64,000 bases of DNA, taken from assembly GCA_027371725.1 (NCBI GenBank), contig DAHXMN010000001.1, positions 400 through 64,399 of the forward strand, in the 5' to 3' direction. Source of the stretch: Candidatus Woesearchaeota archaeon (lineage in GTDB: Archaea; Nanobdellota; Nanobdellia; Woesearchaeales; UBA525). Each line of letters starts with the position of its first letter. Positions within the stretch are counted from its first letter, which is position 1. Below, piece after piece: positions 1 through 64,000 of this stretch. The translations under genes were made by a program, and so were the position numbers. Under the pieces are notes generated by a model. The model worked only from the letters and a program-made list of their open reading frames with translations. It was not told the origin of the DNA and searched no databases.

Positions 1-595
1 CCTTCAATTGATCAAGACGGTCATTCATTTCAATATCACTACTGAGACCGGTCTCGATCGCGTAGATGTGCATCTTCTCCTCGTGGAAGCACTCCTCGAT
101 CGAGTCGAAGCCGCTGTTCGAGCCGAACAGCGAGAACCACGGCGTCCATGCATGGGCGGGGATGATCTCGATGTCGCCGCTGATCGCTTTCAAGTCCTTG
201 ACGAACTTCCACGCGGGGATCTTGAAGATAGGCCGTCCGTCGTAGTCTATCCGCCCGTAGCCCGATAAATACGTCGTGATCCTGTCCACGACGTCGAAGC
301 CCGGCGCGAGGACGACGAGGTGGATCCGCCTGCCTCGCCCTTCCGTGTAGATGAGCGAGATCTCCGTCTGGAGGACGAACGGCTGACCGGTCTTCGTGTA
401 GTGGATGCCGTCCTTCTCTCTCACGAGTTCCGCTTTGAGCTCCTTGATCCATTCCGGATGCGTGAAGTCGCCCGTGCCGAGGACGTCGATGCCCTTGATC
501 CGCGCCCACTTCTCCAGGTTCTGGATGGTGATGTCCTTGCTGCACGCCTGCGCGAAGCGCGAGTGGACGTGGAGGTCGCAGAGGAAGCGGGCCAT
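1..595 (-). CDS. endoQ: Endonuclease Q (EndoQ), N-terminal part; the 3' end of the gene lies beyond the window start
   Basis: Hand translation of the minus strand from ATG at 595: MARFLCDLHVHSRFAQACSKD...GTGD...IPAHAWTPWFS...ETGLSSDIEM. This matches the EndoQ/PHP-like motifs DLHIHS, GTGD, GPAHAFTPW and ELGLSADSDM recalled from Pyrococcus EndoQ. The frame is not in the ORF track because it runs off the window. Confidence 0.7.
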   Translation of the reverse strand, partial: MARFLCDLHVHSRFAQACSKDITIQNLEKWARIKGIDVLGTGDFTHPEWIKELKAELVREKDGIHYTKTGQPFVLQTEISLIYTEGRGRRIHLVVLAPGFDVVDRITTYLSGYGRIDYDGRPIFKIPAWKFVKDLKAISGDIEIIPAHAWTPWFSLFGSNSGFDSIEECFHEEKMHIYAIETGLSSDIEMNDRLDQLK

Positions 596-682
596 CCTGG
601 GAGACCCCTTCTCCGGTTTATTTAGTTTTAGTTATTTTACCATATCTTTTATAAATCGTTTTAGTTCTTCACGTCTATCCAC

Positions 683-783
683 AGCCCCGTGGTGTAGCGG
701 TCAATCATTCCAGCCTTTGGCGGCGGCGACCTTCCTCGCCCCGAAGAAAGCTGGGGACCTCGGTTCGAATCCGAGCGGGGCTA
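683..783 (+). tRNA. tRNA-Gln(TTG) with a canonical 28-nt intron (721..748) after anticodon-loop position 37
   Basis: Acceptor AGCCCCG pairs with CGGGGCT and the discriminator is A. Anticodon stem CCAGC/GCTGG with loop CT-TTG-G[intron]A. T-arm CTCGG-TTCGAAT-CCGAG. It is near-identical in its arms to the second tRNA-Gln at 8655. Confidence 0.8.
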
Positions 784-785
784 TA

Positions 786-1662
786 ATGGAGATTTATCCT
801 TCAATTAATGAATGGACTGCTGAAGTAGTTACTCATTTAGTGAACGCTCGAACAGAAGAAAATCAGTATTTGGAATATAAACGTGTACTTGACTCGCAGA
901 ATTCAAAGACTTTTCGTCGGAACATAGAACAAACTTTGTGTTCATTTGCGAATGCAAAGGGAGGGTTTGTTCTCTTTGGCATTGACGATAAAGATCGGTC
1001 TGTTTCGGGAATTACTATAAAACCGGAGGACGAAATGGAGTTATATATTGGTCAAATAGTAGCTAATGTCATCCCAACTATTGTTTTTCAGACTAAGACA
1101 ATCAATATTGATAACAAGCAGGTCTTAGTAGTTCATGTTGAAGAAAGTGTTGACCAACCCGTACAATGGCTCTGATGGTACATTCTATATTCGTGTGGGG
1201 AGTCAATCCGCACCCATTAGCAGAGATTTCTTAAGAGATATGTTTCTTACGCGAGATTTCAAACGACAGAAATATTTGCGACTTGTTTATGAACGAGAAT
1301 ATATCTACGATTTAATAAAGTCTGACGATCAGATTTACAATTCTCTTCCTCAGTATCACGCTCTGCGAATCGAGGAGTTACAGAAAGCAGTCATGGAGTA
1401 TGTTGGTTATTTCAAACCGGGTGCTCAAGATCACATCAAGAATATCAATAAACATCTTAGGGATCTAAAGCGACAGAAACAGTTATTTCAGTTGTCAATA
1501 GATATTATACTAAAAGAACATTACGGACAAAACTGGACGAGTTTTGATTCATTCATTCAACACGCTTGTTCAAAAGCGAACTTCTTTAATTACAACTCAC
1601 TTATTTTCTCGACGTTAAATAATTTGAAGTCTGAGCTTGATGAACTCTGGAAGTATATTTAG
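786..1662 (+). pseudogene. AlbA_2 (Schlafen-like putative DNA-binding) domain protein with a +1 frameshift near 1165-1175; lies in an AT-rich island directly 3' of tRNA-Gln(TTG)
   Basis: Frame 0 (786..1175) encodes ...FANAKGGFVLFGIDDKDRSVSGI...VVHVEESVDQPVQWL*. Frame +1 (1135..1662) continues ...DGTFYIRVGSQSAPISRDFLRDMF, the expected continuation of an AlbA_2 core. Local GC is about 38% against about 65% for the flanks. Confidence 0.55.
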
Positions 1663-1881
1663 TTCAAATCAAAAGTAAGATCAGCAATATTCTTTACAAA
1701 GTCAGAGAACTTCATACTCGCTGTTTCTAATAGAATAGTACTCTCTCTCATTATTGTTGTGTCATGAATTCCTTCCGATAAACACCGTCATATATATGAG
1801 GTCTTAATTCTTGAGAATTTTTCCGTCACCTTTTTAATCTCTCGTGCCGAGGGGGCCGTATCGTTCGTTCCGGAGGGGATC

Positions 1882-2172
1882 GTGATGGAGCGGAAGGCTG
1901 CGGGTTCGAAGAAGGGTTTCAAGAAGGAGTTCAAGGACGAGTGGAAGAAGGACTGGAGGCAGGAGATGAGGGACGTGAAGGAGATGAAGAGGATGAACGT
2001 CTGCGCGCCGCATCACGCGTGCGGAGCCGGGGGCGCGCTCTATTTCGTCGGGTTCATCGGCGCGGCCGTCTACTACGTCCAGCAGGCCACCGGGTTCTGG
2101 TACGGCGTCCTCGGGATATTGAAGGCGCTCGTCTGGCCGGCGTTCCTCGTCTACAAGCTCCTCGGCCTCTGA
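1882..2172 (+). CDS. small membrane protein (lysine-rich N-terminus, two hydrophobic helices)
   Basis: 96-aa ORF with GC3-rich codon usage and a hydrophobic C-terminal half. It is preferred over the 398-aa antisense ORF 1834..3030. Confidence 0.45.
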   Translation: MMERKAAGSKKGFKKEFKDEWKKDWRQEMRDVKEMKRMNVCAPHHACGAGGALYFVGFIGAAVYYVQQATGFWYGVLGILKALVWPAFLVYKLLGL

Positions 2173-2214
2173 GGGGCCGATACCTTTTTGAACGGGGGCG
2201 AGTGAGCGGCAGCC

Positions 2215-2772
2215 ATGTTCGCGCAGCTCTTCGTCGCGTGCTGGGTCGCCCTGGGGATCGTCTGGCTCGTCGCCCGGCTCTCCCAGAAACGGACCGCGGA
2301 GCGGCAGGACTTCTGGGGCTCGGTCTCCTGGCTCCCCCTCTACCTCCTCGGCTTCGTCCTCCTCTGGCTCGGCATACGCGGCCCCCTCGACGCGAGGATC
2401 CTGCCCGCGACGACGGCCATACAGGCCACGGGCCTCCTCCTCACCATAACCGGCCTCGTCCTCGCGACTTGGGCGCGGATCATCCTCGGCCGGAACTGGA
2501 GCGCCACCGTCGCCCTGAAAGAGGGCCACGAGCTCATCCAGGAAGGGCCGTACGCCCTCGTCCGCCACCCCATCTACACCGCGCTCATCCTCATGTACCT
2601 CGGCACTGCGCTCGCCCTCGGCACCGGCCCTGCTCTTCTTGGCTTCCTCCCCTTCGCGGTCAGCTTCTGGATCAAGCTCAAGGCGGAGGAACGCCTCATG
2701 CTGAAAGCCTTCGGCAAGCGGTACGAGGCCTACAAGCAAGCGGTCAAGGCCCTCGTCCCGGGCCTCTTCTAG
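2215..2772 (+). CDS. isoprenylcysteine carboxyl methyltransferase (ICMT)/PEMT-family membrane methyltransferase
   Basis: Multi-TM protein carrying the C-terminal ICMT-family signature EGHELIQEGPYALVRHPIYTALIL. Confidence 0.65.
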   Translation: MFAQLFVACWVALGIVWLVARLSQKRTAERQDFWGSVSWLPLYLLGFVLLWLGIRGPLDARILPATTAIQATGLLLTITGLVLATWARIILGRNWSATVALKEGHELIQEGPYALVRHPIYTALILMYLGTALALGTGPALLGFLPFAVSFWIKLKAEERLMLKAFGKRYEAYKQAVKALVPGLF

Positions 2773-2809
2773 CGATGCATTTTTAAACGCCGTCCGGGAG
2801 AGAGAAACC

Positions 2810-3244
2810 ATGGCCTCGTATTCCTGGCTCGTCTTTGCCCTCCTCTCCGCCTTCTTCGCGGCTCTCGTCGCGATCTTCGGCAAGATCGGGCTGCAGGGCG
2901 TCGACACGAACCTCGCCACCGCGATTCGCGCTGTCATCATGGCTGCGTTCCTGGTCGGCGTCGTCGCGCTCCAGGGCCGTCTCGAGAACCTCGGCACCGT
3001 CTTCGCGAACCATAAGGCGTTGTTCTTCATCGTCCTGAGCGGCGTCGCGGGCGCGGTCTCGTGGCTCTGCTACTTCCTCGCCCTTCGGATGGGCGACGTC
3101 TCGAAAGTGGCGCCCATCGACCGGCTGAGCGTCGTCTTCGCGATCGTCTTCGCCCTGGTCTTCCTCGGCGAGAAGCTGAGCTGGAAGGCGGGCATCGGCG
3201 CCGCCCTGATGGCCGCGGGCGCGGTCATTCTCGCGATGGGCTAG
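2810..3244 (+). CDS. EamA-domain (DMT superfamily) small 4-TM membrane protein
   Basis: 144 aa and hydrophobic throughout, with EamA-like helices. Confidence 0.55.
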   Translation: MASYSWLVFALLSAFFAALVAIFGKIGLQGVDTNLATAIRAVIMAAFLVGVVALQGRLENLGTVFANHKALFFIVLSGVAGAVSWLCYFLALRMGDVSKVAPIDRLSVVFAIVFALVFLGEKLSWKAGIGAALMAAGAVILAMG

Positions 3245-3248
3245 CAGT

Positions 3249-3917
3249 TTACCTTTTCTCCCCTATTGCTTCAAGCTCTTCTCGGAAGAGATCTCTCTGT
3301 TCAAAGAAGCCGACGTCTCTCAGCTGAAGGCCGCTTCGCCCGAAAGGATGCTCTAGAATCTTAAACATTTCACTTATGGCTTTCTTTGTTAGTGGTATCT
3401 TGTAGTGATGCGCTAAGACCAGAATGAGAATGATCTGCGTGTCTTCTGTGACGTAATGCGTCGTGCCGCGGGGGTTCGAATGTATGAAGTTATTCCGTTG
3501 GAGGAAAAAATGATCGAGGATGTCGCTTAACCGTTCGTATTGTTCTTCTGAGTATTCTTCTTTGACGTCGGAGAGGACTCTCTTCTTGAGAAATGAGAAT
3601 GCTATCTTACGCTTGTTCTTCTGATATTCGGTCCAGAATCCAATCCAATCCTTCTGCATAAGACAGAGCGCGAGAAGCTTCTCCACCCCTATGCAGAGAA
3701 TCGCGATGTTGGTATTCATCTCGGGAAACGAGATATTCCTCTCAATTGGCTGCAAGGCCTTAATGATGTGTGTCGAGACGATATCGGCGTGGATCTTCAG
3801 GAATGATTCTCGTTGGATGTCCTTGAACCTTATGATATCGTCTACATCTCGCTCATAGAAGTCCGATATTTCTTTGTTGATTTCCTTGAGAGAGAGGAAC
3901 GGGGAGTCTTCATTCAT
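3249..3917 (-). CDS. hypothetical protein in an AT-rich islet with a possible HEPN-like Rx4H motif
   Basis: 222-aa ORF at about 40% GC within a 65% GC context. It contains RNNFIH (R-x4-H), which is reminiscent of HEPN/Abi-type RNase motifs. Otherwise unrecognised. Confidence 0.45.
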   Translation of the reverse strand: MNEDSPFLSLKEINKEISDFYERDVDDIIRFKDIQRESFLKIHADIVSTHIIKALQPIERNISFPEMNTNIAILCIGVEKLLALCLMQKDWIGFWTEYQKNKRKIAFSFLKKRVLSDVKEEYSEEQYERLSDILDHFFLQRNNFIHSNPRGTTHYVTEDTQIILILVLAHHYKIPLTKKAISEMFKILEHPFGRSGLQLRDVGFFEQRDLFREELEAIGEKR

Positions 3918-3932
3918 CGGACGTCATTCTCT

Positions 3933-4307
3933 CTAGCCGTGCATCCTGACGAGGTGGCACGCGTCGACGCGCTTGCAGTACCGCGCGGCGTCCGCACCAT
4001 CCGCCTCGACGTGCAGCAGGACCGTCCCGTTCTCGACGCTGACGACGAAGGTGTGGCGCTCGCTCCCGTTCGCGGCCGTGACGATGAGGGCGTTGTCGCG
4101 GATGCCGCCGCGCGTCGAGAAGGTGTAGTTCCCGTCGGGGAGCGCGGCCTGCGCGGCGCCCAGCGCACTATCGGCCTGCGCCTGCGTCGGCTTCTGCCAG
4201 TCCCGGTACACGTCCCGGACGATGCCTGCGATGACGATGATGATGAAGAGCGCCACGATGGCGATCGAGACGATCCTGAGGGTCCTTCTCTTCTTGTCCG
4301 CCTTCAT
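3933..4307 (-). CDS. small membrane-anchored protein (N-terminal TM, extracytoplasmic domain)
   Basis: Start chosen at MKADKKRRTLRIVSIAIVALFIIIVIAGI. The upstream part of the ORF looks like frame read-through. Confidence 0.4.
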   Translation of the reverse strand: MKADKKRRTLRIVSIAIVALFIIIVIAGIVRDVYRDWQKPTQAQADSALGAAQAALPDGNYTFSTRGGIRDNALIVTAANGSERHTFVVSVENGTVLLHVEADGADAARYCKRVDACHLVRMHG

Positions 4308-4927
4308 GCTTTCGCCTCCGTTGTCCCGCCGAAGAGCAGCGTACCGATGACGAATGTGCCGTACGTGATGAAGTACGCGCTCGCCACGTCGATGGAGTAA
4401 TGGACATGCATCAGCAATACCGTGGCCGCCAGGATGATCGACGAGGCGAGCATGAACCGCTTCATCCACGGATGCGTGAAGACGAGGTAGCCGAGGAACG
4501 GCAGCCCCGTGTGCCCGGAGAAGAAGAGGTCGTTCGAGTAGGAGAGGACGCTCAGGAAGCCGGGCGTGGCGACGTTGATCGCGCCGATCGGCGCCCGGAG
4601 ATGCGTCAGCACGACGAACCCGGAACGCACCAGGAGGAAGAGGCCGAGCATGCCCAGCGCGTAGTGGAACCGCTTCGGCTCGAACACGAGCGGATACAGC
4701 AAGTACACGACGAAGACGAGGACGGCGCCCCAGATGAAGAGGAAACTGAGGTTCACCACGGGCAGCGCGTCAAGCAACAAGTCCGGCACCGGCGCCGTCC
4801 GCGTCTCGTCCACGTAGTTGCTCGATACGACGGTCGAGACGATGGCGAGGGCGAAGAAGAAGAGCGCGAGGAGGATCTCTCCTTTGTGGTGCAGGATGTC
4901 GTCCTTCCACTCCCGGAACGCGGTCAT
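4304..4927 (-). CDS. PAP2-superfamily (PAP2_C / sphingomyelin-synthase-like) integral membrane protein
   Basis: 6-TM protein with FFSGHTG and MHVHYSIDV, resembling the PAP2 motifs PSGH and SRx5Hx3D. Confidence 0.5.
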   Translation of the reverse strand: MTAFREWKDDILHHKGEILLALFFFALAIVSTVVSSNYVDETRTAPVPDLLLDALPVVNLSFLFIWGAVLVFVVYLLYPLVFEPKRFHYALGMLGLFLLVRSGFVVLTHLRAPIGAINVATPGFLSVLSYSNDLFFSGHTGLPFLGYLVFTHPWMKRFMLASSIILAATVLLMHVHYSIDVASAYFITYGTFVIGTLLFGGTTEAKA

Positions 4928-5061
4928 GCCGGGAGTCCCCCGTCAGGAGTTATAAATCTATTGCCTGTGGACGGCGGGCGCATATCTTCTTTTCATCCCG
5001 CTTATAATTTTCCGGTCTTTGAGCACAATCATTTTATAGGGCCTCTTCCCCTACAGCCTCA

Positions 5062-5679
5062 ATGGTCCCGCGGAAGAACCTCTACCCGTACGCGGCCTTC
5101 CTCCTCCTCTATGCCGCGCTCTTCGCGTATAATCTCTCCGACGGGTCGAAGGGGGCGTGGGACAACGTCGCCTCGCTCTTCATCGTCACGGCCATCTTCC
5201 TCCTGAGCGGCTGGGCGGACCTCGGCCCCGGCCTCTTCCTCCTCGCCAACCTGCCCCTGCTGGCGCACAACCTCGGCACCGTCGGCACCGCCGTCCTCTA
5301 CGGGACGCACCTCGGCCCGCTGCCCTACGACAAGTTCATCCATCTCTTCTCCACGATCGTCTTCGCCGCGCTCCTCTTCCGCACGCTTCTCCGGCACAGG
5401 ATGCTCCGCAGCGTCGCGGCGGCCGCCTTCTTCGCCTTCACCGTCGTCTCCTTCTTCGGCGTGATGACCGAGATTGTCGAATACGAGGGCTATCTCCACC
5501 TCCCGTCGAGCTCCGGCTTCTTCAACAGCCAGCAGGGGCCCGCCCCCGAGACGGGGACGCTCCTCTACGCCGACACGGTCACTGACCTCATCGCGAACGA
5601 GGCCGGTGCGCTCGCCGGCGTCCTCCTCTTCCTGCCTGCGCTCGGCCGCAGTACGCGAGGCAGGGCCAAGCCCTCCTGA
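5062..5679 (+). CDS. integral membrane protein (possibly DUF2238/YjdF-like)
   Basis: 205 aa with multiple TM helices. Preferred over the 467-aa antisense ORF 5059..6462. Confidence 0.4.
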   Translation: MVPRKNLYPYAAFLLLYAALFAYNLSDGSKGAWDNVASLFIVTAIFLLSGWADLGPGLFLLANLPLLAHNLGTVGTAVLYGTHLGPLPYDKFIHLFSTIVFAALLFRTLLRHRMLRSVAAAAFFAFTVVSFFGVMTEIVEYEGYLHLPSSSGFFNSQQGPAPETGTLLYADTVTDLIANEAGALAGVLLFLPALGRSTRGRAKPS

Positions 5680-5887
5680 CGGCCGTTCTCCCCCGGAGCG
5701 CTCCCGCGCATTCCTCCGGCTCTTCGGCGGTTGGGCTGCGCCCTCGGGACGGTCCTTCGGCGGAACGAGCAATCCCCCCGACCCGGCCGCACAGCGACTC
5801 TCGCTGCGGGGACTGACGGGGCGCGGTACGGAAGCGATTCGCCGAAGGGCCCATCTCTCCTCAAACTTTAAATAGCCTCCCTGAGTC

Positions 5888-6862
5888 TTGATGTCCATGG
5901 AGACGATCAGCGTCCGCAAGCTCACAAAGCGGTACGGCAAGCTCCTCGCCGTGGACGGCATCAGCCTCGACATCCGGAAGGGCGAGATCTTCGGCCTGCT
6001 GGGCCCGAACGGCGCGGGAAAGTCCACCACTCTGCTGATGCTCTCCACGCTCCTCGCGCCGACGAGCGGAAGCGCGACCGTGAACGGCCATGACATCCGT
6101 ACGGAACCTGCCGCGGTCCGGGACTCGATCGGCATGGTCTTCCAGGACCCGAGCAGCGACGAGCTCCTCACCGCGTACGAGAACCTCAAGCTCCACGCGC
6201 TCATGTACGACGTCCCGCTCCGCGAGATCGACAGGCGCATCGATGACGCGCTCGGTCTCGTCGACCTCCGCGGCCGAAAGAACGACCAGGTGAAGAAGTA
6301 CTCGGGCGGGATGCGGCGCCGCATGGAGATCGCACGGGGGCTGCTCCACGAACCCGCAGTCCTCTTCCTCGACGAGCCCACCATCGGCCTCGACCCGCAG
6401 ACGCGGAAGCACATCTGGGAGTACATCCGCGGCCTCGCCTCGCGGCGGGAGATGACGATCATCCTGACGACGCATTACATGGAGGAAGCGGACCAATTGT
6501 GCGACCGCGTCGCGATCATCGACGGCGGCCGCATCGTCGCGCTCGGCGCGCCGGCGGAGCTGAAGGCAGGGATCAAAGGGGATCTCGTCACGCTCACCGG
6601 GAAGGCGCTGAAGCTGAGCGGGGTGCAGAAGCTCCCCTTCGTCCAGGCGGTAGAGCGGAACGGCGGGAAAGCATGCATCCATGTCACGGACGCGGCGAAG
6701 AACCTGCCGCGCCTCCTGCGGGTGGCGGGCGCAGTCGACTCCGTCGAGGTCCACTCCCCCGATTTCGATGACGTCTTCCTCCGGTACACGGGCAAGGCGA
6801 TACGCGACGGCGACGCGGACGCGACCGAGTACATGCGCACCATGGCGAGGGCGAAGAAATGA
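5888..6862 (+). CDS. ABC transporter ATP-binding protein (ABC-2/DrrA-like)
   Basis: Walker A GPNGAGKST, signature YSGGMRRRMEIA and Walker B LFLDEPTIGLD. Confidence 0.9.
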   Translation: MMSMETISVRKLTKRYGKLLAVDGISLDIRKGEIFGLLGPNGAGKSTTLLMLSTLLAPTSGSATVNGHDIRTEPAAVRDSIGMVFQDPSSDELLTAYENLKLHALMYDVPLREIDRRIDDALGLVDLRGRKNDQVKKYSGGMRRRMEIARGLLHEPAVLFLDEPTIGLDPQTRKHIWEYIRGLASRREMTIILTTHYMEEADQLCDRVAIIDGGRIVALGAPAELKAGIKGDLVTLTGKALKLSGVQKLPFVQAVERNGGKACIHVTDAAKNLPRLLRVAGAVDSVEVHSPDFDDVFLRYTGKAIRDGDADATEYMRTMARAKK

Positions 6863-7614
6863 GCGCGCGCAAGATAGCCAAAGGGATATACGCGCTCTGG
6901 TACCGCGAGTTCAAGGTCTTCCTCCGAGAGCGGAGCAGGATCATCTCCTCGATCTTCCTGCCGCTCCTCTGGTTCGTCATCTTCGGCGAAGGGATCGGCA
7001 CGATCGCGAACGTCGGCGCTGACTACAACGCCTTCATCTTCCCCGGCTTCCTCGCCATGACGATCATCTTCAGCTCGCTCTTCAACGGCGCCTACCTCGT
7101 CTGGGACCGGAAGATCGACTTCCTCAAAGAAGTGCTCGTCGCGCCCCTCTCACGGACGACGACGTTCGTCGGCAAGGCGCTCGGCGGCGTCACGGATGCG
7201 ATGCTCCAGGCGTGTATCCTCCTCGTCGTCGGCATCGCGATCGGGATGCCCTTCACGTTCTTCAACGTGCCGCTCGTCCTGGTGATGCTGATAGCGTTGG
7301 CGATCGGCTTGGTGAGCCTCGGCCTCATCATCGGCTCATTCATGGAGAGCCCGGAAGGGTTCGGCCTCGTCTCGAGCTTCGCCGTCTACCCGCTCTTCCT
7401 GCTTTCCGGCGCGCTCTACCCCCTCGATAAGCTGCCGGCCTGGATGAAGGTCGTGACGCACCTGGATCCGGCGACGTACGCGGTGGACGGTCTGCGGAGC
7501 GTGACGATCCACGCCTCCTCGCTCCCTTTCGTCACGGATTTAGTCATCGTGCTGGCGTTCGACGTCGTGCTGATAGCGGTCGGGACGTGGGCATTCAATC
7601 GGATGAAGCTCTAG
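6859..7614 (+). CDS. ABC-2 type transporter permease
   Basis: 6-TM permease with an ATGA overlap to the upstream ABC ATPase. Confidence 0.8.
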   Translation: MSARKIAKGIYALWYREFKVFLRERSRIISSIFLPLLWFVIFGEGIGTIANVGADYNAFIFPGFLAMTIIFSSLFNGAYLVWDRKIDFLKEVLVAPLSRTTTFVGKALGGVTDAMLQACILLVVGIAIGMPFTFFNVPLVLVMLIALAIGLVSLGLIIGSFMESPEGFGLVSSFAVYPLFLLSGALYPLDKLPAWMKVVTHLDPATYAVDGLRSVTIHASSLPFVTDLVIVLAFDVVLIAVGTWAFNRMKL

Positions 7615-7841
7615 AGCGCATCGAGGAACGCGACGATGTCCCCTGACTCGCCGATCCAACGGTCGCCGGCTTTCAGCACCGGCACCGTCCACACGCCCGC
7701 CTTCTCGTGTAGGAGGTTCCACATCAAGTCGTCGTCGCGCGGCACCTCGACCTTAGAGTACTTCAGGCGCTTCTCCGCGAGCTTCGCCCGCACCTTGGCG
7801 CAGAATGGGCACCCTTCGAATTGGTACAGCGTCAGTTCCAT
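7611..7841 (-). CDS. glutaredoxin-like protein (CPFC active site)
   Basis: 76 aa containing YQFEGCPFCAKV and WTVPVL. Confidence 0.75.
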   Translation of the reverse strand: MELTLYQFEGCPFCAKVRAKLAEKRLKYSKVEVPRDDDLMWNLLHEKAGVWTVPVLKAGDRWIGESGDIVAFLDAL

Positions 7842-7979
7842 CCGCGGACGGACGCTCGCGACGATTATAAACGTTGCCTTTGAGGGTCGAGAACAGACGT
7901 CCCTTCTTCCGCAGTGACCCTGTCGACTGTGATCGGCCGAGGAGAGGTTTTATAAAACTCGCCGGGTCCACGCACCGTC

Positions 7980-8624
7980 ATGTCGTTCGTCTCTGCCGCC
8001 TTCGCCTGGCTCGGCTCGTTCGCGGTGAACATCATCGCCGCGCTCGGCTACACCGGCGTCTTCCTTCTTATGCTCCTCGAGAGCACGGCGGTTCCAATCC
8101 CTGCGGAGGTCGTCATGCCTTTCGCCGGCTTCCTCGCCGTGTCAGGACGGTTCAACCTCTGGATCGTCATCCTCGTCGCCGGCCTCGGCAGCGTCGCGGG
8201 AACGCTCCTTTCCTACGCGCTCGGCCGCTACGGCGGCGAGCCGCTCCTCCACCGCTACGGACGATACCTCCTCCTCGAGACAGAGGACCTCCGCCGCACC
8301 GAACGATGGTTCGCGCGCCGAGGCGACACCACCGTCTTCTTCGCCCGCTTCATCCCTGTGGTGCGTCATCTCATCGGTATCCCTGCAGGAATCGGGAAGA
8401 TGCGTCTCCGGACGCTCTGCATCTACACCTTTCTCGGCGCGAGCATCTGGAACGGCTTCCTCGCAGGGCTCGGCTACTTCCTCGGCCAACACTGGGGCGA
8501 GGTGCGGCAGTACAGCGAGCCGTTCTCGTACGCGGTCGCAGCGCTCCTCGTCATCGGTCTCATATGGTCGCTCGGGCACCACCTCCGGCGACGGCTCGCC
8601 GCGCGCCACCGACGAAACCTTTAA
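7980..8624 (+). CDS. DedA/VTT-domain (SNARE-associated) membrane protein
   Basis: LLESTAVPIPAEVVMPFAGFL and ARFIPVVRHLIGIPAG are typical of the DedA family. Confidence 0.75.
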   Translation: MSFVSAAFAWLGSFAVNIIAALGYTGVFLLMLLESTAVPIPAEVVMPFAGFLAVSGRFNLWIVILVAGLGSVAGTLLSYALGRYGGEPLLHRYGRYLLLETEDLRRTERWFARRGDTTVFFARFIPVVRHLIGIPAGIGKMRLRTLCIYTFLGASIWNGFLAGLGYFLGQHWGEVRQYSEPFSYAVAALLVIGLIWSLGHHLRRRLAARHRRNL

Positions 8625-8654
8625 AAAAGCCCTCCGGTCCCTCCACCGCTCCGC

Positions 8655-8727
8655 AGCCCCGTAGTGTAGCGGCCAATCATTCAGCCCTCTGGAGGCTGAG
8701 ACCTCGGTTCGAATCCGGGCGGGGCTA
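8655..8727 (+). tRNA. tRNA-Gln(CTG), intron-less; the target of the integrated element
   Basis: Acceptor AGCCCCG/CGGGGCT plus A. Anticodon stem CAGCC/GGCTG with loop CT-CTG-GA. T-arm CTCGG-TTCGAAT-CCGGG. Confidence 0.8.
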
Positions 8728-8731
8728 TTAT
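8715..8731. repeat. attL: 17-bp core CCGGGCGGGGCTATTAT overlapping the tRNA-Gln(CTG) 3' end
   Basis: An identical 17-mer recurs at 30614..30630, and a 14/17 degenerate copy at 36044..36060. Confidence 0.8.
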
Positions 8732-8904
8732 TGTTTTTTCCATCTAGAGGACTCAACCGCGCCAGTATCGTATATTCCAGTATATACTTCCTCTCTGTTC
8801 TTCAGAGCTGCGAGGCGTTTCTCGAGAAGTTCGAGGACTTGGGCGATTGTCTCGCAGCGATATTCGCGCAGCAACCGTTCTTTCTCTTGTTCGAGGAGAT
8901 CCAT
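8728..8904 (-). CDS. small integrase-downstream ORF (58 aa) whose stop codon lies inside the att core/tRNA 3' end
   Basis: MDLLEQEKERLLREYRCETIAQVLELLEKRLAALKN... A paralogue (MDLLEQEKERLLRKYGCQTIQEV...) sits just past attR at 30556..30759. Confidence 0.45.
   Translation of the reverse strand: MDLLEQEKERLLREYRCETIAQVLELLEKRLAALKNREEVYTGIYDTGAVESSRWKKQ
8732..8740 (+). terminator. oligo-T tract (TGTTTTTTC) immediately after the tRNA; an archaeal-type terminator
   Basis: T6 run 3' of the tRNA discriminator. Confidence 0.4.
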
Positions 8905-8909
8905 GCCTC

Positions 8910-10253
8910 TTACGGGGCTTCATTGATAATTGTGACTGCCTCGGAGGATGTATGACGTTTTAGTTCTCTCTCGACGCGAAGGGTTTGGAGGATCGCTTGG
9001 ACTTCTTTGAGTGCCTCGTCTTGATTCTTGACTTGTTCTTGAAGTAAGACGATGTCGTTGGTTTTCTCTTGTAGTTGGCGCTCGAGCTCAGTCTTGGTCA
9101 CATCGACGTAGAGGTCGTCCTCTTGGATGGTGTCTTTCATGCCGAGGAGCTCTGTGTAGTAGTGGATCATGTCGGATTTCTTCCAACCGAAGCGGTACTT
9201 CAGAGCCGACTCGCTTTTGTAACGTGGCAGCCAGTAGCAAGCGCTCGCGTGGCGGAAGTCATACATGGTTAGTCCGTCGGCAATGATGTAGTATTTTCCG
9301 TTCTTCATCTGGGTTGTGCCTTTGAACTGACCGATTTTCAGAATTTTGAACCCCATGTTCTTGAGATATTTGTTGACGTTCGCGGGCGTCTTGGTGAACA
9401 AAGGAGTCTCAGGCCTGAGGCGTCTGTTGACGATGAACTCGCGGAGAAACCCACTGCAGAGCAGGAGTTTGATGCGTCGCCCGAAGGTCTTGCTCACTTC
9501 CTCCCGGATGGTAAGCGTATAGTGGCCGTCCTTCTCATTCCATTCGAGGTCGCTAACCCGGATGTTCATCATCTCCGTCGGGGCGCGGATACCGCTATCG
9601 AACAAGAAGAGCATCATAGTGCGATAGTAGAAGTTCGCTTCAGCACAGAGCTTGTTCAGATCGTCGATGGTAAAGTAGTTGAACTTTGGTTTGTCATCCC
9701 GACCATCCAGGTCCACTGTGACGTCGATTACAGCGACTCCTTTCTTGCGCTGTGTGCGCTCATACCAGTGCCAGAACGCCTTGAACGCCTTGACATACGT
9801 TCCCGCCGCCTTGATGGGAATGTGGCCCTTCGAACGCCCTCTAATCTCGCCTTCTCGCATCCGCTTGAGAAGGACCATGAGATCGCGCTCTCGGTCTGCC
9901 ATCTCGGGGATGTATGTAACGCCTAGCTGATCCTGGAGAATGATTGCCCAACTGTGTAGCTTGGTCTTGACGTTCCGGAGTCGGATGTAGGATCGTGGTC
10001 CTTTCGCGCTCTCGGGGCTGACATTTGCGCCGACTTCCATATCATCGAGATACTGGCGAAGCAGAGCAGCATTCTCTTCGGTGAGTTGTTCGAAGGGGCC
10101 GCCAAGCTCATAGCGCCAGTGGCGATAGGCTCGTTCGCTGTTGTGCGGGTCAATCTTTACCAAGGGCTTTACCTTCATCTTATCGACGGTACAGGGAGGG
10201 GGAGTTTTTAAAGACAGTCGAGGACGAATGGATATTTTCGAGTCGACGACCAC
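8910..10253 (-). CDS. int: tyrosine recombinase / integrase
   Basis: 447 aa. C-terminal catalytic signature YDFRHASACYWL (HxxR) ... MIHYYTE (nucleophile Tyr). Adjacent to attL. Confidence 0.8.
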   Translation of the reverse strand: MVVDSKISIRPRLSLKTPPPCTVDKMKVKPLVKIDPHNSERAYRHWRYELGGPFEQLTEENAALLRQYLDDMEVGANVSPESAKGPRSYIRLRNVKTKLHSWAIILQDQLGVTYIPEMADRERDLMVLLKRMREGEIRGRSKGHIPIKAAGTYVKAFKAFWHWYERTQRKKGVAVIDVTVDLDGRDDKPKFNYFTIDDLNKLCAEANFYYRTMMLFLFDSGIRAPTEMMNIRVSDLEWNEKDGHYTLTIREEVSKTFGRRIKLLLCSGFLREFIVNRRLRPETPLFTKTPANVNKYLKNMGFKILKIGQFKGTTQMKNGKYYIIADGLTMYDFRHASACYWLPRYKSESALKYRFGWKKSDMIHYYTELLGMKDTIQEDDLYVDVTKTELERQLQEKTNDIVLLQEQVKNQDEALKEVQAILQTLRVERELKRHTSSEAVTIINEAP

Positions 10254-10415
10254 CCTTCTGTGACATTTCTTCCACCGTCGACACCTAGCTCAGGTATTTA
10301 AAAAGCCCCTCTCGGAGAACGTATATCGCGGCGGTGTGTTACCATTTCCGTGACCCTGCCGGGCTACGACGCCGTTGCCTAAGCCCTCTTCTACGATGAC
10401 GACCACTCAGAAAGT

Positions 10416-10562
10416 ATGGTCAAAACGAAGATGCTCGTCATCAGGATCACGGAGAAGCAAGAGCAAACGCTCCGGGAGATGATGCTTACGCTCGGTTTCA
10501 GAAAGAAATCGGAGTACATCCGCTCAGCACTCTTCAAAAACACCGGGGTGACGAAGAAATGA
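10416..10562 (+). CDS. small ribbon-helix-helix (CopG-like) protein, 48 aa
   Basis: MVKTKMLVIRITEKQEQTLREMMLTLGFRKKSEYIRSALFKN. Not in the ORF track (under 60 aa). ATGA overlap with the next ORF. Confidence 0.5.
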   Translation: MVKTKMLVIRITEKQEQTLREMMLTLGFRKKSEYIRSALFKNTGVTKK

Positions 10563-10753
10563 ACGAATTCGAACTCCTCAGGGGCGAACGCCGCAGCTTC
10601 TTCTGTCCGAACAAACTCTGGAAAGAGCTCCTCGCACAGACGGATGACTGCGTTAGCGTTAGCACCTTTATACGACAAGCGATAATTGAGAAGATGTCGA
10701 AGGAATCGCCTGAACGCGAAGAATATTTTCAGAGTCTGCTTACAAGTGATTGA
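10559..10753 (+). CDS. small putative DNA-binding (RHH-like) protein
   Basis: 64 aa ... STFIRQAIIEKM. Preferred over the antisense ORF 10391..10678. Confidence 0.45.
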   Translation: MNEFELLRGERRSFFCPNKLWKELLAQTDDCVSVSTFIRQAIIEKMSKESPEREEYFQSLLTSD

Positions 10754-10767
10754 GAATAAAACATTCT

Positions 10768-11808
10768 TTATCTTGTTTTAATCTCTCCAATCGTGACAAT
10801 TTCAGGATTTAGTTCTTTGATTGTCTCGGCGATGTCTTTGAGAGTGTTTTTGACAAGATCGCCAGTATTGTTCTTTGCAGTGACTTTATCCATTTCTTGT
10901 TCGAGAACTTTCTCGGATGCTGATTTTCCCACTATGCTCTTTATTTTTTCTAAATCTTTTTCACGGTCATCTAATATATCTGCGAATTTAAGCATCTTTG
11001 CCTGTAGTTTAATTATCTCCGACGGTGTTTTCTTTATTTCGTGAGCATAGTCCTTCGCATCTAGGTCGATTGTCTTCGCGTATAACCTGAATGCATCGGC
11101 CATCTCTTTATAATTTTCTACACCGACGGTGATTGACCCGCCGAAGTATGAAAGTTTCGCAACAATTGTCTTTTTCAGTTCATTCTCGAATGCTTCTTTC
11201 TCCTCGGTCCCTAAGGATGTTTTTTCGGAGAGGTTCTGAAGTGATATGCCGAGTAAAATCGGATTTTCTGTCGTGAAGGTCAACGTTTTCTGTCTTCCAT
11301 CAACAGCAATTCTCACCGAATCGCTGAACGGCTCTATGCTAAGGAGCTTTTTGTAGGAATAGTTATAGCTCTTGAATTGACCAGCATAGATAACTCTTTT
11401 TGAGGTTATATACAAGATTCCTGAGTCGATTTTGCGGAGTTCACCATGTGATTCAGCTTGACCGGAACCCATGTTGAACCACCAGCCCTTTGCAATTCTG
11501 ATACTGTGCCCAGTCCTGACATAATTTCTTATCGCGCGCTCTTCATAGAGGCTTGAAGGTTGGGCATACGTGATAATCTCATCTTTAGGGAGAATCAGCT
11601 TTGCTCGAGCATTCTTGACGTCTTCCTTCATTTCAATATACTTCTCGAATTGCATCACCGGCGATTCTTTCTTTTTTGAGTTGATTGCCCAGCTAACCAA
11701 GTAAATGATAAGACAGATGATGCCTATTGGCCATAAAACAATCAAAAGAATAATGATAAGTATTCTGAGCCAGATATTCAGCCCATCAAACCACGACTTG
11801 AAGGACAT
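10768..11808 (-). CDS. membrane-anchored hypothetical protein
   Basis: N-terminal TM (ILIIILLIVLWPIGIICLIIYLVSWAI) followed by a soluble domain. AT-rich codon usage like the rest of the element. Confidence 0.55.
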   Translation of the reverse strand: MSFKSWFDGLNIWLRILIIILLIVLWPIGIICLIIYLVSWAINSKKKESPVMQFEKYIEMKEDVKNARAKLILPKDEIITYAQPSSLYEERAIRNYVRTGHSIRIAKGWWFNMGSGQAESHGELRKIDSGILYITSKRVIYAGQFKSYNYSYKKLLSIEPFSDSVRIAVDGRQKTLTFTTENPILLGISLQNLSEKTSLGTEEKEAFENELKKTIVAKLSYFGGSITVGVENYKEMADAFRLYAKTIDLDAKDYAHEIKKTPSEIIKLQAKMLKFADILDDREKDLEKIKSIVGKSASEKVLEQEMDKVTAKNNTGDLVKNTLKDIAETIKELNPEIVTIGEIKTR

Positions 11809-11826
11809 GATTTTTGCCTCATCTTG

Positions 11827-12597
11827 TTATTTATAAAACATTTTCTTTTTTGTCATTTTCAGCATCTTTTTGCTCTGTTTTCTTATGGTGACCTCTATCA
11901 CGCCAGTCGTGTTTGCCACCTGTCTCTGTGTTCTCAATTCGCTGTTCTCCTTCGCTGCGAGGTAGAGGGCTGCCGCTACGATGGTCTCGGGGCGTTGTCC
12001 CCTACTCTTTTGCCGCTCTACAATCTCGGCGGCCCGGCTGATGGTCTCTGCTTTGAGTTCAAGGCGTGAGCCGAAGCGCTGGACGAGATCTACGGGCTTA
12101 ATCGGGCTCAAGCGCAGGCCGAGCCCCCTAGTGAGGAGTCTGTAGGCTCTGAGCATCTTCGTCTTGCTGACGCTGCTGTAGGCCGTAATCTCCAGCGGTG
12201 TCTTGGGGATGTCGTGGAGGAGACAGGCGGCGTAGACGCTCGCGTAGAGGAGGCTCTGGTTGTCCCGTCCCCGATTGAGGCCTTTCTCGGCTGCTTGGGT
12301 GAAGATGAGGAAGGACTCGGTGGTAATCCGGTCTGGGAGCTTGAGCTTGCCCGTCAGGAGGCTAATCTGTGCCTTGGCGGCCTGGAGGTTCTTCTGCTTC
12401 GTGCTGAAGAGCCAGGCGGTTTTGACAATCCTGCCATCGTATTGGAACGTTCCGGCTGTCGCTACAGCGGGCTGCGCAGGGCGGTTTATTTCGCCTTGGT
12501 GCTCGGTTGGGCTGTCTTCGGTGATGAGGCCGCAGGCTATGCAGACGACCTCGTATCCGGCTTCTTTGAGGGTTCCGCCGCATTCAGGGCATCTCAT
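11827..12597 (-). CDS. tfb: transcription factor B (TFIIB) homologue encoded on the element
   Basis: N-terminal Zn ribbon MRCPECGG...VVCIACG, two cyclin-like repeats, and C-terminal HTH RTQRQVANTTGVIEVTIRK as in TFB. Confidence 0.75.
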   Translation of the reverse strand: MRCPECGGTLKEAGYEVVCIACGLITEDSPTEHQGEINRPAQPAVATAGTFQYDGRIVKTAWLFSTKQKNLQAAKAQISLLTGKLKLPDRITTESFLIFTQAAEKGLNRGRDNQSLLYASVYAACLLHDIPKTPLEITAYSSVSKTKMLRAYRLLTRGLGLRLSPIKPVDLVQRFGSRLELKAETISRAAEIVERQKSRGQRPETIVAAALYLAAKENSELRTQRQVANTTGVIEVTIRKQSKKMLKMTKKKMFYK

Positions 12598-12896
12598 GAT
12601 TCCACCTCCTCCGTGAAGTACAGGAGCACTGGCATGATCTTCTTTTCGTGGAGTTCCTTGACCCTTGCCAGTGCCTGTTCGACGCTGAGGCAGAGCTCCA
12701 TCTTGTAGCCTACCGGCTTGTCCCCTTCGAAAAGGTTCCTGATGGGCTTCTTCAGGTCTATTCTTCGTCTTCTATCGTTGTAGAAGACCTTGCCAGCGAC
12801 GCTGATAATTTTATCCTGCGTGGTGACTGGCTGCTGCATACAACACCCCCTTTGGCTTGTTGCTGTTGTTGCACTCCCAGCCGAATCAGAATTCAC
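12594..12896 (-). CDS. hypothetical small protein (start uncertain; could begin at MQQPVTT)
   Basis: ATGA overlap with tfb. No recognisable domain. Confidence 0.4.
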   Translation of the reverse strand: MNSDSAGSATTATSQRGCCMQQPVTTQDKIISVAGKVFYNDRRRRIDLKKPIRNLFEGDKPVGYKMELCLSVEQALARVKELHEKKIMPVLLYFTEEVES

Positions 12897-13356
12897 ACAC
12901 TAGGTGTTATTCTGCCTCCGGCGGGGACACGGATGCACTTAGCCTAGTACGGCAAGCGCATATCCCGGGGCTCGCAGCCGTAGCTAACACGGTGCTTCCA
13001 GAATTCGATGCCATTCGTGTTAGCCATAATAATCACTCCTTTGGAATGGTAGTAATTCGTTCCCCTATATAAATTTTCGCCGCCGTTGTCCGAAAGATTT
13101 TCGGATTCACTTGATTCGCTCCCAGCCGGACTGATCCTGCTGTGCGAGCCATGCTTCGAACTCTTCAGCGGTTACCACGAACCATTTCTCCATACGTTCC
13201 GGTTGCTTGTTCTGGTTCATATGTGTTCACCTCGTTCCGACGAAGGATTTTCGCGCCCCCGACGATTAGGACCCTATATTGGAGCCAATGGTGCCCGAAT
13301 TCGACGTTTATAGCCAGTATTAGGACCCTAAATCCGCCCATAATGTATGTTCTCCC

Positions 13357-16305
13357 TTACCGGGAGGTTTGGGTCCTAATGAACTCCTGGAGTTCGGTGC
13401 GGACGAGGAGGCGGACGCCCGGAGCGATGCGCTCGTAGTGCGGTCTGAAATCGCTGTCCGCGAGGATGATGACGAGTCGCTTCCCGTATTGGTTCTTGAG
13501 TTCTGCGAACTTCTTTTCAAGTCGAGATTTGTGCTTCTTGAATCCGAGACCAGTTTCTACCTCTACCGCGATCTCTTTTCCGGCCTTGTTCTTGAAGAGC
13601 AGGTCGACTTTGTCAGTCACGCTCACGTCAACTGCAAGCCCGCGTTTCATGAGTTCGTCTTTGAGGTTTAGAACGATGAACGTATGCTCTGGGCTCTCAA
13701 TGTTGTTGTCCTTAATCCAGCATTCTTCCTGGCGCGGCTTCCCAATCGGCATGAACATTCCTGGCGAGTAGCCTTGATTGGTGAGGAAATTCTTCTCATC
13801 TATGGTGAGATCTGCACCGTAGTAGAGCCCTTGCTTCGGATCAAGGGTGATGTTGACCTCGCGCCGCTCATCGGGAACGACTTTGCTCTCAGATTCGTTC
13901 GGGTTCGTGGTGACCAGAAGGTGCTCTTTCTCGGATGCGATGACGGTGAGTTCCTGGTGGTCGTTGTCCAGAATCAAGATGCCCCTGCCTTGCGTGGCGG
14001 TAAGGAGGTATTCGCGTTCCGGGTTGCTCAGATGGAACGTTCTGACGACCGAATCGATGATCGCGGCTTTCTGGCGGAGGAGGAAGCTGTAGCTGCTGTT
14101 CGCAAGGACTGCGTGTCCCGCGCCGCTGTTGATGAGGTCAGCCACATCCTGCGTGATGAGCAGGAGGCCCATGTTGAACTTTCGGCACGTCTTGACAATC
14201 TCGAAGAGGTAGCTCGCTTCTTCTGTGTGGCTGAGGAGGCTCCACGCTTCGTCCACCACCAGGAGTTTTTTGCCGGGGCGGCGCTTCATGGTCATGTAGG
14301 CGTAGTCCAGGATGAGGAACATGACGACGGGCTTGACTTGCTTGGGCATATCCCCTATGTTGAAGCAGACGAAGTCCTTGCCGTAGTTGATGTTGCTCTG
14401 CTTGTTCAGGAAGCCGAAGACACCCTCGGTGTAGAGGTAGAGGCGGTTGATGAGCGCCCGGTACGTGACCTTCTCAGACTGCGCCGCCTGGGAGTCCATG
14501 CTCACGAGAGTGTGGTACAGGTCGCCCAGGATTGGCGGCTTCTTGTTCTTGTACACGTCAGCCGTGATGCCCTTCTTGGCGTAGGTGACGTTGACTGCCC
14601 GGTCCAGGATGCTCTTCTGGATCTCGCTGAGCTCGCCGAACATGATTCGGAACAAGTCCATGAGCGCCAGGCGTTTTTCGACGTAATCGTGGCCCATGAG
14701 GTCGAGGGGGTTGATGATGGTCGCGCTGGTTCGGCTTATGGTGACGTGCTCGCCGCCACAGGCCTGGACGAGCCCTGCATACTCGCCTTGCGGGTCCACG
14801 ACCGTGACGCACGTGCCGTTCATGAGCTGGCGGCTGATCATGAGCTTGGTGAAGTAGCTCTTTCCTGCACCACTGGTGGCGAGGACGATGCCGTTCGCGT
14901 TGCTCAGGCTGAATAGGTCCTTGATGTAGGGCACCCCGTTCTTGTTCAGGCCGAGGAGGGTTCCGGTCTCCTCCATGGTGAGGAAGGGGCTGGTGCATGG
15001 GAAGAACGCGCTCAGAGCCCCGGTGGTGACGTTGCGTTTGAGGCCGAGCCAATCCTTGCCCAGGGGCATCATGGCTTTGTACGCCGCTGCCTGGCGAAAC
15101 AGGGGCGTTGTCGGGATAATCATGATGCTCTGGAGCTCTGCCTCTACTTTGCGGGTCAGGAGGTCCAGGTCGGCCTTATTCGCGGCTTTACACGCGATTA
15201 AGAGGCTGACATTGAAGAGCTTCTCCTCGCCCTTCTGGAGCGCCTCGAGGACCTTGAGGGTGTCCTTGTACTTAATCTCCAGGGAGGGGTTGACGCTGTG
15301 GTGCTGTTCCTCCGCATACAGGTCGGCTCGTTGCTTCTGGAGCTCCCGGTTCAGGAGGACCATCGTTGATTCGATGGTGAATGGCTCAATCTGGATGCTC
15401 AGGTCGTAGTTCTCATTGCTGCTGATGAGCTTGTCCAGGAAGCCACTTTCCACGAGGCGCGGGTACCCGTCAGCCGCGATGACCCTGATGAGCTGGCCGT
15501 CGACTTGGAGGTGGTCGATGTTGTCCCTGACCCTGCCTGGCGCCAGGAGGTAGTGGAGGCCGGAAACCCCGATCGGAGGCTCCCGGTCCGACGCCCGGTA
15601 GTATCGCTTGAGCATCTCCAGTAGCGCCTTGTCGTTCAGCCGGACGGCGTGCAGGCCGAGCCCTTTGAGTCGGTCAAGGCAGACCCTGCATTGGATGTCC
15701 AAGCTGCTCCGTTCCGGGATGATGAGGTAGAACTCCCGGTTGCGTTGCGTCGCCATCCGGCTCTTCGTGAACGCGGCGAACTCGTCATAGAGCGTCTCGT
15801 TCTTCGTCCGTTTCTTGAGGCTCTCCAGGTAGGGTTCGAGACTGAGCTCTTGCGTCGTCACGATGAACTGGACGGGGAACTCGAGGCTATTCAGGAACTT
15901 CTGGAACCCGATGATAATCGACTCCTGTTCTTCATTCGTTTTGATCCCGAAGTTCAAGGGCGTAATCCGAAGCAGGGCGACCTTCTCTTCGGAGACGATG
16001 GTGTTGTTCTCAATCTTCTTGACCGGGACGAGGCGCTCCATCCGCTTCGTGCCGAGACGGGACTCGCGGAACTGGAGGTATCGGGAGGCGTTCCGCAGCC
16101 AGATGCCGAGGTCGAAGAAGATGAACATCATTCCCAGGACGAAGGGGATGATGGCGAGGCAGAGCTTCAGGTCCATGCTCAGATTGCTCGTCAGGACCAT
16201 CAGGGTGAGGGTGCCGAAGAGGGCTGCCCAGCCGAGTTGGACGAAGGTCAAGCCGAACATGATGCGCTCTTTGTGCTGGAGTTGCTGGGGAATTTCGTAG
16301 GCCAT
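13357..16305 (-). CDS. VirB4/TrbE/TraC-like conjugation ATPase (AAA-like, DUF87-type) with N-terminal TM segments and a C-terminal nuclease-like domain
   Basis: 982 aa. Walker A TSGAGKSYFTKLM, Walker B LLVVDEAWSLL and N-terminal hydrophobic helices. Confidence 0.7.
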   Translation of the reverse strand: MAYEIPQQLQHKERIMFGLTFVQLGWAALFGTLTLMVLTSNLSMDLKLCLAIIPFVLGMMFIFFDLGIWLRNASRYLQFRESRLGTKRMERLVPVKKIENNTIVSEEKVALLRITPLNFGIKTNEEQESIIIGFQKFLNSLEFPVQFIVTTQELSLEPYLESLKKRTKNETLYDEFAAFTKSRMATQRNREFYLIIPERSSLDIQCRVCLDRLKGLGLHAVRLNDKALLEMLKRYYRASDREPPIGVSGLHYLLAPGRVRDNIDHLQVDGQLIRVIAADGYPRLVESGFLDKLISSNENYDLSIQIEPFTIESTMVLLNRELQKQRADLYAEEQHHSVNPSLEIKYKDTLKVLEALQKGEEKLFNVSLLIACKAANKADLDLLTRKVEAELQSIMIIPTTPLFRQAAAYKAMMPLGKDWLGLKRNVTTGALSAFFPCTSPFLTMEETGTLLGLNKNGVPYIKDLFSLSNANGIVLATSGAGKSYFTKLMISRQLMNGTCVTVVDPQGEYAGLVQACGGEHVTISRTSATIINPLDLMGHDYVEKRLALMDLFRIMFGELSEIQKSILDRAVNVTYAKKGITADVYKNKKPPILGDLYHTLVSMDSQAAQSEKVTYRALINRLYLYTEGVFGFLNKQSNINYGKDFVCFNIGDMPKQVKPVVMFLILDYAYMTMKRRPGKKLLVVDEAWSLLSHTEEASYLFEIVKTCRKFNMGLLLITQDVADLINSGAGHAVLANSSYSFLLRQKAAIIDSVVRTFHLSNPEREYLLTATQGRGILILDNDHQELTVIASEKEHLLVTTNPNESESKVVPDERREVNITLDPKQGLYYGADLTIDEKNFLTNQGYSPGMFMPIGKPRQEECWIKDNNIESPEHTFIVLNLKDELMKRGLAVDVSVTDKVDLLFKNKAGKEIAVEVETGLGFKKHKSRLEKKFAELKNQYGKRLVIILADSDFRPHYERIAPGVRLLVRTELQEFIRTQTSR

Positions 16306-16306
16306 G

Positions 16307-18331
16307 TTACATCATCGCTCCAATGTATTTTGCCGCTTGCATCATGCTCTGGGCCCCGTCGCTCATTCCGGACTTGGTCACGATGTGCTTGGCGAGCAGG
16401 AGGAATAGGAGGTCGATCATGAGGAAGCAGGTGATCATGACGACGATCTTGTACCCGGCAAAGAGGGGTAGGCTAATCATCTGGCTGCAGCCGAGGATGA
16501 TGACTGCGTCCAGGAACGTGACGAAGATGCACAGCCCCAGGAGATTCATGATGAGGTGGCCGTAGCTCCGTAGCGGTGGCATGAAGTAGCAGAACACCCC
16601 GATGGGTGCGAAGAGGACGCCGAACGCCACGATGAGGTAGCGCATGGCCAGGAAGAGCATCGTCACCAGCAAGACCAAGGCATACAGCCCGACCAGGAGG
16701 AGTTCCAAGCCGATGTTGCTGATGTTGTCCGCTGTCAGGAGGAAGAACTGCGGATTGACCAGGCTGAGAACTGCCTGGGTCATGAGGCCGCCGATATCGA
16801 CGATGAGTCCGTAGAGGTAGTAGCTGGCTTGGACGAGGACGATCATGATGACGGTGTTTTTGAGCCATTCCTTGGCCATTTCCCGCTTCAGGACGTTGTG
16901 GCCGCTGGTGAGGAACTGGTACCCGGCATAGAGGAACAGGAACCCGTAGAAGAGGCTCAGGCAGTAGACGATGATTACCCAGACGCCCTGGAAGAGGCTG
17001 ATGCTCGGGGAGGCCTCCAATAAGTCCTTTACGAGGCTCAGAAGCGGCTCCAGCGGGGCGTTGATGATGCTCAGGAGGAAGCTGTAGAGCGCCCCTGGGA
17101 GGCAACTGCCGAGGTTTGTGAGGCCACAATCCTCCGCCCGGACCATCGGCAAGGCCAAGAGGACGCCGAGGCCGATTCCGGGGAGCTTCCGCCAGTACTT
17201 ACGGGAAACCCGGTACGCGGCGACCAGGATGCCCGCGATGACGGCCATTTTGAGGATGAAGACCCAATCTACGGTGACGCTGGGCGGGGTGAACGCCGCG
17301 CTGGGAGGGGCTGAGAGGTTCTGGGCGCAGGGCTTGGTCTGGTTCGTGAAGAAGTCCTCAGCCCTGACCGTGCAGTTTGAGGCATTCGGCACGAAGAACG
17401 TCCCGTTGTACCAGCGGAGGTTCTGCGCCGTTTGGACCTCGAGCTTCTCCGCGTGAAGCTCCAGGAGGTAGAAGGGCTTCTTCGTGAAGTTCGCCGTGTA
17501 CACCCATTCCGTGGCGGAGTAGTTGCTTTGCCCCATGCTGAGCCAGACGCTCGTATTCGCATCATGGACCAGGAACGCCTTCGTAGTGCCCGAGTAGTTC
17601 GTGGCTAGGGTGAATGTGGCGTTCAGGGCGTGGCGGTCATACGTCGTGTTGAGGCTGTCGTTCAGGAGGAGGGTGTCCGTCGTGTAGTTTGTCTTGGTCT
17701 TTGGGCAGCGCCAGCAGTACCGGACGCAGACGCCGTTCCGGGTTCGACAGCAGTACTTCTGCCAGGTGTAGTAGTCGTTCTTGATTGTGGCACGGATGCT
17801 CAACTCCTCTCTGATATTCGCGTCAAAGATCAGGATGTTGATCGGGACGACTTTTCCGGTGCCCATCGTGATGTTGTTCGCCTTCGTTGTGAGGGTGCTC
17901 GTGTTCTCGGTGAGGTAGTGGAGTATCTTGCACGTTGCCCCATTGCTCTGCGAAGGATTAGTGTAATTTGCTGGCACCTTGATCCAGTAGCTCGCCTCGG
18001 AACGGACGGCCACCTTGGCCGGACAGTAGCGAGTCTTGTTGAGCAGGACGCTCGGCTGGATTGTCAAGAGGGCGACCCAGGCATCCATGATGACACCCTT
18101 CTGAATTTTAGTATAACCGAACGGCGCATTGTTGACGACGATGCCCTGATTGTAGGCGGCGATGGCTGCGTGGTCCGGGTGACTCGTGTTCGTGTAGATT
18201 AGGTTGGCGATGAGGTCTTCATTCACCGTCAAAGCGGCGAGGCAGTTCGTCTGGTTCTGGAAGTAGCTGCAGTTGAAGGCAGCGGTAGCTGGGACGAAAG
18301 CGAGAAATAAAAGGAGAAAAAGAGGTTTCAT
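16307..18331 (-). CDS. large polytopic membrane protein with a signal peptide and a heavily N-glycosylated ectodomain (VirB6/TrbL-like candidate)
   Basis: 674 aa. Signal MKPLFLLLFLAFVPATAA. About 25 N-x-S/T sequons in the first 350 aa. At least 6 C-terminal TM helices. Confidence 0.6.
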   Translation of the reverse strand: MKPLFLLLFLAFVPATAAFNCSYFQNQTNCLAALTVNEDLIANLIYTNTSHPDHAAIAAYNQGIVVNNAPFGYTKIQKGVIMDAWVALLTIQPSVLLNKTRYCPAKVAVRSEASYWIKVPANYTNPSQSNGATCKILHYLTENTSTLTTKANNITMGTGKVVPINILIFDANIREELSIRATIKNDYYTWQKYCCRTRNGVCVRYCWRCPKTKTNYTTDTLLLNDSLNTTYDRHALNATFTLATNYSGTTKAFLVHDANTSVWLSMGQSNYSATEWVYTANFTKKPFYLLELHAEKLEVQTAQNLRWYNGTFFVPNASNCTVRAEDFFTNQTKPCAQNLSAPPSAAFTPPSVTVDWVFILKMAVIAGILVAAYRVSRKYWRKLPGIGLGVLLALPMVRAEDCGLTNLGSCLPGALYSFLLSIINAPLEPLLSLVKDLLEASPSISLFQGVWVIIVYCLSLFYGFLFLYAGYQFLTSGHNVLKREMAKEWLKNTVIMIVLVQASYYLYGLIVDIGGLMTQAVLSLVNPQFFLLTADNISNIGLELLLVGLYALVLLVTMLFLAMRYLIVAFGVLFAPIGVFCYFMPPLRSYGHLIMNLLGLCIFVTFLDAVIILGCSQMISLPLFAGYKIVVMITCFLMIDLLFLLLAKHIVTKSGMSDGAQSMMQAAKYIGAMM

Positions 18332-18660
18332 CCGACCAGGTATTGCACGACGAGCGGTGCAACCCAGATGATGATGAGGCCCACCACGATGTACCCCGCC
18401 ATGGTCTTGGCGGACTCGCGTTTGGCCGTGTCGTCGCCGCTCATGATGAACGTGACACCCGCAAAGACGAGGAACAGCACGGCAAGGACCGTGGCCGCGT
18501 ACTTCACGAAGTTGTACACCTTCATCACAGGGCTCAATATCTGGTCGAACGTCGCTTGGTCCTGGGGCGAGATCGTCTGATTGAACTCGACCGCCATGAC
18601 GAGCGGCGTGATGCTCAGGAAGAGCATCACCAACAGCAAGGCAGTTTTCATTCTTGGCAC
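18328..18660 (-). CDS. pilin-like small membrane protein (VirB2/TrbC-like candidate)
   Basis: 110 aa with a signal peptide plus two hydrophobic helices. Overlaps the upstream gene (ATGA). Confidence 0.5.
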   Translation of the reverse strand: MPRMKTALLLVMLFLSITPLVMAVEFNQTISPQDQATFDQILSPVMKVYNFVKYAATVLAVLFLVFAGVTFIMSGDDTAKRESAKTMAGYIVVGLIIIWVAPLVVQYLVG

Positions 18661-18838
18661 CTCCGCGCTTCGAATGCCTCGAGACTACCGTACTTCCACT
18701 CGATGAAGGTGCGGCACGACTCGCACAGCTCCTCCTCGGGTGTGTCCTTCAGGCATAAGACGCAAATCATGCTAGAACAAGGCGCCTGAAAAGCCTAGAA
18801 AGGATGTCGGAGAACGTATTACATCGTTTGATGTTAGC

Positions 18839-20533
18839 TCATCTTGTGAGCTTAGCTATGAGATTCACAGAATATAATGCCAGAAGATGACGCAAGGGAA
18901 CGCCCCCTCGGGGAGGTTCTCCGCGATCAAACTGTATGTGATTGCCAAGGGGCAATATCACTGCTCCATATTTTTGTTCGGGGAAGTGTTTGTCGACTAG
19001 AGATTTGACCTTCGACAATGCTTCTCTCGGCGTGAAGTGTTGAGAATCTGGCTTAACCAAACAATATTGTTCCTGAAATTTCATCGCTGTAGGTATTCGT
19101 CCTGAGAATGTCCTCTCTACTTGCACCATAAATTCGTTCAGTTTTTCTTCATCCACATCCTTCAGGACTGCCTTGATTTGACTCTGAGTAGGAAGCGCTT
19201 TTTTCATACTGTCTTTTCCTGTTGCATGATGTATGCTCGCTTCCCATCTTATCTTCTTGTTCTGTTTATTCAGTGAGTTAGTGAGCTCGACTCTATAGTT
19301 CCCTTGCTTCAAGTCGGGTACAATCTCTGCAAATGTTGAGTAGATATCACGATTTCGTGATTTCTTAAGAGATGGCTGCTTTTCTCTGAGATTCGCAATT
19401 AGTTTCTCTTTCTCGGGCCGGTGTATAAATGCCTCTGAAGGTGTTCGTTTTTTATGCTCGATAAGTATTGCTCTGGCAAAAGCAGCCGACATCTTTGGGC
19501 ACACCGCATTTCCGACTAGCCGATACTTAGTCGATTCATTGCTTCCTTGAAAGAGATATGTGAGAGGAAACGACATTAAAGCGGCAACTTCTCGAATAGT
19601 TGGCGATCGATATATTTCTGGATGACCATTACGAAGAATCATTGATTCTCTCGACACTACCGATTTGGTCGCCATTACAGTCCTACTCGGTTTTGATTCG
19701 TCTTCTGGGAAGCTCATCCGACCATAGTATCTTGCTTGAAGCTTCTTGTTTCTTGCGTCTTCCCACTCGAAACGAGGTATCGTGGTGTCATAGAAATGAT
19801 CTGTAATCTGGATATTGGAGATAAGGATGCCGTAATTTGGATCTTTAATCTGCGACGCGGTTGAACGTAGGGCATCGAGCACATGTCCAAGAGTGACCCA
19901 GTCCTCTTGCGTCGGAGTCGTCGGGGTTGGTTTGATGAACTGACCACAAATGAATCGCTCTCTTCGTTGAGGAACTCCGAAGTGAACTGCGTTATGGACA
20001 TTCTCAAGAGATTTATCGATTCTCAAAGCAACGTCATTCTCGCTAAAATCAATTTTTAGGGCGCGAAGAGTCTTGTTGTCCAGCCCTAGCATCTTGAATG
20101 TGTACTCATCTTTGACATAATTGCGAGAATTTGGCACGTTCTCCATCAACCAATACTTCAATCGAGAGCCTTTCTTGTGCTTCTTAAGAGCGACAATCTG
20201 CAGATACTTCTCTATTAGTTGTATGCCAATCGTTTTGTTGGCGTTGCCTGCACGGTTTGATCCTGAAAATGCTACGCAAGGAGGACTGCCGACTATGACA
20301 TCAACATCGGGAATCATATCATGGGCGATGATTTGTTCAGGACTAAGTTCGAGTACGTCTGTGAGAAGTGTTTGCGCTCCCGGATGATTAAGCTTGAATG
20401 TATTTATGGCTGGTTTCCAATAATCCAGACCAAACTTCACTTCGAAGCCCATCTGTCTGAATCCCTCTGAGAAACCGCCCGCCCCGCAGAAGAAGTCGGC
20501 AACCGTCAGTTTATCTTCGGTCCTTTGCACCAT
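18839..20533 (-). CDS. DNA (cytosine-5)-methyltransferase with a roughly 200-aa C-terminal extension
   Basis: Motif I FCGAGGFSEGF, motif IV GSPPCVAFSGSN and motif VI LMENVPN. Confidence 0.85.
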   Translation of the reverse strand: MVQRTEDKLTVADFFCGAGGFSEGFRQMGFEVKFGLDYWKPAINTFKLNHPGAQTLLTDVLELSPEQIIAHDMIPDVDVIVGSPPCVAFSGSNRAGNANKTIGIQLIEKYLQIVALKKHKKGSRLKYWLMENVPNSRNYVKDEYTFKMLGLDNKTLRALKIDFSENDVALRIDKSLENVHNAVHFGVPQRRERFICGQFIKPTPTTPTQEDWVTLGHVLDALRSTASQIKDPNYGILISNIQITDHFYDTTIPRFEWEDARNKKLQARYYGRMSFPEDESKPSRTVMATKSVVSRESMILRNGHPEIYRSPTIREVAALMSFPLTYLFQGSNESTKYRLVGNAVCPKMSAAFARAILIEHKKRTPSEAFIHRPEKEKLIANLREKQPSLKKSRNRDIYSTFAEIVPDLKQGNYRVELTNSLNKQNKKIRWEASIHHATGKDSMKKALPTQSQIKAVLKDVDEEKLNEFMVQVERTFSGRIPTAMKFQEQYCLVKPDSQHFTPREALSKVKSLVDKHFPEQKYGAVILPLGNHIQFDRGEPPRGGVPLRHLLALYSVNLIAKLTR

Positions 20534-20651
20534 TCTGATCCACTAATTCTTAAACGATCTCCTAATCCCTTTATTTAAATGTTGTCACAGTCGATTCATT
20601 TTTAAAGATGCTGAGAATCAGAAGCCGCATCTGACGCAAGTGTTTGGACGC

Positions 20652-21563
20652 TTATTTCCAGTGCTTTTTGATATAGGCTGTTGCTTCTTTCGTGTTAAGT
20701 TGCTGAGTGGAATTGCCCGTACGTATGAAGAAGTGGGTGGTATCTTTGTTCTCGACATACACTGGTTCGGACGCTTTTTTGACTTGTACTGATGCGACTT
20801 TCTTCCCGTCATAATCTTCAAATGATGTCGAGATAAGCTGTGCATGCTCTTTACCAATATAGTTGCTGACGATTTCCCCTATTTTTAGCTGGAAACCATC
20901 CTCGTTCTGCTTTTTCAAGAGAGAGATGTCCTTTTCCAGTCCCAAGATATTCTTGTCATCATCTATCCCGATTATTAGTCTTCCACCGTCAGCATTCATG
21001 AACCCGGCGATGGTCTTCGCAATGGAGACAATCAAATCCTTGTTCGGTTTGTTTTGTTTATAGTCCCATTCTATAGACGATTTGAATTCGACTGTCTCAT
21101 CCTCGCGTAATGCTTCGAGGCCGGTTTTCTTCTCTCGAATCATTTCTCCTGCGAGTTTTGATGCTTCATTCATCTTTTGTTCCAGAAGAAGCATGAAATT
21201 CTCAGATGTTCTGTACTCCTCGATGAGTAGCTGTAACTCACTCAGGCCAGCTATGGAGTATTCCTCCGCAATCTTCTTGACCTCATTCATGTCCTTAAGG
21301 ATGAGCATATCGCCCGTCTCAGCGACCGCAATTGAGGTAATTAACCAGAGATCCGCGTCAGAAAAACTGTCTGTATTCAGCAAAGGATAGCGTTTGATTT
21401 CTTTTCGTTTCAGTCTCTTCACAAATGCAAGAGACATGCAAAGCATGAAAATGTGCTTTGCTTTCATATTCTGGAAGATGAATCCTTGCTCAAGGTCGTC
21501 GTATATCTTACGAGCGTCCCTGGTTATGTTCAGGTTCCTTCCAAAAAGTTCTCTTAGTTCCAA
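20652..21563 (-). CDS. AlbA_2 (Schlafen-like) domain protein with a DndE-like N-terminal region
   Basis: The C-terminal half (...ADGGRLIIGIDDDKN...FFIRTGNSTQ) is an AlbA_2 core. The N-terminal half (ITRDARKIYDDL...HIFMLCMSL) resembles, from memory, the DndE pattern (TGLxPNLLCRIGFCxSL). Overlaps the SMC-like gene. Confidence 0.5.
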   Translation of the reverse strand: MELRELFGRNLNITRDARKIYDDLEQGFIFQNMKAKHIFMLCMSLAFVKRLKRKEIKRYPLLNTDSFSDADLWLITSIAVAETGDMLILKDMNEVKKIAEEYSIAGLSELQLLIEEYRTSENFMLLLEQKMNEASKLAGEMIREKKTGLEALREDETVEFKSSIEWDYKQNKPNKDLIVSIAKTIAGFMNADGGRLIIGIDDDKNILGLEKDISLLKKQNEDGFQLKIGEIVSNYIGKEHAQLISTSFEDYDGKKVASVQVKKASEPVYVENKDTTHFFIRTGNSTQQLNTKEATAYIKKHWK

Positions 21564-23545
21564 CTCCGCACCTCAGTCACACCATGGCTCATCACGAAAC
21601 GAGATTCCTGAGCTATACGCTTAGAAAGCAAGTCTCTGATTGTGGCAGTATATTCCTGATCCTTCATCAGAAGGACAACCTGTGTTCCTTTGAGATAGTC
21701 TGGCAACTTCCGCGCCACATTCTCTCTTTGTTCATTATCTATGTTTGCTAGGGGCGTGTCGATGAATACTGGGAACTTGAATCCGGAGACCTCGCTCAAA
21801 GCAGCAATGAATGACAACAATAGGAGCTGTTTCGGACCACTTGCGAGATTGTGCATCCAGTTTGTTCCTTTGCCGTCGGTAAGTCTGAGGTCATAATCAT
21901 GATTGATTGTGAACTCAGTATATTTCTCTTTGTCCCAATGGAGTGTTTTGAAGTATTCCCATGTCTTCTCTTGCACTTGTTCTCTGACTTCCTGTAGAAT
22001 CTCTACCTCAATTTTATTCAGTGCATTTGATGCGCGATCAATAAACTCAGCGGTGACCTTCTTTCTTTCTCCGCCTTTCTTCTTCACACCTTCTTGATTG
22101 AGACTTTGTCGTAGTTGACTCAGTTGTCCAGTTCGTAGATTTATGGCGGCAGTCAATCTCGAGACGGAAGCTATTTGAGACTCTCTGTTTGTCATAAGAG
22201 ACTCGCGTTGATTTGTCTGTTGAATTATGTCGTCTTCTTTAGTGTCCTTAAGATTCTTTGATATTTCTTGAAGATCTTTATCGTGCTTTTTATTAAGTTC
22301 CACTAGTTTTTCGAGTTTCTTGTTCAGAGTGGCTATCTCGTTGAGTGATTGAGGGATTTCGCGCTCTAGAATATCGGTGATTCTGAATTTACCTTCTGAA
22401 AGCGTGGCCTTGAATTCATTGAAATTATTCTCTCTAATCTTTTCTTTTAAGAGAGTCACACATTCTTGGTCGTGAGTAGTGTTGAGCGTCCTCCCGCAGA
22501 CGCATTTCTTTTGTCGCAACAGTTCTTCAAGATATTTGTTGTCGATATTTGGCTGGAACTTATCCCTCTCTAATTCAGCATTTATTAGATTGATAAAGTT
22601 CTGCAACGCACCAGATGCGATGGCCAGAGGAGCGGATGATATGGCAATCGTTCTCAACTGTTTCTTGATTTGATCTATTTCTTGGTTATTGGAAGCAATC
22701 TTTTCACGGATATCGCGTTCTTGTCTCGCCCATTCTCGTATGAGTGGGATGTTATAGTCAGAGAGGAACTTCTCGATTCTGTCAATCTCCTCCTTTGCTT
22801 TGGCGATTTCTCCTTTTCGAGTTTCAATAGCTTCCGTATTTCTCGCTATATACTCCTCCGCCTCTTCAATCTCATGGTTCAATTTCGCCATTCCTGCATC
22901 GTATTCGTCGTCTTTATCGGAGGTCCATATCTGATCTCGGACTTTCTGGAGATGCTCTATCGCCAGCTTGACCTGTTTGATTTGAGAGGTTCTTTCGATT
23001 GCTTGGCGGATGTTCTCGTTGTTATTGAATGAGAAGTGCTTTTCGAGCTTCTCACCTTCAAACATGAAAAAGAGGTGGATTTCCCTCGGCAATATGCTGT
23101 TTATTACATTAGTAAAATTATACTCGGGAACGGGTCTACAGTCGTTCTTTTCCCATTCCATTATTGAGCCGGTCGGCTCTTTTAAGATGTGCATCTTGTT
23201 ATTGAGCTTCTGGTACATTGCATCCCGTTTAATCACATAAATGGGCAAATCCGTTTCATCGTCGTTCAAGGTGATTTCAACATAGACGCTATCAATCTCC
23301 TTCTCCTTCATATCGTGTTGTCTGGCGACAGTAAATGCGGGCAAAGTGTGGTCATGACCTGAACTGGTCTCCTCACCATACAAACACCAAGCAATAGCTG
23401 AGAGGAAAGTGGTCTTACCAACGTCAGATTTAGCTTCAATCACAGAAAACTTGTTTTTTGCCTCTTTCTTGAACGTTACAACTATTGGCTTCTCCGGATT
23501 GCTGAACGGACGGAAGTTCTTGAGTTTGATTTCAGAGATCCACAT
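21554..23545 (-). CDS. DndD/SbcC/SMC-like coiled-coil ATPase
   Basis: 663 aa. N-terminal Walker A KSDVGKTTFLSAIAWCLYGE, a long coiled-coil middle, and a C-terminal ABC-type signature/Walker B region ...FPVFIDTPLANID. Confidence 0.7.
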   Translation of the reverse strand: MWISEIKLKNFRPFSNPEKPIVVTFKKEAKNKFSVIEAKSDVGKTTFLSAIAWCLYGEETSSGHDHTLPAFTVARQHDMKEKEIDSVYVEITLNDDETDLPIYVIKRDAMYQKLNNKMHILKEPTGSIMEWEKNDCRPVPEYNFTNVINSILPREIHLFFMFEGEKLEKHFSFNNNENIRQAIERTSQIKQVKLAIEHLQKVRDQIWTSDKDDEYDAGMAKLNHEIEEAEEYIARNTEAIETRKGEIAKAKEEIDRIEKFLSDYNIPLIREWARQERDIREKIASNNQEIDQIKKQLRTIAISSAPLAIASGALQNFINLINAELERDKFQPNIDNKYLEELLRQKKCVCGRTLNTTHDQECVTLLKEKIRENNFNEFKATLSEGKFRITDILEREIPQSLNEIATLNKKLEKLVELNKKHDKDLQEISKNLKDTKEDDIIQQTNQRESLMTNRESQIASVSRLTAAINLRTGQLSQLRQSLNQEGVKKKGGERKKVTAEFIDRASNALNKIEVEILQEVREQVQEKTWEYFKTLHWDKEKYTEFTINHDYDLRLTDGKGTNWMHNLASGPKQLLLLSFIAALSEVSGFKFPVFIDTPLANIDNEQRENVARKLPDYLKGTQVVLLMKDQEYTATIRDLLSKRIAQESRFVMSHGVTEVRSWN

Positions 23546-23732
23546 CTTTGTGCTCCTTCTGGCTGTATCCGTCCGCCCACTGTTTGTAGGAGTCGGTGTA
23601 TCTTCCTTTGGCCGCCGAGAGGTTCTTTAATTCATTCTCAAGAACATCGAGCAGAAACGATTTCAAATGCTCGCTTTCGTCTAATTCGGAGATTTTCCTT
23701 GTGATTATCTTATTCAGTTCTGATCGTCTCAT
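23532..23732 (-). CDS. small helical protein (66 aa) embedded in the operon
   Basis: Its start overlaps the helicase stop (ATGA at 23729-23732) and its 3' end overlaps the SMC start. Confidence 0.45.
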   Translation of the reverse strand: MRRSELNKIITRKISELDESEHLKSFLLDVLENELKNLSAAKGRYTDSYKQWADGYSQKEHKDVDL

Positions 23733-25873
23733 TGTGGTACGCTCAACAGGGCTTGATATTTAGTCAGATTATTCTTTACGGTCAAGGGGTTCCTTGCTGA
23801 CTGCAGGAACTCGTCAACCCTCAATAACTCCCGCCTTAACGCTGAACGCTCTGACTCCGATATTTTTAAAGGTATTCTTTCCCAAGGGAAAACCAAGACG
23901 TCATGTATAATCGAGAACTCTTTTCCCGGCGAGCGTCTCAGTATTCTCCCTCTTCTTTGAATAAACTCTACCGGATTCCCGCTACTCGCCAAAATAATTG
24001 CTCTTTCAATTCCTGGGACGTCGATACCTTCATCTAGGACCTTCATAGCAATCACTGCTTGATATTTGTCCTCCTGGAACAACCTTATGATTTCTTGCCT
24101 ATATTCAAGGCTTTCTTCATGAGTTATCTGATGAGCCCTAATTTTCTTGTCGTGCAGTATCTCCTTGACCCGTTCTATCTGTTTATCGGAACAATAGATT
24201 AGTGTTCGTTTAATATCTGGTATTGAAGAAAGGATTTTCTCAAAAGCAGCCCATTTTGCCTCAGCATTAACGAGTATTCTTGACCGCTCAAGAATCATCA
24301 TGAATATTTTATCGTCGACTTTTCCCTTGTTGGCGTGTATTGCTCGTGCTATCCGAGTTGAAAGCGACTCATATTTTTCTCTTTCTTCATCAGTCAATAT
24401 AGCAATTTCCGCATAATATTCGTATTCGGTCAGAAACTCAGGTATGGCCTGTTTCATGCTGAATTCAAAACATATCCCTTCAAAGTAGTCGAGTAGTTCC
24501 TGTGTCCCTTCGGGGTCCATGTATATCTCTGGTGTGGCGCTCAGACCAAGACGACCGATAAACTCCGGAAGCATCCCTTTCCTTGTCTCAGGTGCCCACG
24601 CGTGATGTACTTCGTCGCAGACCAATAGCTTGGTCTCTTCAGTTTTATTCACGAAATCTATTAAATCCTTCGAACAGAATGAATCATATGTTGCTACAGC
24701 AAAAAGATTCTCGGCTCTTCCTAGACGAAGCTTCAGAATCCCCGTCTTCAAGTCGGCAGCCCACACGGATTTGTTCTGCATGACTGGAATTATGTTTTTG
24801 AAACCTTCCGCCTCTAGGTTTTCTATCCATTGGGAGACGAGTAGCTGTGTTGGTGCAACAATCACTACCAACGACTTAGGATATCTTTTCAGGAAGGCGT
24901 CTATGGCGCGTAGAGCAGTGAATGTCTTTCCCGTTCCAGTCGCCATCTTCAATATGCCCTTAAAATTCTTCGACCAGTTCCTGATGGCCTCTTCTTGGTA
25001 CTCCCTGAGCTCCCTTCTCGAAGGTTCTTTCTGCTCCCGTCTAAATGAGTATCTCCCTTTGTACTCGTCCTTGGCTCTCCTCAGACAGTATTCTGAGAGC
25101 GTGTTGAATTCTTCTTCGGTCTTCGGTGATCGCTGTATTAGTTGTTTTTTGAAAGCATCACTAATCGGATAAACGCGCATATTCCCTGTCAAGTCATTCC
25201 AGAGCTCTTCGAAGTCCTCAAGATCGTGTTTTAGGTGTCGCTCTTTGTCGGATTCCACCCACCCTAGGTAGACGTGGAATTTTTCGTGGTTAAATAACCA
25301 TCCAGATGCGGTCTCGTTATCTGACCCGAAAAACTCAATCATGTTTCCGGAGGAATCTTCAAGAATGCCATATTTCTGGTGTTCTATTCCTTTGTTGCCA
25401 CCAGGAACTGCTATGCGAATTTCCAGACGACCACTTCTTACCATCCATCCAAGCATCTTTAGATGATCTTTCTTTAATTCATCTTCGCTGCAATCAATTT
25501 CGGTGATGATGCTCTTTTCAGCTTCACTGATTGCTCTTGCTATTGTCTCCGCGTCGACTTCACTCAGCTTCACACTCGTAATCAGTTGCATACGACCGCC
25601 ATTCTTGATGAACTCAGCCATCCCTTTTGCTGCTACGGCCAGAGAGCTAGAAGAGAAGAACCCTGAGACGCGCTTGTAGGTTACTGCCCGGGACAAAGCA
25701 GGAATATAGAATGAGTCCAGAACGTCTTCTTTCGCAGAGTCATAGACTCCTTTGCTTTCCAAGCCTAAATCCCTGAGGCTCATGCTCGAGCTAATTGATT
25801 CGCTTTTAAAAAGGTATCTCGATAAATTCCAGTTTACGCACACGTTCAACAGCAAAATGGGCGTATTTTGCAT
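23729..25873 (-). CDS. fusion of a phospholipase-D (HKD) nuclease domain and an SF2 helicase (ResIII/DEAH-like)
   Basis: HKD motif HQKYGILED. Helicase motif I ATGTGKTF, motif II LLVCDEVHHAW, motif III SATP and motif VI QRRGRILRR. Confidence 0.75.
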   Translation of the reverse strand: MQNTPILLLNVCVNWNLSRYLFKSESISSSMSLRDLGLESKGVYDSAKEDVLDSFYIPALSRAVTYKRVSGFFSSSSLAVAAKGMAEFIKNGGRMQLITSVKLSEVDAETIARAISEAEKSIITEIDCSEDELKKDHLKMLGWMVRSGRLEIRIAVPGGNKGIEHQKYGILEDSSGNMIEFFGSDNETASGWLFNHEKFHVYLGWVESDKERHLKHDLEDFEELWNDLTGNMRVYPISDAFKKQLIQRSPKTEEEFNTLSEYCLRRAKDEYKGRYSFRREQKEPSRRELREYQEEAIRNWSKNFKGILKMATGTGKTFTALRAIDAFLKRYPKSLVVIVAPTQLLVSQWIENLEAEGFKNIIPVMQNKSVWAADLKTGILKLRLGRAENLFAVATYDSFCSKDLIDFVNKTEETKLLVCDEVHHAWAPETRKGMLPEFIGRLGLSATPEIYMDPEGTQELLDYFEGICFEFSMKQAIPEFLTEYEYYAEIAILTDEEREKYESLSTRIARAIHANKGKVDDKIFMMILERSRILVNAEAKWAAFEKILSSIPDIKRTLIYCSDKQIERVKEILHDKKIRAHQITHEESLEYRQEIIRLFQEDKYQAVIAMKVLDEGIDVPGIERAIILASSGNPVEFIQRRGRILRRSPGKEFSIIHDVLVFPWERIPLKISESERSALRRELLRVDEFLQSARNPLTVKNNLTKYQALLSVPQ

Positions 25874-26540
25874 CGAGTTCGCAACCGAGGAATTGTCTGC
25901 CTGTCTGGCGTGCCGCTACGGCTGTGCTGCCGACCCCCATGAATGGGTCTAAAACCACATCTCCGGGCTTGCTAGAGGCCTCTATGAGGCGTTTAAGCAC
26001 CGCCAGGGGTTTCTGAGTGGGGTGAACTGAGCCGCCTTCTGGGCTGCGGAGTCGTTCTGCCCCGGTCAGGATTGGGGTGATGAAGAGGTTCTTCATGGCC
26101 CCTTGGCTGGGGAAGTTGAAGGTAATCTTGTTGAGCTTGACCTTCTCGTTGACGGCGTAGACGATGTATTCGTTGGCGAAGACCCAGTTGGTCTTGCTCA
26201 GGCGGGGTGGCGGGTTGGTCTTGCTCCAAACGAGGAGGTTGCGGAAGAACCAGGCCTCCTGGAAGATGCGCATGTAGATGGGGATTTGTTCGGTGCTGCA
26301 GAACACGTAGATCTGCCCGGTCGGCTTCAGGACGCGCTTGAGCTCCTTCATGACCGGGACGGGGTCGAAGCCATAGTCCCAGTCGCCGAAGTCCTTCCGG
26401 ATATGCCGTCCATCGTAGACGAGGTTTTGTTTTCTGGAGATGTTGTAGGGTGGGTCGGTCACGACGAGATCGACGCTGTTGTCAGGCAGTTCTTTGAGAT
26501 ATTCGAGGCAATCCATGCAGGCGATGGTGTTCAGTTTCAT
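25806..26540 (-). CDS. beta-class DNA methyltransferase (N6-adenine or N4-cytosine; DPPY type)
   Basis: DLVVTDPPYNI near the N-terminus. Its 3' end overlaps the helicase start. Confidence 0.8.
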   Translation of the reverse strand: MKLNTIACMDCLEYLKELPDNSVDLVVTDPPYNISRKQNLVYDGRHIRKDFGDWDYGFDPVPVMKELKRVLKPTGQIYVFCSTEQIPIYMRIFQEAWFFRNLLVWSKTNPPPRLSKTNWVFANEYIVYAVNEKVKLNKITFNFPSQGAMKNLFITPILTGAERLRSPEGGSVHPTQKPLAVLKRLIEASSKPGDVVLDPFMGVGSTAVAARQTGRQFLGCELDAKYAHFAVERVRKLEFIEIPF

Positions 26541-26604
26541 GCCCTGTAACGGGTTGCACTTTCAGAAATTCGGGACTCGGAAAATGTACATCAAAAAAGA
26601 AGTT

Positions 26605-26736
26605 TTAGTCACGGCCCTCATTAGCACCATCTTCGAACCCGTCCTGGTAGAGCTTGTTTAGGACGGTGTCGAGCTCTTCCTTCGTCTTGGCCGTCTTGAC
26701 CGCTTTCCGATACCCCTGTAAGTACTTGTCCGCCAT
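26605..26736 (-). CDS. tiny conserved ORF (43 aa), copy 1
   Basis: MADKYLQGYRKAVKTAKTKEELDTVLNKLYQDGFEDGANEGRD. A 41/43-identical paralogue is at 33222..33353. Confidence 0.45.
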   Translation of the reverse strand: MADKYLQGYRKAVKTAKTKEELDTVLNKLYQDGFEDGANEGRD

Positions 26737-26748
26737 GTCATTCACCCC

Positions 26749-26877
26749 CTATTCTCGCAATAGATCGTCGAAATCGACGTAGTCATGCGGGTTCTCCACG
26801 TTCCGGAACTGGCGCAGCCGATCATCCCGGAAGAACCGCTTCCCTTTCATTTCCACTATTGGTAGTTGGGTTACCAT
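26749..26877 (-). CDS. tiny conserved ORF (42 aa), copy 1
   Basis: MVTQLPIVEMKGKRFFRDDRLRQFRNVENPHDYVDFDDLLRE. A paralogue with one substitution is at 33367..33495. Confidence 0.45.
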   Translation of the reverse strand: MVTQLPIVEMKGKRFFRDDRLRQFRNVENPHDYVDFDDLLRE

Positions 26878-27424
26878 AGGTTATCGCCTCCTTAGAAAGC
26901 CCGAGCCTGAACGAGGCGATTATTCTGTCTCGGAGAATGTATGACATCTGAAGCCACTGGTCAACCGCGCGCAGCGCATTTAAGCCGATCTCACCTTCTT
27001 CGTGAGTGGCGCTTCACATCCTCAAGGGCAACGGGAGGGCGCTCGATCACGACGTCGTCCGGTTCGCGTTAGCGTACACGCCATGCCTCCTCGTAGATTG
27101 TGCAGACGCGGCCGACCCATACCAACACCCAGACACAGATGTTGCGACGTTCCTTGCAGTTCATGTGGTTCAGGCGGAACTCCTGTACCGGCTCCGAGAC
27201 ATCCTCCGCGCCCTGCCGCAGACCGTGCGGCGGCTCGGCGTCAAACGTGTCGTCATCACGCAATTCACGCGCCTTTTCCATTATCACGATGAGGCGGAGA
27301 ACGCGGATATTTACGAGGAAGTGTGGCGGCGGATCGGCGAAGCTGCAAAGGAGCTCGACGTCGTTGTCGGCGTTCCGGAGGGATCAGTCCATGAGGCGTA
27401 TGCGGAACGCCTCGGAGGGTTAAG

Positions 27425-27745
27425 ATGGGACACACGGTCAGCAGCCAACGACACGTCACCGACGTCCTCCTCGAAGAGTTCAAGGCCTATGGGAGCAGCT
27501 TGCGACAGGATGAGCGCGTCATGTATGAGCGTCTTGTCAAGCAGGCGTTGAAACACGTGGGGAGCGTCACGTACACGAGCAGCACCGAAGCATGGGCGTT
27601 CGTCCTCCTCAGCATGATGCTCGAACAAGAAAAACGGATTAGCGCCTTGGAGGGACAGAATGAAAGCGTGGTTCATGGACGCGTACCGACACCAGAGCAA
27701 CCTCATCCTCTGGTTCAAGACGCCGGACGAGAACATACGACTTGA
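27425..27745 (+). CDS. hypothetical helical protein (106 aa); may be frameshift-fused to the upstream ORF 27006..27551
   Basis: Plausible K/E-rich sequence. Overlaps the PolB start. Confidence 0.35.
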   Translation: MGHTVSSQRHVTDVLLEEFKAYGSSLRQDERVMYERLVKQALKHVGSVTYTSSTEAWAFVLLSMMLEQEKRISALEGQNESVVHGRVPTPEQPHPLVQDAGREHTT

Positions 27746-29831
27746 GCGACCACTCCGCACCACCATCTACCTCGAAGCAACCCAACAAGCAGAAGAATAC
27801 CTCACTCACCAGACAATCCCGTTTCGTCGTGTCCGGCGACAGAACTATCGCAGGGAATGGCAGGACGTCTTCGAGATTGTCGTCCCTCATCTGGCCATGT
27901 TCGAGCGCTTCGTCCGATGGATCGAAGAAGGTACGAAGCACCAGGTCGCCCTCTACAACGCAGACATCACCCCGGAACAACGCTTCCTTTACGAGCACGG
28001 CCTCAGCGCCGGAACAACCGTCCTCCTCGACGGCGAGGAGTTCCACGTTCTTGACTCCAACGAAGCGGCCCCTTTCACCGTCGCACGGCTCACCGTCAGA
28101 ACTGACAAGCCCGTGGCGGCGGCAGAAGATACGCCGATACGCGGAATAGAACTAAACGAGACCCGGTTCGACGGGGAAGAACACTCGGTTCTTGAACGGT
28201 TCGCGGCGGCGTTTGTTCGTCTTGATCCGGACATCATCATCCTCGAACACGGCTACGCAGTCCTACCACACCTTGTTCGCCGCCTAGCAGCCCACAAGCT
28301 CTCAGTCGCGTTTCACCGTTGGGACGACACGCCAATCACTTACAAGGGTGGCAGGACGTTCTTCACCTACGGCAGGGTCCGTTACCAAGACTACGCCCTC
28401 GTCCTCCACGGACGGTTCCTCATTGACACGATGACGACCGTGGGAAGCACGTGCTCGCCGGATGGCATCCTCGAACTCTGCCAGCTCAGCGGGGTCCGGT
28501 TTCCGCAGGTCTGCGCCCGGAGCTTCGGAGCAGCCTTCCAAGGCGCACTCGTCAAGCAACTCCTTGCCCACCACTTCCTCGTTCCGTTCAAAGAGAAGCC
28601 CATCGACGAGCCCTTGAGCTTCATCGACCTTGTCAAAGGCGATCGAGCAGGCCAGTACCTTGATCCGGTCCTTGGCTTCCATCAGAACGTGGCAGAAATC
28701 GATTTCTCCTCGATGTATCCGTGGCTCATGTTCAACTACAACATCAGCGCTGAAGCCCTCCAATCAAAAGAAGAACCCCTCGTCGATGTACCAGGGCTTC
28801 CGCTCACGGTCTCGCACCGGCATAAAGGACTCGTCCCGCTGGCGATTAAGCCGTTCTTGGAGCGGCGTATGGCGTACAAGCGCACCCCAACCCCTGTTCA
28901 CAAGGAGCGTGCAGCTGCGCTGAAATGGGTCCTCGTGAGCAGCAACGGCTACCTGCGTTTCCGCGAGTTCAAGCTCGGCCTCCACACGAGCCATATGGCG
29001 CTCTGCGCCTACGCCCGCGAAACACTCCTCGCCTCGATGCGGCTCGCCGAAGAACAAGGATTCCGAGTCCTGCACGGCATCGTCGACAGCCTCTACCTCA
29101 CCAAACCAGGCATGACTGAGGAAGACGTCCGACGCTTCGCCAAAGACCTCGAAATCCTGACGGGCATCCCGGTCAGCATGGACGGCATCTTCAAATGGGT
29201 CGTCTTCCTCCCCAGCATCAACGACGACGACCGGGCACTCCCGGCACGGTACTACGGCGTCTTCACGGATGGCGAGATCAAAGCGCGTGGCCTTGAAGTC
29301 CGACAACTCAGCAGCGCACGCGTCGTCCAAGAATTCCAACACGAAATCCTCCAAGCCTTGAGCACCTGCTCCACCGCCGAGGAGATCAGAGAGGCGGCGC
29401 CCTTGCTCTGTCGGTTGCTTCGGCGGTTGCTCGGACGACTCGACCACGTCCCCCCGGAGTGGCTGACAATAAAGGTCTGTCTGAGCAAGACCGAGTACAA
29501 GCACAACGTCCCGCAAAAAGCCGTCGTCGAAGCCTACGCGAAACGAGGAATCCCTATCCAGCCTGGCCAATTCGTTCGCTACCTCTACCAAGAATCAGGT
29601 CCAGTCATCCCCGAGGACTACACCGGACCACCCGACGCAGACCGCTACGAAGCCCTATTGACCCGCGCCCTCTTCATCGTCCTCCAGCCCTTCGGTTTCA
29701 GCCGCGAATGGATTAGGGACCACACCCAACAAAGCCGACAGACGAGAGTCCCCGAATATGGAGAGATATTCGATAATACATTAAAGCTGCACGACCTTCC
29801 TGGTGCCTCATGTGCGGACGCTTCACCCTGA
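27660..29831 (+). CDS. family-B DNA polymerase, compact and apparently exonuclease-deficient
   Basis: Motif A EIDFSSMYPWLM (DxxSxYP), motif B-like LVSSNGYLRF, motif C HGIVDSLYL (a YGDTDS variant) and KxRG as IKARG. No recognisable ExoI DxE. Confidence 0.65.
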   Translation: MKAWFMDAYRHQSNLILWFKTPDENIRLERPLRTTIYLEATQQAEEYLTHQTIPFRRVRRQNYRREWQDVFEIVVPHLAMFERFVRWIEEGTKHQVALYNADITPEQRFLYEHGLSAGTTVLLDGEEFHVLDSNEAAPFTVARLTVRTDKPVAAAEDTPIRGIELNETRFDGEEHSVLERFAAAFVRLDPDIIILEHGYAVLPHLVRRLAAHKLSVAFHRWDDTPITYKGGRTFFTYGRVRYQDYALVLHGRFLIDTMTTVGSTCSPDGILELCQLSGVRFPQVCARSFGAAFQGALVKQLLAHHFLVPFKEKPIDEPLSFIDLVKGDRAGQYLDPVLGFHQNVAEIDFSSMYPWLMFNYNISAEALQSKEEPLVDVPGLPLTVSHRHKGLVPLAIKPFLERRMAYKRTPTPVHKERAAALKWVLVSSNGYLRFREFKLGLHTSHMALCAYARETLLASMRLAEEQGFRVLHGIVDSLYLTKPGMTEEDVRRFAKDLEILTGIPVSMDGIFKWVVFLPSINDDDRALPARYYGVFTDGEIKARGLEVRQLSSARVVQEFQHEILQALSTCSTAEEIREAAPLLCRLLRRLLGRLDHVPPEWLTIKVCLSKTEYKHNVPQKAVVEAYAKRGIPIQPGQFVRYLYQESGPVIPEDYTGPPDADRYEALLTRALFIVLQPFGFSREWIRDHTQQSRQTRVPEYGEIFDNTLKLHDLPGASCADASP

Positions 29832-30469
29832 TAACGCCGATGAACGAGCTCGTCCAACGCTTCCGAGTAGAAGCACCCAGCAAAGAATGGAAAGCACGGT
29901 ACAACGCGGCACCCACGCAGGAACTCCTCATCATCCCCCAGGATTACCCTGAGAAGATCGTGGCGGCGCGATGGGGCCTCGTTCCGCATTGGGCGAAGGA
30001 CACGAGCATCGGCTACAAAATGATCAACGCCAAAGCAGAAACCCTCGCAGAAAAACCCTCCTACAAGCCCCTCCTCGGACAAAAACGGTGCCTCGTCCTC
30101 GCCGACGGGTTCTACGAATGGAAACACGTCGGCAAGACAAAAACCCCCTTCAGAATCACCAAGCCCGACGGCAAGGCATTCGCCTTTGCCGGTCTCTACG
30201 ACGACTGGAAGCACGACGGCGAAACCCTCCGCAGCTTCACCATCATCACCACCGAACCAAACCCAATCATGAAGCCGATTCACGACCGCATGCCAGCAAT
30301 CCTCCCCGCAGAAAAGGAGCAAGAATGGCTCACAGGCGAGTCAGCCTCCGCCCTCAAACTCCTCAAGCCATTTGCAGGCAAACTCGCCCTACAGCAAGTC
30401 TCGGAGAAAGTCAACATTCCCGCAAATGACGACCCATCCGTCCTCAAAGGACCGCAACTACTCCGATAG
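29810..30469 (+). CDS. SOS-response-associated peptidase (SRAP/YedK/HMCES family)
   Basis: N-terminal MCGRF (catalytic Cys2). About 220 aa with a family-like sequence throughout (…WGLVPHW…). Confidence 0.8.
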   Translation: MCGRFTLITPMNELVQRFRVEAPSKEWKARYNAAPTQELLIIPQDYPEKIVAARWGLVPHWAKDTSIGYKMINAKAETLAEKPSYKPLLGQKRCLVLADGFYEWKHVGKTKTPFRITKPDGKAFAFAGLYDDWKHDGETLRSFTIITTEPNPIMKPIHDRMPAILPAEKEQEWLTGESASALKLLKPFAGKLALQQVSEKVNIPANDDPSVLKGPQLLR

Positions 30470-30474
30470 ATAGT

Positions 30475-30630
30475 CATTCTCCGAGGCAAGCTAACAAACA
30501 ATCGCAGACATTCTCATGGCATGAACGAGAATTTTATAAACCGCATCACACCCATTCACACTAGCACGCTGGAGGACTGGTGGAGTCCTCTCGATACCGG
30601 GAACGGCTCACCGCCGGGCGGGGCTATTAT
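30475..30630. repeat. element right-end repeat A (about 155 bp) ending in the attR 17-mer (30614..30630)
   Basis: About 75% identical to 35900..36060. Contains catgaacgagaattttataaa, atcacacccattca and gagtcctctcgatac blocks. Confidence 0.7.
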
Positions 30631-30759
30631 CACTTTTGATGATTTCAAGGGGCTCTCTAAGATTTTCAGCCTGGATTCGATCAGAATAATCACTTCTTGG
30701 ATGGTCTGACAGCCATATTTGCGCAGAAGACGCTCTTTTTCCTGTTCGAGGAGATCCAT
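30556..30759 (-). CDS. paralogue of the integrase-downstream small ORF (spans attR)
   Basis: MDLLEQEKERLLRKYGCQTIQEVIILIESRL... is homologous to 8728..8904. Confidence 0.4.
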   Translation of the reverse strand: MDLLEQEKERLLRKYGCQTIQEVIILIESRLKILESPLKSSKVIIAPPGGEPFPVSRGLHQSSSVLV

Positions 30760-30868
30760 GCACTCGAAAGCCAACGTCCCGAGCCGGTTGTAGCCGTACC
30801 TCTCGAAGACGTGCTTGGGCATCGTGATTAAATTTATATAGGCCGTTAGATTTTATGTTCTTGGGGGG

Positions 30869-33019
30869 ATGTTCATGAAAGGTGCTGTCGTATCCATTGC
30901 GTTCTGTATCGCGATCGCATTGCTTCTGTTCGCGGATTCCGCGGCGGCGCTGAATACAGTGCCGATGCGGACGGTCACGGTTCTCCCGTCGACAATGCCT
31001 ATCCTGACGCTCAACACGACCAACACGAGCATCGCTCCGCGGCCGGTCTTCTTCGCGGCGACCACGACCCTGAGCCCGGCGGCCATCACCGCGGCGCTCG
31101 AGGCGCTCAAGACCGGACCGATGGTCTACGTCGCCGGCCGGCCGGCGCAGGTGATTGACTCCTCGGCACGCGAGGCCGTCGCCACCATACGTTCGGACGA
31201 GCCGGACAGCAGCATCCCGGCCATAGGGGTCTCGCCGGACGGGCAGTATGTCTACATCGCGATCGCCTGGTCGGTGACCGCGCAGGATTCGCTCGGCCCG
31301 TACAACGAGGCGCATTGCGCGGTCGTGCGCCTCAATGCCAGCACGCAGGTGCCGATCGACCATTTCTCCTTTGACTGGATCCGGCCGGAGCACATGGCGG
31401 TCGCGCCGGACGGCAAGGTCTATCTCGGCTACCAGGAAGCGAGATATCCTGACCATGCGGGCGTGGAGATCCTCGACTTCTCGCAGAAGAAGAGATGGTA
31501 TCTCACGTACGAGCAGGCCATGATCATGAACGTCTTCGCATTCTCGCCGGACGGCGGCCACGTCTACTACGCGGGCTGGTGGAGCTCTCCTGGGATCTAC
31601 GACCTCGATTGGAGCGTGAACAATGTCCACTACTACCCCCTGCCGGGGGACGACAGCGTCTCGGCAAGCTACACGAGATCCATCGCGGTCGGCGCCGGCG
31701 GCAGGATGGTCTACGCCGTCGTGAACCGGAACAAGGGCATCTTCGCGATGAACACGGAGGACAAGAACAAGCAGGTGATTCCGACGGACTACGTCCCGGT
31801 CACGCTCGCGACGTCTCCCGACAGGAGCACGCTCTACGTCATCGGCTATTTCTACAACCAGGACAACCAGCCGGTCTACGTCATGCACAAGTACACCGGC
31901 TTGAAGGCGGTCGGCCCGTTCTACACGAGCCAGCTCGACTACTCGGTCACGGACAAAGCGATGTTCTACACGACCGATGCCATGGACTACCTCACACCGA
32001 GCGAAGGCTATCCATCGTACATGGCCGTGACCGCTGACGGGAAATACGCCTACATCACGCTCGGGAAGGGCGACGGCGTCAGCGACGGGCACGGCAGCTC
32101 GGTCATGGTGTACGACCTCGAGTACCTGCATCAGGTCTCGGAGATCCCGGTCAAGAACGCGTACATGGACGTCGCCGCCTCGCCCGCGAAGATCCTCTTC
32201 ACGCCCGAGAACGAGCTTCAGCCCGACACGAACACCCCTGCGCCGGACGACCCTCACGCGTTCCTCGTCAAGAAGACCTACCCGGCGAACGGCTCCTACG
32301 CGAGCCTCTATCAAAAGGACTTCTTCAACGTCAACGCCATCTTCACGGCCAAGCTCGACAACATGACGGTGAGCAACGCCACGTTCACGGTTGCTGAGAA
32401 GTCCGGAACGCCGGTCGCCGGCAAGGTGAGCTCGGCGCAGAACATCGTCATCTTCATGCCGACGAGCCAGCTCAAGCCGAACACGGATTACGTCGCCACT
32501 ATCACCACAGGACTCAAGTCCGTCGACGGGTACGCGCTCGCCGCGCCGCTCCATTGGACGTTCACCACGAGGGCCGGCCTCATCGGGTTCACGAACCTTT
32601 CTATCGCGACGTCGAACGTGACGCTGATCCGGCCGTCACAGCCCAGGACCTTCCCCATCATCTTCCCGAACCAGACGAACGACCAATTAGACCCGTCGAA
32701 CCAACCCAACCAGACCATCCCTCAAACGAGTAATCCGATCGTCCCGCAGCAGCGGCAAGGAACCCTGCATGGCGGGGTCGATGGCGGCTCACAGACCGAC
32801 AGCGGCACGCCGAGCAACGCGCGAAACACCTCGCCATCGAAGAACGTCACGGCGTCGGCGAACCGGATCCCTCCCGCCGGAGGGGAGACAGTCCCCGCCA
32901 CGCTCAACGAGCGGCAGGACATCAACCGCATTAATCCGCAGCCCGAACCCCCGAACGCGAGCCCCGGTTTCCTCGGTCGTATCGCAGCCCTCTTACGGTC
33001 GCTTTTCGGGATGAAATGA
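30869..33019 (+). CDS. secreted YVTN-type beta-propeller repeat protein with an Ig-like domain, a Pro/Thr/Asn/Gln-rich linker and a possible PGF-CTERM-like tail
   Basis: Signal peptide. Repeats SPDGQYVYIA, APDGKVYLGY, SPDGGHVYYAG, SPDRSTLYVIGY and TADGKYAYITLG. C-terminus ...NASPGFLGRIAALLRSLFGMK. Confidence 0.65.
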   Translation: MFMKGAVVSIAFCIAIALLLFADSAAALNTVPMRTVTVLPSTMPILTLNTTNTSIAPRPVFFAATTTLSPAAITAALEALKTGPMVYVAGRPAQVIDSSAREAVATIRSDEPDSSIPAIGVSPDGQYVYIAIAWSVTAQDSLGPYNEAHCAVVRLNASTQVPIDHFSFDWIRPEHMAVAPDGKVYLGYQEARYPDHAGVEILDFSQKKRWYLTYEQAMIMNVFAFSPDGGHVYYAGWWSSPGIYDLDWSVNNVHYYPLPGDDSVSASYTRSIAVGAGGRMVYAVVNRNKGIFAMNTEDKNKQVIPTDYVPVTLATSPDRSTLYVIGYFYNQDNQPVYVMHKYTGLKAVGPFYTSQLDYSVTDKAMFYTTDAMDYLTPSEGYPSYMAVTADGKYAYITLGKGDGVSDGHGSSVMVYDLEYLHQVSEIPVKNAYMDVAASPAKILFTPENELQPDTNTPAPDDPHAFLVKKTYPANGSYASLYQKDFFNVNAIFTAKLDNMTVSNATFTVAEKSGTPVAGKVSSAQNIVIFMPTSQLKPNTDYVATITTGLKSVDGYALAAPLHWTFTTRAGLIGFTNLSIATSNVTLIRPSQPRTFPIIFPNQTNDQLDPSNQPNQTIPQTSNPIVPQQRQGTLHGGVDGGSQTDSGTPSNARNTSPSKNVTASANRIPPAGGETVPATLNERQDINRINPQPEPPNASPGFLGRIAALLRSLFGMK

Positions 33020-33044
33020 GCGAGATCATTTCGGTGCATAAGGA

Positions 33045-33165
33045 TGTTGTTGGGGATGCTGTATGGCTGGTCGGTCACGACGAGATCGACGCCGCTATTG
33101 GACAACTCCTTGAGATACTCTAGGCAATCCCTACAGGCGATGGTGTTCAGTTCCATGCCCTGCAA
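33045..33165 (-). pseudogene. 5' remnant of a beta-class MTase (DQPY instead of DPPY), truncated at the duplication boundary
   Basis: MELNTIACRDCLEYLKELSNSGVDLVVTDQPY is homologous to the N-terminus of 25806..26540. Homology stops at about 33057. Confidence 0.6.
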
Positions 33166-33221
33166 CGGGTTGCACTTTCAGAAATCCGGGACTCGGAAAA
33201 TGTACATCAAAAAAAGAAGTT

Positions 33222-33353
33222 TTAGTCACGACCCTCATTAGCACCATCCTCGAACCCGTCCTGGTAGAGCTTGTTCAGGACGGTGTCAAGCTCCTCCTTC
33301 GTCTTGGCCGTCTTGACTGCTTTCCGATATCCCTCAAGGTATTTATCAGCCAT
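33222..33353 (-). CDS. tiny conserved ORF (43 aa), copy 2
   Basis: MADKYLEGYRKAVKTAKTKEELDTVLNKLYQDGFEDGANEGRD. Confidence 0.45.
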   Translation of the reverse strand: MADKYLEGYRKAVKTAKTKEELDTVLNKLYQDGFEDGANEGRD

Positions 33354-33366
33354 GGCGTTCACCCCC

Positions 33367-33495
33367 TTATTCTCGCAGCAGATCGTCGAAATCGACGTAG
33401 TCATGCGGATTCTCCACGTTCCGGAACTGGCGCAGCCGATCATCCCGGAAAAACCACTTTCCCTTCATCTCCACTATCGGTAGTTGGGTCACCAT
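33367..33495 (-). CDS. tiny conserved ORF (42 aa), copy 2
   Basis: MVTQLPIVEMKGKWFFRDDRLRQFRNVENPHDYVDFDDLLRE. Confidence 0.45.
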   Translation of the reverse strand: MVTQLPIVEMKGKWFFRDDRLRQFRNVENPHDYVDFDDLLRE

Positions 33496-33616
33496 AGGTT
33501 ATCGCCTCCTGAGAAAGAACAAGGACGCGGGAGAGCATTAGTGTTGCTCGGAGATTGTATGACGAAGGGTGTTTTAGGCGAAAAATTGATAAATATTAGC
33601 GTATTCTAATATTCTT

Positions 33617-33913
33617 ATGGATGAGATGTATCAGCGTCATGCCGAGCTGTGCAAGGTGTTCGCCAGCCCCACCCGACTGGAGATCGTGGATCTCTTGCGA
33701 AGCAAAGAACTCTCCGTCACGGCGCTTGTGGAAAAGACCAAGATGGGTCAGGCCAACATCTCACAGCATCTTGCGATTATGAAGTACAAAGGGATTGTGA
33801 CCTCGCGTCGGAGCGGGACGAACGTCTACTATGCGCTCGCAGATTCCCGGATTGTGGCGGCGTTCGACATCATCTGCGAGGTGCTCGCGAAGAAGCGAAT
33901 GATCGGAGCGTGA
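33617..33913 (+). CDS. ArsR/SmtB-family transcriptional regulator
   Basis: FASPTRLEIVDLL ... ANISQHLAIMKYKGIV HTH. Confidence 0.85.
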   Translation: MDEMYQRHAELCKVFASPTRLEIVDLLRSKELSVTALVEKTKMGQANISQHLAIMKYKGIVTSRRSGTNVYYALADSRIVAAFDIICEVLAKKRMIGA

Positions 33914-33918
33914 ACAGC

Positions 33919-34206
33919 ATGGAGAAAGACCAACAAATCCTCGTGTGGGTGCTCATCGGCGTCGTGGCGCTCCTCCTGCTCGGCAGCGGGACGATGATGG
34001 GCGGGTATGGCATGATGGGCTACGGCATGGGCATCGGATTCCTCTTCATGCTCCTTTTCATCGGCGTCGTCATCTGGCTCATCGTCACCCTCGTCAATGC
34101 CGCTAAGAAGGATGAGACGACCCCCTTGACTGTGCTCAAGAAGCGGTACGCCGCAGGAGAGATCTCCAAGAAGCAGTATGCGACGATGAAAAAAGAGTTG
34201 GAGTGA
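33919..34206 (+). CDS. SHOCT-domain small membrane protein
   Basis: Two TM helices followed by LKKRYAAGEISKKQYATMKKEL (SHOCT). Confidence 0.65.
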   Translation: MEKDQQILVWVLIGVVALLLLGSGTMMGGYGMMGYGMGIGFLFMLLFIGVVIWLIVTLVNAAKKDETTPLTVLKKRYAAGEISKKQYATMKKELE

Positions 34207-34209
34207 ACG

Positions 34210-34608
34210 GTGCGACTGATGAACCCTGACGAGTTCTCCTACGCGGTCGAGACAGAGAAGAGTTTCGATGACGCCGTGATCGCGGTGCTCAGATCGGTGG
34301 AACAGCGAGGATGGGCCCTCTTCCAAGTCTACGATATCAAAGAGCGCATGGCGGCCAAAGGATTCACGCACCCGCCACTGAAAATTATTGAGCTCTGCGC
34401 GGCCAAGCACGCGAACCAGCTTCTCAAACAGAACAGGCTCGTATCCCTGTGCATGCCCTGCAAGATCAACGTGCTCCAGGACGGCGCGACGGTACGCATC
34501 GTCACCCTGAAACCCGCCATGATGACGCAGATTTTCCCCGGCATCAGCTTGGAGGACGCGAAGAACATCGAGAAAGACGTTATCGAGATCGTCAACGGGG
34601 CAAGGTGA
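34210..34608 (+). CDS. DUF302-family protein
   Basis: 132 aa with a DUF302-like pattern (...LCMPCKINVLQDGATVRI...). Confidence 0.55.
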   Translation: MRLMNPDEFSYAVETEKSFDDAVIAVLRSVEQRGWALFQVYDIKERMAAKGFTHPPLKIIELCAAKHANQLLKQNRLVSLCMPCKINVLQDGATVRIVTLKPAMMTQIFPGISLEDAKNIEKDVIEIVNGAR

Positions 34609-34612
34609 ACTC

Positions 34613-34936
34613 ATGAACATCGGTATCATCCTCAACACGAACGACGCGGAAACCTGCTGGAACTGCTTCCGATTCGCCAACGAAGCCCGTGCACGCCACG
34701 ACGTGAAGGTCTTCCTCCTCGGCAAAGGGGTAGAGCTCGACAACGTCCAGGACGCGAAGTTCCCCCTCCTCCAAGCCATGATCAAGAAGTTCACGACGAA
34801 CAACGGGACGATTCTCGCCTGTGGCACCTGCCTCAAACTGCGCGACAAGCCCGGAAGCGAGATATGTCCCGTCTCAACGATGGCCGAACTCCTCCGGCTC
34901 GTCGAGGAATCAGAGCGAATCATCACTTTCGGTTAG
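34613..34936 (+). CDS. DsrE/DsrF-like (sulfur-relay/peroxiredoxin-like fold) family protein
   Basis: 107 aa with GTILACGTCLKLR. Confidence 0.55.
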   Translation: MNIGIILNTNDAETCWNCFRFANEARARHDVKVFLLGKGVELDNVQDAKFPLLQAMIKKFTTNNGTILACGTCLKLRDKPGSEICPVSTMAELLRLVEESERIITFG

Positions 34937-34996
34937 ATTGGTCCTTCTAGCAAACATTCGTGAATCTTTATAAGCGGTTGTTGCCGTCATCGGTGC

Positions 34997-35887
34997 ATGT
35001 CCCACCATTGGGGGTATGTCTACGCGCTTGGAGCGGCGTTGCTCTTTGGCGTGAGCGCGACGCTTAACAAGCTCGTGCTTGCAACGGTGCACCCGCTCAT
35101 CGTCTCCGCAATCATCTACGGTTGCGCAGGACTTGTGCTTGGCGCGGTGCGGTTCTCCCCACTCTATCCTCTCGTCGCGTCGTCGCTGCACCTGAGACAT
35201 GAGTCTGTGCGGCTTACGAGGCGTGATTGGGTGCTCATCGTCCTGATCGCCATATTTGGTGCGGTGCTCGGACCGCTCTTATTCCTCTCTGGCTTGCAGG
35301 TTGCCTCAGCTTCGAGCGCGTCCTTGCTGCTTAACGCCGAGGTTCTCTTCACCGCCTTGCTCGCGATGCTTTTCTTGCGTGAGCGTGCGCGTCCGCGTGA
35401 GTACGTCGCGCTCGTCCTGCTCTTTCTCGGTGCGGTCGTCGTCACGACGAACCTTCAGTTCGGCGGTGCGAGCATGGCGGGAAGCTTGCTCATCGTCGCT
35501 GGCACGTTCTGCTGGGCGGTCGACAACACGCTGAGCAAGAAACTGAGCATTGAGAGCGATGTGATGAAGGTCGCGGCACTCAAAGGCCTCATCGGCAGCG
35601 CCATCCTGCTCGTCCTCGCGTTCTTCCTCGGCCTCCCGCTCACGATTCCGCCGCTCGCGATCCCGTATCTGCTCTTCGTCGGCTGCTTGAGCATCGGCGC
35701 GTCCTTGCTCCTGTTCCTGTCGGCGATGCGCATCATCGGTTCGATGCGCACCGTCGCGATCTTCGCGACTTCTTCGCTTTTCGGCGTCCTCGCCGCGTTT
35801 TTCCTCCTTCACGAGACGGTCTCGTTCGTGCAACTCGGAGCGGGAGCCGTGATGATCTACGCCGTTTACTTGCTAGCCAATAAATGA
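34997..35887 (+). CDS. EamA/DMT-family transporter (10 TM)
   Basis: Duplicated EamA domains. Confidence 0.8.
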   Translation: MSHHWGYVYALGAALLFGVSATLNKLVLATVHPLIVSAIIYGCAGLVLGAVRFSPLYPLVASSLHLRHESVRLTRRDWVLIVLIAIFGAVLGPLLFLSGLQVASASSASLLLNAEVLFTALLAMLFLRERARPREYVALVLLFLGAVVVTTNLQFGGASMAGSLLIVAGTFCWAVDNTLSKKLSIESDVMKVAALKGLIGSAILLVLAFFLGLPLTIPPLAIPYLLFVGCLSIGASLLLFLSAMRIIGSMRTVAIFATSSLFGVLAAFFLLHETVSFVQLGAGAVMIYAVYLLANK

Positions 35888-35899
35888 CGGACGCTTTGT

Positions 35900-36060
35900 A
35901 AAACATTCTCCGAGACAAGCTAATGCGCTCTCGAGGACTTTCGAATAGCATGAACGAGAATTTTATAAATGGTATCACACCCATTCATACCGGCGCCGCA
36001 GGAGGAATCGTAGAGTCCTCTCGATACTCAGAACGGCTCAGCGCCGGGCGGGGTCATTCT
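35900..36060. repeat. element right-end repeat B ending in the degenerate att (CCGGGCGGGGtCATTcT, 36044..36060)
   Basis: About 75% identical to 30475..30630. Confidence 0.65.
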
Positions 36061-36072
36061 TAGTGAGCGTTT

Positions 36073-36549
36073 TCACCTCGCTGCCTTCTTCACGAGGGCC
36101 GCGATTCGCTTCTCGTCCGTCGGCGTCAGTTCCGTCAGCGCGTAGGCGGTCGGCCACATCCTGTCCTCGTCGAGATTCGCTTTGTCGCTGAAGCCGAGCG
36201 TCGCGTACCGTGCCTTGAACTTCGCCGCGTCCTGGAAGAAGCAGAGGATCTTGCCGTCCTTGGCGTACGCGGGCATGCCGTACCAGAGCCGCGGCGTCAG
36301 CGACGGCGCGCTCTTCATGACGAGGCTGTGGATCCGCTCGCCCAGGACGCGATCAGTCCCTTTCATCGCGGCGATCCTCGCGAGGACGGCTTGCTCTCCC
36401 TCCCCTGCTCCTTTCATCTCCTGGATGCGCTCCCGCATCGCGGCCCGTTCCTCGGCAGTGAATCCTCCGTTCCCGGTCGGTTTGGCCATGTGGTTCGTCC
36501 CGCACCCGTGTTGTCCCTTCTTTTTATCATTCTTGTCCTTGTCCCTCAA
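36073..36549 (-). CDS. DUF1801/YdhG-like protein
   Basis: ...[32 protein letters not shown]... The start may be the internal MAKPTG. Confidence 0.55.
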
Positions 36550-36674
36550 ACTTCCCTTGATGCGGGCTGCTTGCCGGCCGATCGCCAGGATTCATCGGTT
36601 CCGGAGACGTCTCGGCTGCCGCGGCCGGGCTATCCGCCCTTCCAGCATCATCCACCGCCCGGCGCTCCATGCGC

Positions 36675-39455
36675 TCACGCGGTCGCGGCGTCGTGGCTTG
36701 CGGCTGTCCGCGCGCGCCGCCGCTTCGCGGCCGTCACGCCTTCGTGGATGGCGAGGAAGAGCAGCGCCCCGCCGAACGCGCAGCCCCAGTCCTGGAGCCT
36801 GAGCGGCGCCATGTGCAGGAAGGCGTTGAAGAGCGGGACGTACACCAACGCCAGGACGAGGAGGAAGGAGATGGCGAAGCCCCAGAGGAGGCGTTTGTTG
36901 GACCAGAGGTACGGGCTGAAGACCGATTCGTCGTCGTCCACCCGCTTCGCGAGCAGGTTCGCGAACGAGATGAGGACGAGCGTCACGTAGGTGAGCGTGG
37001 TCGCTTCCGCGTAGAGGATGGTGTCGGTCTGGATGTGCAGGGGAGAGACCCCGTTCCGGGAGAAGATGAAGAGGAAGTTCACGAAGGCGATCAGCCCCAT
37101 GAGGAAGCCGGTCCAGACCATGTTCCTGAACGTGGGCCCGTTCAGGATGTGCTCGTCAGGGTCGCGCGGGCGCCGCGTCATGGTTTCCTTCTGCGAAGGG
37201 TCCCAGGTCAGGAACGTGACGGGGAGCAGCTGGCCGATGAGGTCGACGGAGAGGATCTGGAGCGTCAGCATGGCGAGAGGGATGCCGAAGAAGGCGCTCG
37301 CCGCGAGGCTCAGGAGGACGACGGTGAGCTCGCCGGTGTTCGTCGTCAGCGAGGAGCGGACCGTCTTCGTGATGTTCTGGAAGATGGTGCGTCCTTCGCG
37401 TATCGCCGTCACGAGCGTCCCGATGCTGTCGTCCTGGAGGACGATCTCCGACGACTCCTTCGCCACTTCCGTCCCGGTCCGGCCCATGGCGACGCCGATG
37501 TCCGCCTTCTTGAGGGCTGGCGCGTCGTTCACCCCGTCGCCCGTCACCGCCACCACCTTGTCCGACCGCTTGAGGAGGCTGACGATGCGCAGCTTGTCCT
37601 CGGGCGAGGTCCGGGCGAAGATGAGGCCGTCCTTCTCGAGCGTGTGGATGAGGCTGGCGTCCGACATCGCGCTCAGGTCAGCGCCGGTGATGACGGTGCA
37701 TCTCCCTTCCGCGTCTCCGACGCCTATCCGTTTCGCGATCGCCTCGGCGGTGGGGGCGAAATCGCCGGTGATGATGATGACGCGTATGTGCGCCCTTTCC
37801 GCGACCGCCAGGGCTTCCTTGACGTCTTCCCGCGGAGGGTCGAGCATGGCCGCCATCCCGAGGAAGACGAGGTCCCTCTCGGCGTCTCTCATGGATGTCG
37901 GCACCGCCTGCGAGTCGAGCTCGCGGTAGGCGAGCGCGATGTTGCGGTACGCCGAGGACGCGAACTCCTCTTCCTTCCCCTTGAGGAACGCCTTGTCCTC
38001 CTCGGTGAGGGGGCGGATGCGTGCGCCGTCCCAGATGCGGGAAGACTGCTCGAGGATGCTCTGCGGGGCCCCTTTCGCGTAGAGGATGAAGCGTCCGTCC
38101 CTGCGGCGGACGGAGGACATGCGCTTGCGCGTGGCGTCGAACGCGAACTCCTTTATTTCCGGGTAGCGCTTGTCCATGTCGCCGGGCTTCAGGCCGGCTT
38201 TCTCGCCCAGCGTTATGAGCGCGGCCTCGGTCGGGTCCCCGATCGAGTACCAGTCCGGGTGCTCCTCGTCCGGCGGAGAGACCCTCGCGTTCGACGCGAA
38301 CACCCCGGTCTCGAAGAAGATCCTGTACCGTTCCTTCTCCATGGGTTTCCCGGTTCTCGTCTCGATCTCGCCCTCGGGCCTGTACCCGATGCCCGTCACC
38401 TCGAACTCGTCCTCGCCGATGAGGATCCGCTGGACGGTCATCTCGTTCTTCGTCAGGGTCCCCGTCTTGTCGGTGCAGATGATGTGCGTCGAGCCGAGCG
38501 TCTCCACGGACGAGAGCCTCTTGACGATCGCCTTCTTCCTCGCCAGCCGCGACGCGGCTAGGGAGAGCGCGATGGATACCTCGGCGGGCAGCCCCTCGGG
38601 CACCATGCAGGCGGCCACGCTCACCGAGAAGAGGAACGCTCCCTGCAAGGTGAAATGGATGAGGAGGGCGATGCCGAAGAGCACCGAGGCGATGGCGAGC
38701 GTCACGATGGTCAGCCGCTTCGCGAGGTTGTTCATCTCCTTCTGCAGGGGGGAAAGCCCGTCGGAGGTGCTCTGGCTCAGGTGCGCGATGCGTCCGATCT
38801 CCGTCTGCATGCCTGTGTGGATGACGATGCCGACGGCGTTGCCCGTGGCGACGGTCGTCCCCATGAATGCGATGTTGTTCCGGTCGCCGAGGAGCACGTC
38901 CCCTCCGATCTCGTGGGTGAACTTCCGCGTCGGGTTGGATTCCCCGGTCAGGGCGAAATCGTTCGTCGAAAGCTCGTGCTCCTCGAAGAGACGCACATCC
39001 GCGGGGACCGCGTCGCCCTCTTCCAGCTTGACGATGTCGCCCGGGACGAGGTCCTCGCTGTGGATCTCCTTGACCTGCCGGTCCCTGATGACTTTCGCCT
39101 CCTCGGTGATCATCATCTTCAGGGAGTTGATGAGCCGTTCCGCCTTGTACTCCTGGAAGAAACCGATGATCGCGTTGAGCGCGACGATGAGGAACATGAC
39201 CGTGGCGCTCCGGTAGTCGTCCATGTAGATGGCGAGGGCGCCCGCCACGAGGAGGACGATGACGAGGAGGTCCTTGAACTGACGCAACACCCTGAGAACG
39301 ACCGATTCCCCCTTCACCGGGGAGAGCCGGTTCTTGCCGTAGAGATCCAGCCGACTGCTCGCTTCCTTCTCTGAGAGCCCTTCCTGGCGTGATCGCAAGA
39401 CGTCGAACGCCCTGTCAGCAGGGTACTGGTAATACGGGATGGTGGGGTCGTCCAT
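36675..39455 (-). CDS. cation-transporting P-type ATPase (type II, Ca2+/Mg2+-like)
   Basis: ICTDKTGTLT phosphorylation motif, TGDGVNDAPALKKADIGVAMG and 10 TM helices. Confidence 0.9.
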   Translation of the reverse strand: MDDPTIPYYQYPADRAFDVLRSRQEGLSEKEASSRLDLYGKNRLSPVKGESVVLRVLRQFKDLLVIVLLVAGALAIYMDDYRSATVMFLIVALNAIIGFFQEYKAERLINSLKMMITEEAKVIRDRQVKEIHSEDLVPGDIVKLEEGDAVPADVRLFEEHELSTNDFALTGESNPTRKFTHEIGGDVLLGDRNNIAFMGTTVATGNAVGIVIHTGMQTEIGRIAHLSQSTSDGLSPLQKEMNNLAKRLTIVTLAIASVLFGIALLIHFTLQGAFLFSVSVAACMVPEGLPAEVSIALSLAASRLARKKAIVKRLSSVETLGSTHIICTDKTGTLTKNEMTVQRILIGEDEFEVTGIGYRPEGEIETRTGKPMEKERYRIFFETGVFASNARVSPPDEEHPDWYSIGDPTEAALITLGEKAGLKPGDMDKRYPEIKEFAFDATRKRMSSVRRRDGRFILYAKGAPQSILEQSSRIWDGARIRPLTEEDKAFLKGKEEEFASSAYRNIALAYRELDSQAVPTSMRDAERDLVFLGMAAMLDPPREDVKEALAVAERAHIRVIIITGDFAPTAEAIAKRIGVGDAEGRCTVITGADLSAMSDASLIHTLEKDGLIFARTSPEDKLRIVSLLKRSDKVVAVTGDGVNDAPALKKADIGVAMGRTGTEVAKESSEIVLQDDSIGTLVTAIREGRTIFQNITKTVRSSLTTNTGELTVVLLSLAASAFFGIPLAMLTLQILSVDLIGQLLPVTFLTWDPSQKETMTRRPRDPDEHILNGPTFRNMVWTGFLMGLIAFVNFLFIFSRNGVSPLHIQTDTILYAEATTLTYVTLVLISFANLLAKRVDDDESVFSPYLWSNKRLLWGFAISFLLVLALVYVPLFNAFLHMAPLRLQDWGCAFGGALLFLAIHEGVTAAKRRRARTAASHDAATA

Positions 39456-39747
39456 GACTCGTCATCCTCAGGCGCGGATGCATGCGCAGGCCGTCATGAC
39501 CCATCGGTTCGGCCAGAGGGTATTTAAATGGTTCTATTCCTGTCCTTACTGGCTGCACGCCTCGCGGATAGTGACGCCGTCTCTTCTTCGTCGTCGAGGA
39601 TTCGTCGACGGATCATCACTCTTGCGGCGCAAGGCGATGTTCATGGCCGAGGCAATCTCATGCGATCGTATTCTTGGCCGGAGGTCTCTCGCCGCCATCC
39701 TCCTCCCCGCCAGAAGAACCGCTGTTGACCGGCGGAAGGGTCCATCC

Positions 39748-40209
39748 TCACTCTACGGTCGCCCTCCTGATGGTTATTCTCGTCAACGGCCGGTCGTTCC
39801 GGTCGCGGGGCGAGGTGGCGATCGCGTCGACGATGTCCATACCGCTGACGACCTTGCCGAAGGTCGGGTGCTTCGTGTCGAGGAAATTGTTGTCCGCGAC
39901 GTTGATGAAGAACTGGCTGCCGCCCGTGTCCGGGCCGGCGTTCGCCATGCTGATCGTGCCGCGTTCGTTCCGGTTCCGGCGGCGGAACTCGTCCTTGATC
40001 GCGTAGCCCGGGCCGCCCGTGCCGTTGCCGCGCGGGTCGCCGCCCTGGATCATGAACCCGGGGATGACGCGATGGAAGACGGTGCCGTCGTAGAACCCTT
40101 TCTCGACGAGCGAGCGGAAGTTGTCCGCGGTGACAGGCGTGTCGGCGAAGAGCTCGATGGCGATGTCGCCTTTCGTGGTCTCCAGATGCACGGTCGCCAT
40201 GGCGTTCAC
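39748..40209 (-). CDS. ppiB: cyclophilin-type peptidyl-prolyl cis-trans isomerase
   Basis: FHRVIPGFMIQGGDP and related motifs. Confidence 0.9.
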   Translation of the reverse strand: MNAMATVHLETTKGDIAIELFADTPVTADNFRSLVEKGFYDGTVFHRVIPGFMIQGGDPRGNGTGGPGYAIKDEFRRRNRNERGTISMANAGPDTGGSQFFINVADNNFLDTKHPTFGKVVSGMDIVDAIATSPRDRNDRPLTRITIRRATVE

Positions 40210-40394
40210 ATCTGTCCGGTCTCGATGAACTTCTTCATGAGACGCTCGACGACGACCTGCGGCGCGTACGTGTGCTGGCTGCAGATGCGGACGAACTGGT
40301 CGTACGTCTGCTTGTCGATGCTGTAGTCGATCCTCACTTTCTGCGGTCCTTTCGGGGTCGATGCCATGCGATCACCTCGATCCGTCGCGAACAC
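40206..40394 (-). CDS. small hypothetical protein
   Basis: 62 aa with an ATGA overlap to the cyclophilin gene. Confidence 0.35.
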   Translation of the reverse strand: MFATDRGDRMASTPKGPQKVRIDYSIDKQTYDQFVRICSQHTYAPQVVVERLMKKFIETGQM

Positions 40395-40484
40395 CCCGCG
40401 GTTTAAAAGTCCTTCTACGGGCCTGGGAGATAACGTTTATAAACGGTCGTCCGTCTCTCGCCCCGCTCACAAGGAGGGTCGCCG

Positions 40485-41963
40485 ATGCTGAAGAACATCC
40501 ACGACAGGATCCATTCCACGTTCGACTACAAGTGGATCGTCCTCACCGTCACGACCATCGGCACGCTCATGGCGGCGATCGACAGCACGATCGTCATCCT
40601 CGGCCTGCCGGACATGATGGCGAGCCTGCACGCAGACCTCATCCAGATGGTCTGGGTCATCATGGGGTACTTCCTCGTGAGCACGGTCTTCCTCCTCATT
40701 CTCGGCCGGGTCGCGGACCTCTTCGGACGCGTACGCCTCTACAATCTCGGCTTCGTCGTCTTCACGTTCGGCTCGGCCCTGTGCGGCTTCGCCGGCAACG
40801 CGCCGCTCCTCATCGCGTTCCGGCTGCTCCAGGGCGTCGGCGCCGCCATGATGGTGGTGAACAGCGTCGCGATCATCACCGAGGCGTTCCCGCCGAACGA
40901 GCGCGGCACCGCCCTCGGCATCAACGCGATCACTTTCGCCGCGGGCGGCGTCCTCGGCCCGGTCCTCGGCGGTTTCATCCTCACCGTGAGCGACTGGCAC
41001 TGGCTCTTCTTCATCAACATCCCGATCGGCCTGGTCGGCACGGTCTGGGGTTACATCATCCTCAAGGAGCTCGCCATCAAGAAACGCGAGACCATGGACT
41101 TCGCGGGCGCGCTCTTCTTCAGCATCGGCCTCGTCTCCCTCCTCCTGGCCCTCACCCTCGGCATCGATCTGACTTTCACCTCCCCGCCCATCATCGCCCT
41201 CTTCGCCCTCTTCTTCATCTTCCTCGCGATCTTCATCTGGTGGGAGCGGCACCACGCCTATCCCCTGCTCGACTTCTCCCTCTTCCGGCACCGGGTCTAC
41301 ACGTTCTCAGTCCTCTCCGCGATGGCGCAGTCCCTCGCGCTCTATGCGGTGAACTTCCTCATCGTCTTCTACCTCATGGGCGTCCGGGGCTATGACGCCC
41401 TGACCGCGGCGTTCCTCCTCATCCCCTTGCCGCTGATGATTTCGGTCATGGCGCCTATCGCGGGCCGCATTTCCGACCGTATCGGCGCGCGGATCCCCGC
41501 GACCGTCGGCCTGGTCATCCAGGCGGTGGCGCTCGCCCTCCTCGCCTTCCTCACCACAGCGACGCCGTACTGGCAGATCGCGGTGGCGCTCGGCCTCCTT
41601 GGCCTGGGCGGCGGCCTCTTCTTCCCGCCGAACACGAGCGCGGCGATGAACTCGTCGCCGAAGGAGCGGCTCGGCGTCGCTTCCGGCACCTTGGCGACGC
41701 TGCGTCAGGTCGGTATCGTGACGAGCTTCGCGCTCTCCCTCGCCGTCGCGGCGGAGAGCCTGCCGCACGACGTGATGATGCGGCTCTTCGTCGGCACGAA
41801 CGTGCAGCTCGGCTCGGCGATCGCCTCCGAGTTCGTCATCGGCATGCGGAGCGCGTTCTATGTCTCCGTCGTCCTGTGCCTCGTCGCGGCCGTCCTCTCC
41901 ATGATGCGGGGGGAGGAGGACCGGGGACGTCATGCGGTGCCGGTTCAGGACCGTCAACAGTAA
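40485..41963 (+). CDS. MFS transporter, DHA2 (EmrB-like, 14 TM) family
   Basis: LIAFRLLQGVGAAMMVVNSVAIITEAFPPNERGTALG. Confidence 0.85.
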   Translation: MLKNIHDRIHSTFDYKWIVLTVTTIGTLMAAIDSTIVILGLPDMMASLHADLIQMVWVIMGYFLVSTVFLLILGRVADLFGRVRLYNLGFVVFTFGSALCGFAGNAPLLIAFRLLQGVGAAMMVVNSVAIITEAFPPNERGTALGINAITFAAGGVLGPVLGGFILTVSDWHWLFFINIPIGLVGTVWGYIILKELAIKKRETMDFAGALFFSIGLVSLLLALTLGIDLTFTSPPIIALFALFFIFLAIFIWWERHHAYPLLDFSLFRHRVYTFSVLSAMAQSLALYAVNFLIVFYLMGVRGYDALTAAFLLIPLPLMISVMAPIAGRISDRIGARIPATVGLVIQAVALALLAFLTTATPYWQIAVALGLLGLGGGLFFPPNTSAAMNSSPKERLGVASGTLATLRQVGIVTSFALSLAVAAESLPHDVMMRLFVGTNVQLGSAIASEFVIGMRSAFYVSVVLCLVAAVLSMMRGEEDRGRHAVPVQDRQQ

Positions 41964-42090
41964 TCACTGCGGTTCCGTCCGCATCCGTTCTGATTACCTG
42001 TCTGCCCTGTTGGGTCTGCCCTGTTGGCGCGGGGCGCAGGTGCGTGACGCCCGACGAGAAGGGTTGTGGCGCCGGGACCAGGGGCATGAT

Positions 42091-42774
42091 TCAGTATGCC
42101 ACTCCGTGCCGCTCCTTGTACCAGAGGAGGACGATCAGCTCGATCGCGAGGAGGAGCGCGAACTCGCAGAGGACGCTCGGGAACTGCGTCTTGAACGCGG
42201 GGAGGAAGATGAGGAAGATGAACGTGGGGATGGTGAAGATGCCCATGCCGAGCATGCCCAGGTTGAGGATAATCTTCTCCTCCTTCCGTTTCGCCTGCTG
42301 TGAGAACAGGTAGAAGAGGATCGCGGCGCCAGCGATGTAGACGAGGTAGTACAGGCCGTAGAAGTCGCCCAGCAGCCCGGTGCCGGGGTACTCGATGAAG
42401 ACTGTCCGGCAGACCGCGGAATCGGCGTACGGCCGTATCACCGAGAACATCACGATGAAGAACGCCGCCGGAACATAGATGAGGAGGTGCCAGTAATACC
42501 CGATCCGCTTACGGGCCATGATGAGCGCGAGGCTGATCCCGATCGCGGGCAGGATCGCCGTGGTGATCATCGCCAGGCGCGTGAAGACGCCCTGCTGCGT
42601 CGTGCAGATGAGGAACTCGTTCAGCTGGTAGACGCCGAGGAGGAGGGTGAGGAGCGCGACGACCTGGTGGAGCCGGTCCTTCGGCTTCGTCAGCAGGAAA
42701 TAGAATGCGAGCAGGAACTCGATGGTGAACGTGCTGATCGAGACGTACGGCGCGAAGCACATGGCTGTCGGCAC
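42091..42774 (-). CDS. polytopic membrane protein, unknown function
   Basis: 227 aa with about 7 TM helices. Confidence 0.5.
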   Translation of the reverse strand: MPTAMCFAPYVSISTFTIEFLLAFYFLLTKPKDRLHQVVALLTLLLGVYQLNEFLICTTQQGVFTRLAMITTAILPAIGISLALIMARKRIGYYWHLLIYVPAAFFIVMFSVIRPYADSAVCRTVFIEYPGTGLLGDFYGLYYLVYIAGAAILFYLFSQQAKRKEEKIILNLGMLGMGIFTIPTFIFLIFLPAFKTQFPSVLCEFALLLAIELIVLLWYKERHGVAY

Positions 42775-42871
42775 TCTTCGTCGATTTTTAAATCTTTATG
42801 CGTCGAACAGGCCGAATCTTTCACATCTTTTTTAAACGTGTCCTCGTTCTCTGTCGAGAGAGGTGGTCTCC

Positions 42872-43882
42872 ATGGAGTATGTCAATCTCGGCAGCAGCGG
42901 CGTGAAGGTCTCGAAGTTCTGTTTCGGCACGATGACGTTCGGCTCCGGCTTCCGCGGCGTCGGCGCGGTCTCGCAGCAGGACGCGAACGCGATGGTGAAG
43001 TACGCGCTCGATCACGGCGTCAACTTCTTCGACACCGCGGATGTCTACTCGCGCGGCGAGTCAGAGCAGGTCTTGGGCAAGGCCTTGAAAGCGGCGGGCG
43101 TCCCGCGCGACCAGGTCATCATCGCGACGAAGGTGCGCGGCCGGATGGGCGACGACGTCAACGACGTCGGCCTCTCGCGGAAGCACATCCTCGACTCTGC
43201 GGAGAAGAGCCTGAAACGACTGCAGGTCGAGTACATCGACCTCTACCAGGTGCATGGCTGGGACCCCTCCACCCCGCTGAAGGAGACGATGGAGGCCTTG
43301 AACGACCTCGTCCGATGGGGAAAGGTCCGGTACCTCGGCGCGTCGAATCTCGCGGCCTGGCAGCTCGCCAAGGCGAACGCGATCGCGCGGAAGCACGGCT
43401 GGGCCCGCTTCGTCACGTACCAAGGGTATTACAGCCTCGTCGGCCGCGACATCGAGCACGAGGTCGTGCCGCTCTGCCTCGACCAGGGGATGGGCGTCCT
43501 GACGTGGAGCCCGCTCGCAGGGGGCCTCCTCACCGGGAAGTACCGGAAAGGGGCGCCGAAAGGGACGCGGCTCAGCGGCGAGCTCAAGGGCTTCATCCCA
43601 GCCGACGAGCGGCTCCTCGGCAAGGTCCTCGACGCGCTCGATACCGTCAGCAAGGCGCACAAGACGACGCTCGCGACGGCGGCGCTCGCCTGGCTCGCGC
43701 AACGGCCCGGCGTGACGTCAGTCATCATCGGCGCGCGCACCGAGGAGCAGCTCGAGCAGAATCTCGCTGCCAGCGAACTGGAGATGAACGCGAAAGAACT
43801 GGCTGCGCTGGATGCGGCGAGCGCGACACCCTTGCCGTACCCGCAATGGATGATCGAGCGGCAGAAGGCCTACCACAAGTAG
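42872..43882 (+). CDS. aldo/keto reductase
   Basis: MEYVNLGSSGVKVSKFCFGTMTFG... AKR family pattern. A GTG at 42863 is an alternative start. Confidence 0.85.
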   Translation: MEYVNLGSSGVKVSKFCFGTMTFGSGFRGVGAVSQQDANAMVKYALDHGVNFFDTADVYSRGESEQVLGKALKAAGVPRDQVIIATKVRGRMGDDVNDVGLSRKHILDSAEKSLKRLQVEYIDLYQVHGWDPSTPLKETMEALNDLVRWGKVRYLGASNLAAWQLAKANAIARKHGWARFVTYQGYYSLVGRDIEHEVVPLCLDQGMGVLTWSPLAGGLLTGKYRKGAPKGTRLSGELKGFIPADERLLGKVLDALDTVSKAHKTTLATAALAWLAQRPGVTSVIIGARTEEQLEQNLAASELEMNAKELAALDAASATPLPYPQWMIERQKAYHK

Positions 43883-43947
43883 ATCGCGGAGGTCTGAACG
43901 GGGCCATGAATAGAATCTTTAAATAGCGACGACGCTTCTCGGGCCTG

Positions 43948-44817
43948 ATGAAGGATGCCCTTTCCGTCCTCGTAGCTTTCGCGTTCCTCTCGGCGTTCTC
44001 CCTCGCGCTCTTTCCCTCCGCGCACGCGGTCGTGGAGCGTCAATCGGTGGACGTGGTGCTGCACAGCAACGGCGTCGCGGAAGAGCGGATCACCCTCGCC
44101 ATCCGCTCGGACGCCGCGTACGGCGCCATCGACTACCGCGTCGACCGGCAGCCGCTCGCCGTCCTCTCCGATAAGGGCTACAGCGAAGAGACGCTCACGG
44201 ACGGCGTCCTCATCACGCTCAACCAGAGCCTCGTCCCCGGTGAGAACAACGTCTCCTTCACGCTCCTCTTCGACGGCCTCGTCACGCAGCAGGGCTCCTC
44301 GCGCGCCTTCGCCCTCCGTCTCCGGCCCGTCGACAACGCGACGCTCGACGTGAACGTCACGCTGCCTGAGGGCTTCGTCCTCGCGCGCACCGACGCGGCG
44401 GTGAGCCCGACGCCCGACGCTATCGTCACCGACGGCCGCGCCATCACGCTCCGTTGGCACGAGGAGGGCGTGAGCGAACTCCCGATCATCGTCCTCTACG
44501 ACGGCCCCTCGTTCCCGTGGCTGGCCGTCGCGATCGGTGTCCTCCTCTTCGTGGCCCTCGCCGTCCTCGGCGTCGTCTGGCGGCGGCGCCACGCTGTCGA
44601 GAAGAAGGCCCTGCTCGGCGCCCTCGGCGAGGACGAGACGCTCATCGTCTCGCTCGTCAAGCGCGGTATCGATCGGCAGAAGGCGCTCTGCGCCGAGACC
44701 GGCTTCTCGAAGTCGAAGATGAGCAAGGTGGTGCGGAAGCTGGAAGAGAAAGGGGTCGTGCGGAAGGAGCCGTTCTACAAGACGAACCGGCTCAAGCTCC
44801 TGCCTGGCTGGGAATGA
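43948..44817 (+). CDS. membrane-anchored protein with an N-terminal signal, an extracytoplasmic domain, one TM and a C-terminal winged-helix (TrmB/MarR-like) domain
   Basis: ...TM GVLLFVALAVLGVVW followed by IVSLVKRGIDRQKALCAETGFSKSKMSKVVRKLEEKGVVRK. Confidence 0.55.
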   Translation: MKDALSVLVAFAFLSAFSLALFPSAHAVVERQSVDVVLHSNGVAEERITLAIRSDAAYGAIDYRVDRQPLAVLSDKGYSEETLTDGVLITLNQSLVPGENNVSFTLLFDGLVTQQGSSRAFALRLRPVDNATLDVNVTLPEGFVLARTDAAVSPTPDAIVTDGRAITLRWHEEGVSELPIIVLYDGPSFPWLAVAIGVLLFVALAVLGVVWRRRHAVEKKALLGALGEDETLIVSLVKRGIDRQKALCAETGFSKSKMSKVVRKLEEKGVVRKEPFYKTNRLKLLPGWE

Positions 44818-44822
44818 GTGAT

Positions 44823-46328
44823 TCAGCCACCGCCATGGCCGTTGCTCTTGCCGTTGCCCTCGTTGTCATTGCCTCCGCCATTGTTGCCCCGGGCAACCTC
44901 CTGTGCGCCCTGCTGTCCGCCGACGTCATAATGCCTCGCCAGCCCTGGCGGCGTGCCGCCGTTCCCGCGGCCGGAAGCGGAGGCCGCGTTCCCCTGACCG
45001 TCCTCCTTCTTCATCAGGCCGGGAGCGGCCGACGGGCCGTGGGCCGTGCGTTCCTGCGCGCGCGCCTGGAGGCCGTGCTTGAGCTTCGCGCTCACCGAGG
45101 GCGAGATGTCGTTCTGGGTGAGGAGCTGCGCCTCCTGGTCGTCGGTGAGGTTGTACTGCTCGGCGAGCTGGTCCTTGGGCGTCGCGAAGCGGAACCCGAA
45201 GAACCCGAGGATACGCTGGAAGATGCCGGGCGGCGCGCTCTGCGTCGCGATGATGGCGTCGATCGACTCGTTCCCGAGCTTCCCCGTCTTGATCAGCCTG
45301 TTCAGGATGCCGGGGTTCAGGCGATTCGCGCGGATGATCGCTGCGAGCTCGTCGTCGGTGATGTTGCCTGATGCGACGAGCTGCGGCAGGTGCTCGAAGC
45401 CGAGGCTGAAGCGCGGCTGGCCGCTCTCGTTCCCGGTCTCGTTGGTCTCGTTCTCCGTCCCGTTCTCCTGGTTCGTGGCGTTCACGACGCTGAAGACGAC
45501 GGTGGCGTTCACCGACTGGTTCTGCGCGGCCGCGAACACCGCCAGCGTGTGGTCGCCCTCCCCGAGAGCCTGGCTCGTTGCGTAGCCGGTGCAATTGGTG
45601 CATGCCTGCACGGTCGTGTTGTCGAGCGTGTAACTGATCGTGGCGGGCAGGTTGGTCAGGAAGCTGAGCTGGACCGGGCTCATGTACGCCTGCGCCAATG
45701 GACTGGCGACGGCGAGCGTCAGCGCTGCCGGCTGGGCCGGCTGCTGCACGGTGAAGTCCGCTGCCGCGCTCTCGGTCTCGTTGCCGAACGTCCCTCTCGC
45801 AGTGAAGGTGTGGTTGCCGTCGCTCTCGTTGAGCATCGTGGCGAAGCCGCTGCAGTTGGTGCACGCCTGCTGGAACGAGCCGTTGTCCACCTGGTACTCC
45901 AGCGCGTCCACGGTCGTGGTCATGGTGATGTTGAGGGGGACGTCGCTCGTGTTGAAGGACTGGCCGTCCGTCGGCTCGACGATGGAGATGTTGAACGCGG
46001 GCAGCGGCGGGAGCACCTCGAAGGAGACGTTCTCCTGCTCGGTCTCGTTCCCGAGCGTCGCCTGCGCGCTGAGGGTGTAGTTCCCCGCGTCGAGCTGCTC
46101 GCTCGCCGTCAAGGCGGTGCAGTTCGTGCACGTCTCGGACGCGTTCCCGGGCATGATCGTATAGGAGAGCGTGTCCTGGGTCGCGTTCGCGCTGATGTTG
46201 ACTGTGACCGGCGACTCGTACTGTCCGGGCGCCGGGCTCACGATCGTGAGCGCCGACACCGCAGTCGCGAGCGCCGCAAGCCCGAAGAGGAGGGCAAGCA
46301 CTGTTCCGATCCTGGTTGCGGTTACCAT
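44823..46328 (-). CDS. secreted/surface protein with three cysteine-containing Ig-like repeats (CTNC motifs) and N-glycosylation sequons
   Basis: Signal peptide. Repeats CTNCTALTASEQLDAGNYTL, CTNCSGFATMLNESDGNHTF and CTNCTGYATSQALGEGDHTL. Confidence 0.6.
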   Translation of the reverse strand: MVTATRIGTVLALLFGLAALATAVSALTIVSPAPGQYESPVTVNISANATQDTLSYTIMPGNASETCTNCTALTASEQLDAGNYTLSAQATLGNETEQENVSFEVLPPLPAFNISIVEPTDGQSFNTSDVPLNITMTTTVDALEYQVDNGSFQQACTNCSGFATMLNESDGNHTFTARGTFGNETESAAADFTVQQPAQPAALTLAVASPLAQAYMSPVQLSFLTNLPATISYTLDNTTVQACTNCTGYATSQALGEGDHTLAVFAAAQNQSVNATVVFSVVNATNQENGTENETNETGNESGQPRFSLGFEHLPQLVASGNITDDELAAIIRANRLNPGILNRLIKTGKLGNESIDAIIATQSAPPGIFQRILGFFGFRFATPKDQLAEQYNLTDDQEAQLLTQNDISPSVSAKLKHGLQARAQERTAHGPSAAPGLMKKEDGQGNAASASGRGNGGTPPGLARHYDVGGQQGAQEVARGNNGGGNDNEGNGKSNGHGGG

Positions 46329-46465
46329 GCCCCCGGATAAGACGTTGAGATATAAAAGAAATTCCGGGAAACCGAGTGGAAACCGTCAGATTCATATGAT
46401 GTCATGAGAGCTCCTTCCCGTTTCCGGACCACTGGAGGCGCGGCGCGGTCCGCGGAACGGGATGT

Positions 46466-46852
46466 CTAGCGGGACGGTGCGTTGTCGGCACGGAGCGCCT
46501 CGAGATAAAGCCCGTAACGCGCAGGCTGCCAGAGCTCGTAATGGTCCTCCAGTCGGACGAGGCACGCCTCTTCCTTGATGCCTGCACGCGCCGCCTGCTT
46601 TTCCGGGAGGCTGAGCAGGATGCCCTTGTTTATCGGCACCCCGATTGCGCTCCCGCATACAGTCCCCCTCGGCGCCTTCCCTCTCGCGTAGAGCTCGATG
46701 TGGAGGAAGAGCTGTCGCGGGAAGGTGACGAGGTCGTCGCAGCAGAGCGCAGCATCTACCTGTCCTTCGAGCGTTCCGCTCGGCACCAGGACGCCGTGCG
46801 AGGTGATCTTGCAGACGGTCTCTTTTCGCGGTCCTGTTCGCATCTTCGGCAC
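46466..46852 (-). CDS. hypothetical protein
   Basis: 128 aa. Not assigned to a family with confidence. Confidence 0.4.
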   Translation of the reverse strand: MPKMRTGPRKETVCKITSHGVLVPSGTLEGQVDAALCCDDLVTFPRQLFLHIELYARGKAPRGTVCGSAIGVPINKGILLSLPEKQAARAGIKEEACLVRLEDHYELWQPARYGLYLEALRADNAPSR

Positions 46853-46907
46853 CCCGGCACAAGATATTAATTATCTATAAGTAGTTAATTAGATAATATT
46901 TATAAAT

Positions 46908-47423
46908 TTGCGCCTTCTCCGAATAGTGATGGAACGACCCGCAATCTCACCGATCGTCAAGCCCGGCCACTACACGCACGTCTCAGCCTCGGAGATGCTC
47001 GACCAGCTCCTCACCGAGAACCTGGGACTCGCCGTCGCCGTGGCCACGTTCAAGCCGGACCCGTTCAATCCGCTCTTCAACGAGTACGGGCTCGGCCATC
47101 TCACGCACCCGTTCCTCGTCAATGACGCCACGAACCGCGCGTACAGCCGCTTCCTCTCAGAACATGCTGTCGGCGCCTCGGCCATCATCATTCCCGGCAC
47201 CGCACCAAGCGCACAGGATCTCGTGGTGCCGACCGCTCAATGGCTGAAGAGGCTCGGCCTGAATGCGGAACCTTTCCCCCAGGCATCTTATTCAGACCGC
47301 GATGTCAACCGTTCGGTCATGCTCTTCCGGGATGGCCGCATGGAGATCAAGACGCAGTACGCCCGCAAAGACCCCCGTCTCGCACCGATCCTCTTCGATT
47401 TCAGGGAGCGACGGTTCGCGTAA
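46908..47423 (+). CDS. hypothetical protein
   Basis: 171 aa. Confidence 0.4.
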   Translation: MRLLRIVMERPAISPIVKPGHYTHVSASEMLDQLLTENLGLAVAVATFKPDPFNPLFNEYGLGHLTHPFLVNDATNRAYSRFLSEHAVGASAIIIPGTAPSAQDLVVPTAQWLKRLGLNAEPFPQASYSDRDVNRSVMLFRDGRMEIKTQYARKDPRLAPILFDFRERRFA

Positions 47424-47609
47424 CCCTCTTGGGCACGACAAGCCCTGTCGGCATCATCGCCGTGGGCTGCTCGCGTATCGCTCTAGCGACTGAATGGCCT
47501 CCTCCCCGTAGGGGGCAACCCCCTCGTCGGCCTTCGCCGTTCTCTTCGTCACGCTCGCCCTTTGGTCGACGGCGATGATGATGTCGACACGCCTGGCACG
47601 ACAAAAAGA

Positions 47610-47617
47610 TTTATAAA
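47610..47617 (+). promoter_or_regulatory. TATA box (TTTATAAA) about 27 nt upstream of the rpoL ATG; implies a leaderless mRNA
   Basis: Archaeal TATA consensus at the appropriate spacing. Confidence 0.5.
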
Positions 47618-47639
47618 GCGTTCCCAGTTCACGCGACGC

Positions 47640-47909
47640 ATGGAACTGAACGTTCTCGAAAAGAAGAAATACCGACTCATCTTCGAGTTGCCGGGCGCAG
47701 ACCACACGCTCTGCAACGCCCTCAAGACTGAGCTGTGGAACGATGGCGACGTCAAGGTGGCGACGTACACGATCAACCACCCTCTGGTCGCCGTGCCCAA
47801 GTTCATCCTCGAGACGAAGGGCAAGGATGCGGCCGAGGCGCTCGTCGAGGCGATTGGCCGGCTCCAGAAGCAGTTCAAGTCCTTCGCGACCGTGCTCGCC
47901 AAGGTCTGA
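47640..47909 (+). CDS. rpoL: DNA-directed RNA polymerase subunit L (Rpo11)
   Basis: MELNVLEKKKYRLIFELPGADHTLCNALK...ATYTINHPL matches the Rpo11/L pattern. Confidence 0.8.
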   Translation: MELNVLEKKKYRLIFELPGADHTLCNALKTELWNDGDVKVATYTINHPLVAVPKFILETKGKDAAEALVEAIGRLQKQFKSFATVLAKV

Positions 47910-48217
47910 GGCCTGCCGTCCACTACGTTCTTTGTTCTCTCCGTTCTTCTCTTCTTGCTCTACGTTCTTCACGTCCATCCTTACTGCGTCCGTTCTCGTT
48001 TCCGGGAATGCCGCCTTGGAACAATGCCCCGCGGCGCGCTTGGCACCGCAGTGCCAATCCGCTACGCGCGTTGCGGACAATCTGCCCGGACCGGAGGGAG
48101 AGCAATATCTCCGCGGCACTCCCGGAAACGTCTTTTTCCCCGTTTCCTGTCATTTTCATCAACTGTTGGCCGTCCTTTAGCAGAACATTTTTTAAGGCGG
48201 GAAGCAATAGACCTCCT

Positions 48218-48778
48218 ATGGATGAACGAGTCGGTACGCTCTTGATACGCTTGGCGCGACAGGCCATCGAGACCGCATTCACGAAGCGCGAAATCGACCT
48301 CTCGCAGTACAAGACTGAGAAACAGCTGGCTGGACGGCTCGGCGTCTTCGTCACCCTCACGAAGGACGAGGAATTACGCGGGTGCATCGGCTTCGTCGAA
48401 GGCGAACTTCCCCTGTATGGGGGTGTCGTCCACGCCGCCAGGGCGGCCGCGTTCGACGACCCACGGTTCCCCTCGCTCGAGCCCGAGGAGCTCGGCGAGG
48501 TCAGGGTCGAGGTGAGCGTCCTCACCCCGCCCAAGCGGATCAAGGTTCGGAACCCGGAAGAGTACCTGGGGAAGGTCCGTGTCGGCCGCGACGGCCTCAT
48601 CATCCGGAAAGGATTCTACTCGGGACTGCTGCTGCCGCAGGTGCCGGCCGAGTACGGGTGGAGCGTCGAGACGTATCTCGAGCACCTCTGCCTGAAAGCG
48701 GGGCTGGAGCCGAAGGCGTGGAAGGAGAAAGGCGTCGAAATAGAGGCGTTCCAGGCAGAGATCTTCTCAGAGAAGTAA
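48218..48778 (+). CDS. AMMECR1-domain protein
   Basis: GVFVTL ... LRGCIG hallmark. Confidence 0.8.
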   Translation: MDERVGTLLIRLARQAIETAFTKREIDLSQYKTEKQLAGRLGVFVTLTKDEELRGCIGFVEGELPLYGGVVHAARAAAFDDPRFPSLEPEELGEVRVEVSVLTPPKRIKVRNPEEYLGKVRVGRDGLIIRKGFYSGLLLPQVPAEYGWSVETYLEHLCLKAGLEPKAWKEKGVEIEAFQAEIFSEK

Positions 48779-48996
48779 GCGTCTTGAGCATTCTCTGACT
48801 CATCCGGAATATGCTGGTGATGTCTGCTGCCGTACTGTTTATTGATAATTTCCTGCAACACAGATATCGCGAAGAGAATAATGGGTGGGGTGTAGATTCC
48901 TTTTCGGTTCTTTCCAAGATAGTCTATGACTCTTCGGAACCCCGAAATATGCCCTGAATCCACATCATCAAGGAATCTATGGCGCACAAGAGATGC

Positions 48997-49659
48997 CTAC
49001 TCCGCGTCCCGGACGCAAGACGAGCAGACGAGCAGCCCGCGTATCGTCGAGAGCCTGTTCGAGAAATTGCCGCAGAGGTTGCATTCGCCCTGCTTGAACT
49101 CCGCGACGGGCTTCCGGTGGGCCTCGCGGATCTCGTACTTGTCCACGATGAGGTCGAACAATTCCGGTTCGATGCGGAGGATGTCCTTGACGGTGATGAA
49201 ACCGACGAGGTTCCCGTCATCCAGCACGGGCAGGTGACGGACGTCGAGCTCTCGCATCAGGTTGAGGGCGTCGAAGACGTCCATGCCCGGGCCGGCAGTC
49301 GCCATCTCGGACGCAGGCGTCATGATCCGGCTGACCGGCGTCTTCTGGACGTCCATCGCCTCCACCATGGCTTTCCGCACCAGGTCGAACTCGGTCACGA
49401 TGCCCGCAAGTTCCTCGCCTCGCTTGAGGAGGACGCTGCCTACCTTCTTCTCTTTCATCAGCCGTGCGACGGCGTGGAGCGAGTCCTCGGCCGCGGCCGT
49501 AATCGGCCGCGTCGTCATGGCGTCGATGACCTTGTACCCTGTCCGCATGGCAACTACCCCGTCCGAATATCCTGTCCGTGCACAGGGAAGCATCTTATTT
49601 AAAGTTGCCGCCGGCCGGCTTCCCGACGGAGAAAGGGATGAACGGACGAAGAGCGCCAT
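48997..49659 (-). CDS. CBS-pair domain protein with a C-terminal zinc ribbon
   Basis: Two CBS motifs and C-terminal CNLCGN...CSSC. Confidence 0.65.
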   Translation of the reverse strand: MALFVRSSLSPSGSRPAATLNKMLPCARTGYSDGVVAMRTGYKVIDAMTTRPITAAAEDSLHAVARLMKEKKVGSVLLKRGEELAGIVTEFDLVRKAMVEAMDVQKTPVSRIMTPASEMATAGPGMDVFDALNLMRELDVRHLPVLDDGNLVGFITVKDILRIEPELFDLIVDKYEIREAHRKPVAEFKQGECNLCGNFSNRLSTIRGLLVCSSCVRDAE

Positions 49660-49700
49660 TCAGAAGATCGCGCCGTTGAAGCCGTCGATGAACGGCGTGC

Positions 49701-49949
49701 CTAGAACGCGAGATGCAGGAAATGGAGTATCAGTACCGCGGCGAAGCCGAAGATGCCGAAGACCGCAGTGAGGAGGACGCTCCACACGTCGATGATGAGT
49801 GAGGGCACCACGAGCTGGATCGCATAGAGCGCGAAGAACCCGATGATCGAGTTGACGGCGAGGAGCAGGCCGGTCTTGATCCCCCACCAGAGCAGTCCGA
49901 GGAGCAGGAAGAGGAGGACGATGCCGACAAGGATCAGCCAGAGGTACAT
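49701..49949 (-). CDS. small 2-TM membrane protein
   Basis: 82 aa, hydrophobic. Confidence 0.4.
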   Translation of the reverse strand: MYLWLILVGIVLLFLLLGLLWWGIKTGLLLAVNSIIGFFALYAIQLVVPSLIIDVWSVLLTAVFGIFGFAAVLILHFLHLAF

Positions 49950-50055
49950 GGTTACGGTTTGCCGACAGTGGTTTATATTTCTTTCCCCAATCCGCTCACA
50001 AGAGTCCTCTCAACAAACTAAAAAATTTATATACTATTCATGAGTAATTACAATT

Positions 50056-50463
50056 ATGCGTCTTTATCGAAGAATCGCACCCCATGCGCTCCTGCTCGGC
50101 GCTGCAGGGCTCGGTCTCGTCGGTTGCTCTGAGCAATCCGCTCAGAGACGACCAATGGCCGAAAACAAGCCGAAACCGATGGAATCGATGTATATGCGCG
50201 GAACCCTCAAATCCGAGCGCTTCCAGAAGAACCCGGCTGACCCGAATGAGTATTTCTTCACGCTCACGACCGAGAACGGATTCAAGATGTTTGAATGCTA
50301 TGGTGATGAGGAGGCTCAGATGATGGATGCCTTGCTCGATCCGGGAGATGAAGTTAAGATCGAGATCCCCGAAAGGGAACGGAAGTACAATCGTTTTTGT
50401 ATCGATCTCGGCGATATCGTCGAGCTCAATGGGAAGCAGCCTTTCCCTCGGAGAACATCATAG
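50056..50463 (+). CDS. putative lipoprotein (lipobox LVGC)
   Basis: Signal peptide plus lipobox. Confidence 0.45.
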   Translation: MRLYRRIAPHALLLGAAGLGLVGCSEQSAQRRPMAENKPKPMESMYMRGTLKSERFQKNPADPNEYFFTLTTENGFKMFECYGDEEAQMMDALLDPGDEVKIEIPERERKYNRFCIDLGDIVELNGKQPFPRRTS

Positions 50464-50489
50464 CCTTACGTTCTTAAGCGCTCCGGTTC

Positions 50490-51251
50490 TTAAGCGCTCT
50501 GACGCAGTCTCGTCCACAGCAGCGCTACCGTCCGTCGCGCGAGCGGCTCGAGGTTCCGGCAGTCCGCTTCGTTGTACTGGATGAGGAGGTCGAGCAGCTC
50601 CTTCTCCTCGGTGACACGGTACTCGTACCACAGGAGGGCGGCGTCAGCGCCGCTGAACCCTTCGATCTCCTCCCCTCGGCGTATATCGAAGACGCGCTCG
50701 ATCGTCTTGAGGCCGCCGGCCAGGCCGAGGCGGGCGCAGACGTGACGGAGGTCGACGTGGATCGCGTCCGGCGGCAGGACGCCGCCGAAGTACCGCTCGA
50801 TGATCGGCAGGTCGAAGCTGCTCCCGTTGAACGTTATGAAGACCTTATAATGCGAGAAGAGATCCCGTACGAGTTCCTTCTCGAGATTCGTCCCTTTGAC
50901 GAAGCAGTAGTACCTCTGGCCGTCCCACGCGCCGAGCACGGTGATGTCGCCGTACCGCTCGGCGGTCTCGATGTCGACGTAGAGGCACTCCTCGCTGAAG
51001 AGGTGATAGAGCCGCCAGTGCTCGTTCCGTGGCAGGAGCGCGGCGAGGGCACGATGGTCCTTCTCTTCGAGCAGTCCTTCGAACTCCTTGATCTTGAGCT
51101 CATAGAACGTCTTCCGGGACATCCCGATGCCCCGTATCCGTTTCCGTTCGCGGAACGAGTTCCAATCGGCTATCCCTTCGTCCCAGAGTTTCCGTTCCAT
51201 CGCCCGGCTCACCCGGTCGAGGAAGATGAATGATTGCGTGAGCGGCTCCAT
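50490..51251 (-). CDS. RNase H-like 3'-5' exonuclease family protein (YprB-like)
   Basis: ...YVDIETAE...FITFNGSSFDLP...YNEADC. Start chosen at MEPLTQ, about 25 nt after a TTTATAA box. Confidence 0.55.
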   Translation of the reverse strand: MEPLTQSFIFLDRVSRAMERKLWDEGIADWNSFRERKRIRGIGMSRKTFYELKIKEFEGLLEEKDHRALAALLPRNEHWRLYHLFSEECLYVDIETAERYGDITVLGAWDGQRYYCFVKGTNLEKELVRDLFSHYKVFITFNGSSFDLPIIERYFGGVLPPDAIHVDLRHVCARLGLAGGLKTIERVFDIRRGEEIEGFSGADAALLWYEYRVTEEKELLDLLIQYNEADCRNLEPLARRTVALLWTRLRQSA

Positions 51252-51274
51252 CCGGGAAACACGGAAAAAACCGT

Positions 51275-52300
51275 TTATAACTGCTGTGCCTGGCTGTCCA
51301 GTGGCTTCGCGAACGTCGCCGCCATGAGGAGCGGGAACACGATCGTGGCGTCGCAGTGGACCTTGACTGCAGGGGTGCGGGGCTTGATCTTCCCCCACGT
51401 GATGGCTTCGTCGATCCTTGCACCGGAGTCGGAGCCGTCATACTCCTCGGCGGTGTTGATATAGACCGCGTAGTCCAGCCCTTCGCGGAAGATGCACGCG
51501 TTGAGGATGTAGTGCTTCGCCACGCCCGCGCCCAGGATGATCGCGCCGGCCTTCTCCGCGTTCAGCGCGAGCTTCACGATGAGGTCGGTGTCCCGGCTCA
51601 CGTCGACGGTGAACTCCTTGTGCTGCTGCCGGAAGAAATGGATCAGGTCGCCGAGCGAGCCGTCCATCGGCGCCGGGCAGATGACTGGGATGCTGTTCTT
51701 CGCGGCCCAGTACAGGTAGGACTCCTCGTGGTTCGGCAGTTCCGCGACCGCTCCCCCCAGTGAGCGGTTCAACTCGTGCGTCGCGACCGCCGCAGGCAAT
51801 CCCTTGAGGACCTGCTGCATGAACTTGTCGAAATACGCGTACCTATCGTTCGGCACGAAGATGTTCCCTGTCCGGTTGATCCCGTTCTCGAAGAGCTGCT
51901 CGCCCGGCGCGTCGAAGCTGCCGACGACGAAGGGCTTCAGGCACTTGATGGCGTCCTCCTCGATGCCGCCGGCGGTGGTGACGATGCAGCTGACGAGCCC
52001 GTGCTTCGCGAGGAAGGTCAAGGCTTCCCGGTTGCCGCTGCTCACCATGTTGCTGGTGCAGCCGAGGAAAATCGTGGCTTTCTCGCGTCGCATGATGTTG
52101 ACGACGTCGATCGCCTTCGCGAGGTTCGCGGCCTGGAACCCGGTCGTCGCGAGCGCTTTGACGAACGCGTCCAGGTCGAAGCCGTCCGTGGCGTTGCGTT
52201 CGTAGCCGTATCCCCTGATCGCAGGGAGGTGGTCGAGGCTGGCGATGTTCCGCAGGCCGTCGTACTGCGCGTGTTTCCCTTTCTCTTTCGTGAGTTTCAT
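51275..52300 (-). CDS. dys: deoxyhypusine synthase
   Basis: 341 aa with a DHS family pattern (...GCTSNMVSSGNRE...TTAGGIEED...). Confidence 0.85.
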   Translation of the reverse strand: MKLTKEKGKHAQYDGLRNIASLDHLPAIRGYGYERNATDGFDLDAFVKALATTGFQAANLAKAIDVVNIMRREKATIFLGCTSNMVSSGNREALTFLAKHGLVSCIVTTAGGIEEDAIKCLKPFVVGSFDAPGEQLFENGINRTGNIFVPNDRYAYFDKFMQQVLKGLPAAVATHELNRSLGGAVAELPNHEESYLYWAAKNSIPVICPAPMDGSLGDLIHFFRQQHKEFTVDVSRDTDLIVKLALNAEKAGAIILGAGVAKHYILNACIFREGLDYAVYINTAEEYDGSDSGARIDEAITWGKIKPRTPAVKVHCDATIVFPLLMAATFAKPLDSQAQQL

Positions 52301-52570
52301 GGATGATCCCTCTGTGTTCTTCAGTCAGTTTTTATTCTTATACAACAAAACCCCGTTAATGACCGTCAAAAACCGATTAATCAGTTATTCTTAATTTTTT
52401 ATTAATTTATACAACGTTGACCGTCGTACTCAGAACTGGCGATGACTCGGCTCAGCTGCCGGACTTCCGCACGGAATCATGGGTCGCCATTCCCCTTGGG
52501 AAGTGTTGAGCTCCTTAAAAAAGTGATTGTTTATAAAGGAGGGGTTCCCTAATTCTTTTAGGATGGCCTG

Positions 52571-52810
52571 ATGCGGGATTCGGCTCGGAGGCGCGAGACG
52601 ATGAGGGACCGACGGACGATCATGGAAGTGGTCATGGGCTTCTGGCTGGGTGTTGGCCTGATGAGCATCATCAACGTATGGAAGATCACGCAGAGCGCGA
52701 ACCCGGTCCTCTACTCCTGGATCATGTTCGGCATCTCGATATTCTTCATCCTGATATGCCTGATCTATCTGATCGCCGCAAGGGCTGCGAAAAGCACGCA
52801 TAAGACATAA
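52571..52810 (+). CDS. small membrane protein
   Basis: 79 aa with two TM helices. Confidence 0.35.
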   Translation: MRDSARRRETMRDRRTIMEVVMGFWLGVGLMSIINVWKITQSANPVLYSWIMFGISIFFILICLIYLIAARAAKSTHKT

Positions 52811-52894
52811 GGGCCGAAAAATCCCCTGTCATCCTTTGGAGGGTTTCCGGGAATCCGCGGCATAGCTTCTTTAAAAGGGGCATCTTGAAGCGTA

Positions 52895-53350
52895 TTGATG
52901 CTCACGGACAACCACTTCGCCATCCTCGCCAAGCTCCGCGAAGACAGCAGGATGAGCCTCGCCAGGATCGGGCGGGAGACCGGCCTGCCGACCAGCACGG
53001 TCTTCGACCACTATCGGGACCTCCAGAAGCGGGCGATTGCGCGCCATGTCACTATCCCTGACTTCGGCCGGCTCGGCTACCCGCTCCGGAAACGGTACCT
53101 GCTCCGCACGGCCGACCGGAAACGGACGCTCGCCTGGCTCAAGGGTCATCCGAACGTGAACGACGTCTACCGCGTGGACAGCCATGACGCTTTTTTCGAG
53201 GCGTACTTCTCCGATGTCAACGCCGCGGAAGAGTTCAAAGCCAGCCTCCGGCAAGAGCTCAAGCCGCAGGAGCTGAAGGAGTTCGATATCCTCGAAGAGC
53301 TCAAGCATGAGGTGTTCGTCGTGAAGAACAGCGTTAGAGCTTCAGCGTAA
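52895..53350 (+). CDS. Lrp/AsnC-family transcriptional regulator
   Basis: HTH ...SLARIGRETGLPTSTVFDHYRDL plus a RAM-like C-terminus. Confidence 0.75.
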   Translation: MMLTDNHFAILAKLREDSRMSLARIGRETGLPTSTVFDHYRDLQKRAIARHVTIPDFGRLGYPLRKRYLLRTADRKRTLAWLKGHPNVNDVYRVDSHDAFFEAYFSDVNAAEEFKASLRQELKPQELKEFDILEELKHEVFVVKNSVRASA

Positions 53351-53744
53351 TCAGGTTCGTGTAGCCGTGCTTCCGTTTCTGGATGATGCCCCTGCTTTCC
53401 AGGGTCGCGATGACGCGGCTCGTCTTGACCGCGCTCAGTTGCGTCAGGGTGGCGAGGAACTTCTGCTCCACCTCCTTCCGCTCCATGAGAGTGCGGAGGA
53501 CCTTCCGCTCGTCCGTCGGCAGGACGGCGAGGAGCTTCTCGACGCGCCGGTCGTCCAGCTTGTCGCTGAAGAGGTAGACGACGAAGCCGCCGACGCCTAA
53601 AGCGAGCAGGGTGGTGCCGTAGAGGAAGAGCGGGTACTGGATCGAGCCGCCCATGTGCGCTAGGTGGTAGAGCGAGAACGCGGTGATCAGGACGCCCAGC
53701 CCGAGGACGAGGGCGCCGGAGATGAGGATCTTCTTGGTTTCCAT
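53334..53744 (-). CDS. membrane-anchored winged-helix protein (2 TM plus a C-terminal HTH)
   Basis: ...KVLRTLMERKEVEQKFLATLTQLSAVKTSRVIATLESRGIIQK. Confidence 0.5.
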   Translation of the reverse strand: METKKILISGALVLGLGVLITAFSLYHLAHMGGSIQYPLFLYGTTLLALGVGGFVVYLFSDKLDDRRVEKLLAVLPTDERKVLRTLMERKEVEQKFLATLTQLSAVKTSRVIATLESRGIIQKRKHGYTNLITLKL

Positions 53745-53775
53745 CGGTATCGCCGGAGAAAGAGGAGAAAGGTAT

Positions 53776-54129
53776 TTAAGGGTGATGGAGCTGGTGGAGC
53801 TGCCACGCCGCGTCGCTCAGGTTCGCGGGCTTCTCCGTCGGGAAGTCGCCGGTTGCCATCCACTGCTGCATGGTCTCGAAGTCCTGCAGTGAGATCCGGC
53901 CGGAGACGACCGCGTCATGCATCGGGCAGTCGAAGCCCGCCGGGTGGTAGGACGCCGCTTTCGCGTAGTCGCCGCTCGCCATCGCCTGCTGCATCGCCGA
54001 GAAGCCGTCGGCCGAGGCCATCTGCGCGTGCAGCTGGGCCATCGTGTAGTAGCCGCTCGCCGCGACGAGGGCGGCGCCGAGCGCGAGCGCCGCAATCACT
54101 GCGACGAGCACCTTCATCTTCCGTTCCAT
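53776..54129 (-). CDS. small secreted protein (signal peptide)
   Basis: Start chosen at MERKMKVLVAVIAALALGAALVAAS. Confidence 0.4.
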   Translation of the reverse strand: MERKMKVLVAVIAALALGAALVAASGYYTMAQLHAQMASADGFSAMQQAMASGDYAKAASYHPAGFDCPMHDAVVSGRISLQDFETMQQWMATGDFPTEKPANLSDAAWQLHQLHHP

Positions 54130-54276
54130 CGATACGCCTCCGGTCCGCGAGAGATGCGGGAAAGCCGACCGGCCATCCGCTCCCGGAACCTCTCTTGCCA
54201 CCATTTCATAAGATGAAACGAAGCATAAGATTACCTGAAATCAAAGAGAAAGGGGCGGAGCAAAGACGTCGCGTGT

Positions 54277-55185
54277 CTACATCTTCTCCAGCCGCTTGAT
54301 CCGTTCCTGTATGGGTGGGTGCGTGGAGAAGAGGTTCGTCCAGAAGCCGGTGCGGTCGCGGAAGGGTGTGCTGATGAAGAGGTGCGCGGTGGCGCGGTTC
54401 GCGTGGTCGACGAGCGGGTCCGGGTCCTTCGCGATCTTCTTCAGCGCGGAGGCGAGTCCGGGCGGGTAGCGCGTCAGCATCGCGCCGGACGCATCCGCGA
54501 GGTACTCGCGCTTCCGGCTGACCGCCAGCTTGATCAGCTGCCCGATCAAGGGAGAAAGTATCGCCAGGACCAGCCCGAGCACCATCAGGATGAGCTGCGC
54601 CTGGCCGCCTTCGCGGTCGCGGCGCCCGCCCCAGAGGAACGAGCGCAGCAATATGTCCGATAGCAGCGTCAGCACGGCGACGAGCACAGCCGTCAGGAGC
54701 ATGACTCTAATATCGTAATTCTTGATGTGACTCATCTCGTGCGCGATCACGCCTTCGAGCTCCTGACGGTTCATCGTCTTCAATAAGCCGGTCGTCACGC
54801 AGATCGCGCTGTTCGACGGGTCACGGCCGGTCGCGAACGCGTTCAACGCGCTATCGTCGATGACGTAGCACTTCGGCGTCGGCACGCCGGCAGCAAGAGC
54901 CAAGCCTTCAACGGTGTTGTACAAGTAGGGATACTCCTTCTTCGTCACCGCTCTCGCCCCTGTCGTCGAGAGCACCATGTCACTCCCGGCAAACCATGCG
55001 ATCAGGAAGTAGAGCCCGCCGACGACCAACGCCAGCACGACGCCGCCCAAGAACCCGCCGGGCGCGCCGCTGAACCAGTACCAGCCAATCACGCCGCCGA
55101 TCAGCAGCACGAAGACGAAGAAGAGGAGGATGATCGCTCCCGAGCGGAGCTTGTTCTTCCGCACCTCGTCGAAGAAGGTCGCCAT
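54277..55185 (-). CDS. htpX: HtpX-family M48 zinc metalloprotease
   Basis: HEMSH (HExxH) and TM helices. Confidence 0.85.
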   Translation of the reverse strand: MATFFDEVRKNKLRSGAIILLFFVFVLLIGGVIGWYWFSGAPGGFLGGVVLALVVGGLYFLIAWFAGSDMVLSTTGARAVTKKEYPYLYNTVEGLALAAGVPTPKCYVIDDSALNAFATGRDPSNSAICVTTGLLKTMNRQELEGVIAHEMSHIKNYDIRVMLLTAVLVAVLTLLSDILLRSFLWGGRRDREGGQAQLILMVLGLVLAILSPLIGQLIKLAVSRKREYLADASGAMLTRYPPGLASALKKIAKDPDPLVDHANRATAHLFISTPFRDRTGFWTNLFSTHPPIQERIKRLEKM

Positions 55186-55208
55186 CGAATCTCACCGAAA
55201 AAAACTGT

Positions 55209-55772
55209 TTAGAACTTCACCTTGACCGGCTCCTTGTCTTCGGGTGCGGCCTCGAAGCTCTGCTCCGACTTGAAGCCCATCATGTTGGCGAACATGTTCG
55301 TCGGGAAGACTTGGAGCTTCGTGTTGTACGTCATCACCATGTCGTTGTAGAACTGGCGCGCGTACGCAATCTTGCTCTCGGTCCCGCTCAGTTCCTCCTG
55401 GAGCTGCAGGAAGTTCTCGTTCGCCTTGAGCTGCGGATAGTTCTCCGCGACGGCGAACAATGACTTGAGCGTGTCGCCGAGCGCGTTCGAGGCCTTCGCT
55501 TTTTCGGCGACCGTGCCCGCTTTCATCATGTTCGCGCGCGCCTTCGTCACTTCCATGAAGACCTCGCGCTCGTGCTTCGCGTACCCTTTCACCGTCTCAA
55601 TCAGGTTCGGGATGAGATCCGCCCGCCGTTTCAGCTGCACGTCAATCTGCGCCCAGCTGTTCTTCACCTGGTTCCTCGTCCGGACAAGCCCGTTGAACAT
55701 CAGGACGAGCCAGAGCGCGACGACGATGACGACTATCAGTATGATCCATGCTATGCCGATCATCATGATCAC
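55209..55772 (-). CDS. lemA: LemA-family protein
   Basis: N-terminal TM plus LemA pattern. Commonly paired with htpX. Confidence 0.75.
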
Positions 55773-56109
55773 CTCAACCCTTTGAGCGGGTGGTTCCCGA
55801 GGACGTTTTTAAAGGTTGTGGACGTTTACGCCATCGTTGCGCTGCTCGGCAATCGCTTGTTCCGTCCGAAAGCCTCCTCCCCAGTTGGGGGCGGAGTCGC
55901 TTCGCTCCAAGGATTCCCTGGAGTACGGGGAAGCTGAGCGTTCCGTGTGCCGAACCATCCGAATCCGCGCGCCTCGGAGCCAATCTTCCCCTCGGCCTCC
56001 GTCGTTTTCCCCGTCCGTCTCGCCTTTTGGCGGGCAGCGATGAGCGACCATGCGACCATAAGTTTATAAGCCCCTTTCCATTAACACCGCCACTCAAGGG
56101 GGTGGTCCG

Positions 56110-56415
56110 ATGGGACTGTGGAAAGAGTTCAAGGAGTTTCTCGAAGAGTACAAGGTGATGGGCCTCGCGGTCGCGTTCATCATGGGCGTCGCGATCACCG
56201 CGCTCGTCCAGTCGCTCGTCAACAATATCGTCATGCCGATCATCACGCCGTTCATCCCTGGGGGAGGGTGGAAGGACGCGACGTTCAGCATTGGGCCGAT
56301 CGTCATCGGCTGGGGCGCGTTCCTCGCAGCGCTGATCAACTTCATCATCATCGCGTTCGTCGTCTTCTTGATCGCGAAGATGGTGTTCAAGGAGCAGAAA
56401 GTGACGAAGAAGTAG
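56110..56415 (+). CDS. mscL: large-conductance mechanosensitive channel
   Basis: MGLWKEFKEFLEEYKVMGLAVAFIMGVAI... Confidence 0.85.
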   Translation: MGLWKEFKEFLEEYKVMGLAVAFIMGVAITALVQSLVNNIVMPIITPFIPGGGWKDATFSIGPIVIGWGAFLAALINFIIIAFVVFLIAKMVFKEQKVTKK

Positions 56416-56449
56416 GGCTAACCTTTTTTATTCTCTTCTCTCCGAACAA

Positions 56450-58132
56450 TCATTCGTTCTTCCCGCTCTTTTTCCCGCTCTTTCTTCTCTTCCTTCCCGG
56501 TCCTCTGCCGTTCTTCCGGTCGCCCCGTCGGATCAGCCGGTCGCCGCGGGCGATCTCCCGGTGCAGCTCGGTCACGACTGCCTCGACCGGGTAGAAGCCG
56601 TGCCGCAGCAGGCCGGACGATGCCTCGAGCAGACGGTCGACGCGGTAGAAACCCGGCTTCGGCAGCGGCCGCCGCAACGCCTGCTCGACGGGGTAGAACC
56701 CCTGCTTGAGGAGCATCCCGGTCACGGTGAACGGCAGCGCCAGCCCCCTGACGAGCGGCTTCAGCGGCCGCGGCGCCTGGATTTCGAGGCGGTGGATCGC
56801 GCCCATCGTCGGCCCGACCGAGATGACATGGAAGAGCAACCGTTCGTACGAGATGCGCCGCACCTGCCGTATCTCCTTGAGCCGGGGCAGGTAGACGACC
56901 ATCACCGCCGCCCGCAGCAGGCCGCTCACGAGGAAGACGAGCAGGTAGGAGGACCAGAAGACGTGGTTGTAGCTGACGAGGAGGCCGCCGAGCACCGCAC
57001 CCAGGAAGATGAAGGTGCCGTTCAGCACGTTATAGTATGCGAGGAGCGACGTCCTCCTCCTGGGCTCGGCAGTGTCGAGGAGGAAGGTGAAGGAGGTCAG
57101 TTCCAGCCCCGCCCAGACGAAGCCCGAGTACGCTTGGATGAGGAGCAGGTACCAGATCTGCGTGGAGAAGAGCCAGAGGACCGGGACGAGCGGCATCATC
57201 GCCGCTGAGAGGACGAGCACTTTCCGCGCCCCGTACTTGTCGGCGGCCTTCCCCCAGACGGGCATCAATGCGTACTTGACGCCGAGCGCCGCCGCCGTGA
57301 CGATGGTGAACGTGAAGTAGCTCATCCGGAGGTCGTCCAGCATGTACGCCGCGAAGAACGGCGAAGCGAGATAGACTGCGAAATTCATCGCTGAGAGGAA
57401 GAGGACGAGGAGCCCGTAGTTCGTGCGTCGCGCCCCTTTCAGGAAGGAGATGAAGCCGTCGCGCTCCTCCTGCTCCGGCGGCCGGCATGGCTCGTGTTGA
57501 CGGATGAGGAAGGAGATGGAAACCACGCGCGCGAGGAGCGCGATCCCGAAGAGGAGCAGGAAGCCCGAATAGGCTGCCTGGTTGTCCTGGAAGATCTGGA
57601 GGATGAGGCCGCCGCCGAGGAAGGCGAGGAAGGTGATGGTGCCGACCACCTTGTTCCGCTTGCCGAAATAGATGCCGCGCTCATTCTCCTCGACGAGGTC
57701 GCCCATCCAGCTCCCCCACGCCGGGCTGACGAGAAGCCCGAAGATGAAGTAGGCGCTCACGGTGGCAATCAGCGCGACGACGCTGAACCTGCCGGCGAGG
57801 AAGACGAGGCCGATCGGGATGAGCATCAGGCCCTGCAGGGACGCGCCGGTCACCACCAACCGCTTCCGCGTCCCGAAGAGCTTCACCAAGCGGTTGCTGA
57901 AGAGCTGCGCGAGAGAGCCGAGGAACTGGGGCAGCGAGCCGAGCAGGCCGAGCTGGACGTCCGTCGCCTTGAGGAGGATGGCGAAGACGGAGTAGAACGA
58001 TTCGGCCAAGCCGACCATCACCGCGTAGAACGATCCGTCGAAGACCGAGAGCGTCCGCCCCTGCTTGCGGTTCTGCCGCTCCTGTTTGAGCGTCCGTTTC
58101 GGTTCGACGTCCTCCTTCCGTGGTCTTGTCAT
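56450..58132 (-). CDS. MFS transporter with an unusual cytoplasmic C-terminal tail (three GFYPVE repeats plus a basic terminus)
   Basis: 12-TM MFS core. Tail ...GFYPVEQ...GFYRVDR...GFYPVEA...RKRRKSGKKSGKNE. Confidence 0.7.
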   Translation of the reverse strand: MTRPRKEDVEPKRTLKQERQNRKQGRTLSVFDGSFYAVMVGLAESFYSVFAILLKATDVQLGLLGSLPQFLGSLAQLFSNRLVKLFGTRKRLVVTGASLQGLMLIPIGLVFLAGRFSVVALIATVSAYFIFGLLVSPAWGSWMGDLVEENERGIYFGKRNKVVGTITFLAFLGGGLILQIFQDNQAAYSGFLLLFGIALLARVVSISFLIRQHEPCRPPEQEERDGFISFLKGARRTNYGLLVLFLSAMNFAVYLASPFFAAYMLDDLRMSYFTFTIVTAAALGVKYALMPVWGKAADKYGARKVLVLSAAMMPLVPVLWLFSTQIWYLLLIQAYSGFVWAGLELTSFTFLLDTAEPRRRTSLLAYYNVLNGTFIFLGAVLGGLLVSYNHVFWSSYLLVFLVSGLLRAAVMVVYLPRLKEIRQVRRISYERLLFHVISVGPTMGAIHRLEIQAPRPLKPLVRGLALPFTVTGMLLKQGFYPVEQALRRPLPKPGFYRVDRLLEASSGLLRHGFYPVEAVVTELHREIARGDRLIRRGDRKNGRGPGRKRRKSGKKSGKNE

Positions 58133-58352
58133 GGCTATGGGACGTTGCGAGAGAGCAAGTTAAAATGGTTTCGGAGAGTCCTTAAGCCGTCCTACGCACG
58201 GAAAGGGTGTAACCACCATCGAATCCGTGTTGGCCCGGAATGCCGCCATCAGACGTTCCCGAGCGGTGAATCGCTTTGCCCTGCAGGGGAGAATTCGCGG
58301 CGATACTTACTTCTTACTCGGAATGCCACTTATCCGATGCTGAAGGGAATCC

Positions 58353-58775
58353 TCACTTGATCCGTTCCAGGAGTATCGTCGGGCATGTTCGCGTCACACC
58401 GGGCGTCTGTTCGACGCGTTTGACGAACGCCACGAGTTCGTCGCTGCTCGCGAACCGGCAGGAGAGGACAAGCATGTGGTCGCCGGTCGCACTCCATGCG
58501 TCCCGCACCTCGGGCCAGTCCTTCGCGAGGTGGCGGATCCGGATGTACGCCTCGGGCGCGGCGTCCACACCGACGTGCGCCAAGACGTAGCCGCCGGCCT
58601 TCTTCGGGTCCAGCTCGATCGAGTACTTGGCGATGATGCCCTCTCCCTCGAGCTGCTTCACACGTTTCCTGACCGCGGCCTCGCTCGTCCCGAGCCGTTT
58701 CGCCATCTCGACAAAACTGGCACGTCCATCCTTCTCGAGGAGCTGCAGCAGCTCATTAGAGGAAATTCGAACCAT
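58353..58775 (-). CDS. Lrp/AsnC-family transcriptional regulator
   Basis: MVRISSNELLQLLEKDGRASFVEMAKRLGTSEAAVRKRV... Confidence 0.75.
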   Translation of the reverse strand: MVRISSNELLQLLEKDGRASFVEMAKRLGTSEAAVRKRVKQLEGEGIIAKYSIELDPKKAGGYVLAHVGVDAAPEAYIRIRHLAKDWPEVRDAWSATGDHMLVLSCRFASSDELVAFVKRVEQTPGVTRTCPTILLERIK

Positions 58776-58874
58776 AAACTTTATATATTCGTATTGATTT
58801 ATATATTTATCGGAAGGGGTGGTTCTTAAAGTGATAAGAATCGCAACGAAGACCCCTTGCACAGAGGTGCGACC

Positions 58875-59438
58875 ATGATCGCCATAGGCGAACAGATGCC
58901 GGAACTCGGGCTCGAGATCTTCCAGAACGACAAGACCAAAAAAACGACGCTGCAGGACTACAAGGGCAAATGGCTCGTCCTCCTCTTCTACCCTGCAGAC
59001 TTCACGTTCGTCTGCCCGACCGAGCTGGAGGAGGCAGCGGAGCATTACGCCGAGTTCCAGAAGGAAGGTGCGGAGATCGTCAGCGTCAGCACAGACACCG
59101 TCTTCGTCCACAAGGCGTGGCACGACCACTCGAAAGCGATCAAGAAGATCGCCTACCCCATGGCCGCCGACCCGACAGGGAGACTCTGCCGCGCGTTCGG
59201 CACGTACCTAGAGAACGAGGGCGTCTCGCTCAGGGGAACGTTCATCATCGACCCTGACGGCAAGCTGATCGCGATGGACATCCACGACAACTCGATCGGC
59301 CGGAACACCGAAGAGATCCTCCGCAAGCTGCAGGCCGCGAAGTTCGTCCGCGAGAACAAGGGGCTGGTCTGTCCCGCATCGTGGAAGCCGGGCGGCAAGA
59401 CGCTCAAGCCAGGCATGGATCTCGTCGGCAAGATATGA
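58875..59438 (+). CDS. peroxiredoxin (AhpC/Prx1 type)
   Basis: FTFVCPTEL peroxidatic Cys motif. Confidence 0.85.
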   Translation: MIAIGEQMPELGLEIFQNDKTKKTTLQDYKGKWLVLLFYPADFTFVCPTELEEAAEHYAEFQKEGAEIVSVSTDTVFVHKAWHDHSKAIKKIAYPMAADPTGRLCRAFGTYLENEGVSLRGTFIIDPDGKLIAMDIHDNSIGRNTEEILRKLQAAKFVRENKGLVCPASWKPGGKTLKPGMDLVGKI

Positions 59439-59607
59439 GTATCCCAATAAGGGATTACCGTCCGCGTTTCCGTCGCGACAAAAAGGATCGTTGTTTTCCC
59501 CTCCGCCGCAACCGCGTCTTCACGGAGAGCGCAGAGCATCGTTCCTCCGCCAAGGCGACGGGGACGCCGAAGACGCAGAACACATCGACACAACCGAGGT
59601 GAACACC

Positions 59608-60222
59608 ATGGGATACCCGCATACGATACCTGACCTGCCGTACGCGTACGACGCGCTCGAACCCTACATCGACGCGGCGACGATGCACGAGCACCACGAC
59701 AAGCACCACCAGGCCTACGCGAACAACCTGAACAAGGCTCTGGAATCGCTGCCGGAACTGCAGAAGCTCTCTGTCGAGCAGCTCCTCAGAACACTCGACG
59801 AGGTGCCTGAAGCGAGCCGCACCGCCGTCAGGAACCACGGCGGCGGCGTCTGGAACCACAGCTTCTTCTGGCCCGTGATGGGGAAGTCCGGCACGAAGCC
59901 CGAAGGCGCGCTCAAGACCGCGCTCGAGCAGGCGTTCGGCTCCTATGATGCGTTCAAGGAGGCGTTCACGAAGGCGGCGATGGGCCGGTTCGGCAGCGGC
60001 TGGGCGTGGCTCGTCCTCGACAAGGGGAAGCTCGCGATCATGAGCACCGCGAACCAGGACAGCCCGATCAACGAAGGCAAGGCCCCGCTGCTCTGCATCG
60101 ACGTCTGGGAGCACGCGTACTACCTCAAGTACCAGAGCAAACGGGCGGCGTACGTCGAGGCGTTCTTCAACGTCATCAACTGGAAGAAGGTCGCGGAGCA
60201 CTACGCCGCCGCGAAGAAGTGA
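59608..60222 (+). CDS. sod: Fe/Mn superoxide dismutase
   Basis: MGYPHTIPDLPYAYDALEPYID...HHDKHH... Confidence 0.9.
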   Translation: MGYPHTIPDLPYAYDALEPYIDAATMHEHHDKHHQAYANNLNKALESLPELQKLSVEQLLRTLDEVPEASRTAVRNHGGGVWNHSFFWPVMGKSGTKPEGALKTALEQAFGSYDAFKEAFTKAAMGRFGSGWAWLVLDKGKLAIMSTANQDSPINEGKAPLLCIDVWEHAYYLKYQSKRAAYVEAFFNVINWKKVAEHYAAAKK

Positions 60223-60526
60223 ATATCCTACGACAGACTCCTTCGCATCACCGCCATAAAACCCTTTCCCATCAGCATTTTTCACTTTTTTCCACGACTG
60301 GCATCGCCGCTACCTTGGCACGATTGACGGGCGCGAACATGGCCGAGTGTTTCGAGACGCGTGTTCGAAGAACACGAGGACCGGGAACGACGCGAAGCGG
60401 CGTGACTGAGGCCATAATCGTGAGCGTCCGACGATCGCCCCGAGCTGAGCGAGGACAACTAGGCCGTAGCGGTGATGCACCAACGCATTTTAACATTTTC
60501 ATACAACTCAGCCCATGAGGTGAACC

Positions 60527-60997
60527 ATGATCGAGGTCGGGAAGAAGGCGCCGGCGTTCGCGCTGCCGGACCAGGATGGGAAGACGATCACGCTCGACAG
60601 CCTGAAAGGGAAATGGGCGGCGCTCTACTTCTACCCGAAGGACGACACGCCGGGCTGTACGATCGAAGGAATCGAGTTCAGCGCGCGCCAGACGGAATTC
60701 AAGGAGATCGGGGCGGTCGTCTACGGCATCTCGGGCGACGACGCGAAGAGCCACTGCGCCTTCCGGGCGAAGCACAAGCTAGGGATTCCGCTCCTCACCG
60801 ACAAGGACAAGAAGATGATGAAACAATACGGCGCGTTCAAGGAGAATCTGCTCTACGGACGCTCCTTCCTCGGCATCGTCCGCTCCACCGTCCTGCTCGA
60901 CCCGCAGGGCAAGATCGTCCACCGCTGGCCGAAGGTCAACGCGCAGGGCCACGCCGAGCAGGTCCTCAAGAAGCTCGGGGAACTGCAAAACAAATAA
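60527..60997 (+). CDS. bcp: thiol peroxidase Bcp (peroxiredoxin Q)
   Basis: FYPKDDTPGCT. Confidence 0.85.
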   Translation: MIEVGKKAPAFALPDQDGKTITLDSLKGKWAALYFYPKDDTPGCTIEGIEFSARQTEFKEIGAVVYGISGDDAKSHCAFRAKHKLGIPLLTDKDKKMMKQYGAFKENLLYGRSFLGIVRSTVLLDPQGKIVHRWPKVNAQGHAEQVLKKLGELQNK

Positions 60998-61115
60998 TAA
61001 TCAAAAACATTAAAACGAGTAATGAGTAATGATTGACAAAAAATAACGCAATGATTGACAAATACGAATAACGAATAATAACTACTACAAATAATAACGG
61101 AAGGAAGGTGAACCC

Positions 61116-61301
61116 ATGAAGAAGAACGTCGGAACGACAGACAAGGTCGTCAGGGTCGTGCTCGGCCTCGCCATCATCGCGCTCGGCATCTACTACGGCA
61201 GCTGGTGGGGCCTCCTCGGCCTCATCCTGCTCGCCACGGCGGCATTCAGCTGGTGCGGGCTCTACGCGCTCTTCGGCATCAGCACGACGAAGGCGAAATG
61301 A
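61116..61301 (+). CDS. DUF2892 (YgaP-like) small membrane protein
   Basis: 61 aa with two TM helices. Confidence 0.5.
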   Translation: MKKNVGTTDKVVRVVLGLAIIALGIYYGSWWGLLGLILLATAAFSWCGLYALFGISTTKAK

Positions 61302-61322
61302 GCCGCCTCTCCGGGAAGGCCC

Positions 61323-61880
61323 TCAACGGCGCCGGAGCCGCGTCCCCGTCTTGAGATAAGACGGCATGATGCCCGGTTCATGAGGTTCGAGACGCGCTTT
61401 CAGATAATCCATGACCCTCTCCGGAGAGACGTGGACAAGGAAGCCGAGAGGGCGCATCTTATCTTCCCTTGCGGGATCGAACAAGGTGAGGTCGGTCGCC
61501 AGGGCGCGGACCGTATAGGGATCGATCATGATCGGTGCCTCACGGGGCATCCAGTCTCCGCCGTTGCCGACGCAGTAGACTGCGTTCGGCGCCTCGATAC
61601 GCAGATGGTCGGACAGCACTCCATCCTCCCTCAGCCGGGGCACCAGCACCATCGTCTCGGGCCTGAGAGCGGCAAGCCAGAGCGTCTGGATGGGCCGCTG
61701 ATGGGTGTAGCCGCCTCTCCAATCGCTCACTTTCTGCTCGACCAGAAGGACGTTCATCTTCATAGCCTTCGCGGTCTCGAGGTCCTTGCCGAGCTGTCTG
61801 AGGCGCCGATCGAGGCTTTCCAATTGATAGTTGCTGCTCAGCGTTCCTGCCATTGTGCCTCGCGAAGAGACAACGCACAT
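61323..61880 (-). CDS. hypothetical protein
   Basis: 185 aa. The start may be the internal MAGTLSS. Confidence 0.4.
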   Translation of the reverse strand: MCVVSSRGTMAGTLSSNYQLESLDRRLRQLGKDLETAKAMKMNVLLVEQKVSDWRGGYTHQRPIQTLWLAALRPETMVLVPRLREDGVLSDHLRIEAPNAVYCVGNGGDWMPREAPIMIDPYTVRALATDLTLFDPAREDKMRPLGFLVHVSPERVMDYLKARLEPHEPGIMPSYLKTGTRLRRR

Positions 61881-62015
61881 ATAATGATTTCTATAAATGA
61901 GTAGTAAAAGACAAGCATTCCTGGTATGGACCTGACCGGAGAATGGCGCATAGTAGAAACAGAGTCTTTATAAAACTCCCCCTGTTGCCACCGGCATCAG
62001 CAGTCAGGTGATAGT

Positions 62016-62303
62016 ATGGGTACGATCAAGGGGGCGCAGGCCAACCAGAACCTCACGCTCGACGCAGTCCAAGTGACGAAGAAGGGCGACATCCGTGAAT
62101 TCAGCCGATACGGCAAGCTCGGCCGCGTCTGTACCTGCAAGGTCAAGGATGCGAGCGGCGAGATGGACCTCACCCTCTGGAACGATGAGGTGGACGCGGT
62201 CGAGGAAGGCCAGAAGATTAAGCTGACCGACGGCTGGTGCAAGGAATGGAACGGCAACCTCCAGGCCAGCACGGGCAAGAACGGCAAGATCGAGAAGCTG
62301 TAA
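62016..62303 (+). CDS. small OB-fold-like nucleic-acid-binding protein
   Basis: 95 aa with ...RVCTCKVKDASGEMDLTLWNDEV... Confidence 0.4.
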   Translation: MGTIKGAQANQNLTLDAVQVTKKGDIREFSRYGKLGRVCTCKVKDASGEMDLTLWNDEVDAVEEGQKIKLTDGWCKEWNGNLQASTGKNGKIEKL

Positions 62304-62849
62304 ACGCGTTTCGCCATTCTTCAATCATCTCCTCGTATCCCGAGGATAGGAACAAATAGGGGGACGCAACACCCCGATTTGATGAAGAAGCCGGACATCG
62401 CGGCCTCGTGCCGGACGACCGAGACGTGGAGAGCGCCCTGAAGGCGGATGTAAGCGACGACGGGGAATGCCACTTCCAACGGGGGTGGAAGACCTTGTCT
62501 GGCCGGCGTTGGAAGAGGGTCGAGCCCAGTGACGCCGAGCTCGGCGAGATCCTTCTCGTCCGCAGTGGCGGACCGGAGAAGACCGCGTTCTTCCACAGCT
62601 ACGACGGCCAGGAGCGCAAGACAACCGCGCCCGGATATGGATGAACCGGAGCAACGGCCACTGCACGTTCAAGGTGAAGGAATGCGTCAAGAGCCTCTCT
62701 GTCAGCGAGCAGCACGTCCTCCAGACGTCGCAGCAGCACGTCATCGCCCGATGAGCCTCACGCTCTGACTCAAGCCGATTCTTGAATCATCCAACAGATA
62801 TATAAAGAATCCTTCCTCTTCCTCAATCAAAAAAACGTGGGGTGAAACC

Positions 62850-63275
62850 GTGTACCTCCAGAGACTGAAGCAGTATTCTGCGTGGAGCCCGCTCGCAATC
62901 AGGGTCCTCGCAGGCATCATTTTCATCATGACTGGCTACATGAAGCTGAGCAACATCGCCGGTACGACGGCGCAGTTCATCAAGTGGGGCATCCCGCTCG
63001 CGGGCGTCGCGGTCTGGATCGTCGGAATCGTGGAACTGCTCGGCGGCATCGCGCTCATCATCGGCATAGGGACGCGCTGCGCCGCGCTCCTTCTCGGGAT
63101 CGTGATGCTCGTCGCCTCGATCGTGATGATCAGCCTCAACGGCCTGCCCGGCGCGATGACGCCGCTCTTCGGCTTCGCCGCCATGTTCAGCGTTCTCTTC
63201 ACGGGCGCAGGCGCGCTCTCGGTGGAGAAGCGCTTCTGCAAGAACAAGGACGCTGCCACGAAGGCGACGAAGTAA
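62850..63275 (+). CDS. DoxX-family membrane protein
   Basis: ...LAGIIFIMTGYMKL... Confidence 0.7.
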   Translation: MYLQRLKQYSAWSPLAIRVLAGIIFIMTGYMKLSNIAGTTAQFIKWGIPLAGVAVWIVGIVELLGGIALIIGIGTRCAALLLGIVMLVASIVMISLNGLPGAMTPLFGFAAMFSVLFTGAGALSVEKRFCKNKDAATKATK

Positions 63276-63426
63276 GACGAGCGTCAGGAAACCTTTTTTT
63301 CCGGTTTCTTCTTGTTCATTATTCATGACTATCTCGGGTTTCAGCCGGAGGGATGTCGTCGCAGAGCGGCGATGCTGGCAAGGCCGACGATCACCCTCAT
63401 AAGGCTGCAGGCGTTCTGTCGCAAGA

Positions 63427-64000
63427 TCATGATGGTTTCTTGCCGCGCCGGCCGAAACCGCTCCCTTCAGGGCGGGAGGGTTCATTCCCTGATTCTTCCT
63501 CTTCCTTCCGGCCCGGGACAGGCGCCGCTTCCGGCGCCGCCGCGCTCCTCCGGGTGAAGAGCCGCGCAGTCCATGTCGCCGCCGATCGCGCCTGCTGCTT
63601 CGCGTCGAGGAACTTGAAGAGATAGACCGTGCGCCAGAGCCACCACGCGAAGAACCCGTTGAGGAAGAGCGTACCGAGCGGGGTGGAGAGTTCGCCGACC
63701 GCGTTCCGCTGGCCGAGCGAGACGAGCGTCCCGCGGGAGCGGTACACGAACGTCCGGGTCTTCTTGCCGTCCATCGACGCGAGGATGTTCTCCGCGACGA
63801 CGGCCGCCTGCTGCACTGCGGCCTGCGCCAGGGCGGGCGTTCGGGGCAGCTTGAGCGCGGGGTCGTACATCGCGGCGTCGCCGAGCGCGAACGCGCCGGG
63901 CAGGCCGTTGACGGCGAGGTCCTGGCCGGTGACGTAACACCGCTGCCCGGCAGAATCTGGCGACAAGGGCACTTTGGCCGGCGTGATGCCTGCCACCCAG
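63427..64000 (-). CDS. NAD(P)H/FAD-dependent oxidoreductase (type II NADH dehydrogenase-like), C-terminal part; the 5' end lies beyond the window
   Basis: ...GDAAMYDP...AQAAVQQAAVVAENI... is typical of the NDH-2 C-terminus. Confidence 0.6.
   Translation of the reverse strand, partial: WVAGITPAKVPLSPDSAGQRCYVTGQDLAVNGLPGAFALGDAAMYDPALKLPRTPALAQAAVQQAAVVAENILASMDGKKTRTFVYRSRGTLVSLGQRNAVGELSTPLGTLFLNGFFAWWLWRTVYLFKFLDAKQQARSAATWTARLFTRRSAAAPEAAPVPGRKEEEESGNEPSRPEGSGFGRRGKKPS

Follow-up and report, generated by a model that had tools for sequence, protein, structure and literature searches.

A cytosine-methylase-linked form of the PbeABCD (CxC ABC-ATPase/DndE) anti-virus system is predicted on an integrated mobile element of a Woesearchaeota archaeon

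INTRODUCTION

The four-gene core known as PbeABCD was characterized in Haloterrigena jeotgali (Natrinema thermotolerans) A29, where it is found next to dndCDEA (Xiong et al. 2019, PMC6459918). The need for all four pbe genes, the dependence on DNA modification, and the arrest of replication have been reported solely for this phosphorothioation (PT)-linked system. In this one tested case, phosphorothioation was required, PbeB was essential, and DNA cleavage was not seen. The same study classified 58% of the PbeAC loci as solitary, and 155 of 320 solitary pbeAC loci were located near methyltransferases (MTases).

A category of CxC ABC-ATPase-DndE systems that are combined with cytosine methylases was described by Rakesh et al. 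(2024, PMC10853773, Fig. 4A-iv), and it is this category that holds the present locus. Shared components are an HKD-SF2 helicase, a small rapidly evolving protein, an ABC ATPase with the CxC motif that defines the CxC clade, and a DndE cognate. The occurrence of C5 and N4 cytosine methylases instead of dnd genes is already published (PMC10853773, section 16): C5 and/or permuted N4 enzymes replace the PT enzymes in these systems, and in the locus analyzed here a C5 MTase gene is found 118 nt downstream of the core. The described systems also list a gene with an MTaX1 domain, which is reportedly frequent but not universal.

RESULTS

Organization of the locus

The window, i.e., the entire 64-kb stretch of DNA analyzed, contains six minus-strand open reading frames (ORFs) between positions 18839 and 26540. 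An ORF check placed all of them where the initial annotation had, and the 118-nt space ahead of the C5 MTase gene was exact. The features of the locus, with the evidence for each in parentheses, are as follows.

25806-26540, minus strand: gene for a beta-class N6_N4 MTase (CcrM-like, DPPY), 244 aa (Pfam)
23729-25873, minus strand: pbeA ORF, 714 aa; 684 aa if started at M31 (23729..25783)
25316-25381, minus strand: HKD catalytic motif of PbeA, HQKYGILED...GSDNE (invariant alignment columns)
23532-23732, minus strand: pbeB, 66 aa (position, size, alignment with relatives)
21554-23545, minus strand: pbeC, 663 aa (PADLOC PbeC PDLC02710)
22496-22504, minus strand: CxC (Cys-Val-Cys), putative zinc hook of PbeC (regular expression on the translation)
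20652-21563, minus strand: pbeD::AlbA_2 gene, 303 aa, TTG start (PbeD N terminus and Pfam SLFN_AlbA_2)
21129-21563, minus strand: PbeD domain, a DndE cognate with two ribbon-helix-helix units, residues 1 to ~145
20652-21104, minus strand: AlbA_2/Schlafen-like domain, residues 154 to 303, C-terminal to PbeD
20534-20651, minus strand: intergenic region between pbeD and the C5 MTase gene, 118 nt (possible TATA box)
18839-20533, minus strand: C5 MTase gene, 564 aa (Pfam DNA_methylase)
19448-20533, minus strand: C5 MTase catalytic domain, residues 1 to 362 (Pfam, NCBIfam, PADLOC)
18839-19447, minus strand: C5 MTase C-terminal domain, ~200 aa, residues 363 to 564 (fold family without a match)

Five genes had initially been described as overlapping. 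This is the case among pbeA to pbeD, for which the ORF coordinates give overlaps of 4 nt (PbeA/PbeB), 14 nt (PbeB/PbeC), and 10 nt (PbeC/PbeD), but probably not for the N6_N4 MTase and helicase genes, whose 68-nt overlap hinges on the ATG at 25873. PbeA homologues have 680 to 695 aa, and the PADLOC PbeA models align only from residues 38 to 49; PbeA thus probably starts at M31 (25783), which leaves a 22-nt gap to the N6_N4 MTase gene and matches the ENA gene call. Residues 1 to 134 of the 303-aa protein can be aligned over their whole length with stand-alone PbeD proteins, which supports the TTG start of its gene; at 271 aa, the public gene call falls short.

Protein families of the core

PbeA consists of a single-HKD nuclease domain of the phospholipase D (PLD) superfamily fused to an XPB/Rad25-like SF2 helicase. 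The PADLOC model PbeA (PDLC02707) matches residues 39 to 699 with an E value of 2.9e-218 (model positions 6 to 668 of 672). Matching NCBIfam models are dnd_restrict_1 (2.1e-115) and phospholipD_antiphage (NF042964; 6.4e-25), the latter over the HKD region at residues 44 to 354, and Pfam identified ResIII and Helicase_C. In an alignment of 26 homologues, H135, K137, D143, G153, S154, and N156 are invariant, and the same holds for the helicase motifs MATGTGKT, DExH, SAT, and QRRGR. A sequence search of the PDB retrieved XPB/Rad25 matches only. Since there is one HKD motif per chain, the activity of PbeA is predicted to need dimerization.

The highly charged, 66-aa PbeB matched no family model in Pfam, PADLOC, or NCBIfam. 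It aligns with 63- to 70-aa genes at the same position in four related loci (L001 and L084 to L086), and PbeB of H. jeotgali also has 66 aa and occupies the equivalent position (PMC6459918).

For PbeC, the PADLOC model PbeC (PDLC02710) gave a full-length match at 2.2e-150, whereas the best DndD model reached just 1.2e-47 and the NCBIfam DndD score of 153.9 bits was under the cutoff of 245.85. Pfam identified AAA_23 and SMC_N. A C-V-C sequence, found with a regular expression at residues 348 to 350 (of 663), is placed midway along the coiled coil and is a putative zinc-binding site. The best 25 of the 56 PADLOC matches of this ATPase (E values of 2.2e-150 to 1e-32) are PbeC or DndD models throughout.

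The N terminus of the 303-aa protein was assigned by NCBIfam and Pfam to dnd_assoc_4, i.e., PbeD. As expected of a PbeD, it is a cognate of DndE, contains two ribbon-helix-helix domains, and has its gene immediately behind pbeC. In contrast to the 152-aa stand-alone PbeD of H. jeotgali, it is followed by a second domain, SLFN_AlbA_2, on residues 154 to 290 (Pfam, 3.8e-21). This fusion is rare, with four other clusters besides the present one, and a relative that carries it, P0005, adjoins dndB-C-D-E. The account of the CxC-DndE systems in PMC10853773 contains 0 occurrences of AlbA_2 or Schlafen. The locus departs from the described examples mainly in this rare Schlafen-like (AlbA_2) domain fused to PbeD. 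The initial annotation, made from the DNA alone, had thus correctly recognized the fusion of a PLD/HKD nuclease to an SF2 helicase, the DndD-like nature of the ATPase, and the DndE-like N terminus followed by AlbA_2.

Classification of the locus

Judged by its protein families, the core would be the already described PbeABCD anti-virus system in its cytosine-methylase-linked form. The initial annotation had regarded it as the most likely undescribed system in the window, a view it was prepared to give up if the set was assigned to a named system. Since the PADLOC models retrieved PbeA and PbeC at full length, the N terminus of the 303-aa protein is PbeD, and the four-gene core already carries the name PbeABCD (PMC6459918), this view was abandoned. 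The annotation had also proposed a Dnd-derived module lacking DndA and DndC, and here it was right: neither was found among the genes called in the window or among its large ORFs. PAPS_reduct, DndB, DndE, and desulfurase domains were likewise not detected in these genes and ORFs, and the adjacent dndCDEA that form part of the functional definition of PbeABCD by Xiong et al. (2019) were not found in the window.

Analogies to Lamassu, DISARM, and Type III restriction-modification (R-M) systems, which had been drawn as well, proved superficial. (i) Lamassu (LmuA/B/C) was rejected on the above 25 best PADLOC matches of the ATPase; in addition, its CxC hook and ~400-aa coiled coil agree with the DndD/CxC clade rather than with the SMC type (PMC10853773). 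(ii) As regards DISARM, none of DrmA (a helicase with DUF1998), DrmB, and DrmC (PLD) was among the PADLOC matches listed, and the C5 MTase matched DrmMII weakly (9e-27) compared with MTase_II (5.7e-51). (iii) In a Type III system the nuclease would be PD-(D/E)xK, not HKD, and it would be combined with a Mod subunit that bears the target-recognition domain; the 244-aa CcrM-like N6_N4 MTase is foreign to the cassette in composition. (iv) A Dnd modification module (DndABCDE) is at odds with an ATPase under the DndD cutoff and with DndC and DndA not being found in the window. The locus does resemble the ATP-dependent Type I and Type III systems in combining a helicase-nuclease fusion with a protective MTase and in distinguishing self from non-self by DNA modification. 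It differs from them in the type of nuclease, in its MTase, a Type II-like C5 enzyme, and in target reading, which is done by Mod or HsdS in Type I and III systems and here presumably by a separate pair of ABC ATPase and ribbon-helix-helix protein.

Conservation of gene order

A search of genome contigs with PbeC alone confirmed no relative; related loci were then sought in genome contigs with the PbeA alignment. A check of gene-neighborhood conservation, suggested in the initial annotation, showed that the order pbeA, small gene, pbeC, pbeD recurs in every close relative examined (L001, L084 to L086, L088, and L090), and in ~55 of 80 distant genome loci PbeC follows PbeA. The gene set is therefore not a chance arrangement. 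The H. jeotgali system has the same four-gene order and component types.

The closest named relatives belong to the Methanosarcinales: Methanolobus psychrotolerans MBKP01000006 (L084), Methanococcoides seepicolus (L085), and a metagenomic locus (L086). Their PbeA and PbeD proteins are 52 to 54% and 42 to 44% identical, respectively, and they contain PbeA, a 63-aa gene, PbeC, and PbeD, then a C5 MTase of 541 to 543 aa that shares the C-terminal domain; there are no dnd genes. They differ in that the MTase gene is convergent and comes with Vsr and, in some cases, a MutH-domain protein, that PbeD lacks AlbA_2, and that no N6_N4 MTase is found upstream. The haloarchaeal PbeA of a distant locus in Natronomonas aquatica (L050) is ~34% identical; that locus has no dnd genes and contains an N6_N4 MTase instead.

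The C5 MTase and its C-terminal domain

The C5 MTase call of the initial annotation stands. The enzyme matches Pfam DNA_methylase over residues 10 to 356 (2.8e-38), NCBIfam dcm over its cutoff (6.6e-32), and PADLOC MTase_II, and its translation contains all of the motifs FCGAGG, PPC, ENV, QRR, and GNAV. A direct reading of the region upstream of its ATG revealed the element TTTAAATA (20572-20579) at a distance of 39 to 46 nt, which may be an archaeal TATA box and would then give this gene a promoter of its own.

No Pfam or PDB relative of the C-terminal domain was found. An exhaustive HMMER search among 1.84 billion proteins retrieved 31 clusters in total, and in 9 of the 9 independent contexts examined the MTase with this domain is located beside a Pbe cassette. 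The C5 MTase is therefore a dedicated Pbe partner. None of these nine contexts contains dnd-type Pfam domains (DndB, PAPS_reduct/DndC, DndE). One new feature of this locus is this C-terminal domain, Pbe-linked in all contexts examined; it is a candidate MTaX1 domain. The CxC clade and MTaX1 were reportedly defined by Krishnan et al. in 2020 (NAR 48:10045).

Of the 10 loci with the C-terminal domain, 7 also have Vsr with the MTase, yet it was not found in the 64-kb window, which speaks against the main explanation proposed below.

The N6_N4 MTase is probably outside the cassette

The first gene of the locus encodes a protein matched by Pfam N6_N4_Mtase (2.8e-44), with DPPY ahead of FxGxG, the beta-class order that had been assigned to it. 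Two MTases of different chemistry are thus present, as proposed (2.8e-44 and, for the C5 DNA_methylase, 2.8e-38); the further idea that they flank one set is doubtful, since the N6_N4 MTase is backbone-like in composition and not conserved in the relatives. Its GC content of 0.55 and GC3 of 0.73 resemble those of the backbone genes, whereas the cassette has values of 0.42 to 0.45 and 0.44 to 0.57, respectively. Its best PADLOC matches are Type II/orphan models, and at least 5000 plasmid records and 2002 phage records contain relatives at ~38% identity. We conclude that it is probably a mobile-element backbone gene outside the Pbe cassette, which may give read-through transcription into pbeA.

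Its position, co-directional and 22 nt upstream of pbeA, is an observation against the main explanation, and the enzyme may have a functional role. With this spacing (or an overlap) and no evident promoter between the two genes, the N6_N4 MTase could instead be the cognate modifier in a five-gene operon with pbeABCD, the C5 MTase being a second or independent marker; permuted N4 methylases have also been reported in CxC systems (PMC10853773), and the N6_N4 MTase of the distant locus L050 lies downstream of Pbe. We consider such an operon unlikely. Apart from the difference in GC3, the gene preceding pbeA in the nearest relative, L001, is unrelated, and the N6_N4 MTase occurs in no close relative, with weak matches (24 to 36% identity) in 7 of 87 other loci. 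Small CcrM-like MTases are very common as orphan genes on plasmids and phages. Furthermore, the first 105 nt of the gene together with its upstream region are duplicated in a neighboring element remnant, which fits a backbone gene.

Mobile element and genomic context

The 17-nt direct repeats CCGGGCGGGGCTATTAT at 8715-8731 and 30614-30630 bound an integrated element, and the former copy is the 3' end of a tRNA-Gln gene (8655-8727). The element has the following features and also encodes TFIIB and SRAP.

8715-30630, no strand: integrated mobile element, ~21.9 kb (17-nt direct repeats, tRNA-Gln)
8910-10253: integrase
13357-16305: VirB4/TraC-like ATPase
18328-18660: T4SS-pilin-like protein
27660-29831: PolB

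The 7-kb low-GC cassette is cargo on this element, integrated at tRNA-Gln in an archaeon of ~60% GC. It was acquired horizontally, with its closest relatives in the Methanosarcinales. No direct or inverted repeats of at least 10 nt flank the 7-kb cassette, and a megablast of the locus against the PLSDB plasmids gave no match. A scan for sigma-70 promoters and terminators, which is uninformative for an archaeon, gave counts at the level of shuffled sequence. Housekeeping genes are found beyond 35 kb in the window, and their products are not acidic (pI 5.8 to 6.2; D+E 0.11 to 0.13), for which reason a haloarchaeal host was rejected. A look-up of the 467-aa ORF at 5059-6462 gave no record.

DISCUSSION

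We propose, with a probability of about three in four, that the locus is a methylation-coupled PbeABCD system whose unit is the 7-kb cassette 18839-25783 (pbeA, pbeB, pbeC, pbeD::AlbA_2, and the C5 MTase gene). The identities of the components and their conserved linkage are established here, and from them we infer the following steps. The C5 MTase, probably expressed from its own promoter, would mark resident DNA with m5C, and its family-specific C-terminal domain would couple it to the Pbe machinery. PbeC, predicted to be a dimeric ABC ATPase whose coiled coil bears a CxC zinc hook, would act with PbeD, a DndE-like DNA reader with two ribbon-helix-helix units, in scanning DNA and reading its modification state. 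Where incoming DNA lacks the mark, PbeA would halt replication of the invader; PbeA is an XPB-like translocase carrying an intact single-HKD nuclease, which would have to dimerize. PbeB may be a small regulator, and the AlbA_2/Schlafen-like domain on PbeD might, as a guess, provide a second nucleic-acid-binding or nuclease module.

Several alternatives were weighed. PbeB could restrain the HKD nuclease, the Schlafen-like domain, or both; once a viral factor had removed PbeB, self nucleic acids would be cut, the cell would die, and methylation would be subsidiary. From comparative analysis, abortive infection of this kind has been suggested for CxC-DndE systems (PMC10853773, section 16), Schlafen-type domains are tRNA/RNA nucleases in eukaryotic antiviral proteins, to judge from the structures matched, and degradation of viral DNA was not seen in the tested system (PMC6459918). 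In that system, however, a PT-modified virus escaped, which points to self/non-self discrimination on DNA (PMC6459918), and a dedicated MTase, with Vsr in the relatives, fits an R-M-like logic; we consider abortive infection unlikely. A further idea, which we offer as improbable, is that the C-terminal domain docks the C5 MTase on the PbeC-PbeD scanner. The scanner would then pick the methylation targets, as proposed for phosphorothioation, in place of the recognition domain of the MTase itself, and the Schlafen-like domain would be a second effector or sensor directed at RNA or single-stranded DNA. If true, this would be scanner-directed restriction-modification with a built-in backup nuclease, a mode without a demonstrated example among R-M systems.

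It is very unlikely that the system is PT dependent as in H. jeotgali, using dndCDEA from elsewhere in the genome, with unrelated (orphan or Type II) MTases. The only PbeABCD system studied experimentally depends on PT (PMC6459918), dnd genes could lie outside the 64-kb window, and P0005, with its PbeD::AlbA_2, adjoins dndB-C-D-E. Against this, the window ORFs examined gave no dnd-type domains, the closest relatives (L084 to L086, L088, and L090) have no dnd genes within 7 to 9 kb, and the C5 MTase, beside Pbe in 9 of 9 contexts, has the same low-GC composition as the cassette. It is highly improbable that the main role of the cassette is to benefit the mobile element, stabilizing it or excluding rivals as an addiction or competition module, and not to provide antiviral immunity to the host: the cassette does sit between conjugation-like genes and the PolB gene within the att-repeat-bounded element at tRNA-Gln, but close relatives in Methanolobus and Methanococcoides are set among ordinary chromosomal genes, and this reading is compatible with the main explanation and not an exclusive alternative to it.

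For the methylation-coupled PbeABCD reading, the classification is unchanged, since the locus is a member of a described family, and its value is incremental. The C-terminal domain of the C5 MTase is a simple bioinformatic marker of the methylase-linked subfamily and a candidate interaction domain, and in PbeD::AlbA_2 a prokaryotic Schlafen-type domain forms part of an immune system based on DNA modification. Two groups have left open whether base methylation serves as the self mark of PbeABCD (CxC-DndE) systems in place of phosphorothioation and whether DNA is cut at all. With five genes in 7 kb and all catalytic motifs intact, the locus is a compact test case for both questions.

Gene calls and identification of the core genes

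All six minus-strand open reading frames (ORFs) of the initial annotation were found where it had placed them, and Pfam confirmed each of its domain calls. In order of transcription, the six genes are the following.

Minus strand, 244-aa protein: N6_N4 MTase (N6_N4_Mtase, 2.8e-44)
Minus strand, 714-aa ORF: pbeA (ResIII and Helicase_C)
Minus strand, 66-aa protein: pbeB
Minus strand, 663-aa protein: pbeC (AAA_23/SMC_N)
20652-21563, minus strand, 303-aa protein: pbeD::AlbA_2 (SLFN_AlbA_2, residues 154 to 290)
Minus strand, 564-aa protein: C5 MTase (DNA_methylase, residues 10 to 356; some 200 C-terminal residues without assignment)

In the N6_N4 MTase, DPPY (residues 29 to 32) lies N-terminal to FxGxG, which is the beta-class order. 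The junctions are as annotated initially, with overlaps of 4 nt (pbeA/pbeB), 14 nt (pbeB/pbeC), and 10 nt (pbeC/pbeD) and a gap of 118 nt between pbeD and the C5 MTase gene, except that the 68-nt overlap of the first MTase and helicase genes requires an ATG at 25873. Since homologues are 680 to 695 aa long and the PADLOC PbeA models align to the 714-aa ORF only from residues 38 to 49, pbeA likely starts at M31 (25783), leaving a 22-nt gap after the N6_N4 MTase gene; the public gene call leaves the same gap. The 303-aa gene does start at the TTG at 21563, because residues 1 to 134 of its product can be aligned over their whole length with homologues that stand alone. The public call of this gene (10001-10816 in L003, the public record of the contig) starts at M33 and, at 271 aa, is truncated at the N terminus.

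Against the PADLOC-DB HMMs, the helicase protein matched PbeA over its full length (PDLC02707; E value, 2.9e-218; 725 bits), as did the ATPase with PbeC (PDLC02710; 2.2e-150); on the ATPase, the best DndD model reached only 1.2e-47. At the level of families, NCBIfam was in agreement: it assigned dnd_restrict_1 (2.1e-115) and, on residues 44 to 354, a PLD anti-phage model to the helicase protein; for the ATPase, the DndD score (153.9 bits) was under the equivalog cut-off. Residues 21 to 136 of the 303-aa protein matched TIGR04062 (DNA phosphorothioation-associated protein 4), and precomputed Pfam data assign PF27807 (DNA_S_mod_dnd_assoc_4) to this protein and its relatives. Based on these matches, the four core genes are identified as pbeA, pbeB, pbeC, and pbeD.

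In an alignment of 26 PbeA homologues (39 to 64% identical to the window protein), the HKD residues H135, K137, D143, G153, S154, and N156 and the helicase motifs are invariant, and all are present in the window PbeA. The single HKD motif per chain implies dimerization. PbeC carries C-V-C (CxC) at residues 348 to 350 of 663, the middle of its coiled coil. The nearest named PbeA relatives are from Methanosarcinales (52 to 54% identity).

PbeABCD was named by Xiong et al. (2019) in Haloterrigena jeotgali, where all four genes are needed and viral DNA replication is halted in a phosphorothioate (PT)-dependent manner without visible DNA degradation (PMC6459918). PbeB has 66 aa there, as in the window, and PbeD 152 aa; MTase genes occur near 155 of the 320 "solitary" pbeAC loci (PMC6459918). 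Rakesh et al. (2024) treated PbeABCD as identical to what Krishnan et al. (2020) called CxC ABC-ATPase-DndE systems: PbeA joins an HKD endoDNase to an SF2 helicase, PbeB is a small, rapidly evolving protein, PbeC a CxC-clade ABC ATPase, and PbeD the DndE cognate; in some of these neighborhoods, C5 and/or permuted N4 cytosine methylases replace the PT enzymes (PMC10853773). The proposal of an undescribed system therefore falls: the locus belongs to the PbeABCD/CxC-DndE family, in its already published methylase-linked form.

The C5 MTase and its C-terminal domain

The C-terminal domain of the C5 MTase (residues 363 to 564) has no Pfam match. When 1.84 billion representative proteins were searched exhaustively with HMMER, it was retrieved in just 31 clusters. 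It is C-terminal to DNA_methylase in 9 of 10 cluster members scanned against Pfam, and its short matches are gene fragments. The MTase with this domain adjoins a Pbe cassette in all nine contexts inspected, namely, the window, L001, L025 (Methanosarcinales MAG), L083 (Nanoarchaeota MAG), L084 (Methanolobus psychrotolerans), L085 (Methanococcoides seepicolus), L086, L088/L089, and L090; the last two were found starting from the MTase (35% and 28% identity). We regard the C5 MTase as a dedicated partner of the Pbe cassette. Vsr, which usually accompanies Dcm-type methylases, is also present at seven loci of such MTases, and a MutH-domain protein at some; neither was found in the window. The element TTTAAATA, 39 to 46 nt 5' of the ATG, may be the gene's own TATA box.

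A less likely rival explanation is PT dependence, with dnd genes elsewhere in the genome. The nine loci contain no dnd genes, and dnd-type domains are absent from the called genes and large ORFs of the window.

The PbeD::AlbA_2 fusion

Among the matches listed, PF27807 and PF04326 are combined in four clusters besides that of the window, and the fusion is considered rare; AlbA_2 and Schlafen are not mentioned in the 2024 survey (PMC10853773). The fusion is 65% identical in P0003 (locus L001), 38% in P0005, which adjoins dndB-C-D-E, and 32% in P0049 (L002, Actinomycetota MAG). From these settings, it occurs in PT-linked, methylase-linked, and MutH-linked versions alike. PbeA of L002 (456 aa) lacks the PLD domain and has a MutH-domain gene upstream, which suggests an exchange of the HKD nuclease for a MutH type. 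MutH-domain proteins of 464 to 491 aa recur beside Pbe (L085, 14074-15468; L086, 13433-14857; L002, 4323-5798).

A second AlbA_2 (Schlafen-like) gene lies in a low-GC patch (GC, 0.39) at ~780-1662 on the plus strand. It is only 30% identical to the PbeD-fused domain. A frameshift may have split the gene, which seems to be spread over two ORFs that overlap (405-1175 and 1135-1662). Downstream of the distant Pbe cassette of Natronomonas aquatica (L050), a 659-aa ORF (13301-15280) contains both a region with weak similarity to cytidine/dCMP deaminases and six beta-propeller repeats of the DNA gyrase A C-terminal type, an unusual architecture beside a defense locus; an N6_N4 MTase gene follows.

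Position of the N6_N4 MTase

The initial annotation had joined the six genes into one unit, but composition splits off the N6_N4 MTase. GC is 0.42 to 0.45 and GC3 0.44 to 0.57 in pbeA to pbeD and the C5 MTase gene, with boundaries at ~25,800 and ~18,800, whereas the N6_N4 MTase gene (0.55 and 0.73) resembles the surrounding backbone genes (GC3 of PolB, 0.71; TFIIB, 0.72; VirB4, 0.82). In L001, the nearest relative of the cassette (PbeA 63% identical), an unrelated gene ends where pbeA begins. An adjacent element remnant holds a second copy (33051-33563) of the first 105 nt of the MTase gene and of ~400 nt upstream of it, and similar small CcrM-like MTases (~38% identity) occur in at least 5,000 plasmid and 2,002 phage records. 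Taken together, these data indicate that the N6_N4 MTase is probably a backbone gene of a mobile element and argue against the alternative that it is the cognate modifier. The cassette may be transcribed by read-through from this gene.

The integrated element and its host

The cassette lies within an element of ~21.9 kb, with the following features.

8655-8727: tRNA-Gln (CTG), with the first repeat copy at its 3' end
8715-8731 and 30614-30630: 17-nt terminal repeat CCGGGCGGGGCTATTAT
8910-10253: tyrosine integrase
13357-18660: VirB4/TraC-like ATPase (982 aa), 674-aa protein with a T4SS-pilin-like segment, and TrbC/T4SS-pilin-like 110-aa protein
18839-25783, minus strand: cassette

This archaeal element also encodes an SRAP protein, a DNA polymerase of family B, and a homologue of TFIIB; its conjugation- and replication-type genes (13357-18660 and 27660-30469) look like a conjugation-like module plus a self-replication module. 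A degenerate third repeat at ~36044-36058, 5.4 kb beyond the second, together with related end sequences and the integrase, points to a tandem array of one integrated element and a 5.4-kb remnant. The two share blocks of 80 to 91% identity (26435-26945 and 33051-33563, 30475-30628 and 35904-36058, and 8845-8906 and 30700-30761) that take in the start of the N6_N4 MTase gene and small ORFs upstream of it; everything beyond that start seems to be missing from the copy of the gene in the remnant, probably through loss. In the backbone, a 346-aa ORF (10768-11808, minus strand; GC, 0.40) without Pfam or PADLOC match may be a further cargo gene.

Ordinary chromosomal genes follow from ~35 kb onward. 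The host is an archaeon of ~60% GC. Despite a GC of ~60 to 65%, the housekeeping proteins at 35000-56000 are near-neutral, not acidic (pI 5.8 to 6.2), which makes a haloarchaeon of the salt-in type an unlikely host.

Proposed mechanism

From the established component identities and their linkage, we infer the following mechanism. The C5 MTase would mark resident DNA with m5C, and PbeC, as a coiled-coil ABC dimer driven by ATP and bearing a putative Zn hook, would scan DNA together with PbeD as a double-RHH reader. Unmarked foreign DNA would engage PbeA, which would use its XPB-like motor and its intact HKD site to nick or cleave DNA or to block replication; PbeB would regulate the system. Modifier and scanner would be linked physically, most plausibly through the C-terminal domain of the MTase, and the AlbA_2 domain may contribute nucleic-acid binding or a second nuclease. 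Less probably, the system acts by abortive infection or serves the element in an addiction role.

To the published family, the locus adds the rare PbeD::AlbA_2 fusion, a putatively Pbe-specific MTase C-terminal domain, a cassette that probably leaves out the N6_N4 MTase, and a mobile-element setting.

Follow-up and report, generated by a model that had tools for sequence, protein, structure and literature searches.

The closest described relatives of the locus analyzed here are the haloarchaeal DndCDEA-PbeABCD systems (PMC6459918), also described as CxC-ABC ATPase systems (PMC10853773), in which the same four genes stand in the same order, pbeA-pbeB-pbeC-pbeD. The tested type system is phosphorothioate (PT)-dependent and blocks viral replication, with no degradation of viral DNA seen (PMC6459918). 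The antiviral action of PbeABCD is debated: the one experimental study detected no breakdown of viral DNA, whereas a comparative genomic analysis infers that the HKD nuclease has to cleave DNA. Pbe systems that have no dnd genes, some of them linked to C5 or N4 methylases, are already on record (Xiong 2019, PMC6459918; Rakesh 2024, PMC10853773); in one survey, 320 of 553 PbeAC pairs had no dndCD within 10 kb, and in 155 of those 320 a methylase lay no more than 10 kb away (PMC6459918). The methylase-linked systems (PMC10853773 Fig. 4A-iv; "solitary PbeAC with MTase" in PMC6459918) consist of a CxC ATPase, a clade-2 DndE, an HKD-SF2 protein, a small protein, and a cytosine-5 methylase, with no PT genes. 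They encode a standalone PbeD/DndE together with a separate "MTaX1" gene, whereas the locus described below encodes a PbeD fusion.

We analyzed a 64-kb stretch of DNA, referred to as the window, in which a first-pass annotation had singled out two overlapping minus-strand genes at 20652-23545, encoding proteins of 663 aa (21554-23545, minus) and 303 aa (20652-21563, minus, with a TTG start codon) and sharing 10 nt. This region is only half of a unit that spans 18825-25877; PbeA and PbeB upstream, the C5 methylase downstream, and the catalytic motif inside the AlbA_2 domain had been missed. We found that a PbeABCD operon and a C5 cytosine methylase together make up a horizontally acquired cassette of 7 kb, located at a cargo hotspot within an integrated archaeal conjugative element, with the following features:

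18825..25877: low-GC cargo cassette (C5 methylase, PbeD::Slfn, PbeC, PbeB, and PbeA) between backbone anchors of the archaeal conjugative element
18839..20533, minus: C5 cytosine DNA methyltransferase, 564 aa, with a C-terminal extension of ~200 aa (PF00145)
20652..21113, minus: Schlafen/AlbA_2 domain, aa 151-303 of the fusion (PF04326 and predicted fold)
21081..21104, minus: Ex4ExK catalytic motif, E154, E159, and K161 (motif search, alignments)
21114..21563, minus: PbeD domain, aa 1-150 of the 303-aa fusion, with two predicted ribbon-helix-helix (RHH) repeats and a long C-terminal helix
[quoted passage not shown]
22496..22504, minus: CxC motif, C348-V-C350, at the tip of the coiled coil in PbeC, a proposed Zn hook (alignment)
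23532..23732, minus: pbeB, 66-aa small protein between pbeA and pbeC
23729..25783, minus: pbeA, fusion of an HKD nuclease (phospholipase-D type) with an SF2 helicase (PADLOC, Pfam, TIGR04095)
25316..25381, minus: HKD catalytic motif of PbeA, H165-N186 in 714-aa numbering (motif search and alignment)
25806..26540, minus: beta-class N6/N4 DNA methyltransferase (DPPY motif), a backbone gene abutting the cassette and not a member of it

The four pbe genes overlap at their starts and stops by 4, 14, and 10 nt in an operon-like arrangement, and the locus shares its HKD and KCxCGR motifs with the Halorubrum trapanicum reference locus (L009). It differs from the haloarchaeal systems in having an adjacent C5 methylase instead of dndCDEA and a PbeD of twice the usual length, owing to a fused Schlafen domain. 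Identity to the haloarchaeal proteins is low (29% for PbeA), and PbeC aligns with its haloarchaeal counterpart only over the C-terminal head. PbeA is 684 aa long when counted from M31, from which its homologues align, while the longest ORF begins at 25873. It matches the PADLOC PbeA model (2.9e-218) and TIGR04095 (2.1e-115), and its Pfam matches are ResIII, Helicase_C, and a weak PLDc_2. The HxK...GSxN nuclease signature occurs in conserved form, as do helicase motifs I, II, and VI (HQKYGILED...GSDN at 165-186, GTGKT at 313-317, DEVH at 420-423, and QRRGR at 639-643, in 714-aa numbering), and the HKD motif is kept in three aligned PbeA homologues, among them the haloarchaeal reference. The 66-aa ORF, which overlaps pbeA by 4 nt and pbeC by 14 nt, returned no match in HMM searches; we assign it to PbeB, a small protein that evolves fast, on its position, its size (published PbeB is also 66 aa; PMC6459918), and its close homologues, as the small ORFs that occupy this place in two related loci, L004 and L008, share 58% and 48% identity with it, respectively.

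PbeABCD itself is already known, and the less ordinary part of the locus is the fusion of PbeD to an RNase-type domain. The presence of an AlbA_2 domain in the 303-aa protein, proposed in the first pass, stands, since PF04326 (SLFN_AlbA_2) matches aa 154-290 over its full profile (positions 1-118 of 118; E 3.8e-21, 76.3 bits against a cut-off of 25.3). The domain was modeled with a pLDDT of 96-98, and in Foldseek searches the model retrieved, at a probability of 1.0, the AlbA_2 structure 3lmm, the SAMD9 tRNase domain (9o0d), SLFN13 (5yd0), and SLFN11 (7zel), with SLFN5, SLFN12, and SLFN14 also among the matches. The C-terminal domain thus has the predicted fold of Schlafen/SAMD9 nucleases. Ex4(E/D)xK has been defined as the catalytic motif of prokaryotic Schlafens (pSlfn), whose action as tRNase effectors has been shown by experiment and which are mostly found fused to sensor modules (PMC13056530). 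The corresponding E154-x4-E159-F-K161 is invariant in all nine aligned PbeD::Slfn proteins and kept in at least 90% of a 60-sequence alignment. Since the full-length PF04326 match, the invariant Ex4ExK, the SAMD9/SLFN tRNase folds, the pSlfn precedents, and recurring RNase fusions in the PbeD family point the same way, the Schlafen domain probably acts as an RNase effector.

The AlbA_2 fold also binds DNA, which would allow a different role in which the domain is a nucleic-acid binding or sensing module that helps PbeD to recognize DNA, modified DNA, or viral nucleic acid, with PbeA as the sole effector. AlbA_2 domains were first described as DNA-binding, the SAMD9 domain has been crystallized with DNA (7ksp), and many AlbA_2 proteins are annotated at source as DNA-binding or HTH. 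We nevertheless consider a sensor unlikely, since the Ex4ExK triad is invariant in all of the fusions, other PbeDs carry in place of the Schlafen domain HEPN, whose fold is that of an RNase and has no role in sensing DNA, with Rx4H intact, and the prokaryotic Schlafen domains tested to date are tRNases (PMC13056530).

The effector reading draws further on how often such fusions recur. An exhaustive PbeD search yielded 137 cluster representatives, of which six carry a C-terminal Schlafen domain and four have, in that position, a HEPN domain with Rx4H, giving an RNase total of ~7%. The nearest N-domain relatives of each Schlafen fusion lineage are standalone PbeDs, the exception being the window protein and P0003, which are each other's best match; because of this pattern, the sequences suggest that PbeD apparently acquired RNase domains several times independently. 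The Schlafen domain in the window is 50-55% identical to the Schlafens of unrelated proteins, compared to 31-48% for those of other PbeD fusions. One Schlafen-fusion homologue (P0005) adjoins dndBCDE, which shows that the fusion is not confined to systems of the methylase type, and one HEPN fusion (P0148) likewise adjoins dnd genes. We found no paper describing a Schlafen or HEPN fusion to PbeD; the main texts of PMC10853773 and PMC6459918 mention no Schlafen/AlbA or HEPN fusion to PbeD, and the text of PMC13056530 mentions neither Dnd nor Pbe. As in pSlfn (PMC13056530) and CRISPR-associated Schlafen (PMC13462974), an Ex4(E/D)xK nuclease is here fused to a variable partner in a defense context. 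In pSlfn, however, the partner is a single-chain sensor (for example, histidine kinase, HTH, or Ig-like), while in the window it is a subunit of a multi-protein ABC ATPase complex predicted to scan DNA.

The second departure from the haloarchaeal arrangement is the C5 methylase. It matches PF00145 over aa 10-356 (2.8e-38) with the FxGxG, PC, ENV, QRRER, and GN motifs present, and its C-terminal extension has no Pfam match and no PDB match. Its GC3 of 0.44 matches that of the Pbe genes. The closest relative of the cassette (L008) comprises Vsr, a C5 methylase, and pbeABCD; the methylase adjoining pbeA there is 50% identical to ours over its full length, and the Pbe proteins are 48-58% identical. 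In L004, a fragment matches the C-terminal extension of the methylase, and the adjoining fusion gene is 65% identical to ours. Because of the shared GC3, the parallel divergence from L008, the extension fragment in L004, and the reported methylase-linked CxC systems, the C5 methylase is likely the cognate modification gene of the cassette. At another locus (L014), the C5 methylase close by is instead the partner of a BglII-like restriction enzyme, and adjacency to a methylase alone is no proof of coupling.

The first-pass annotation had also reported that DndA and DndC are missing from the window, which gene calls, a Pfam scan, and tblastn bear out. No dndA, dndB, dndC, or dndE was found in the 64-kb window by gene calls and Pfam labels over ~8.6-64 kb and by Pfam on the ten largest ORFs of 1-11.8 kb. 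Likewise, tblastn of the DndA, DndB, DndC, and DndE proteins of two reference clusters against the window gave a best E of 0.14, with only DndD matching the 663-aa ORF. The adjacent dndCDEA on which the haloarchaeal arrangement depends is therefore absent within the 64-kb window. This absence is no anomaly, given the survey figure of 320 out of 553 PbeAC pairs likewise having no dndCD nearby (PMC6459918). The locus could still be an ordinary PT-dependent Pbe system, with dndCDEA (or iscS-dndBCDE) elsewhere in the genome and the C5 methylase an unrelated orphan or restriction-modification remnant. The sole experimentally studied Pbe system needs PT modification (PMC6459918), both P0005 and P0148 adjoin dnd genes, and the absence of dnd genes is established for 64 kb on one contig of the genome. 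On the other hand, the cassette is compact and mobile and carries its own methylase of matching composition, its closest relatives (L008 and L004) share the methylase family and have no dnd genes in their available flanks, no dnd gene lies within 64 kb, and the surveyed pairs with no dndCD within 10 kb are numerous. We therefore regard PT dependence as improbable, and somewhat more so than a sensor role for the AlbA_2 domain.

On balance, we think it probable, if far from certain, that the locus is a complete PbeABCD (CxC-ABC ATPase) operon with a dedicated C5 methylase on a mobile cassette, for which we propose a mechanism keyed to 5-methylcytosine (5mC). The methylase would mark host DNA with 5mC, replacing the PT mark of the dndCDEA-pbeABCD systems, and a PbeC dimer linked through its CxC hook would, together with bound PbeD, load on DNA, where the double-RHH domain of PbeD would read target sites. 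On unmarked (foreign) DNA, ATP-driven engagement would recruit or license PbeA, acting as HKD nuclease and SF2 translocase. The same event may also activate the tethered Schlafen domain, probably by gathering two or more copies, and the activated domain would cleave tRNA or other RNA and cause translation arrest as a second or backup output. PbeB would probably be a small regulator. How PbeC and PbeD would switch the Schlafen domain on is something we purely infer. More widely, the repeated fusion of Schlafen or HEPN RNases to PbeD may mean that a DNA-scanning PbeC-PbeD complex directly controls an RNA-cleaving output. Pbe defense would then act at least in part through a DNA-triggered arrest of translation or through abortive infection, and the cassette would be the 5mC-keyed version; we consider this wider view tentative and less likely than not.

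An analogy, and no more than that, is offered by PARIS (AriA ABC ATPase and AriB Toprim tRNase), cited as a tRNase defense (PMC13056530), in which a tRNA-cleaving effector is kept within an ABC ATPase assembly and freed once infection is sensed. Its Toprim effector has no sequence relationship to the Schlafen domain in the window, it senses a phage anti-restriction protein, and it has neither a methylase nor an HKD-helicase. AriA is listed alongside PbeC among defense ABC ATPases. A predicted tRNase-type effector hard-wired to a putative DNA-reading subunit provides a handle for separating DNA-level from RNA-level outputs, and the cassette is a compact candidate for a Pbe system that uses 5mC, not PT, as its self-mark. 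If the Schlafen domain is a passive add-on, the locus is one more PbeABCD.

The boundaries of the cassette follow from a break in composition and from a related element (L015) that is 87-90% identical in nucleotide sequence at window positions 16354-18824 and 25878-26516 and has different genes, other defense genes, between these same two anchors. The GC content of the cassette is ~43%, compared to ~58% in the flanks, and GC3 is 0.44-0.57 for its five genes compared to 0.70-0.85 for backbone genes. The abutting beta-class methyltransferase (PF01555, 2.8e-44; DPPY at 29-32, before FxGxG at 200-204) has a backbone-like GC3 of 0.73 and is 90% identical to its orthologue in the related element, with identity stopping at 25878. 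The locus illustrates a defense-cargo hotspot in an archaeal conjugative element. Foreign DNA of 43% GC and unadapted codon usage inside an element of ~58% GC could also be cargo that is decaying or silent and currently serves no function. We consider this very improbable, since all five ORFs are full length relative to homologues of 48-65% identity, the catalytic motifs are intact wherever checked across the five genes, and identical copies occur in independent ENA and Logan assemblies and in a longer NCBI contig.

The two genes picked out at the start had been described as a DndD-like ATPase and a DndE-like protein. Every string quoted for the 663-aa protein is present, as are the Walker A, the CxC-bearing middle, and the C-terminal signature. 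Walker A spans A38-T45 (the quoted string GKTTFLSAIAWCLYGE lies at aa 43-58), the ABC signature LASGPKQ is at 567-573, and Walker B, FPVFID, is at 591-596. The DndD label holds at the superfamily level and fails for DndD proper, as PbeC models score far better and KCxCGR is present. The PADLOC PbeC model gave 2.2e-150 and 500 bits compared to 1.2e-47 for DndD, and TIGR03185 (NCBIfam DndD) reached 153.9 bits, below its cut-off of 245.85. KCVCGR lies at 347-352, and KCxCGR is kept in all five aligned PbeC proteins and absent from two DndD; the CxC has been interpreted as a Zn hook (PMC10853773). We rejected DndD as the identity of the 663-aa protein, which scores below the DndD cut-off, contains the CxC, and has no dndC in the window.

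For the 303-aa protein, ITRDARKIYDDL and HIFMLCMSL are both present, and the DndE likeness lies in the predicted fold and not in the sequence. Pfam DndE (PF08870) had no match at E<=0.1 in this protein and none at E<=1 among 60 relatives, so that the HMM check proposed for its N-terminal half gave no significant match. Similarly, hhalign of the PbeD family profile against a 28-sequence DndE profile gave a probability of 0.5%, and a search of PDB sequences with the family profile returned no DndE at E<=10. The domain is instead assigned by sequence to PbeD (PF27807/TIGR04062). It is encoded directly after pbeC, shares 58% identity with a standalone PbeD of 140 aa named "dnd system-associated protein 4", and has a weak precomputed match to PF27807 (DNA_S_mod_dnd_assoc_4); the match to TIGR04062 (dnd_assoc_4) had an E of 3e-7 but, at 30.7 bits, stayed under the cut-off of 74, and the sole PADLOC match to the protein was a chance-level REase_I (E 0.013). 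An AF2 model of aa 1-150 (pLDDT 92.4) has two strand-helix-helix repeats and a C-terminal helix, and its top 12 Foldseek matches in the PDB are all DndE, at a probability of 0.63-0.97, weak E-values of 0.26-0.97, and ~10% identity. The next match is TraY, a tandem-RHH protein. The model superposes on the DndE structures 4lrv, 5wtu, and 7x4e with TM scores of 0.60-0.73 normalized to DndE. The N-domain is thus predicted to have a DndE-type fold, with two tandem RHH repeats in one chain, although with weak E-values, which agrees with the view of PbeD as a divergent "clade-2 DndE" (PMC10853773).

Like DndD/DndE, the locus pairs a coiled-coil ABC ATPase with an overlapping downstream double-RHH gene; unlike them, its ATPase has a CxC hook, its N-domain has no detectable sequence similarity to DndE, and it has no DndC or DndA partner. 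That the two genes form a minimal DndD/DndE-type pair installing PT or another backbone modification without DndA/DndC, perhaps by borrowing housekeeping sulfur-transfer enzymes, is the reading we find hardest to credit, since against the conserved core of ABC ATPase and double-RHH pair common with the Dnd modification machinery (PMC10853773) and the predicted fold match to DndE stand an ATPase of the CxC/PbeC clade and not DndD, a pbeA-pbeB-pbeC-pbeD operon whose characterized members act in restriction, not modification (PMC6459918), a window with no PAPS-reductase-like gene in its 64 kb, and a cassette whose modification enzyme is a DNA methylase. The public annotation of the 303-aa gene starts at M33 and gives a protein of 271 aa, which loses the conserved N-terminus, including the first RHH strand.

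The first-pass annotation had read 20652-23545 as a DndD-like ATPase overlapping a DndE-like/AlbA_2 fusion in the absence of DndA/C. Both minus-strand ORFs exist, and every peptide string quoted for them was found in the two translations. They form the distal half of a block of genes that all point the same way, listed here in order of transcription:

25806-26540 (-), beta-class N6/N4 methylase (PF01555, 2.8e-44)
23729-25783 (-), PbeA, HKD nuclease plus SF2 helicase (PADLOC PbeA, 2.9e-218)
23532-23732 (-), PbeB, 66-aa protein (identified by position and close homologues)
21554-23545 (-), PbeC, 663-aa ATPase (PADLOC PbeC 2.2e-150 versus DndD 1.2e-47)
20652-21563 (-), PbeD::Slfn, 303-aa fusion of a PbeD N-terminal domain with SLFN_AlbA_2
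18839-20533 (-), 564-aa C5 cytosine methylase, beyond a 118-nt gap (PF00145, 2.8e-38)

The four middle (pbe) genes overlap at their start and stop codons by 4, 14 and 10 nt, the last being the junction between the ATPase gene and the TTG-initiated fusion gene, and we are highly confident that these four form a PbeABCD/CxC system. The DndD-like layout proposed for the ATPase is correct at superfamily level, with Walker A at A38-T45, C-V-C at 348-350, the signature LASGPKQ at 567-573 and Walker B (FPVFID) at 591-596. Membership of DndD, on the other hand, did not hold, given the far stronger PADLOC match to PbeC and a score of 154 bits against the NCBIfam DndD model, which is under its cut-off of 246. 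When the window's PbeC and PbeA were aligned with those of the Halorubrum trapanicum reference locus (L009) and three closer homologues, the KCxCGR hook was kept in every PbeC, unlike DndD, where it is missing, and the HKD motif was common to PbeA of the window and the aligned homologues, including L009. The definitions of the CxC clade and of MTaX1 reportedly stem from the ABC ATPase paper of Krishnan et al. (2020). PbeABCD, described by Xiong et al. 2019 (PMC6459918), has been equated with the CxC-ABC ATPase system by Rakesh et al. 2024 (PMC10853773); in these accounts, PbeA joins an HKD nuclease to an SF2 helicase and PbeB is small and fast-evolving (PMC6459918, PMC10853773), while PbeC is the sister of DndD that forms the CxC clade and PbeD is a divergent 'clade-2' DndE (PMC10853773). 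Scanning metagenomes with a PbeC alignment added one locus, and a scan of genomes of species representatives with a single-protein query matched only an unrelated AlbA_2 gene.

The reported lack of DndA and DndC was confirmed and extends to DndB and DndE: none of the four was found among the Pfam-labelled gene calls covering approximately 8.6-64 kb of the window, by Pfam scan of the ten largest ORFs in the first 11.8 kb, or by tblastn of the window with two reference Dnd clusters. This absence is no anomaly, since published work on Pbe and CxC systems already accounts for it. Most PbeAC pairs occur without nearby dndCD, and in about half of these cases a methylase lies no more than 10 kb away (PMC6459918); CxC systems are also known in which C5 and/or N4 cytosine methylases replace the phosphorothioation genes (PMC10853773). 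One of the two main alternatives is that dnd genes are located elsewhere in the genome.

We found that the N-terminal domain of the 303-aa protein (aa 1-150) resembles DndE in fold but not in sequence. Pfam DndE, NCBIfam and PADLOC models gave no DndE match to this domain, nor did a Pfam scan of 60 PbeD-family members in any of them; a 60-sequence PbeD profile retrieved no DndE from PDB sequences, and hhalign of the PbeD family profile against a 28-sequence DndE profile returned a probability of 0.5%. Since all sequence-level tests for DndE were negative, we dropped the idea of filing the domain under Pfam DndE, and the tie is one of fold only. Precomputed Pfam matches place the domain in PF27807/TIGR04062, 'DNA phosphorothioation-associated protein 4' (PbeD); a standalone PbeD of 140 aa shares 58% identity with it, and it matches NCBIfam TIGR04062 at 3e-7, yet under the curated cut-off. 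Its AlphaFold model (pLDDT 92.4, pTM 0.83) shows two strand-helix-helix units followed by a long helix, and searching the entire PDB with this model in Foldseek returned DndE for all of the top 12 matches (4lrv, 5wtu, 7x4e), with TM-scores normalised to DndE of 0.60-0.73, probabilities of 0.63-0.97, E-values of only 0.26-0.97 and about 10% identity. The domain is thus a PbeD family member, and its predicted fold is DndE-like, which bears out the first-pass proposal at that level. The NCBI/ENA call for the fusion gene begins at M33 (271 aa) and loses the first RHH strand and helix; conservation of the N-terminus in homologues and the structural model favour the 303-aa form.

The second half of the fusion is the AlbA_2 domain that had been proposed, matching SLFN_AlbA_2 over its full length at aa 154-290 (above threshold, E 3.8e-21). 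Its model (pLDDT 96-98) was matched by Foldseek at probability 1.0 to the AlbA_2 protein 3lmm, the SAMD9 tRNase domain and SLFN13/11/5/12/14. The motif Ex4(E/D)xK defines active prokaryotic Schlafen nucleases, and in one tested bacterial system they cleave tRNA anticodon arms and arrest growth (PMC13056530). In the window protein this motif reads E154-x4-E159-x-K161, and Ex4ExK is kept in all nine PbeD::Schlafen proteins aligned. We give the prediction that the domain is an active RNase output roughly even standing, with a role of the AlbA_2 domain in binding only as the other main alternative.

With the N-terminal domain as query, HMMER was run exhaustively over 1.84 billion cluster representatives and yielded 137 PbeD clusters, 127 of them 69-178 aa long and the other ten 267-332 aa. 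Six of the ten long proteins, including that of the window, carry Schlafen. The remaining four (P0233, P0148, P0212 and P0237; loci L012 and L013) have C-terminal domains that are homologous to one another and keep an intact Rx4H motif; one of these domains reaches Pfam HEPN_Swt1. In these four proteins a Swt1-like HEPN replaces Schlafen. The fusions lie in genuine but varied Pbe operons: the fusion P0005 adjoins dndBCDE; the HEPN fusion P0148 adjoins dndA-dndE in the canonical dnd-pbe arrangement; P0049, from an Actinomycetota MAG, is accompanied by a helicase without an HKD domain and by a MutH-domain nuclease; and the fusions of the window and probably of L004, a close relative, occur with a C5 methylase. 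At locus L001 (Actinomycetota MAG JAXLTF010000016.1, 4323-10954) we observed a 456-aa helicase without HKD, a 491-aa MutH-domain protein upstream, a PbeD that is also Schlafen-bearing and no methylase or dnd gene nearby; this Pbe variant may be a nuclease swap. The fusions of the window and P0003 are each other's best match; apart from this pairing, each lineage with a Schlafen fusion has standalone PbeDs as its closest N-domain relatives. The window's Schlafen domain shares 50-55% identity with Schlafen domains on unrelated partners, against only 31-48% with those of other PbeD fusions. Both comparisons suggest that fusion took place repeatedly and independently, not once in an ancestor. In the literature searched, we found no paper joining Schlafen with DndE or Pbe, though the unannotated architectures of the prokaryotic Schlafen study might include a PbeD fusion (PMC13056530), and Rakesh et al. 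mention HEPN/PIN in Dnd neighbourhoods only as standalone genes and possible suicide effectors (PMC10853773).

The window's pbe genes and the C5 methylase are carried as cargo by an integrated conjugative element, at a defence hotspot. The backbone of this element includes an integrase (8910-10253, beside tRNA-Gln), TFB, a VirB4/TraC homologue and a pilin gene. Two stretches of the window, 25878-26516 (the N6/N4 methylase) and 16354-18824 (T4SS pilin and a membrane protein), match a related conjugative element, L015 (GCA_964603995.1, CAZRXH010000009.1), at 87-90% nucleotide identity. The genes that L015 carries between the two (642-5943) are different ones: a MutH-domain nuclease, a C5 methylase, Vsr, and HEPN_RiboL-PSP paired with GmrSD_N. 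This defines the slot flanked by the backbone methylase and the pilin gene as the hotspot. Because L015 has other genes between these matching anchors, the window's cassette is delimited to 18825-25877. GC3 is 0.44-0.57 for PbeA-D and the C5 methylase genes and 0.73 for the N6/N4 methylase, which matches backbone genes (0.70-0.85); our first reading of the latter as a system component was ruled out by this codon composition and by L015 synteny. PolB (family B DNA polymerase) and SRAP-domain genes just past the backbone methylase (27660-30469, +) are candidate members of the element.

The C5 methylase, on the other hand, appears to belong with the Pbe genes. It has a C-terminal extension of approximately 200 aa that matched nothing in Pfam or PDB sequences and that it has in common with the L015 C5 methylase (558 aa, 45% identical). 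In L008, the closest relative, the order is Vsr, C5 methylase, PbeA, PbeB, PbeC and standalone PbeD; the methylase adjoining pbeA there is 50% identical to the window's over its full length, in step with the 48-58% identity of the Pbe proteins. L004 has a fusion gene of 65% identity and, next to it, a fragment that matches the extension. The L008 identity, the parallel divergence and the L004 fragment are thus evidence, drawn from sequence comparison, that the methylase travels with the Pbe genes.

The analysis establishes what the genes are, that their motifs are intact, how the operon is laid out, where the cassette ends and that the fusion recurs. From family knowledge, we infer a mechanism in which the C5 methylase would supply the self-mark and PbeC dimers with bound PbeD would scan DNA via the double-RHH domain of PbeD. 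Unmarked DNA would then trigger PbeA and, in the PbeD::Slfn variant, also the tethered Schlafen RNase, leading to translation arrest. The proposal that 5-methylcytosine is the self-mark could fall either way in about equal measure. The first-pass annotation was thus sound as observation and partly so as interpretation, with the system misfiled as Dnd instead of Pbe; what stays of interest is an undescribed yet recurrent PbeD-RNase fusion, which an archaeal mobile element carries here within a compact, methylase-linked cassette.

Several further features of the window were observed. A second Schlafen-domain gene lies in a low-GC stretch within the 405-1175 (+) ORF, where an AlbA_2/Schlafen ORF of about 130 aa begins at M127, at the end of a tRNA, with Ex4ExK at E152, E157 and K159; it may be truncated, since the Pfam profile reached only position 97 of 118. 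The tRNA itself (683-783, +, 101 nt) was found by Rfam and missed by ARAGORN, probably because of an intron. An exact 19-bp direct repeat, TGTTCGAGGAGATCCATGC, occurs just past the integrase/tRNA-Gln (8888-8906) and near the end of SRAP/PolB (30743-30761), with about 65 bp at approximately 70% similarity on one side only; each copy coincides with the start of a small minus-strand ORF (MDLLEQEK...), the two ORFs being paralogues, and the repeats could be att sites of an element of about 22 kb or simply paralogous gene starts. The stretch 33020-33160 (-) repeats the first ~110 nt of the backbone N6/N4 methylase gene in degenerate form, with DQPY replacing DPPY, and may have been left behind by an earlier element or by one in tandem. 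A second low-GC patch (10600-11800, ~40% GC) holds a 346-aa ORF (10768-11808, -) without a Pfam match. This ORF lies within 10735-11868, where nucleotide identity to L015 lapses; L015 has AAA and HSP70-like genes between TFB and the integrase, and the element may have a second cargo site at this patch.

Follow-up and report, generated by a model that had tools for sequence, protein, structure and literature searches.

Within the window, by which we mean the whole 64-kb stretch of archaeal DNA analysed here, five genes in the order pbeA-pbeB-pbeC-pbeD-dcm form an island of 42-45% GC at about 18.8-25.9 kb. The flanking DNA has a GC content of 55-58%, and the shifts fall at ~18800 and ~25880. Genes for TFIIB and deoxyhypusine synthase show the host to be an archaeon, with a GC content of about 60-65%. 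The four pbe genes are consecutive and have overlapping starts and stops. The island is carried by an integrated conjugative-type element with the order tRNA-Gln, integrase, TFB, VirB4/TraC, TrbC pilin, cassette, DPPY methylase, PolB, SRAP and att-like repeat; the cargo slot in which the cassette sits thus lies between the DPPY methylase and the TrbC pilin gene. The coordinates of all features are compiled in Table 1.

Table 1. Features of the pbe cassette and of the element that carries it (positions in the window)
Feature	Position	Strand	Description
Integrated conjugative-type element	8655..30630	.	carries the cassette; from tRNA-Gln end to att-like repeat
tRNA-Gln	8655-8727		one end of the element
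Integrase	8910-10253		element gene
dcm	18839..20533	-	564-aa C5 cytosine methylase; PF00145 E 2.8e-38
Dcm C-terminal domain	18842-19438	-	conserved, ~170-200 aa
pbeD	20652..21563	-	303 aa; TTG start, 10-nt overlap with pbeC
Schlafen/AlbA_2 C-terminal domain of PbeD	~20655-21116	-	
Putative DndE-like N-terminal domain of PbeD	~21129-21563	-	
pbeC	21554..23545	-	CxC coiled-coil ABC ATPase; PADLOC PbeC E 2.2e-150
CxC motif (KKCVCGR) of PbeC	22496-22504	-	
pbeB	23532..23732	-	66 aa; start overlaps pbeA stop (ATGA), end overlaps pbeC start by 14 nt
pbeA	23729..25783	-	684 aa; N-terminal single-HKD PLD nuclease domain and XPB-like SF2 translocase
SF2 helicase/translocase core of PbeA	23834..25021	-	Q motif to motif VI; Pfam ResIII, DEAD, Helicase_C
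QRRGRILRR	23933-23959	-	SF2 motif of PbeA
SATP	24530-24541	-	SF2 motif of PbeA
DEVHH	24602-24616	-	SF2 motif of PbeA
ATGTGKTF	24920-24943	-	SF2 motif of PbeA
PLD (HKD) domain of PbeA	25139..25783	-	~residues 1-215
GSxN motif of PbeA	25310-25327	-	
HKD motif HQKYGILED	25355-25381	-	residues 135-143 of 684-aa PbeA
DPPY N6/N4 methylase, beta-class	25806..26540	-	244 aa; PF01555 N6_N4 E 2.8e-44
Small ORFs s42-s43 travelling with the DPPY methylase	43 aa 26605-26736; 42 aa 26749-26877	-	
att-like partial repeat	30599-30630		other end of the element

PbeA was assigned by its match to the PADLOC PbeA model (E 2.9e-218, over residues 39-699 of a 714-aa long ORF); TIGR04095 dnd_restrict_1 gave 386 bits, which is under its cut-off of 600. 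The longest ORF runs from ATG 25873 (714 aa), but two independent gene calls placed the start at ATG 25783 (684 aa), the PADLOC profile begins only at residue 34-39 of the long ORF, and the nearest PbeA homologue, with 63% identity, aligns from the start (MGFKDL versus MSLRDL). Judged by these alignments and gene calls, pbeA therefore starts at 25783, leaving a gap of 22 nt after the methylase stop codon (25806-25808), and the extension to 25873 is not real. An earlier note, made from the sequence of this stretch, had the methylase stop overlapping the helicase start, which holds only for the longest ORF; it had also proposed translational coupling of the two genes, which are in fact separate, the coupling of pbeA being to pbeB/C/D.

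In the same note the protein was described as a PLD (HKD) nuclease and a ResIII-type helicase in one chain, and both parts of that description, an N-terminal PLD fold and a complete SF2 motor, are confirmed. The AlphaFold2 model of residues 1-262 (pLDDT 82) matched PLD-family proteins only, with the HKD motif embedded in the fold; the observation named in the note as refuting, a motif outside such a fold, was therefore not made. The Foldseek matches were SauUSI (7clg), which was the top one, BfiI (2c1l), NucT, Zucchini, NgoAVII and Nuc (E 5e-8 to 6e-5, probability 1.0), and the domain aligned as a single lobe with a TM of 0.6 (normalised to Nuc/NucT). Residues H135, K137, D143, G153, S154, N156 and E157 are invariant across 66 homologues. 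HQKYGILED had correctly been placed in the N-terminal 200 aa, but its reading as HxKx4D needs amending, since the motif is strictly HxKx4E-D: the invariant Asp sits one position later than in the canonical form, and with 9 residues from there to GS the signature is slightly longer than HxK(x)4D(x)6GSxN. There is one conserved HKD per PbeA chain; a second copy was looked for and none was found, the remaining H.K strings not being conserved. The single-HKD nucleases Nuc, BfiI, NucT and Zucchini likewise have one lobe per chain with H, K, N and E intact, and they form their active site by dimerisation. By analogy, dimerisation is expected of PbeA, which differs from them in the shifted Asp and in the fusion of its lobe to a translocase.

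All of the SF2 motifs I-VI could be located in the motor, as the note had listed them (Pfam ResIII 1.7e-24, Helicase_C 9.2e-16). A profile search of the PDB with PbeA returned XPB/Rad25 (2e-50) and SauUSI (3.5e-24), so that among solved structures archaeal XPB/Rad25 comes nearest to the motor in sequence. XPB functions in repair and transcription and, unlike PbeA, lacks a PLD domain; the kinship of the motors suggests dsDNA translocation or opening rather than classical unwinding. PbeA ends ~65 residues past motif VI. It has no C-terminal PD-(D/E)xK domain, and the N-terminal PLD domain is its sole nuclease domain.

SauUSI, a Type IV enzyme, has the same order of parts as PbeA: a PLD nuclease with a single HKD stands at the N-terminus, and an SF2 ATPase comes after it. 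It could thus be asked whether PbeA is a modification-dependent enzyme of the SauUSI kind which attacks methylated foreign DNA, and the structural and sequence matches to SauUSI given above, together with PADLOC mREase_IV (E 2.7e-19), speak in that direction. However, these matches extend over no more than the PLD lobe or the helicase, and that of mREase_IV aligns residues 553-659 to positions 450-557 of a profile of 953. SauUSI works alone and carries a C-terminal SRA-type reader of 5mC/5hmC, whereas PbeA, ending where it does, has no SRA-like or DUF3427 reader domain and stands in a four-gene operon with a methylase. Moreover, the C5 methylase inherited together with it would be self-destructive for a 5mC-dependent enzyme. 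We consider this explanation highly improbable.

The remaining genes of the operon fit the same family. PbeB gave no family match in Pfam, PADLOC or other profile searches; homologous ORFs of 60-70 aa occupy the same position in all close relatives (32-58% identity), and the published PbeB is likewise 66 aa in length (PMC6459918). PbeC, besides its PADLOC match, was hit by TIGR03185 DndD at E 5.9e-45, under the cut-off. Its K-C-[VI]-C-G-R motif at about residue 348 is conserved here and in six close relatives, and DTPLANID is a Walker-B-type motif. An aside in the earlier note, that the nuclease-helicase might serve a neighbouring SMC module as its effector, was essentially right, the protein being PbeA of a pbeA-B-C-D operon.

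PbeD consists of two parts. The N-terminal part was matched by TIGR04062 dnd_assoc_4 (E 3e-7, under the cut-off) and weakly by PF27807, and shares 39-62% identity with the 140-145-aa PbeD proteins found at the same position in relatives; these sub-threshold matches and the synteny point to a DndE-like domain. PADLOC returned no match for PbeB or PbeD. The C-terminal part belongs to PF04326 AlbA_2 (E 3.8e-21), and its AF2 model, with a pLDDT above 95, matched DIP2311, the tRNase domain of SAMD9, and SLFN13/11/14 in Foldseek. Residues E154, E159 and D202 of this domain are invariant in 40 sequences, with a spacing that we take to resemble the E-x4-E...D site of SLFN proteins. The DndE-Schlafen fusion is rare and is the single unusual feature of the locus; Pfam architectures show it in no fewer than four protein clusters, with a dndBCDE-linked locus among them, and a Schlafen/AlbA_2 domain on PbeD goes unmentioned in the main text of PMC10853773. 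In this lineage the domain may lend PbeD further nucleic-acid binding or act as a second nuclease. A bolder proposal, to which we give a low probability, is that PbeD of this sub-lineage gained a catalytically competent Schlafen-type nuclease, making a two-effector Pbe complex. If so, the PLD nuclease of PbeA would act on invader DNA, and detection of unmodified DNA by PbeCD would set off a Schlafen-like RNase/tRNase or ssDNA nuclease as the abortive-infection arm: a prokaryotic counterpart of translation shutdown of the SLFN11/SAMD9 type, wired to an epigenetic self/non-self sensor.

Seven distinct loci, with 52-63% identity in PbeA, are the closest relatives of this one. All of them have the gene order pbeA, an ORF of 61-70 aa, pbeC, and pbeD follows in six of the seven, that is, on every contig reaching far enough (the contig of L091 ends inside pbeC). 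A Dcm of 541-746 aa is present in all five closest loci with enough flank, and L088 has a Dcm-type C-terminal fragment at the contig end. The Dcm of the window is complete in its catalytic motifs (FCGAGG, PPC, ENV, QRR, GNAV), and the same Dcm with its C-terminal extension adjoins pbeABCD in L023, L083, L087, L088, L089 and L090. This extension had no significant match in Pfam per-member scans or in the PDB profile search, and its family numbers 31 cluster representatives among 1.84 billion proteins. A domain called MTaX1 is said to accompany methylase-linked systems (PMC10853773), and our literature search for 'MTaX1' found no definition. In the closest relatives, Vsr and a MutH-like gene often stand alongside Dcm; neither was found in the window. 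Taken from gene neighbourhoods, the downstream C5 methylase appears as the conserved modification partner in this clade of PbeA, and dcm is likely the cognate modification gene of the cassette.

DISARM was also considered, for the match of Dcm to DrmMII models (E 9e-27), and was set aside, since DrmA/DrmB are missing and the matches to Pbe are much stronger.

The second methylase, on the other side of pbeA and on the same strand, is of the beta class as had been claimed, with DPPY near the N-terminus and a FxGxG-type motif (DPFMGVGST) near the C-terminus. Its best PADLOC matches are models of Type II/orphan methylases and its best NCBIfam match is CcrM-like. Homologues with 62-88% identity occur across archaea and bacteria in unrelated taxa, and the close ones (77-88%) sit in the same mobile-element backbone, next to other cargo and with no pbe. 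In L094, for example, the methylase (77%) is followed by a 40-aa ORF and a PycTM gene and then by TrbC (69%), p674 (45%) and TraC (71%); an integrase (40% identity) is present as well, and pbe is absent. In L092 and L093, s42-s43-methylase is kept, with small-ORF copies 86-100% identical and upstream of the methylase, and unrelated cargo follows. The slot downstream of the backbone methylase is thus variable: it holds pbe here, in L094 it is taken by the PycTM gene, and in L093 by a reverse transcriptase. A direct repeat (26435-26945 / 33051-33563) takes in both small ORFs; its second, degenerate copy at 33051-33563 contains s42-s43 and the 5' end of the DPPY methylase. The gene has a GC content of 0.55 (pbeA 0.44, cassette 0.42-0.45) and was not found in any of the seven closest PbeA loci. 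Composition and neighbourhood indicate that the DPPY methylase is a gene of the mobile-element backbone and probably not a partner of PbeA; it is most simply of an orphan or anti-restriction type.

These observations bear on the Type III-like restriction-modification pair that had been suggested, in which the DPPY methylase marks and targets DNA and the PLD-helicase restricts it. Type III Mod subunits are of the beta class, and in Type III enzymes (EcoP15I Mod/Res) an ATP-dependent SF2 motor likewise stands beside a beta-class methylase, with a presumed modification-based self/non-self logic. The two genes are adjacent and co-oriented with a short spacer, and a PF01555-type methylase lies directly upstream of pbeA in five of 80 distant loci (L032, L040, L041, L048, L057). 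Nevertheless, they neither overlap nor are coupled, their GC contents disagree, the methylase is absent from all seven closest PbeA loci, and its close homologues live without pbeA in the same backbone. With its 244 aa the methylase is Type II-like, has an origin of its own and is too short to hold a recognition domain of the Mod type. Type III Res has a C-terminal PD-(D/E)xK and depends on a large Mod with such a domain, whereas the nuclease of PbeA is an N-terminal PLD, PbeA is coupled to pbeB/C/D, and target reading is here probably done by PbeC/PbeD. A Type III-like pair is therefore very unlikely.

It might also be supposed that both methylases provide protective marks read by PbeABCD, the DPPY enzyme having been co-opted after insertion of the cassette. 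Its position and orientation would suit this, PF01555 methylases recur near pbeA (7/80 loci), and permuted N4 methylases have been named as partners of such systems (PMC10853773). However, a DPPY motif is found more typically in N6-adenine enzymes than in N4-cytosine ones, as the CcrM-like match also indicates, and the backbone and composition evidence sets this methylase apart from the cassette. Moreover, it retains 62-88% identity across unrelated taxa, where even the nearest PbeA is only 63% identical, so the pair is not co-evolving. A dual mark thus seems unlikely to us.

In our view the locus is probably a PbeABCD system linked to a methylase, which came in as a low-GC cassette of five genes and occupies the cargo slot of an archaeal conjugative-type element integrated at tRNA-Gln. 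Methylase-linked PbeABCD is a kind already described bioinformatically. In fact, 155 of 320 solitary pbeAC adjoin methylases and methylase-linked Pbe/CxC systems were predicted (PMC6459918), and C5 and/or permuted N4 methylases take the place of phosphorothioation in CxC systems (PMC10853773).

In such a system, the C5 methylase, which has intact catalytic motifs, would mark resident DNA at a sequence motif; its activity and its target motif are predicted. PbeC (a coiled-coil ABC ATPase with a CxC zinc hook) and PbeD (a DndE-like DNA binder) would scan DNA and read target sites, as we infer from PMC10853773. On unmarked foreign DNA the PbeCD complex would engage PbeA, whose XPB-like SF2 motor would translocate on dsDNA using ATP. 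Because PbeA has one HKD lobe and the active site of the solved single-HKD nucleases lies between two lobes, two PbeA molecules would have to meet before the DNA could be nicked or cut, or replication at least be blocked. For this step the single lobe and the intact residues are observed, and dimerisation and cleavage are predicted from them. PbeB, a small and fast-evolving protein, may act as a regulator. The only tested Pbe system is the phosphorothioation-linked one of Haloterrigena, in which DNA cleavage was not observed and losing the modification had no toxic effect (PMC6459918), so a cutting step like that of restriction-modification is uncertain here. The Pbe mechanism, cutting versus replication block, is disputed between PMC6459918 and PMC10853773.

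Compared with the published PbeABCD, which is centred on a CxC ABC-ATPase and DndE (Xiong et al. 2019, PMC6459918; Krishnan et al. 2024, PMC10853773), the same four genes occur here in the same order. The locus belongs to the methylase-linked subset of PMC10853773 and does not stand outside the Pbe family. First, it differs from the system of Xiong et al. 2019, defined by its linkage to dndCDEA phosphorothioation, in having no dndCDEA; no DndC-like (PAPS-reductase), DndA-like or second DndD-like ORF was found among the ORFs of the window. Second, the likely modification gene codes for a C5 methylase that has an extra C-terminal domain, and PbeD carries the Schlafen/AlbA_2 part. Third, an integrated conjugative-type element of an archaeon carries the cassette as cargo. 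The arrangement had been thought uncommon, but 3410 homologues of PbeA at E<=1e-10 were found among candidates and the architecture is published as PbeA (PMC6459918, PMC10853773); an 'uncommon Type III-like pair' is thus replaced by a catalogued defence system, and the finding itself is ordinary. What the locus offers is a clean and compact archaeal case of PbeABCD in which a C5 methylase, and not a set of phosphorothioation genes, travels along with the cassette. The class is known from bioinformatic prediction, and a self-contained cassette of 7 kb with an obvious modification gene is convenient for tests of mechanism. The locus also documents the variable cargo slot of related elements and the rare DndE-Schlafen fusion. 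As for the genome loci, their 39 'DndC-like' matches are heterogeneous: one that was tested is a canonical DndC (662 bits), and two other PP-loop subtypes fall under the DndC cut-off.

The upstream regions of pbeA in relatives could not be aligned, and a bacterial promoter/terminator scan of 18.6-27 kb, a method ill-suited to an archaeon, gave counts at chance level. By eye, TTTAAAA at 22-29 nt upstream of the pbeA ATG is a candidate archaeal TATA box, and a T5 run at the stop of the DPPY methylase is a candidate archaeal terminator.

The locus is a methylase-linked PbeABCD, or CxC-DndE, system of an already known kind, carrying a rare fusion of PbeD with a Schlafen domain. What the earlier note had observed in the sequence was largely correct, while the Type III-like pairing that it read into the PLD-helicase and the DPPY methylase does not hold. 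Two minus-strand ORFs fill 23729-26540. The downstream one, PbeA, is indeed a PLD (HKD) nuclease fused to a helicase with the complete series of SF2 motifs (see the table), and its motor matches ResIII, DEAD and Helicase_C in Pfam. In the AlphaFold2 model, residues 1-262 have a mean pLDDT of 82, and their PDB matches found with Foldseek belong to the PLD family only, the best being the HKD nucleases SauUSI, BfiI, NucT, Zucchini, NgoAVII and Nuc. By these two methods the HKD motif lies in a PLD fold, whose absence had been named beforehand as the refuting test. The motif HQKYGILED is present as reported, but its spacing is not the canonical HxKx4D: PbeA has HxKx4E-D, with the invariant Asp one position later. 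Moreover, an alignment of 66 homologues shows no variation at H135, K137, D143, G153, S154, N156 and E157 (684-aa numbering), and the search for a second copy returned a single conserved HKD per PbeA chain. The protein matches the PADLOC PbeA profile over its full length (E 2.9e-218); dnd_restrict_1 is its sub-threshold relative in NCBIfam, as DndD is for PbeC. By sequence, the closest solved relative of the motor is archaeal XPB/Rad25 (E 2e-50), with SauUSI behind at 3.5e-24.

Features of the pbe locus and its neighbouring methylases (window coordinates)
Feature	Position	Strand	Remark
DPPY methylase, 244 aa	26540-25806	-	PF01555 N6/N4, E 2.8e-44
pbeA	23729-25783	-	
HQKYGILED	25355-25381	-	HKD motif of the downstream ORF (PbeA)
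ATGTGKTF	24920-24943	-	SF2 motif, PbeA
DEVHH	24602-24616	-	SF2 motif, PbeA
SATP	24530-24541	-	SF2 motif, PbeA
QRRGRILRR	23933-23959	-	SF2 motif, PbeA
pbeB	23532-23732	-	
pbeC	21554-23545	-	
pbeD	20652-21563	-	
dcm, 564-aa C5 cytosine methylase	18839-20533	-	after pbeD; PF00145 E 2.8e-38
Dcm C-terminal domain	18842-19438	-	conserved, as sampled in pbeABCD-linked C5 methylases

The overlap of the methylase stop with the helicase start, on which coupling had been proposed, arises only if the longest ORF (ATG 25873) is taken and is an artefact. Gene calls on two independent assemblies give ATG 25783 as the start (684 aa), in the long ORF the match to the PADLOC PbeA profile starts only at residue 34-39, and the nearest homologue's own Met aligns with this start (MGFKDL vs MSLRDL). 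A 22-nt spacer therefore follows the stop of the DPPY methylase. On the minus strand, spacer and methylase stop (25784-25812) read CCTTTTTAAAAGCG...ATG, in which a T5 run and a TTTAAAA box 22-29 nt ahead of the pbeA start were seen by eye; these could be a candidate archaeal terminator and a candidate TATA box of a leaderless pbeA transcript, respectively.

The pbe genes are arranged as one operon. The pbeA stop and pbeB start share ATGA, pbeB (66 aa) overlaps pbeC by 14 nt, and pbeC overlaps the TTG start of pbeD by 10 nt. The 663-aa "SMC-like" neighbour is PbeC (PADLOC, E 2.2e-150), with the diagnostic CxC (KKCVCGR, residue 348) kept in the window protein and six close relatives. The fourth gene encodes 303 aa, with a dnd_assoc_4/DndE-like region at the N-terminus that is 39-62% identical to the relatives' PbeD of 140-145 aa. 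Together the four genes make up the PbeABCD cassette that Xiong et al. described (PMC6459918).

The C-terminus of PbeD is an AlbA_2/Schlafen domain (Pfam E 3.8e-21), modelled with pLDDT >95, and the model's Foldseek matches are DIP2311, the tRNase domain of SAMD9 and SLFN13/11/14. Residues E154, E159 and D202 are invariant. Among the proteins returned from a search of 5.8 billion clusters, the DndE + AlbA_2 architecture occurs in only four clusters: that of the window, a 63%-identity relative (L088), P0245, whose locus is a dndBCDE-linked pbeABCD, and an Actinomycetota protein. The main text of PMC10853773 makes no mention of this fusion. Judging from sequence and model, the domain may be a second nuclease, or may simply bind DNA or RNA. 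Close to the left edge of the window, a 256-aa ORF (405-1175, plus strand) encodes another AlbA_2/Schlafen domain (PF04326 E 9e-21), with 30% identity to that of PbeD over 116 aa; the N-terminal half has no family assignment, and the ORF overlaps a tRNA-like repeat at 756-787.

No DndC-like, DndA-like or second DndD-like ORF was found in the 64-kb window by Pfam scans of ORFs and by running a local DndC profile on all stop-to-stop segments; this profile was built from 39 DndC-like ORFs adjoining PbeA homologues, with a seed confirmed as DndC (662 bits). The gene after pbeD is dcm, whose product has all catalytic motifs. Seven distinct loci encode the closest PbeA relatives (52-63% identity); they come from Methanolobus, Methanococcoides, ANME-2-like and metagenomic contigs and share the order pbeA, an ORF of 61-70 aa, pbeC. 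Six of them also have pbeD, that is, wherever the contig reaches (L091 stops inside pbeC). A Dcm of 541-746 aa is present in the five with enough flank, and the L088 contig ends in a Dcm-type C-terminal fragment. No PF01555 methylase occurs in any of the seven. Vsr and a MutH-like gene frequently accompany Dcm in these loci; in L083, L085, L087, L089 and L090, which are Methanosarcinales-type relatives, Vsr and a 450-474-aa MutH-domain protein often adjoin it, and tblastn found neither gene in the window. The window Dcm and those of the relatives have in common a C-terminal domain of ~170-200 aa with 18 invariant columns, which gave no Pfam match and no PDB sequence match and has only 31 cluster representatives among 1.84 billion proteins. 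The domain may correspond to the "MTaX1" of PMC10853773.

The single-lobe HKD and motor of PbeA, the CxC of PbeC and the catalytic motifs of Dcm are all intact in sequence. Following the family literature and the analogy with Nuc, BfiI and SauUSI, Dcm would mark self DNA and PbeC2-PbeD would scan DNA and read the sites. Unmarked DNA would engage PbeA, which would translocate at the expense of ATP and cut or nick solely upon pairing of two HKD lobes, and PbeB would regulate the system. Published accounts disagree on whether Pbe cuts DNA at all: Xiong et al. (PMC6459918) described replication arrest, with no degradation and no toxicity after loss of the modification, and Krishnan et al. (PMC10853773) argued for cleavage.

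As for the upstream ORF, it is a beta-class DPPY methylase as claimed, with DPPY near the N-terminus and an AdoMet-binding FxGxG-type motif near the C-terminus. Its pairing with PbeA was not borne out by GC content, the closest PbeA loci or the neighbourhoods of its homologues. The GC content of dcm-pbeDCBA is 42-45%, vs 55% for the DPPY methylase and 55-58% for flanking genes, with shifts at ~18800 and ~25880. Homologues of the methylase reach 62-88% identity in Nanoarchaeota, Woesearchaeota, Actinomycetota and others, and PbeA is 63% identical to its nearest relative, so the two genes do not co-evolve. What decides the question is where the methylase homologues lie: their neighbourhoods make the methylase a mobile-element gene. 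Locus L094 (77%) contains an integrase (40%), the methylase, a 40-aa ORF, a PycTM gene, TrbC (69%), p674 (45%) and TraC (71%), which is the window's backbone with the pbe cassette replaced by other cargo. In L092 (88%) and L093 (82%) the two small ORFs upstream are kept at 86-100% identity, and a Rce1-like gene or a reverse transcriptase lies downstream. In a set of 80 more distant genomic loci, where identity to PbeA is 27-38%, a DndC-like PP-loop gene occurs in 39 (~21 of these canonical) and a PF01555-type methylase lies nearby in seven, in five cases directly upstream of pbeA (L032, L040, L041, L048 and L057); these methylases have just 24-35% identity to the window enzyme. Permuted N4 methylases have been described as partners too (PMC10853773). 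In other lineages a beta-class methylase can thus act as a Pbe partner; for the window, it is unlikely that the DPPY methylase adds a mark.

The element is integrated at tRNA-Gln (8655-8727), with the integrase adjacent and a partial att-like repeat at 30599-30630. Most simply, pbeABCD-dcm is read as a cargo cassette that occupies a variable slot of the element, flanked by the backbone methylase and trbC. The position downstream of this methylase contains pbeABCD-dcm in the window (18.8-25.9 kb), PycTM in L094, an RVT_1 reverse transcriptase in L093 and a Rce1-like/CPBP gene in L092, and so behaves as a variable cargo slot, which may serve this family of archaeal elements as a defence hotspot. 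A 520-nt direct repeat (26435-26945 vs 33051-33563, 86-91% identical) spans the methylase 5' end and the 43- and 42-aa ORFs. Its second copy is decayed, retaining s42-s43 but no more than the first ~34 codons of the methylase, in which DPPY has become DQPY, and is thus a pseudogene remnant. A copy of the 3' end of tRNA-Gln(CTG) (8700-8731, within 8655-8731) lies at 756-787 (94%) and a partial copy at 30599-30630, and related att-like blocks lie at 30475-30628 and 35904-36058 (80-84%). These repeats suggest tandem integrations at one tRNA gene: 8.7-30.6 kb would be an intact element of ~22 kb, and 30.6-36.06 kb a second element that has decayed. Within the integrated element, 27660-30469 (plus strand) encodes a family-B DNA polymerase (weak Pfam match, E 2e-10) followed by SRAP (SOS-response-associated peptidase, E 1.3e-72), which suggests that the element has genes of its own for replication and damage tolerance.
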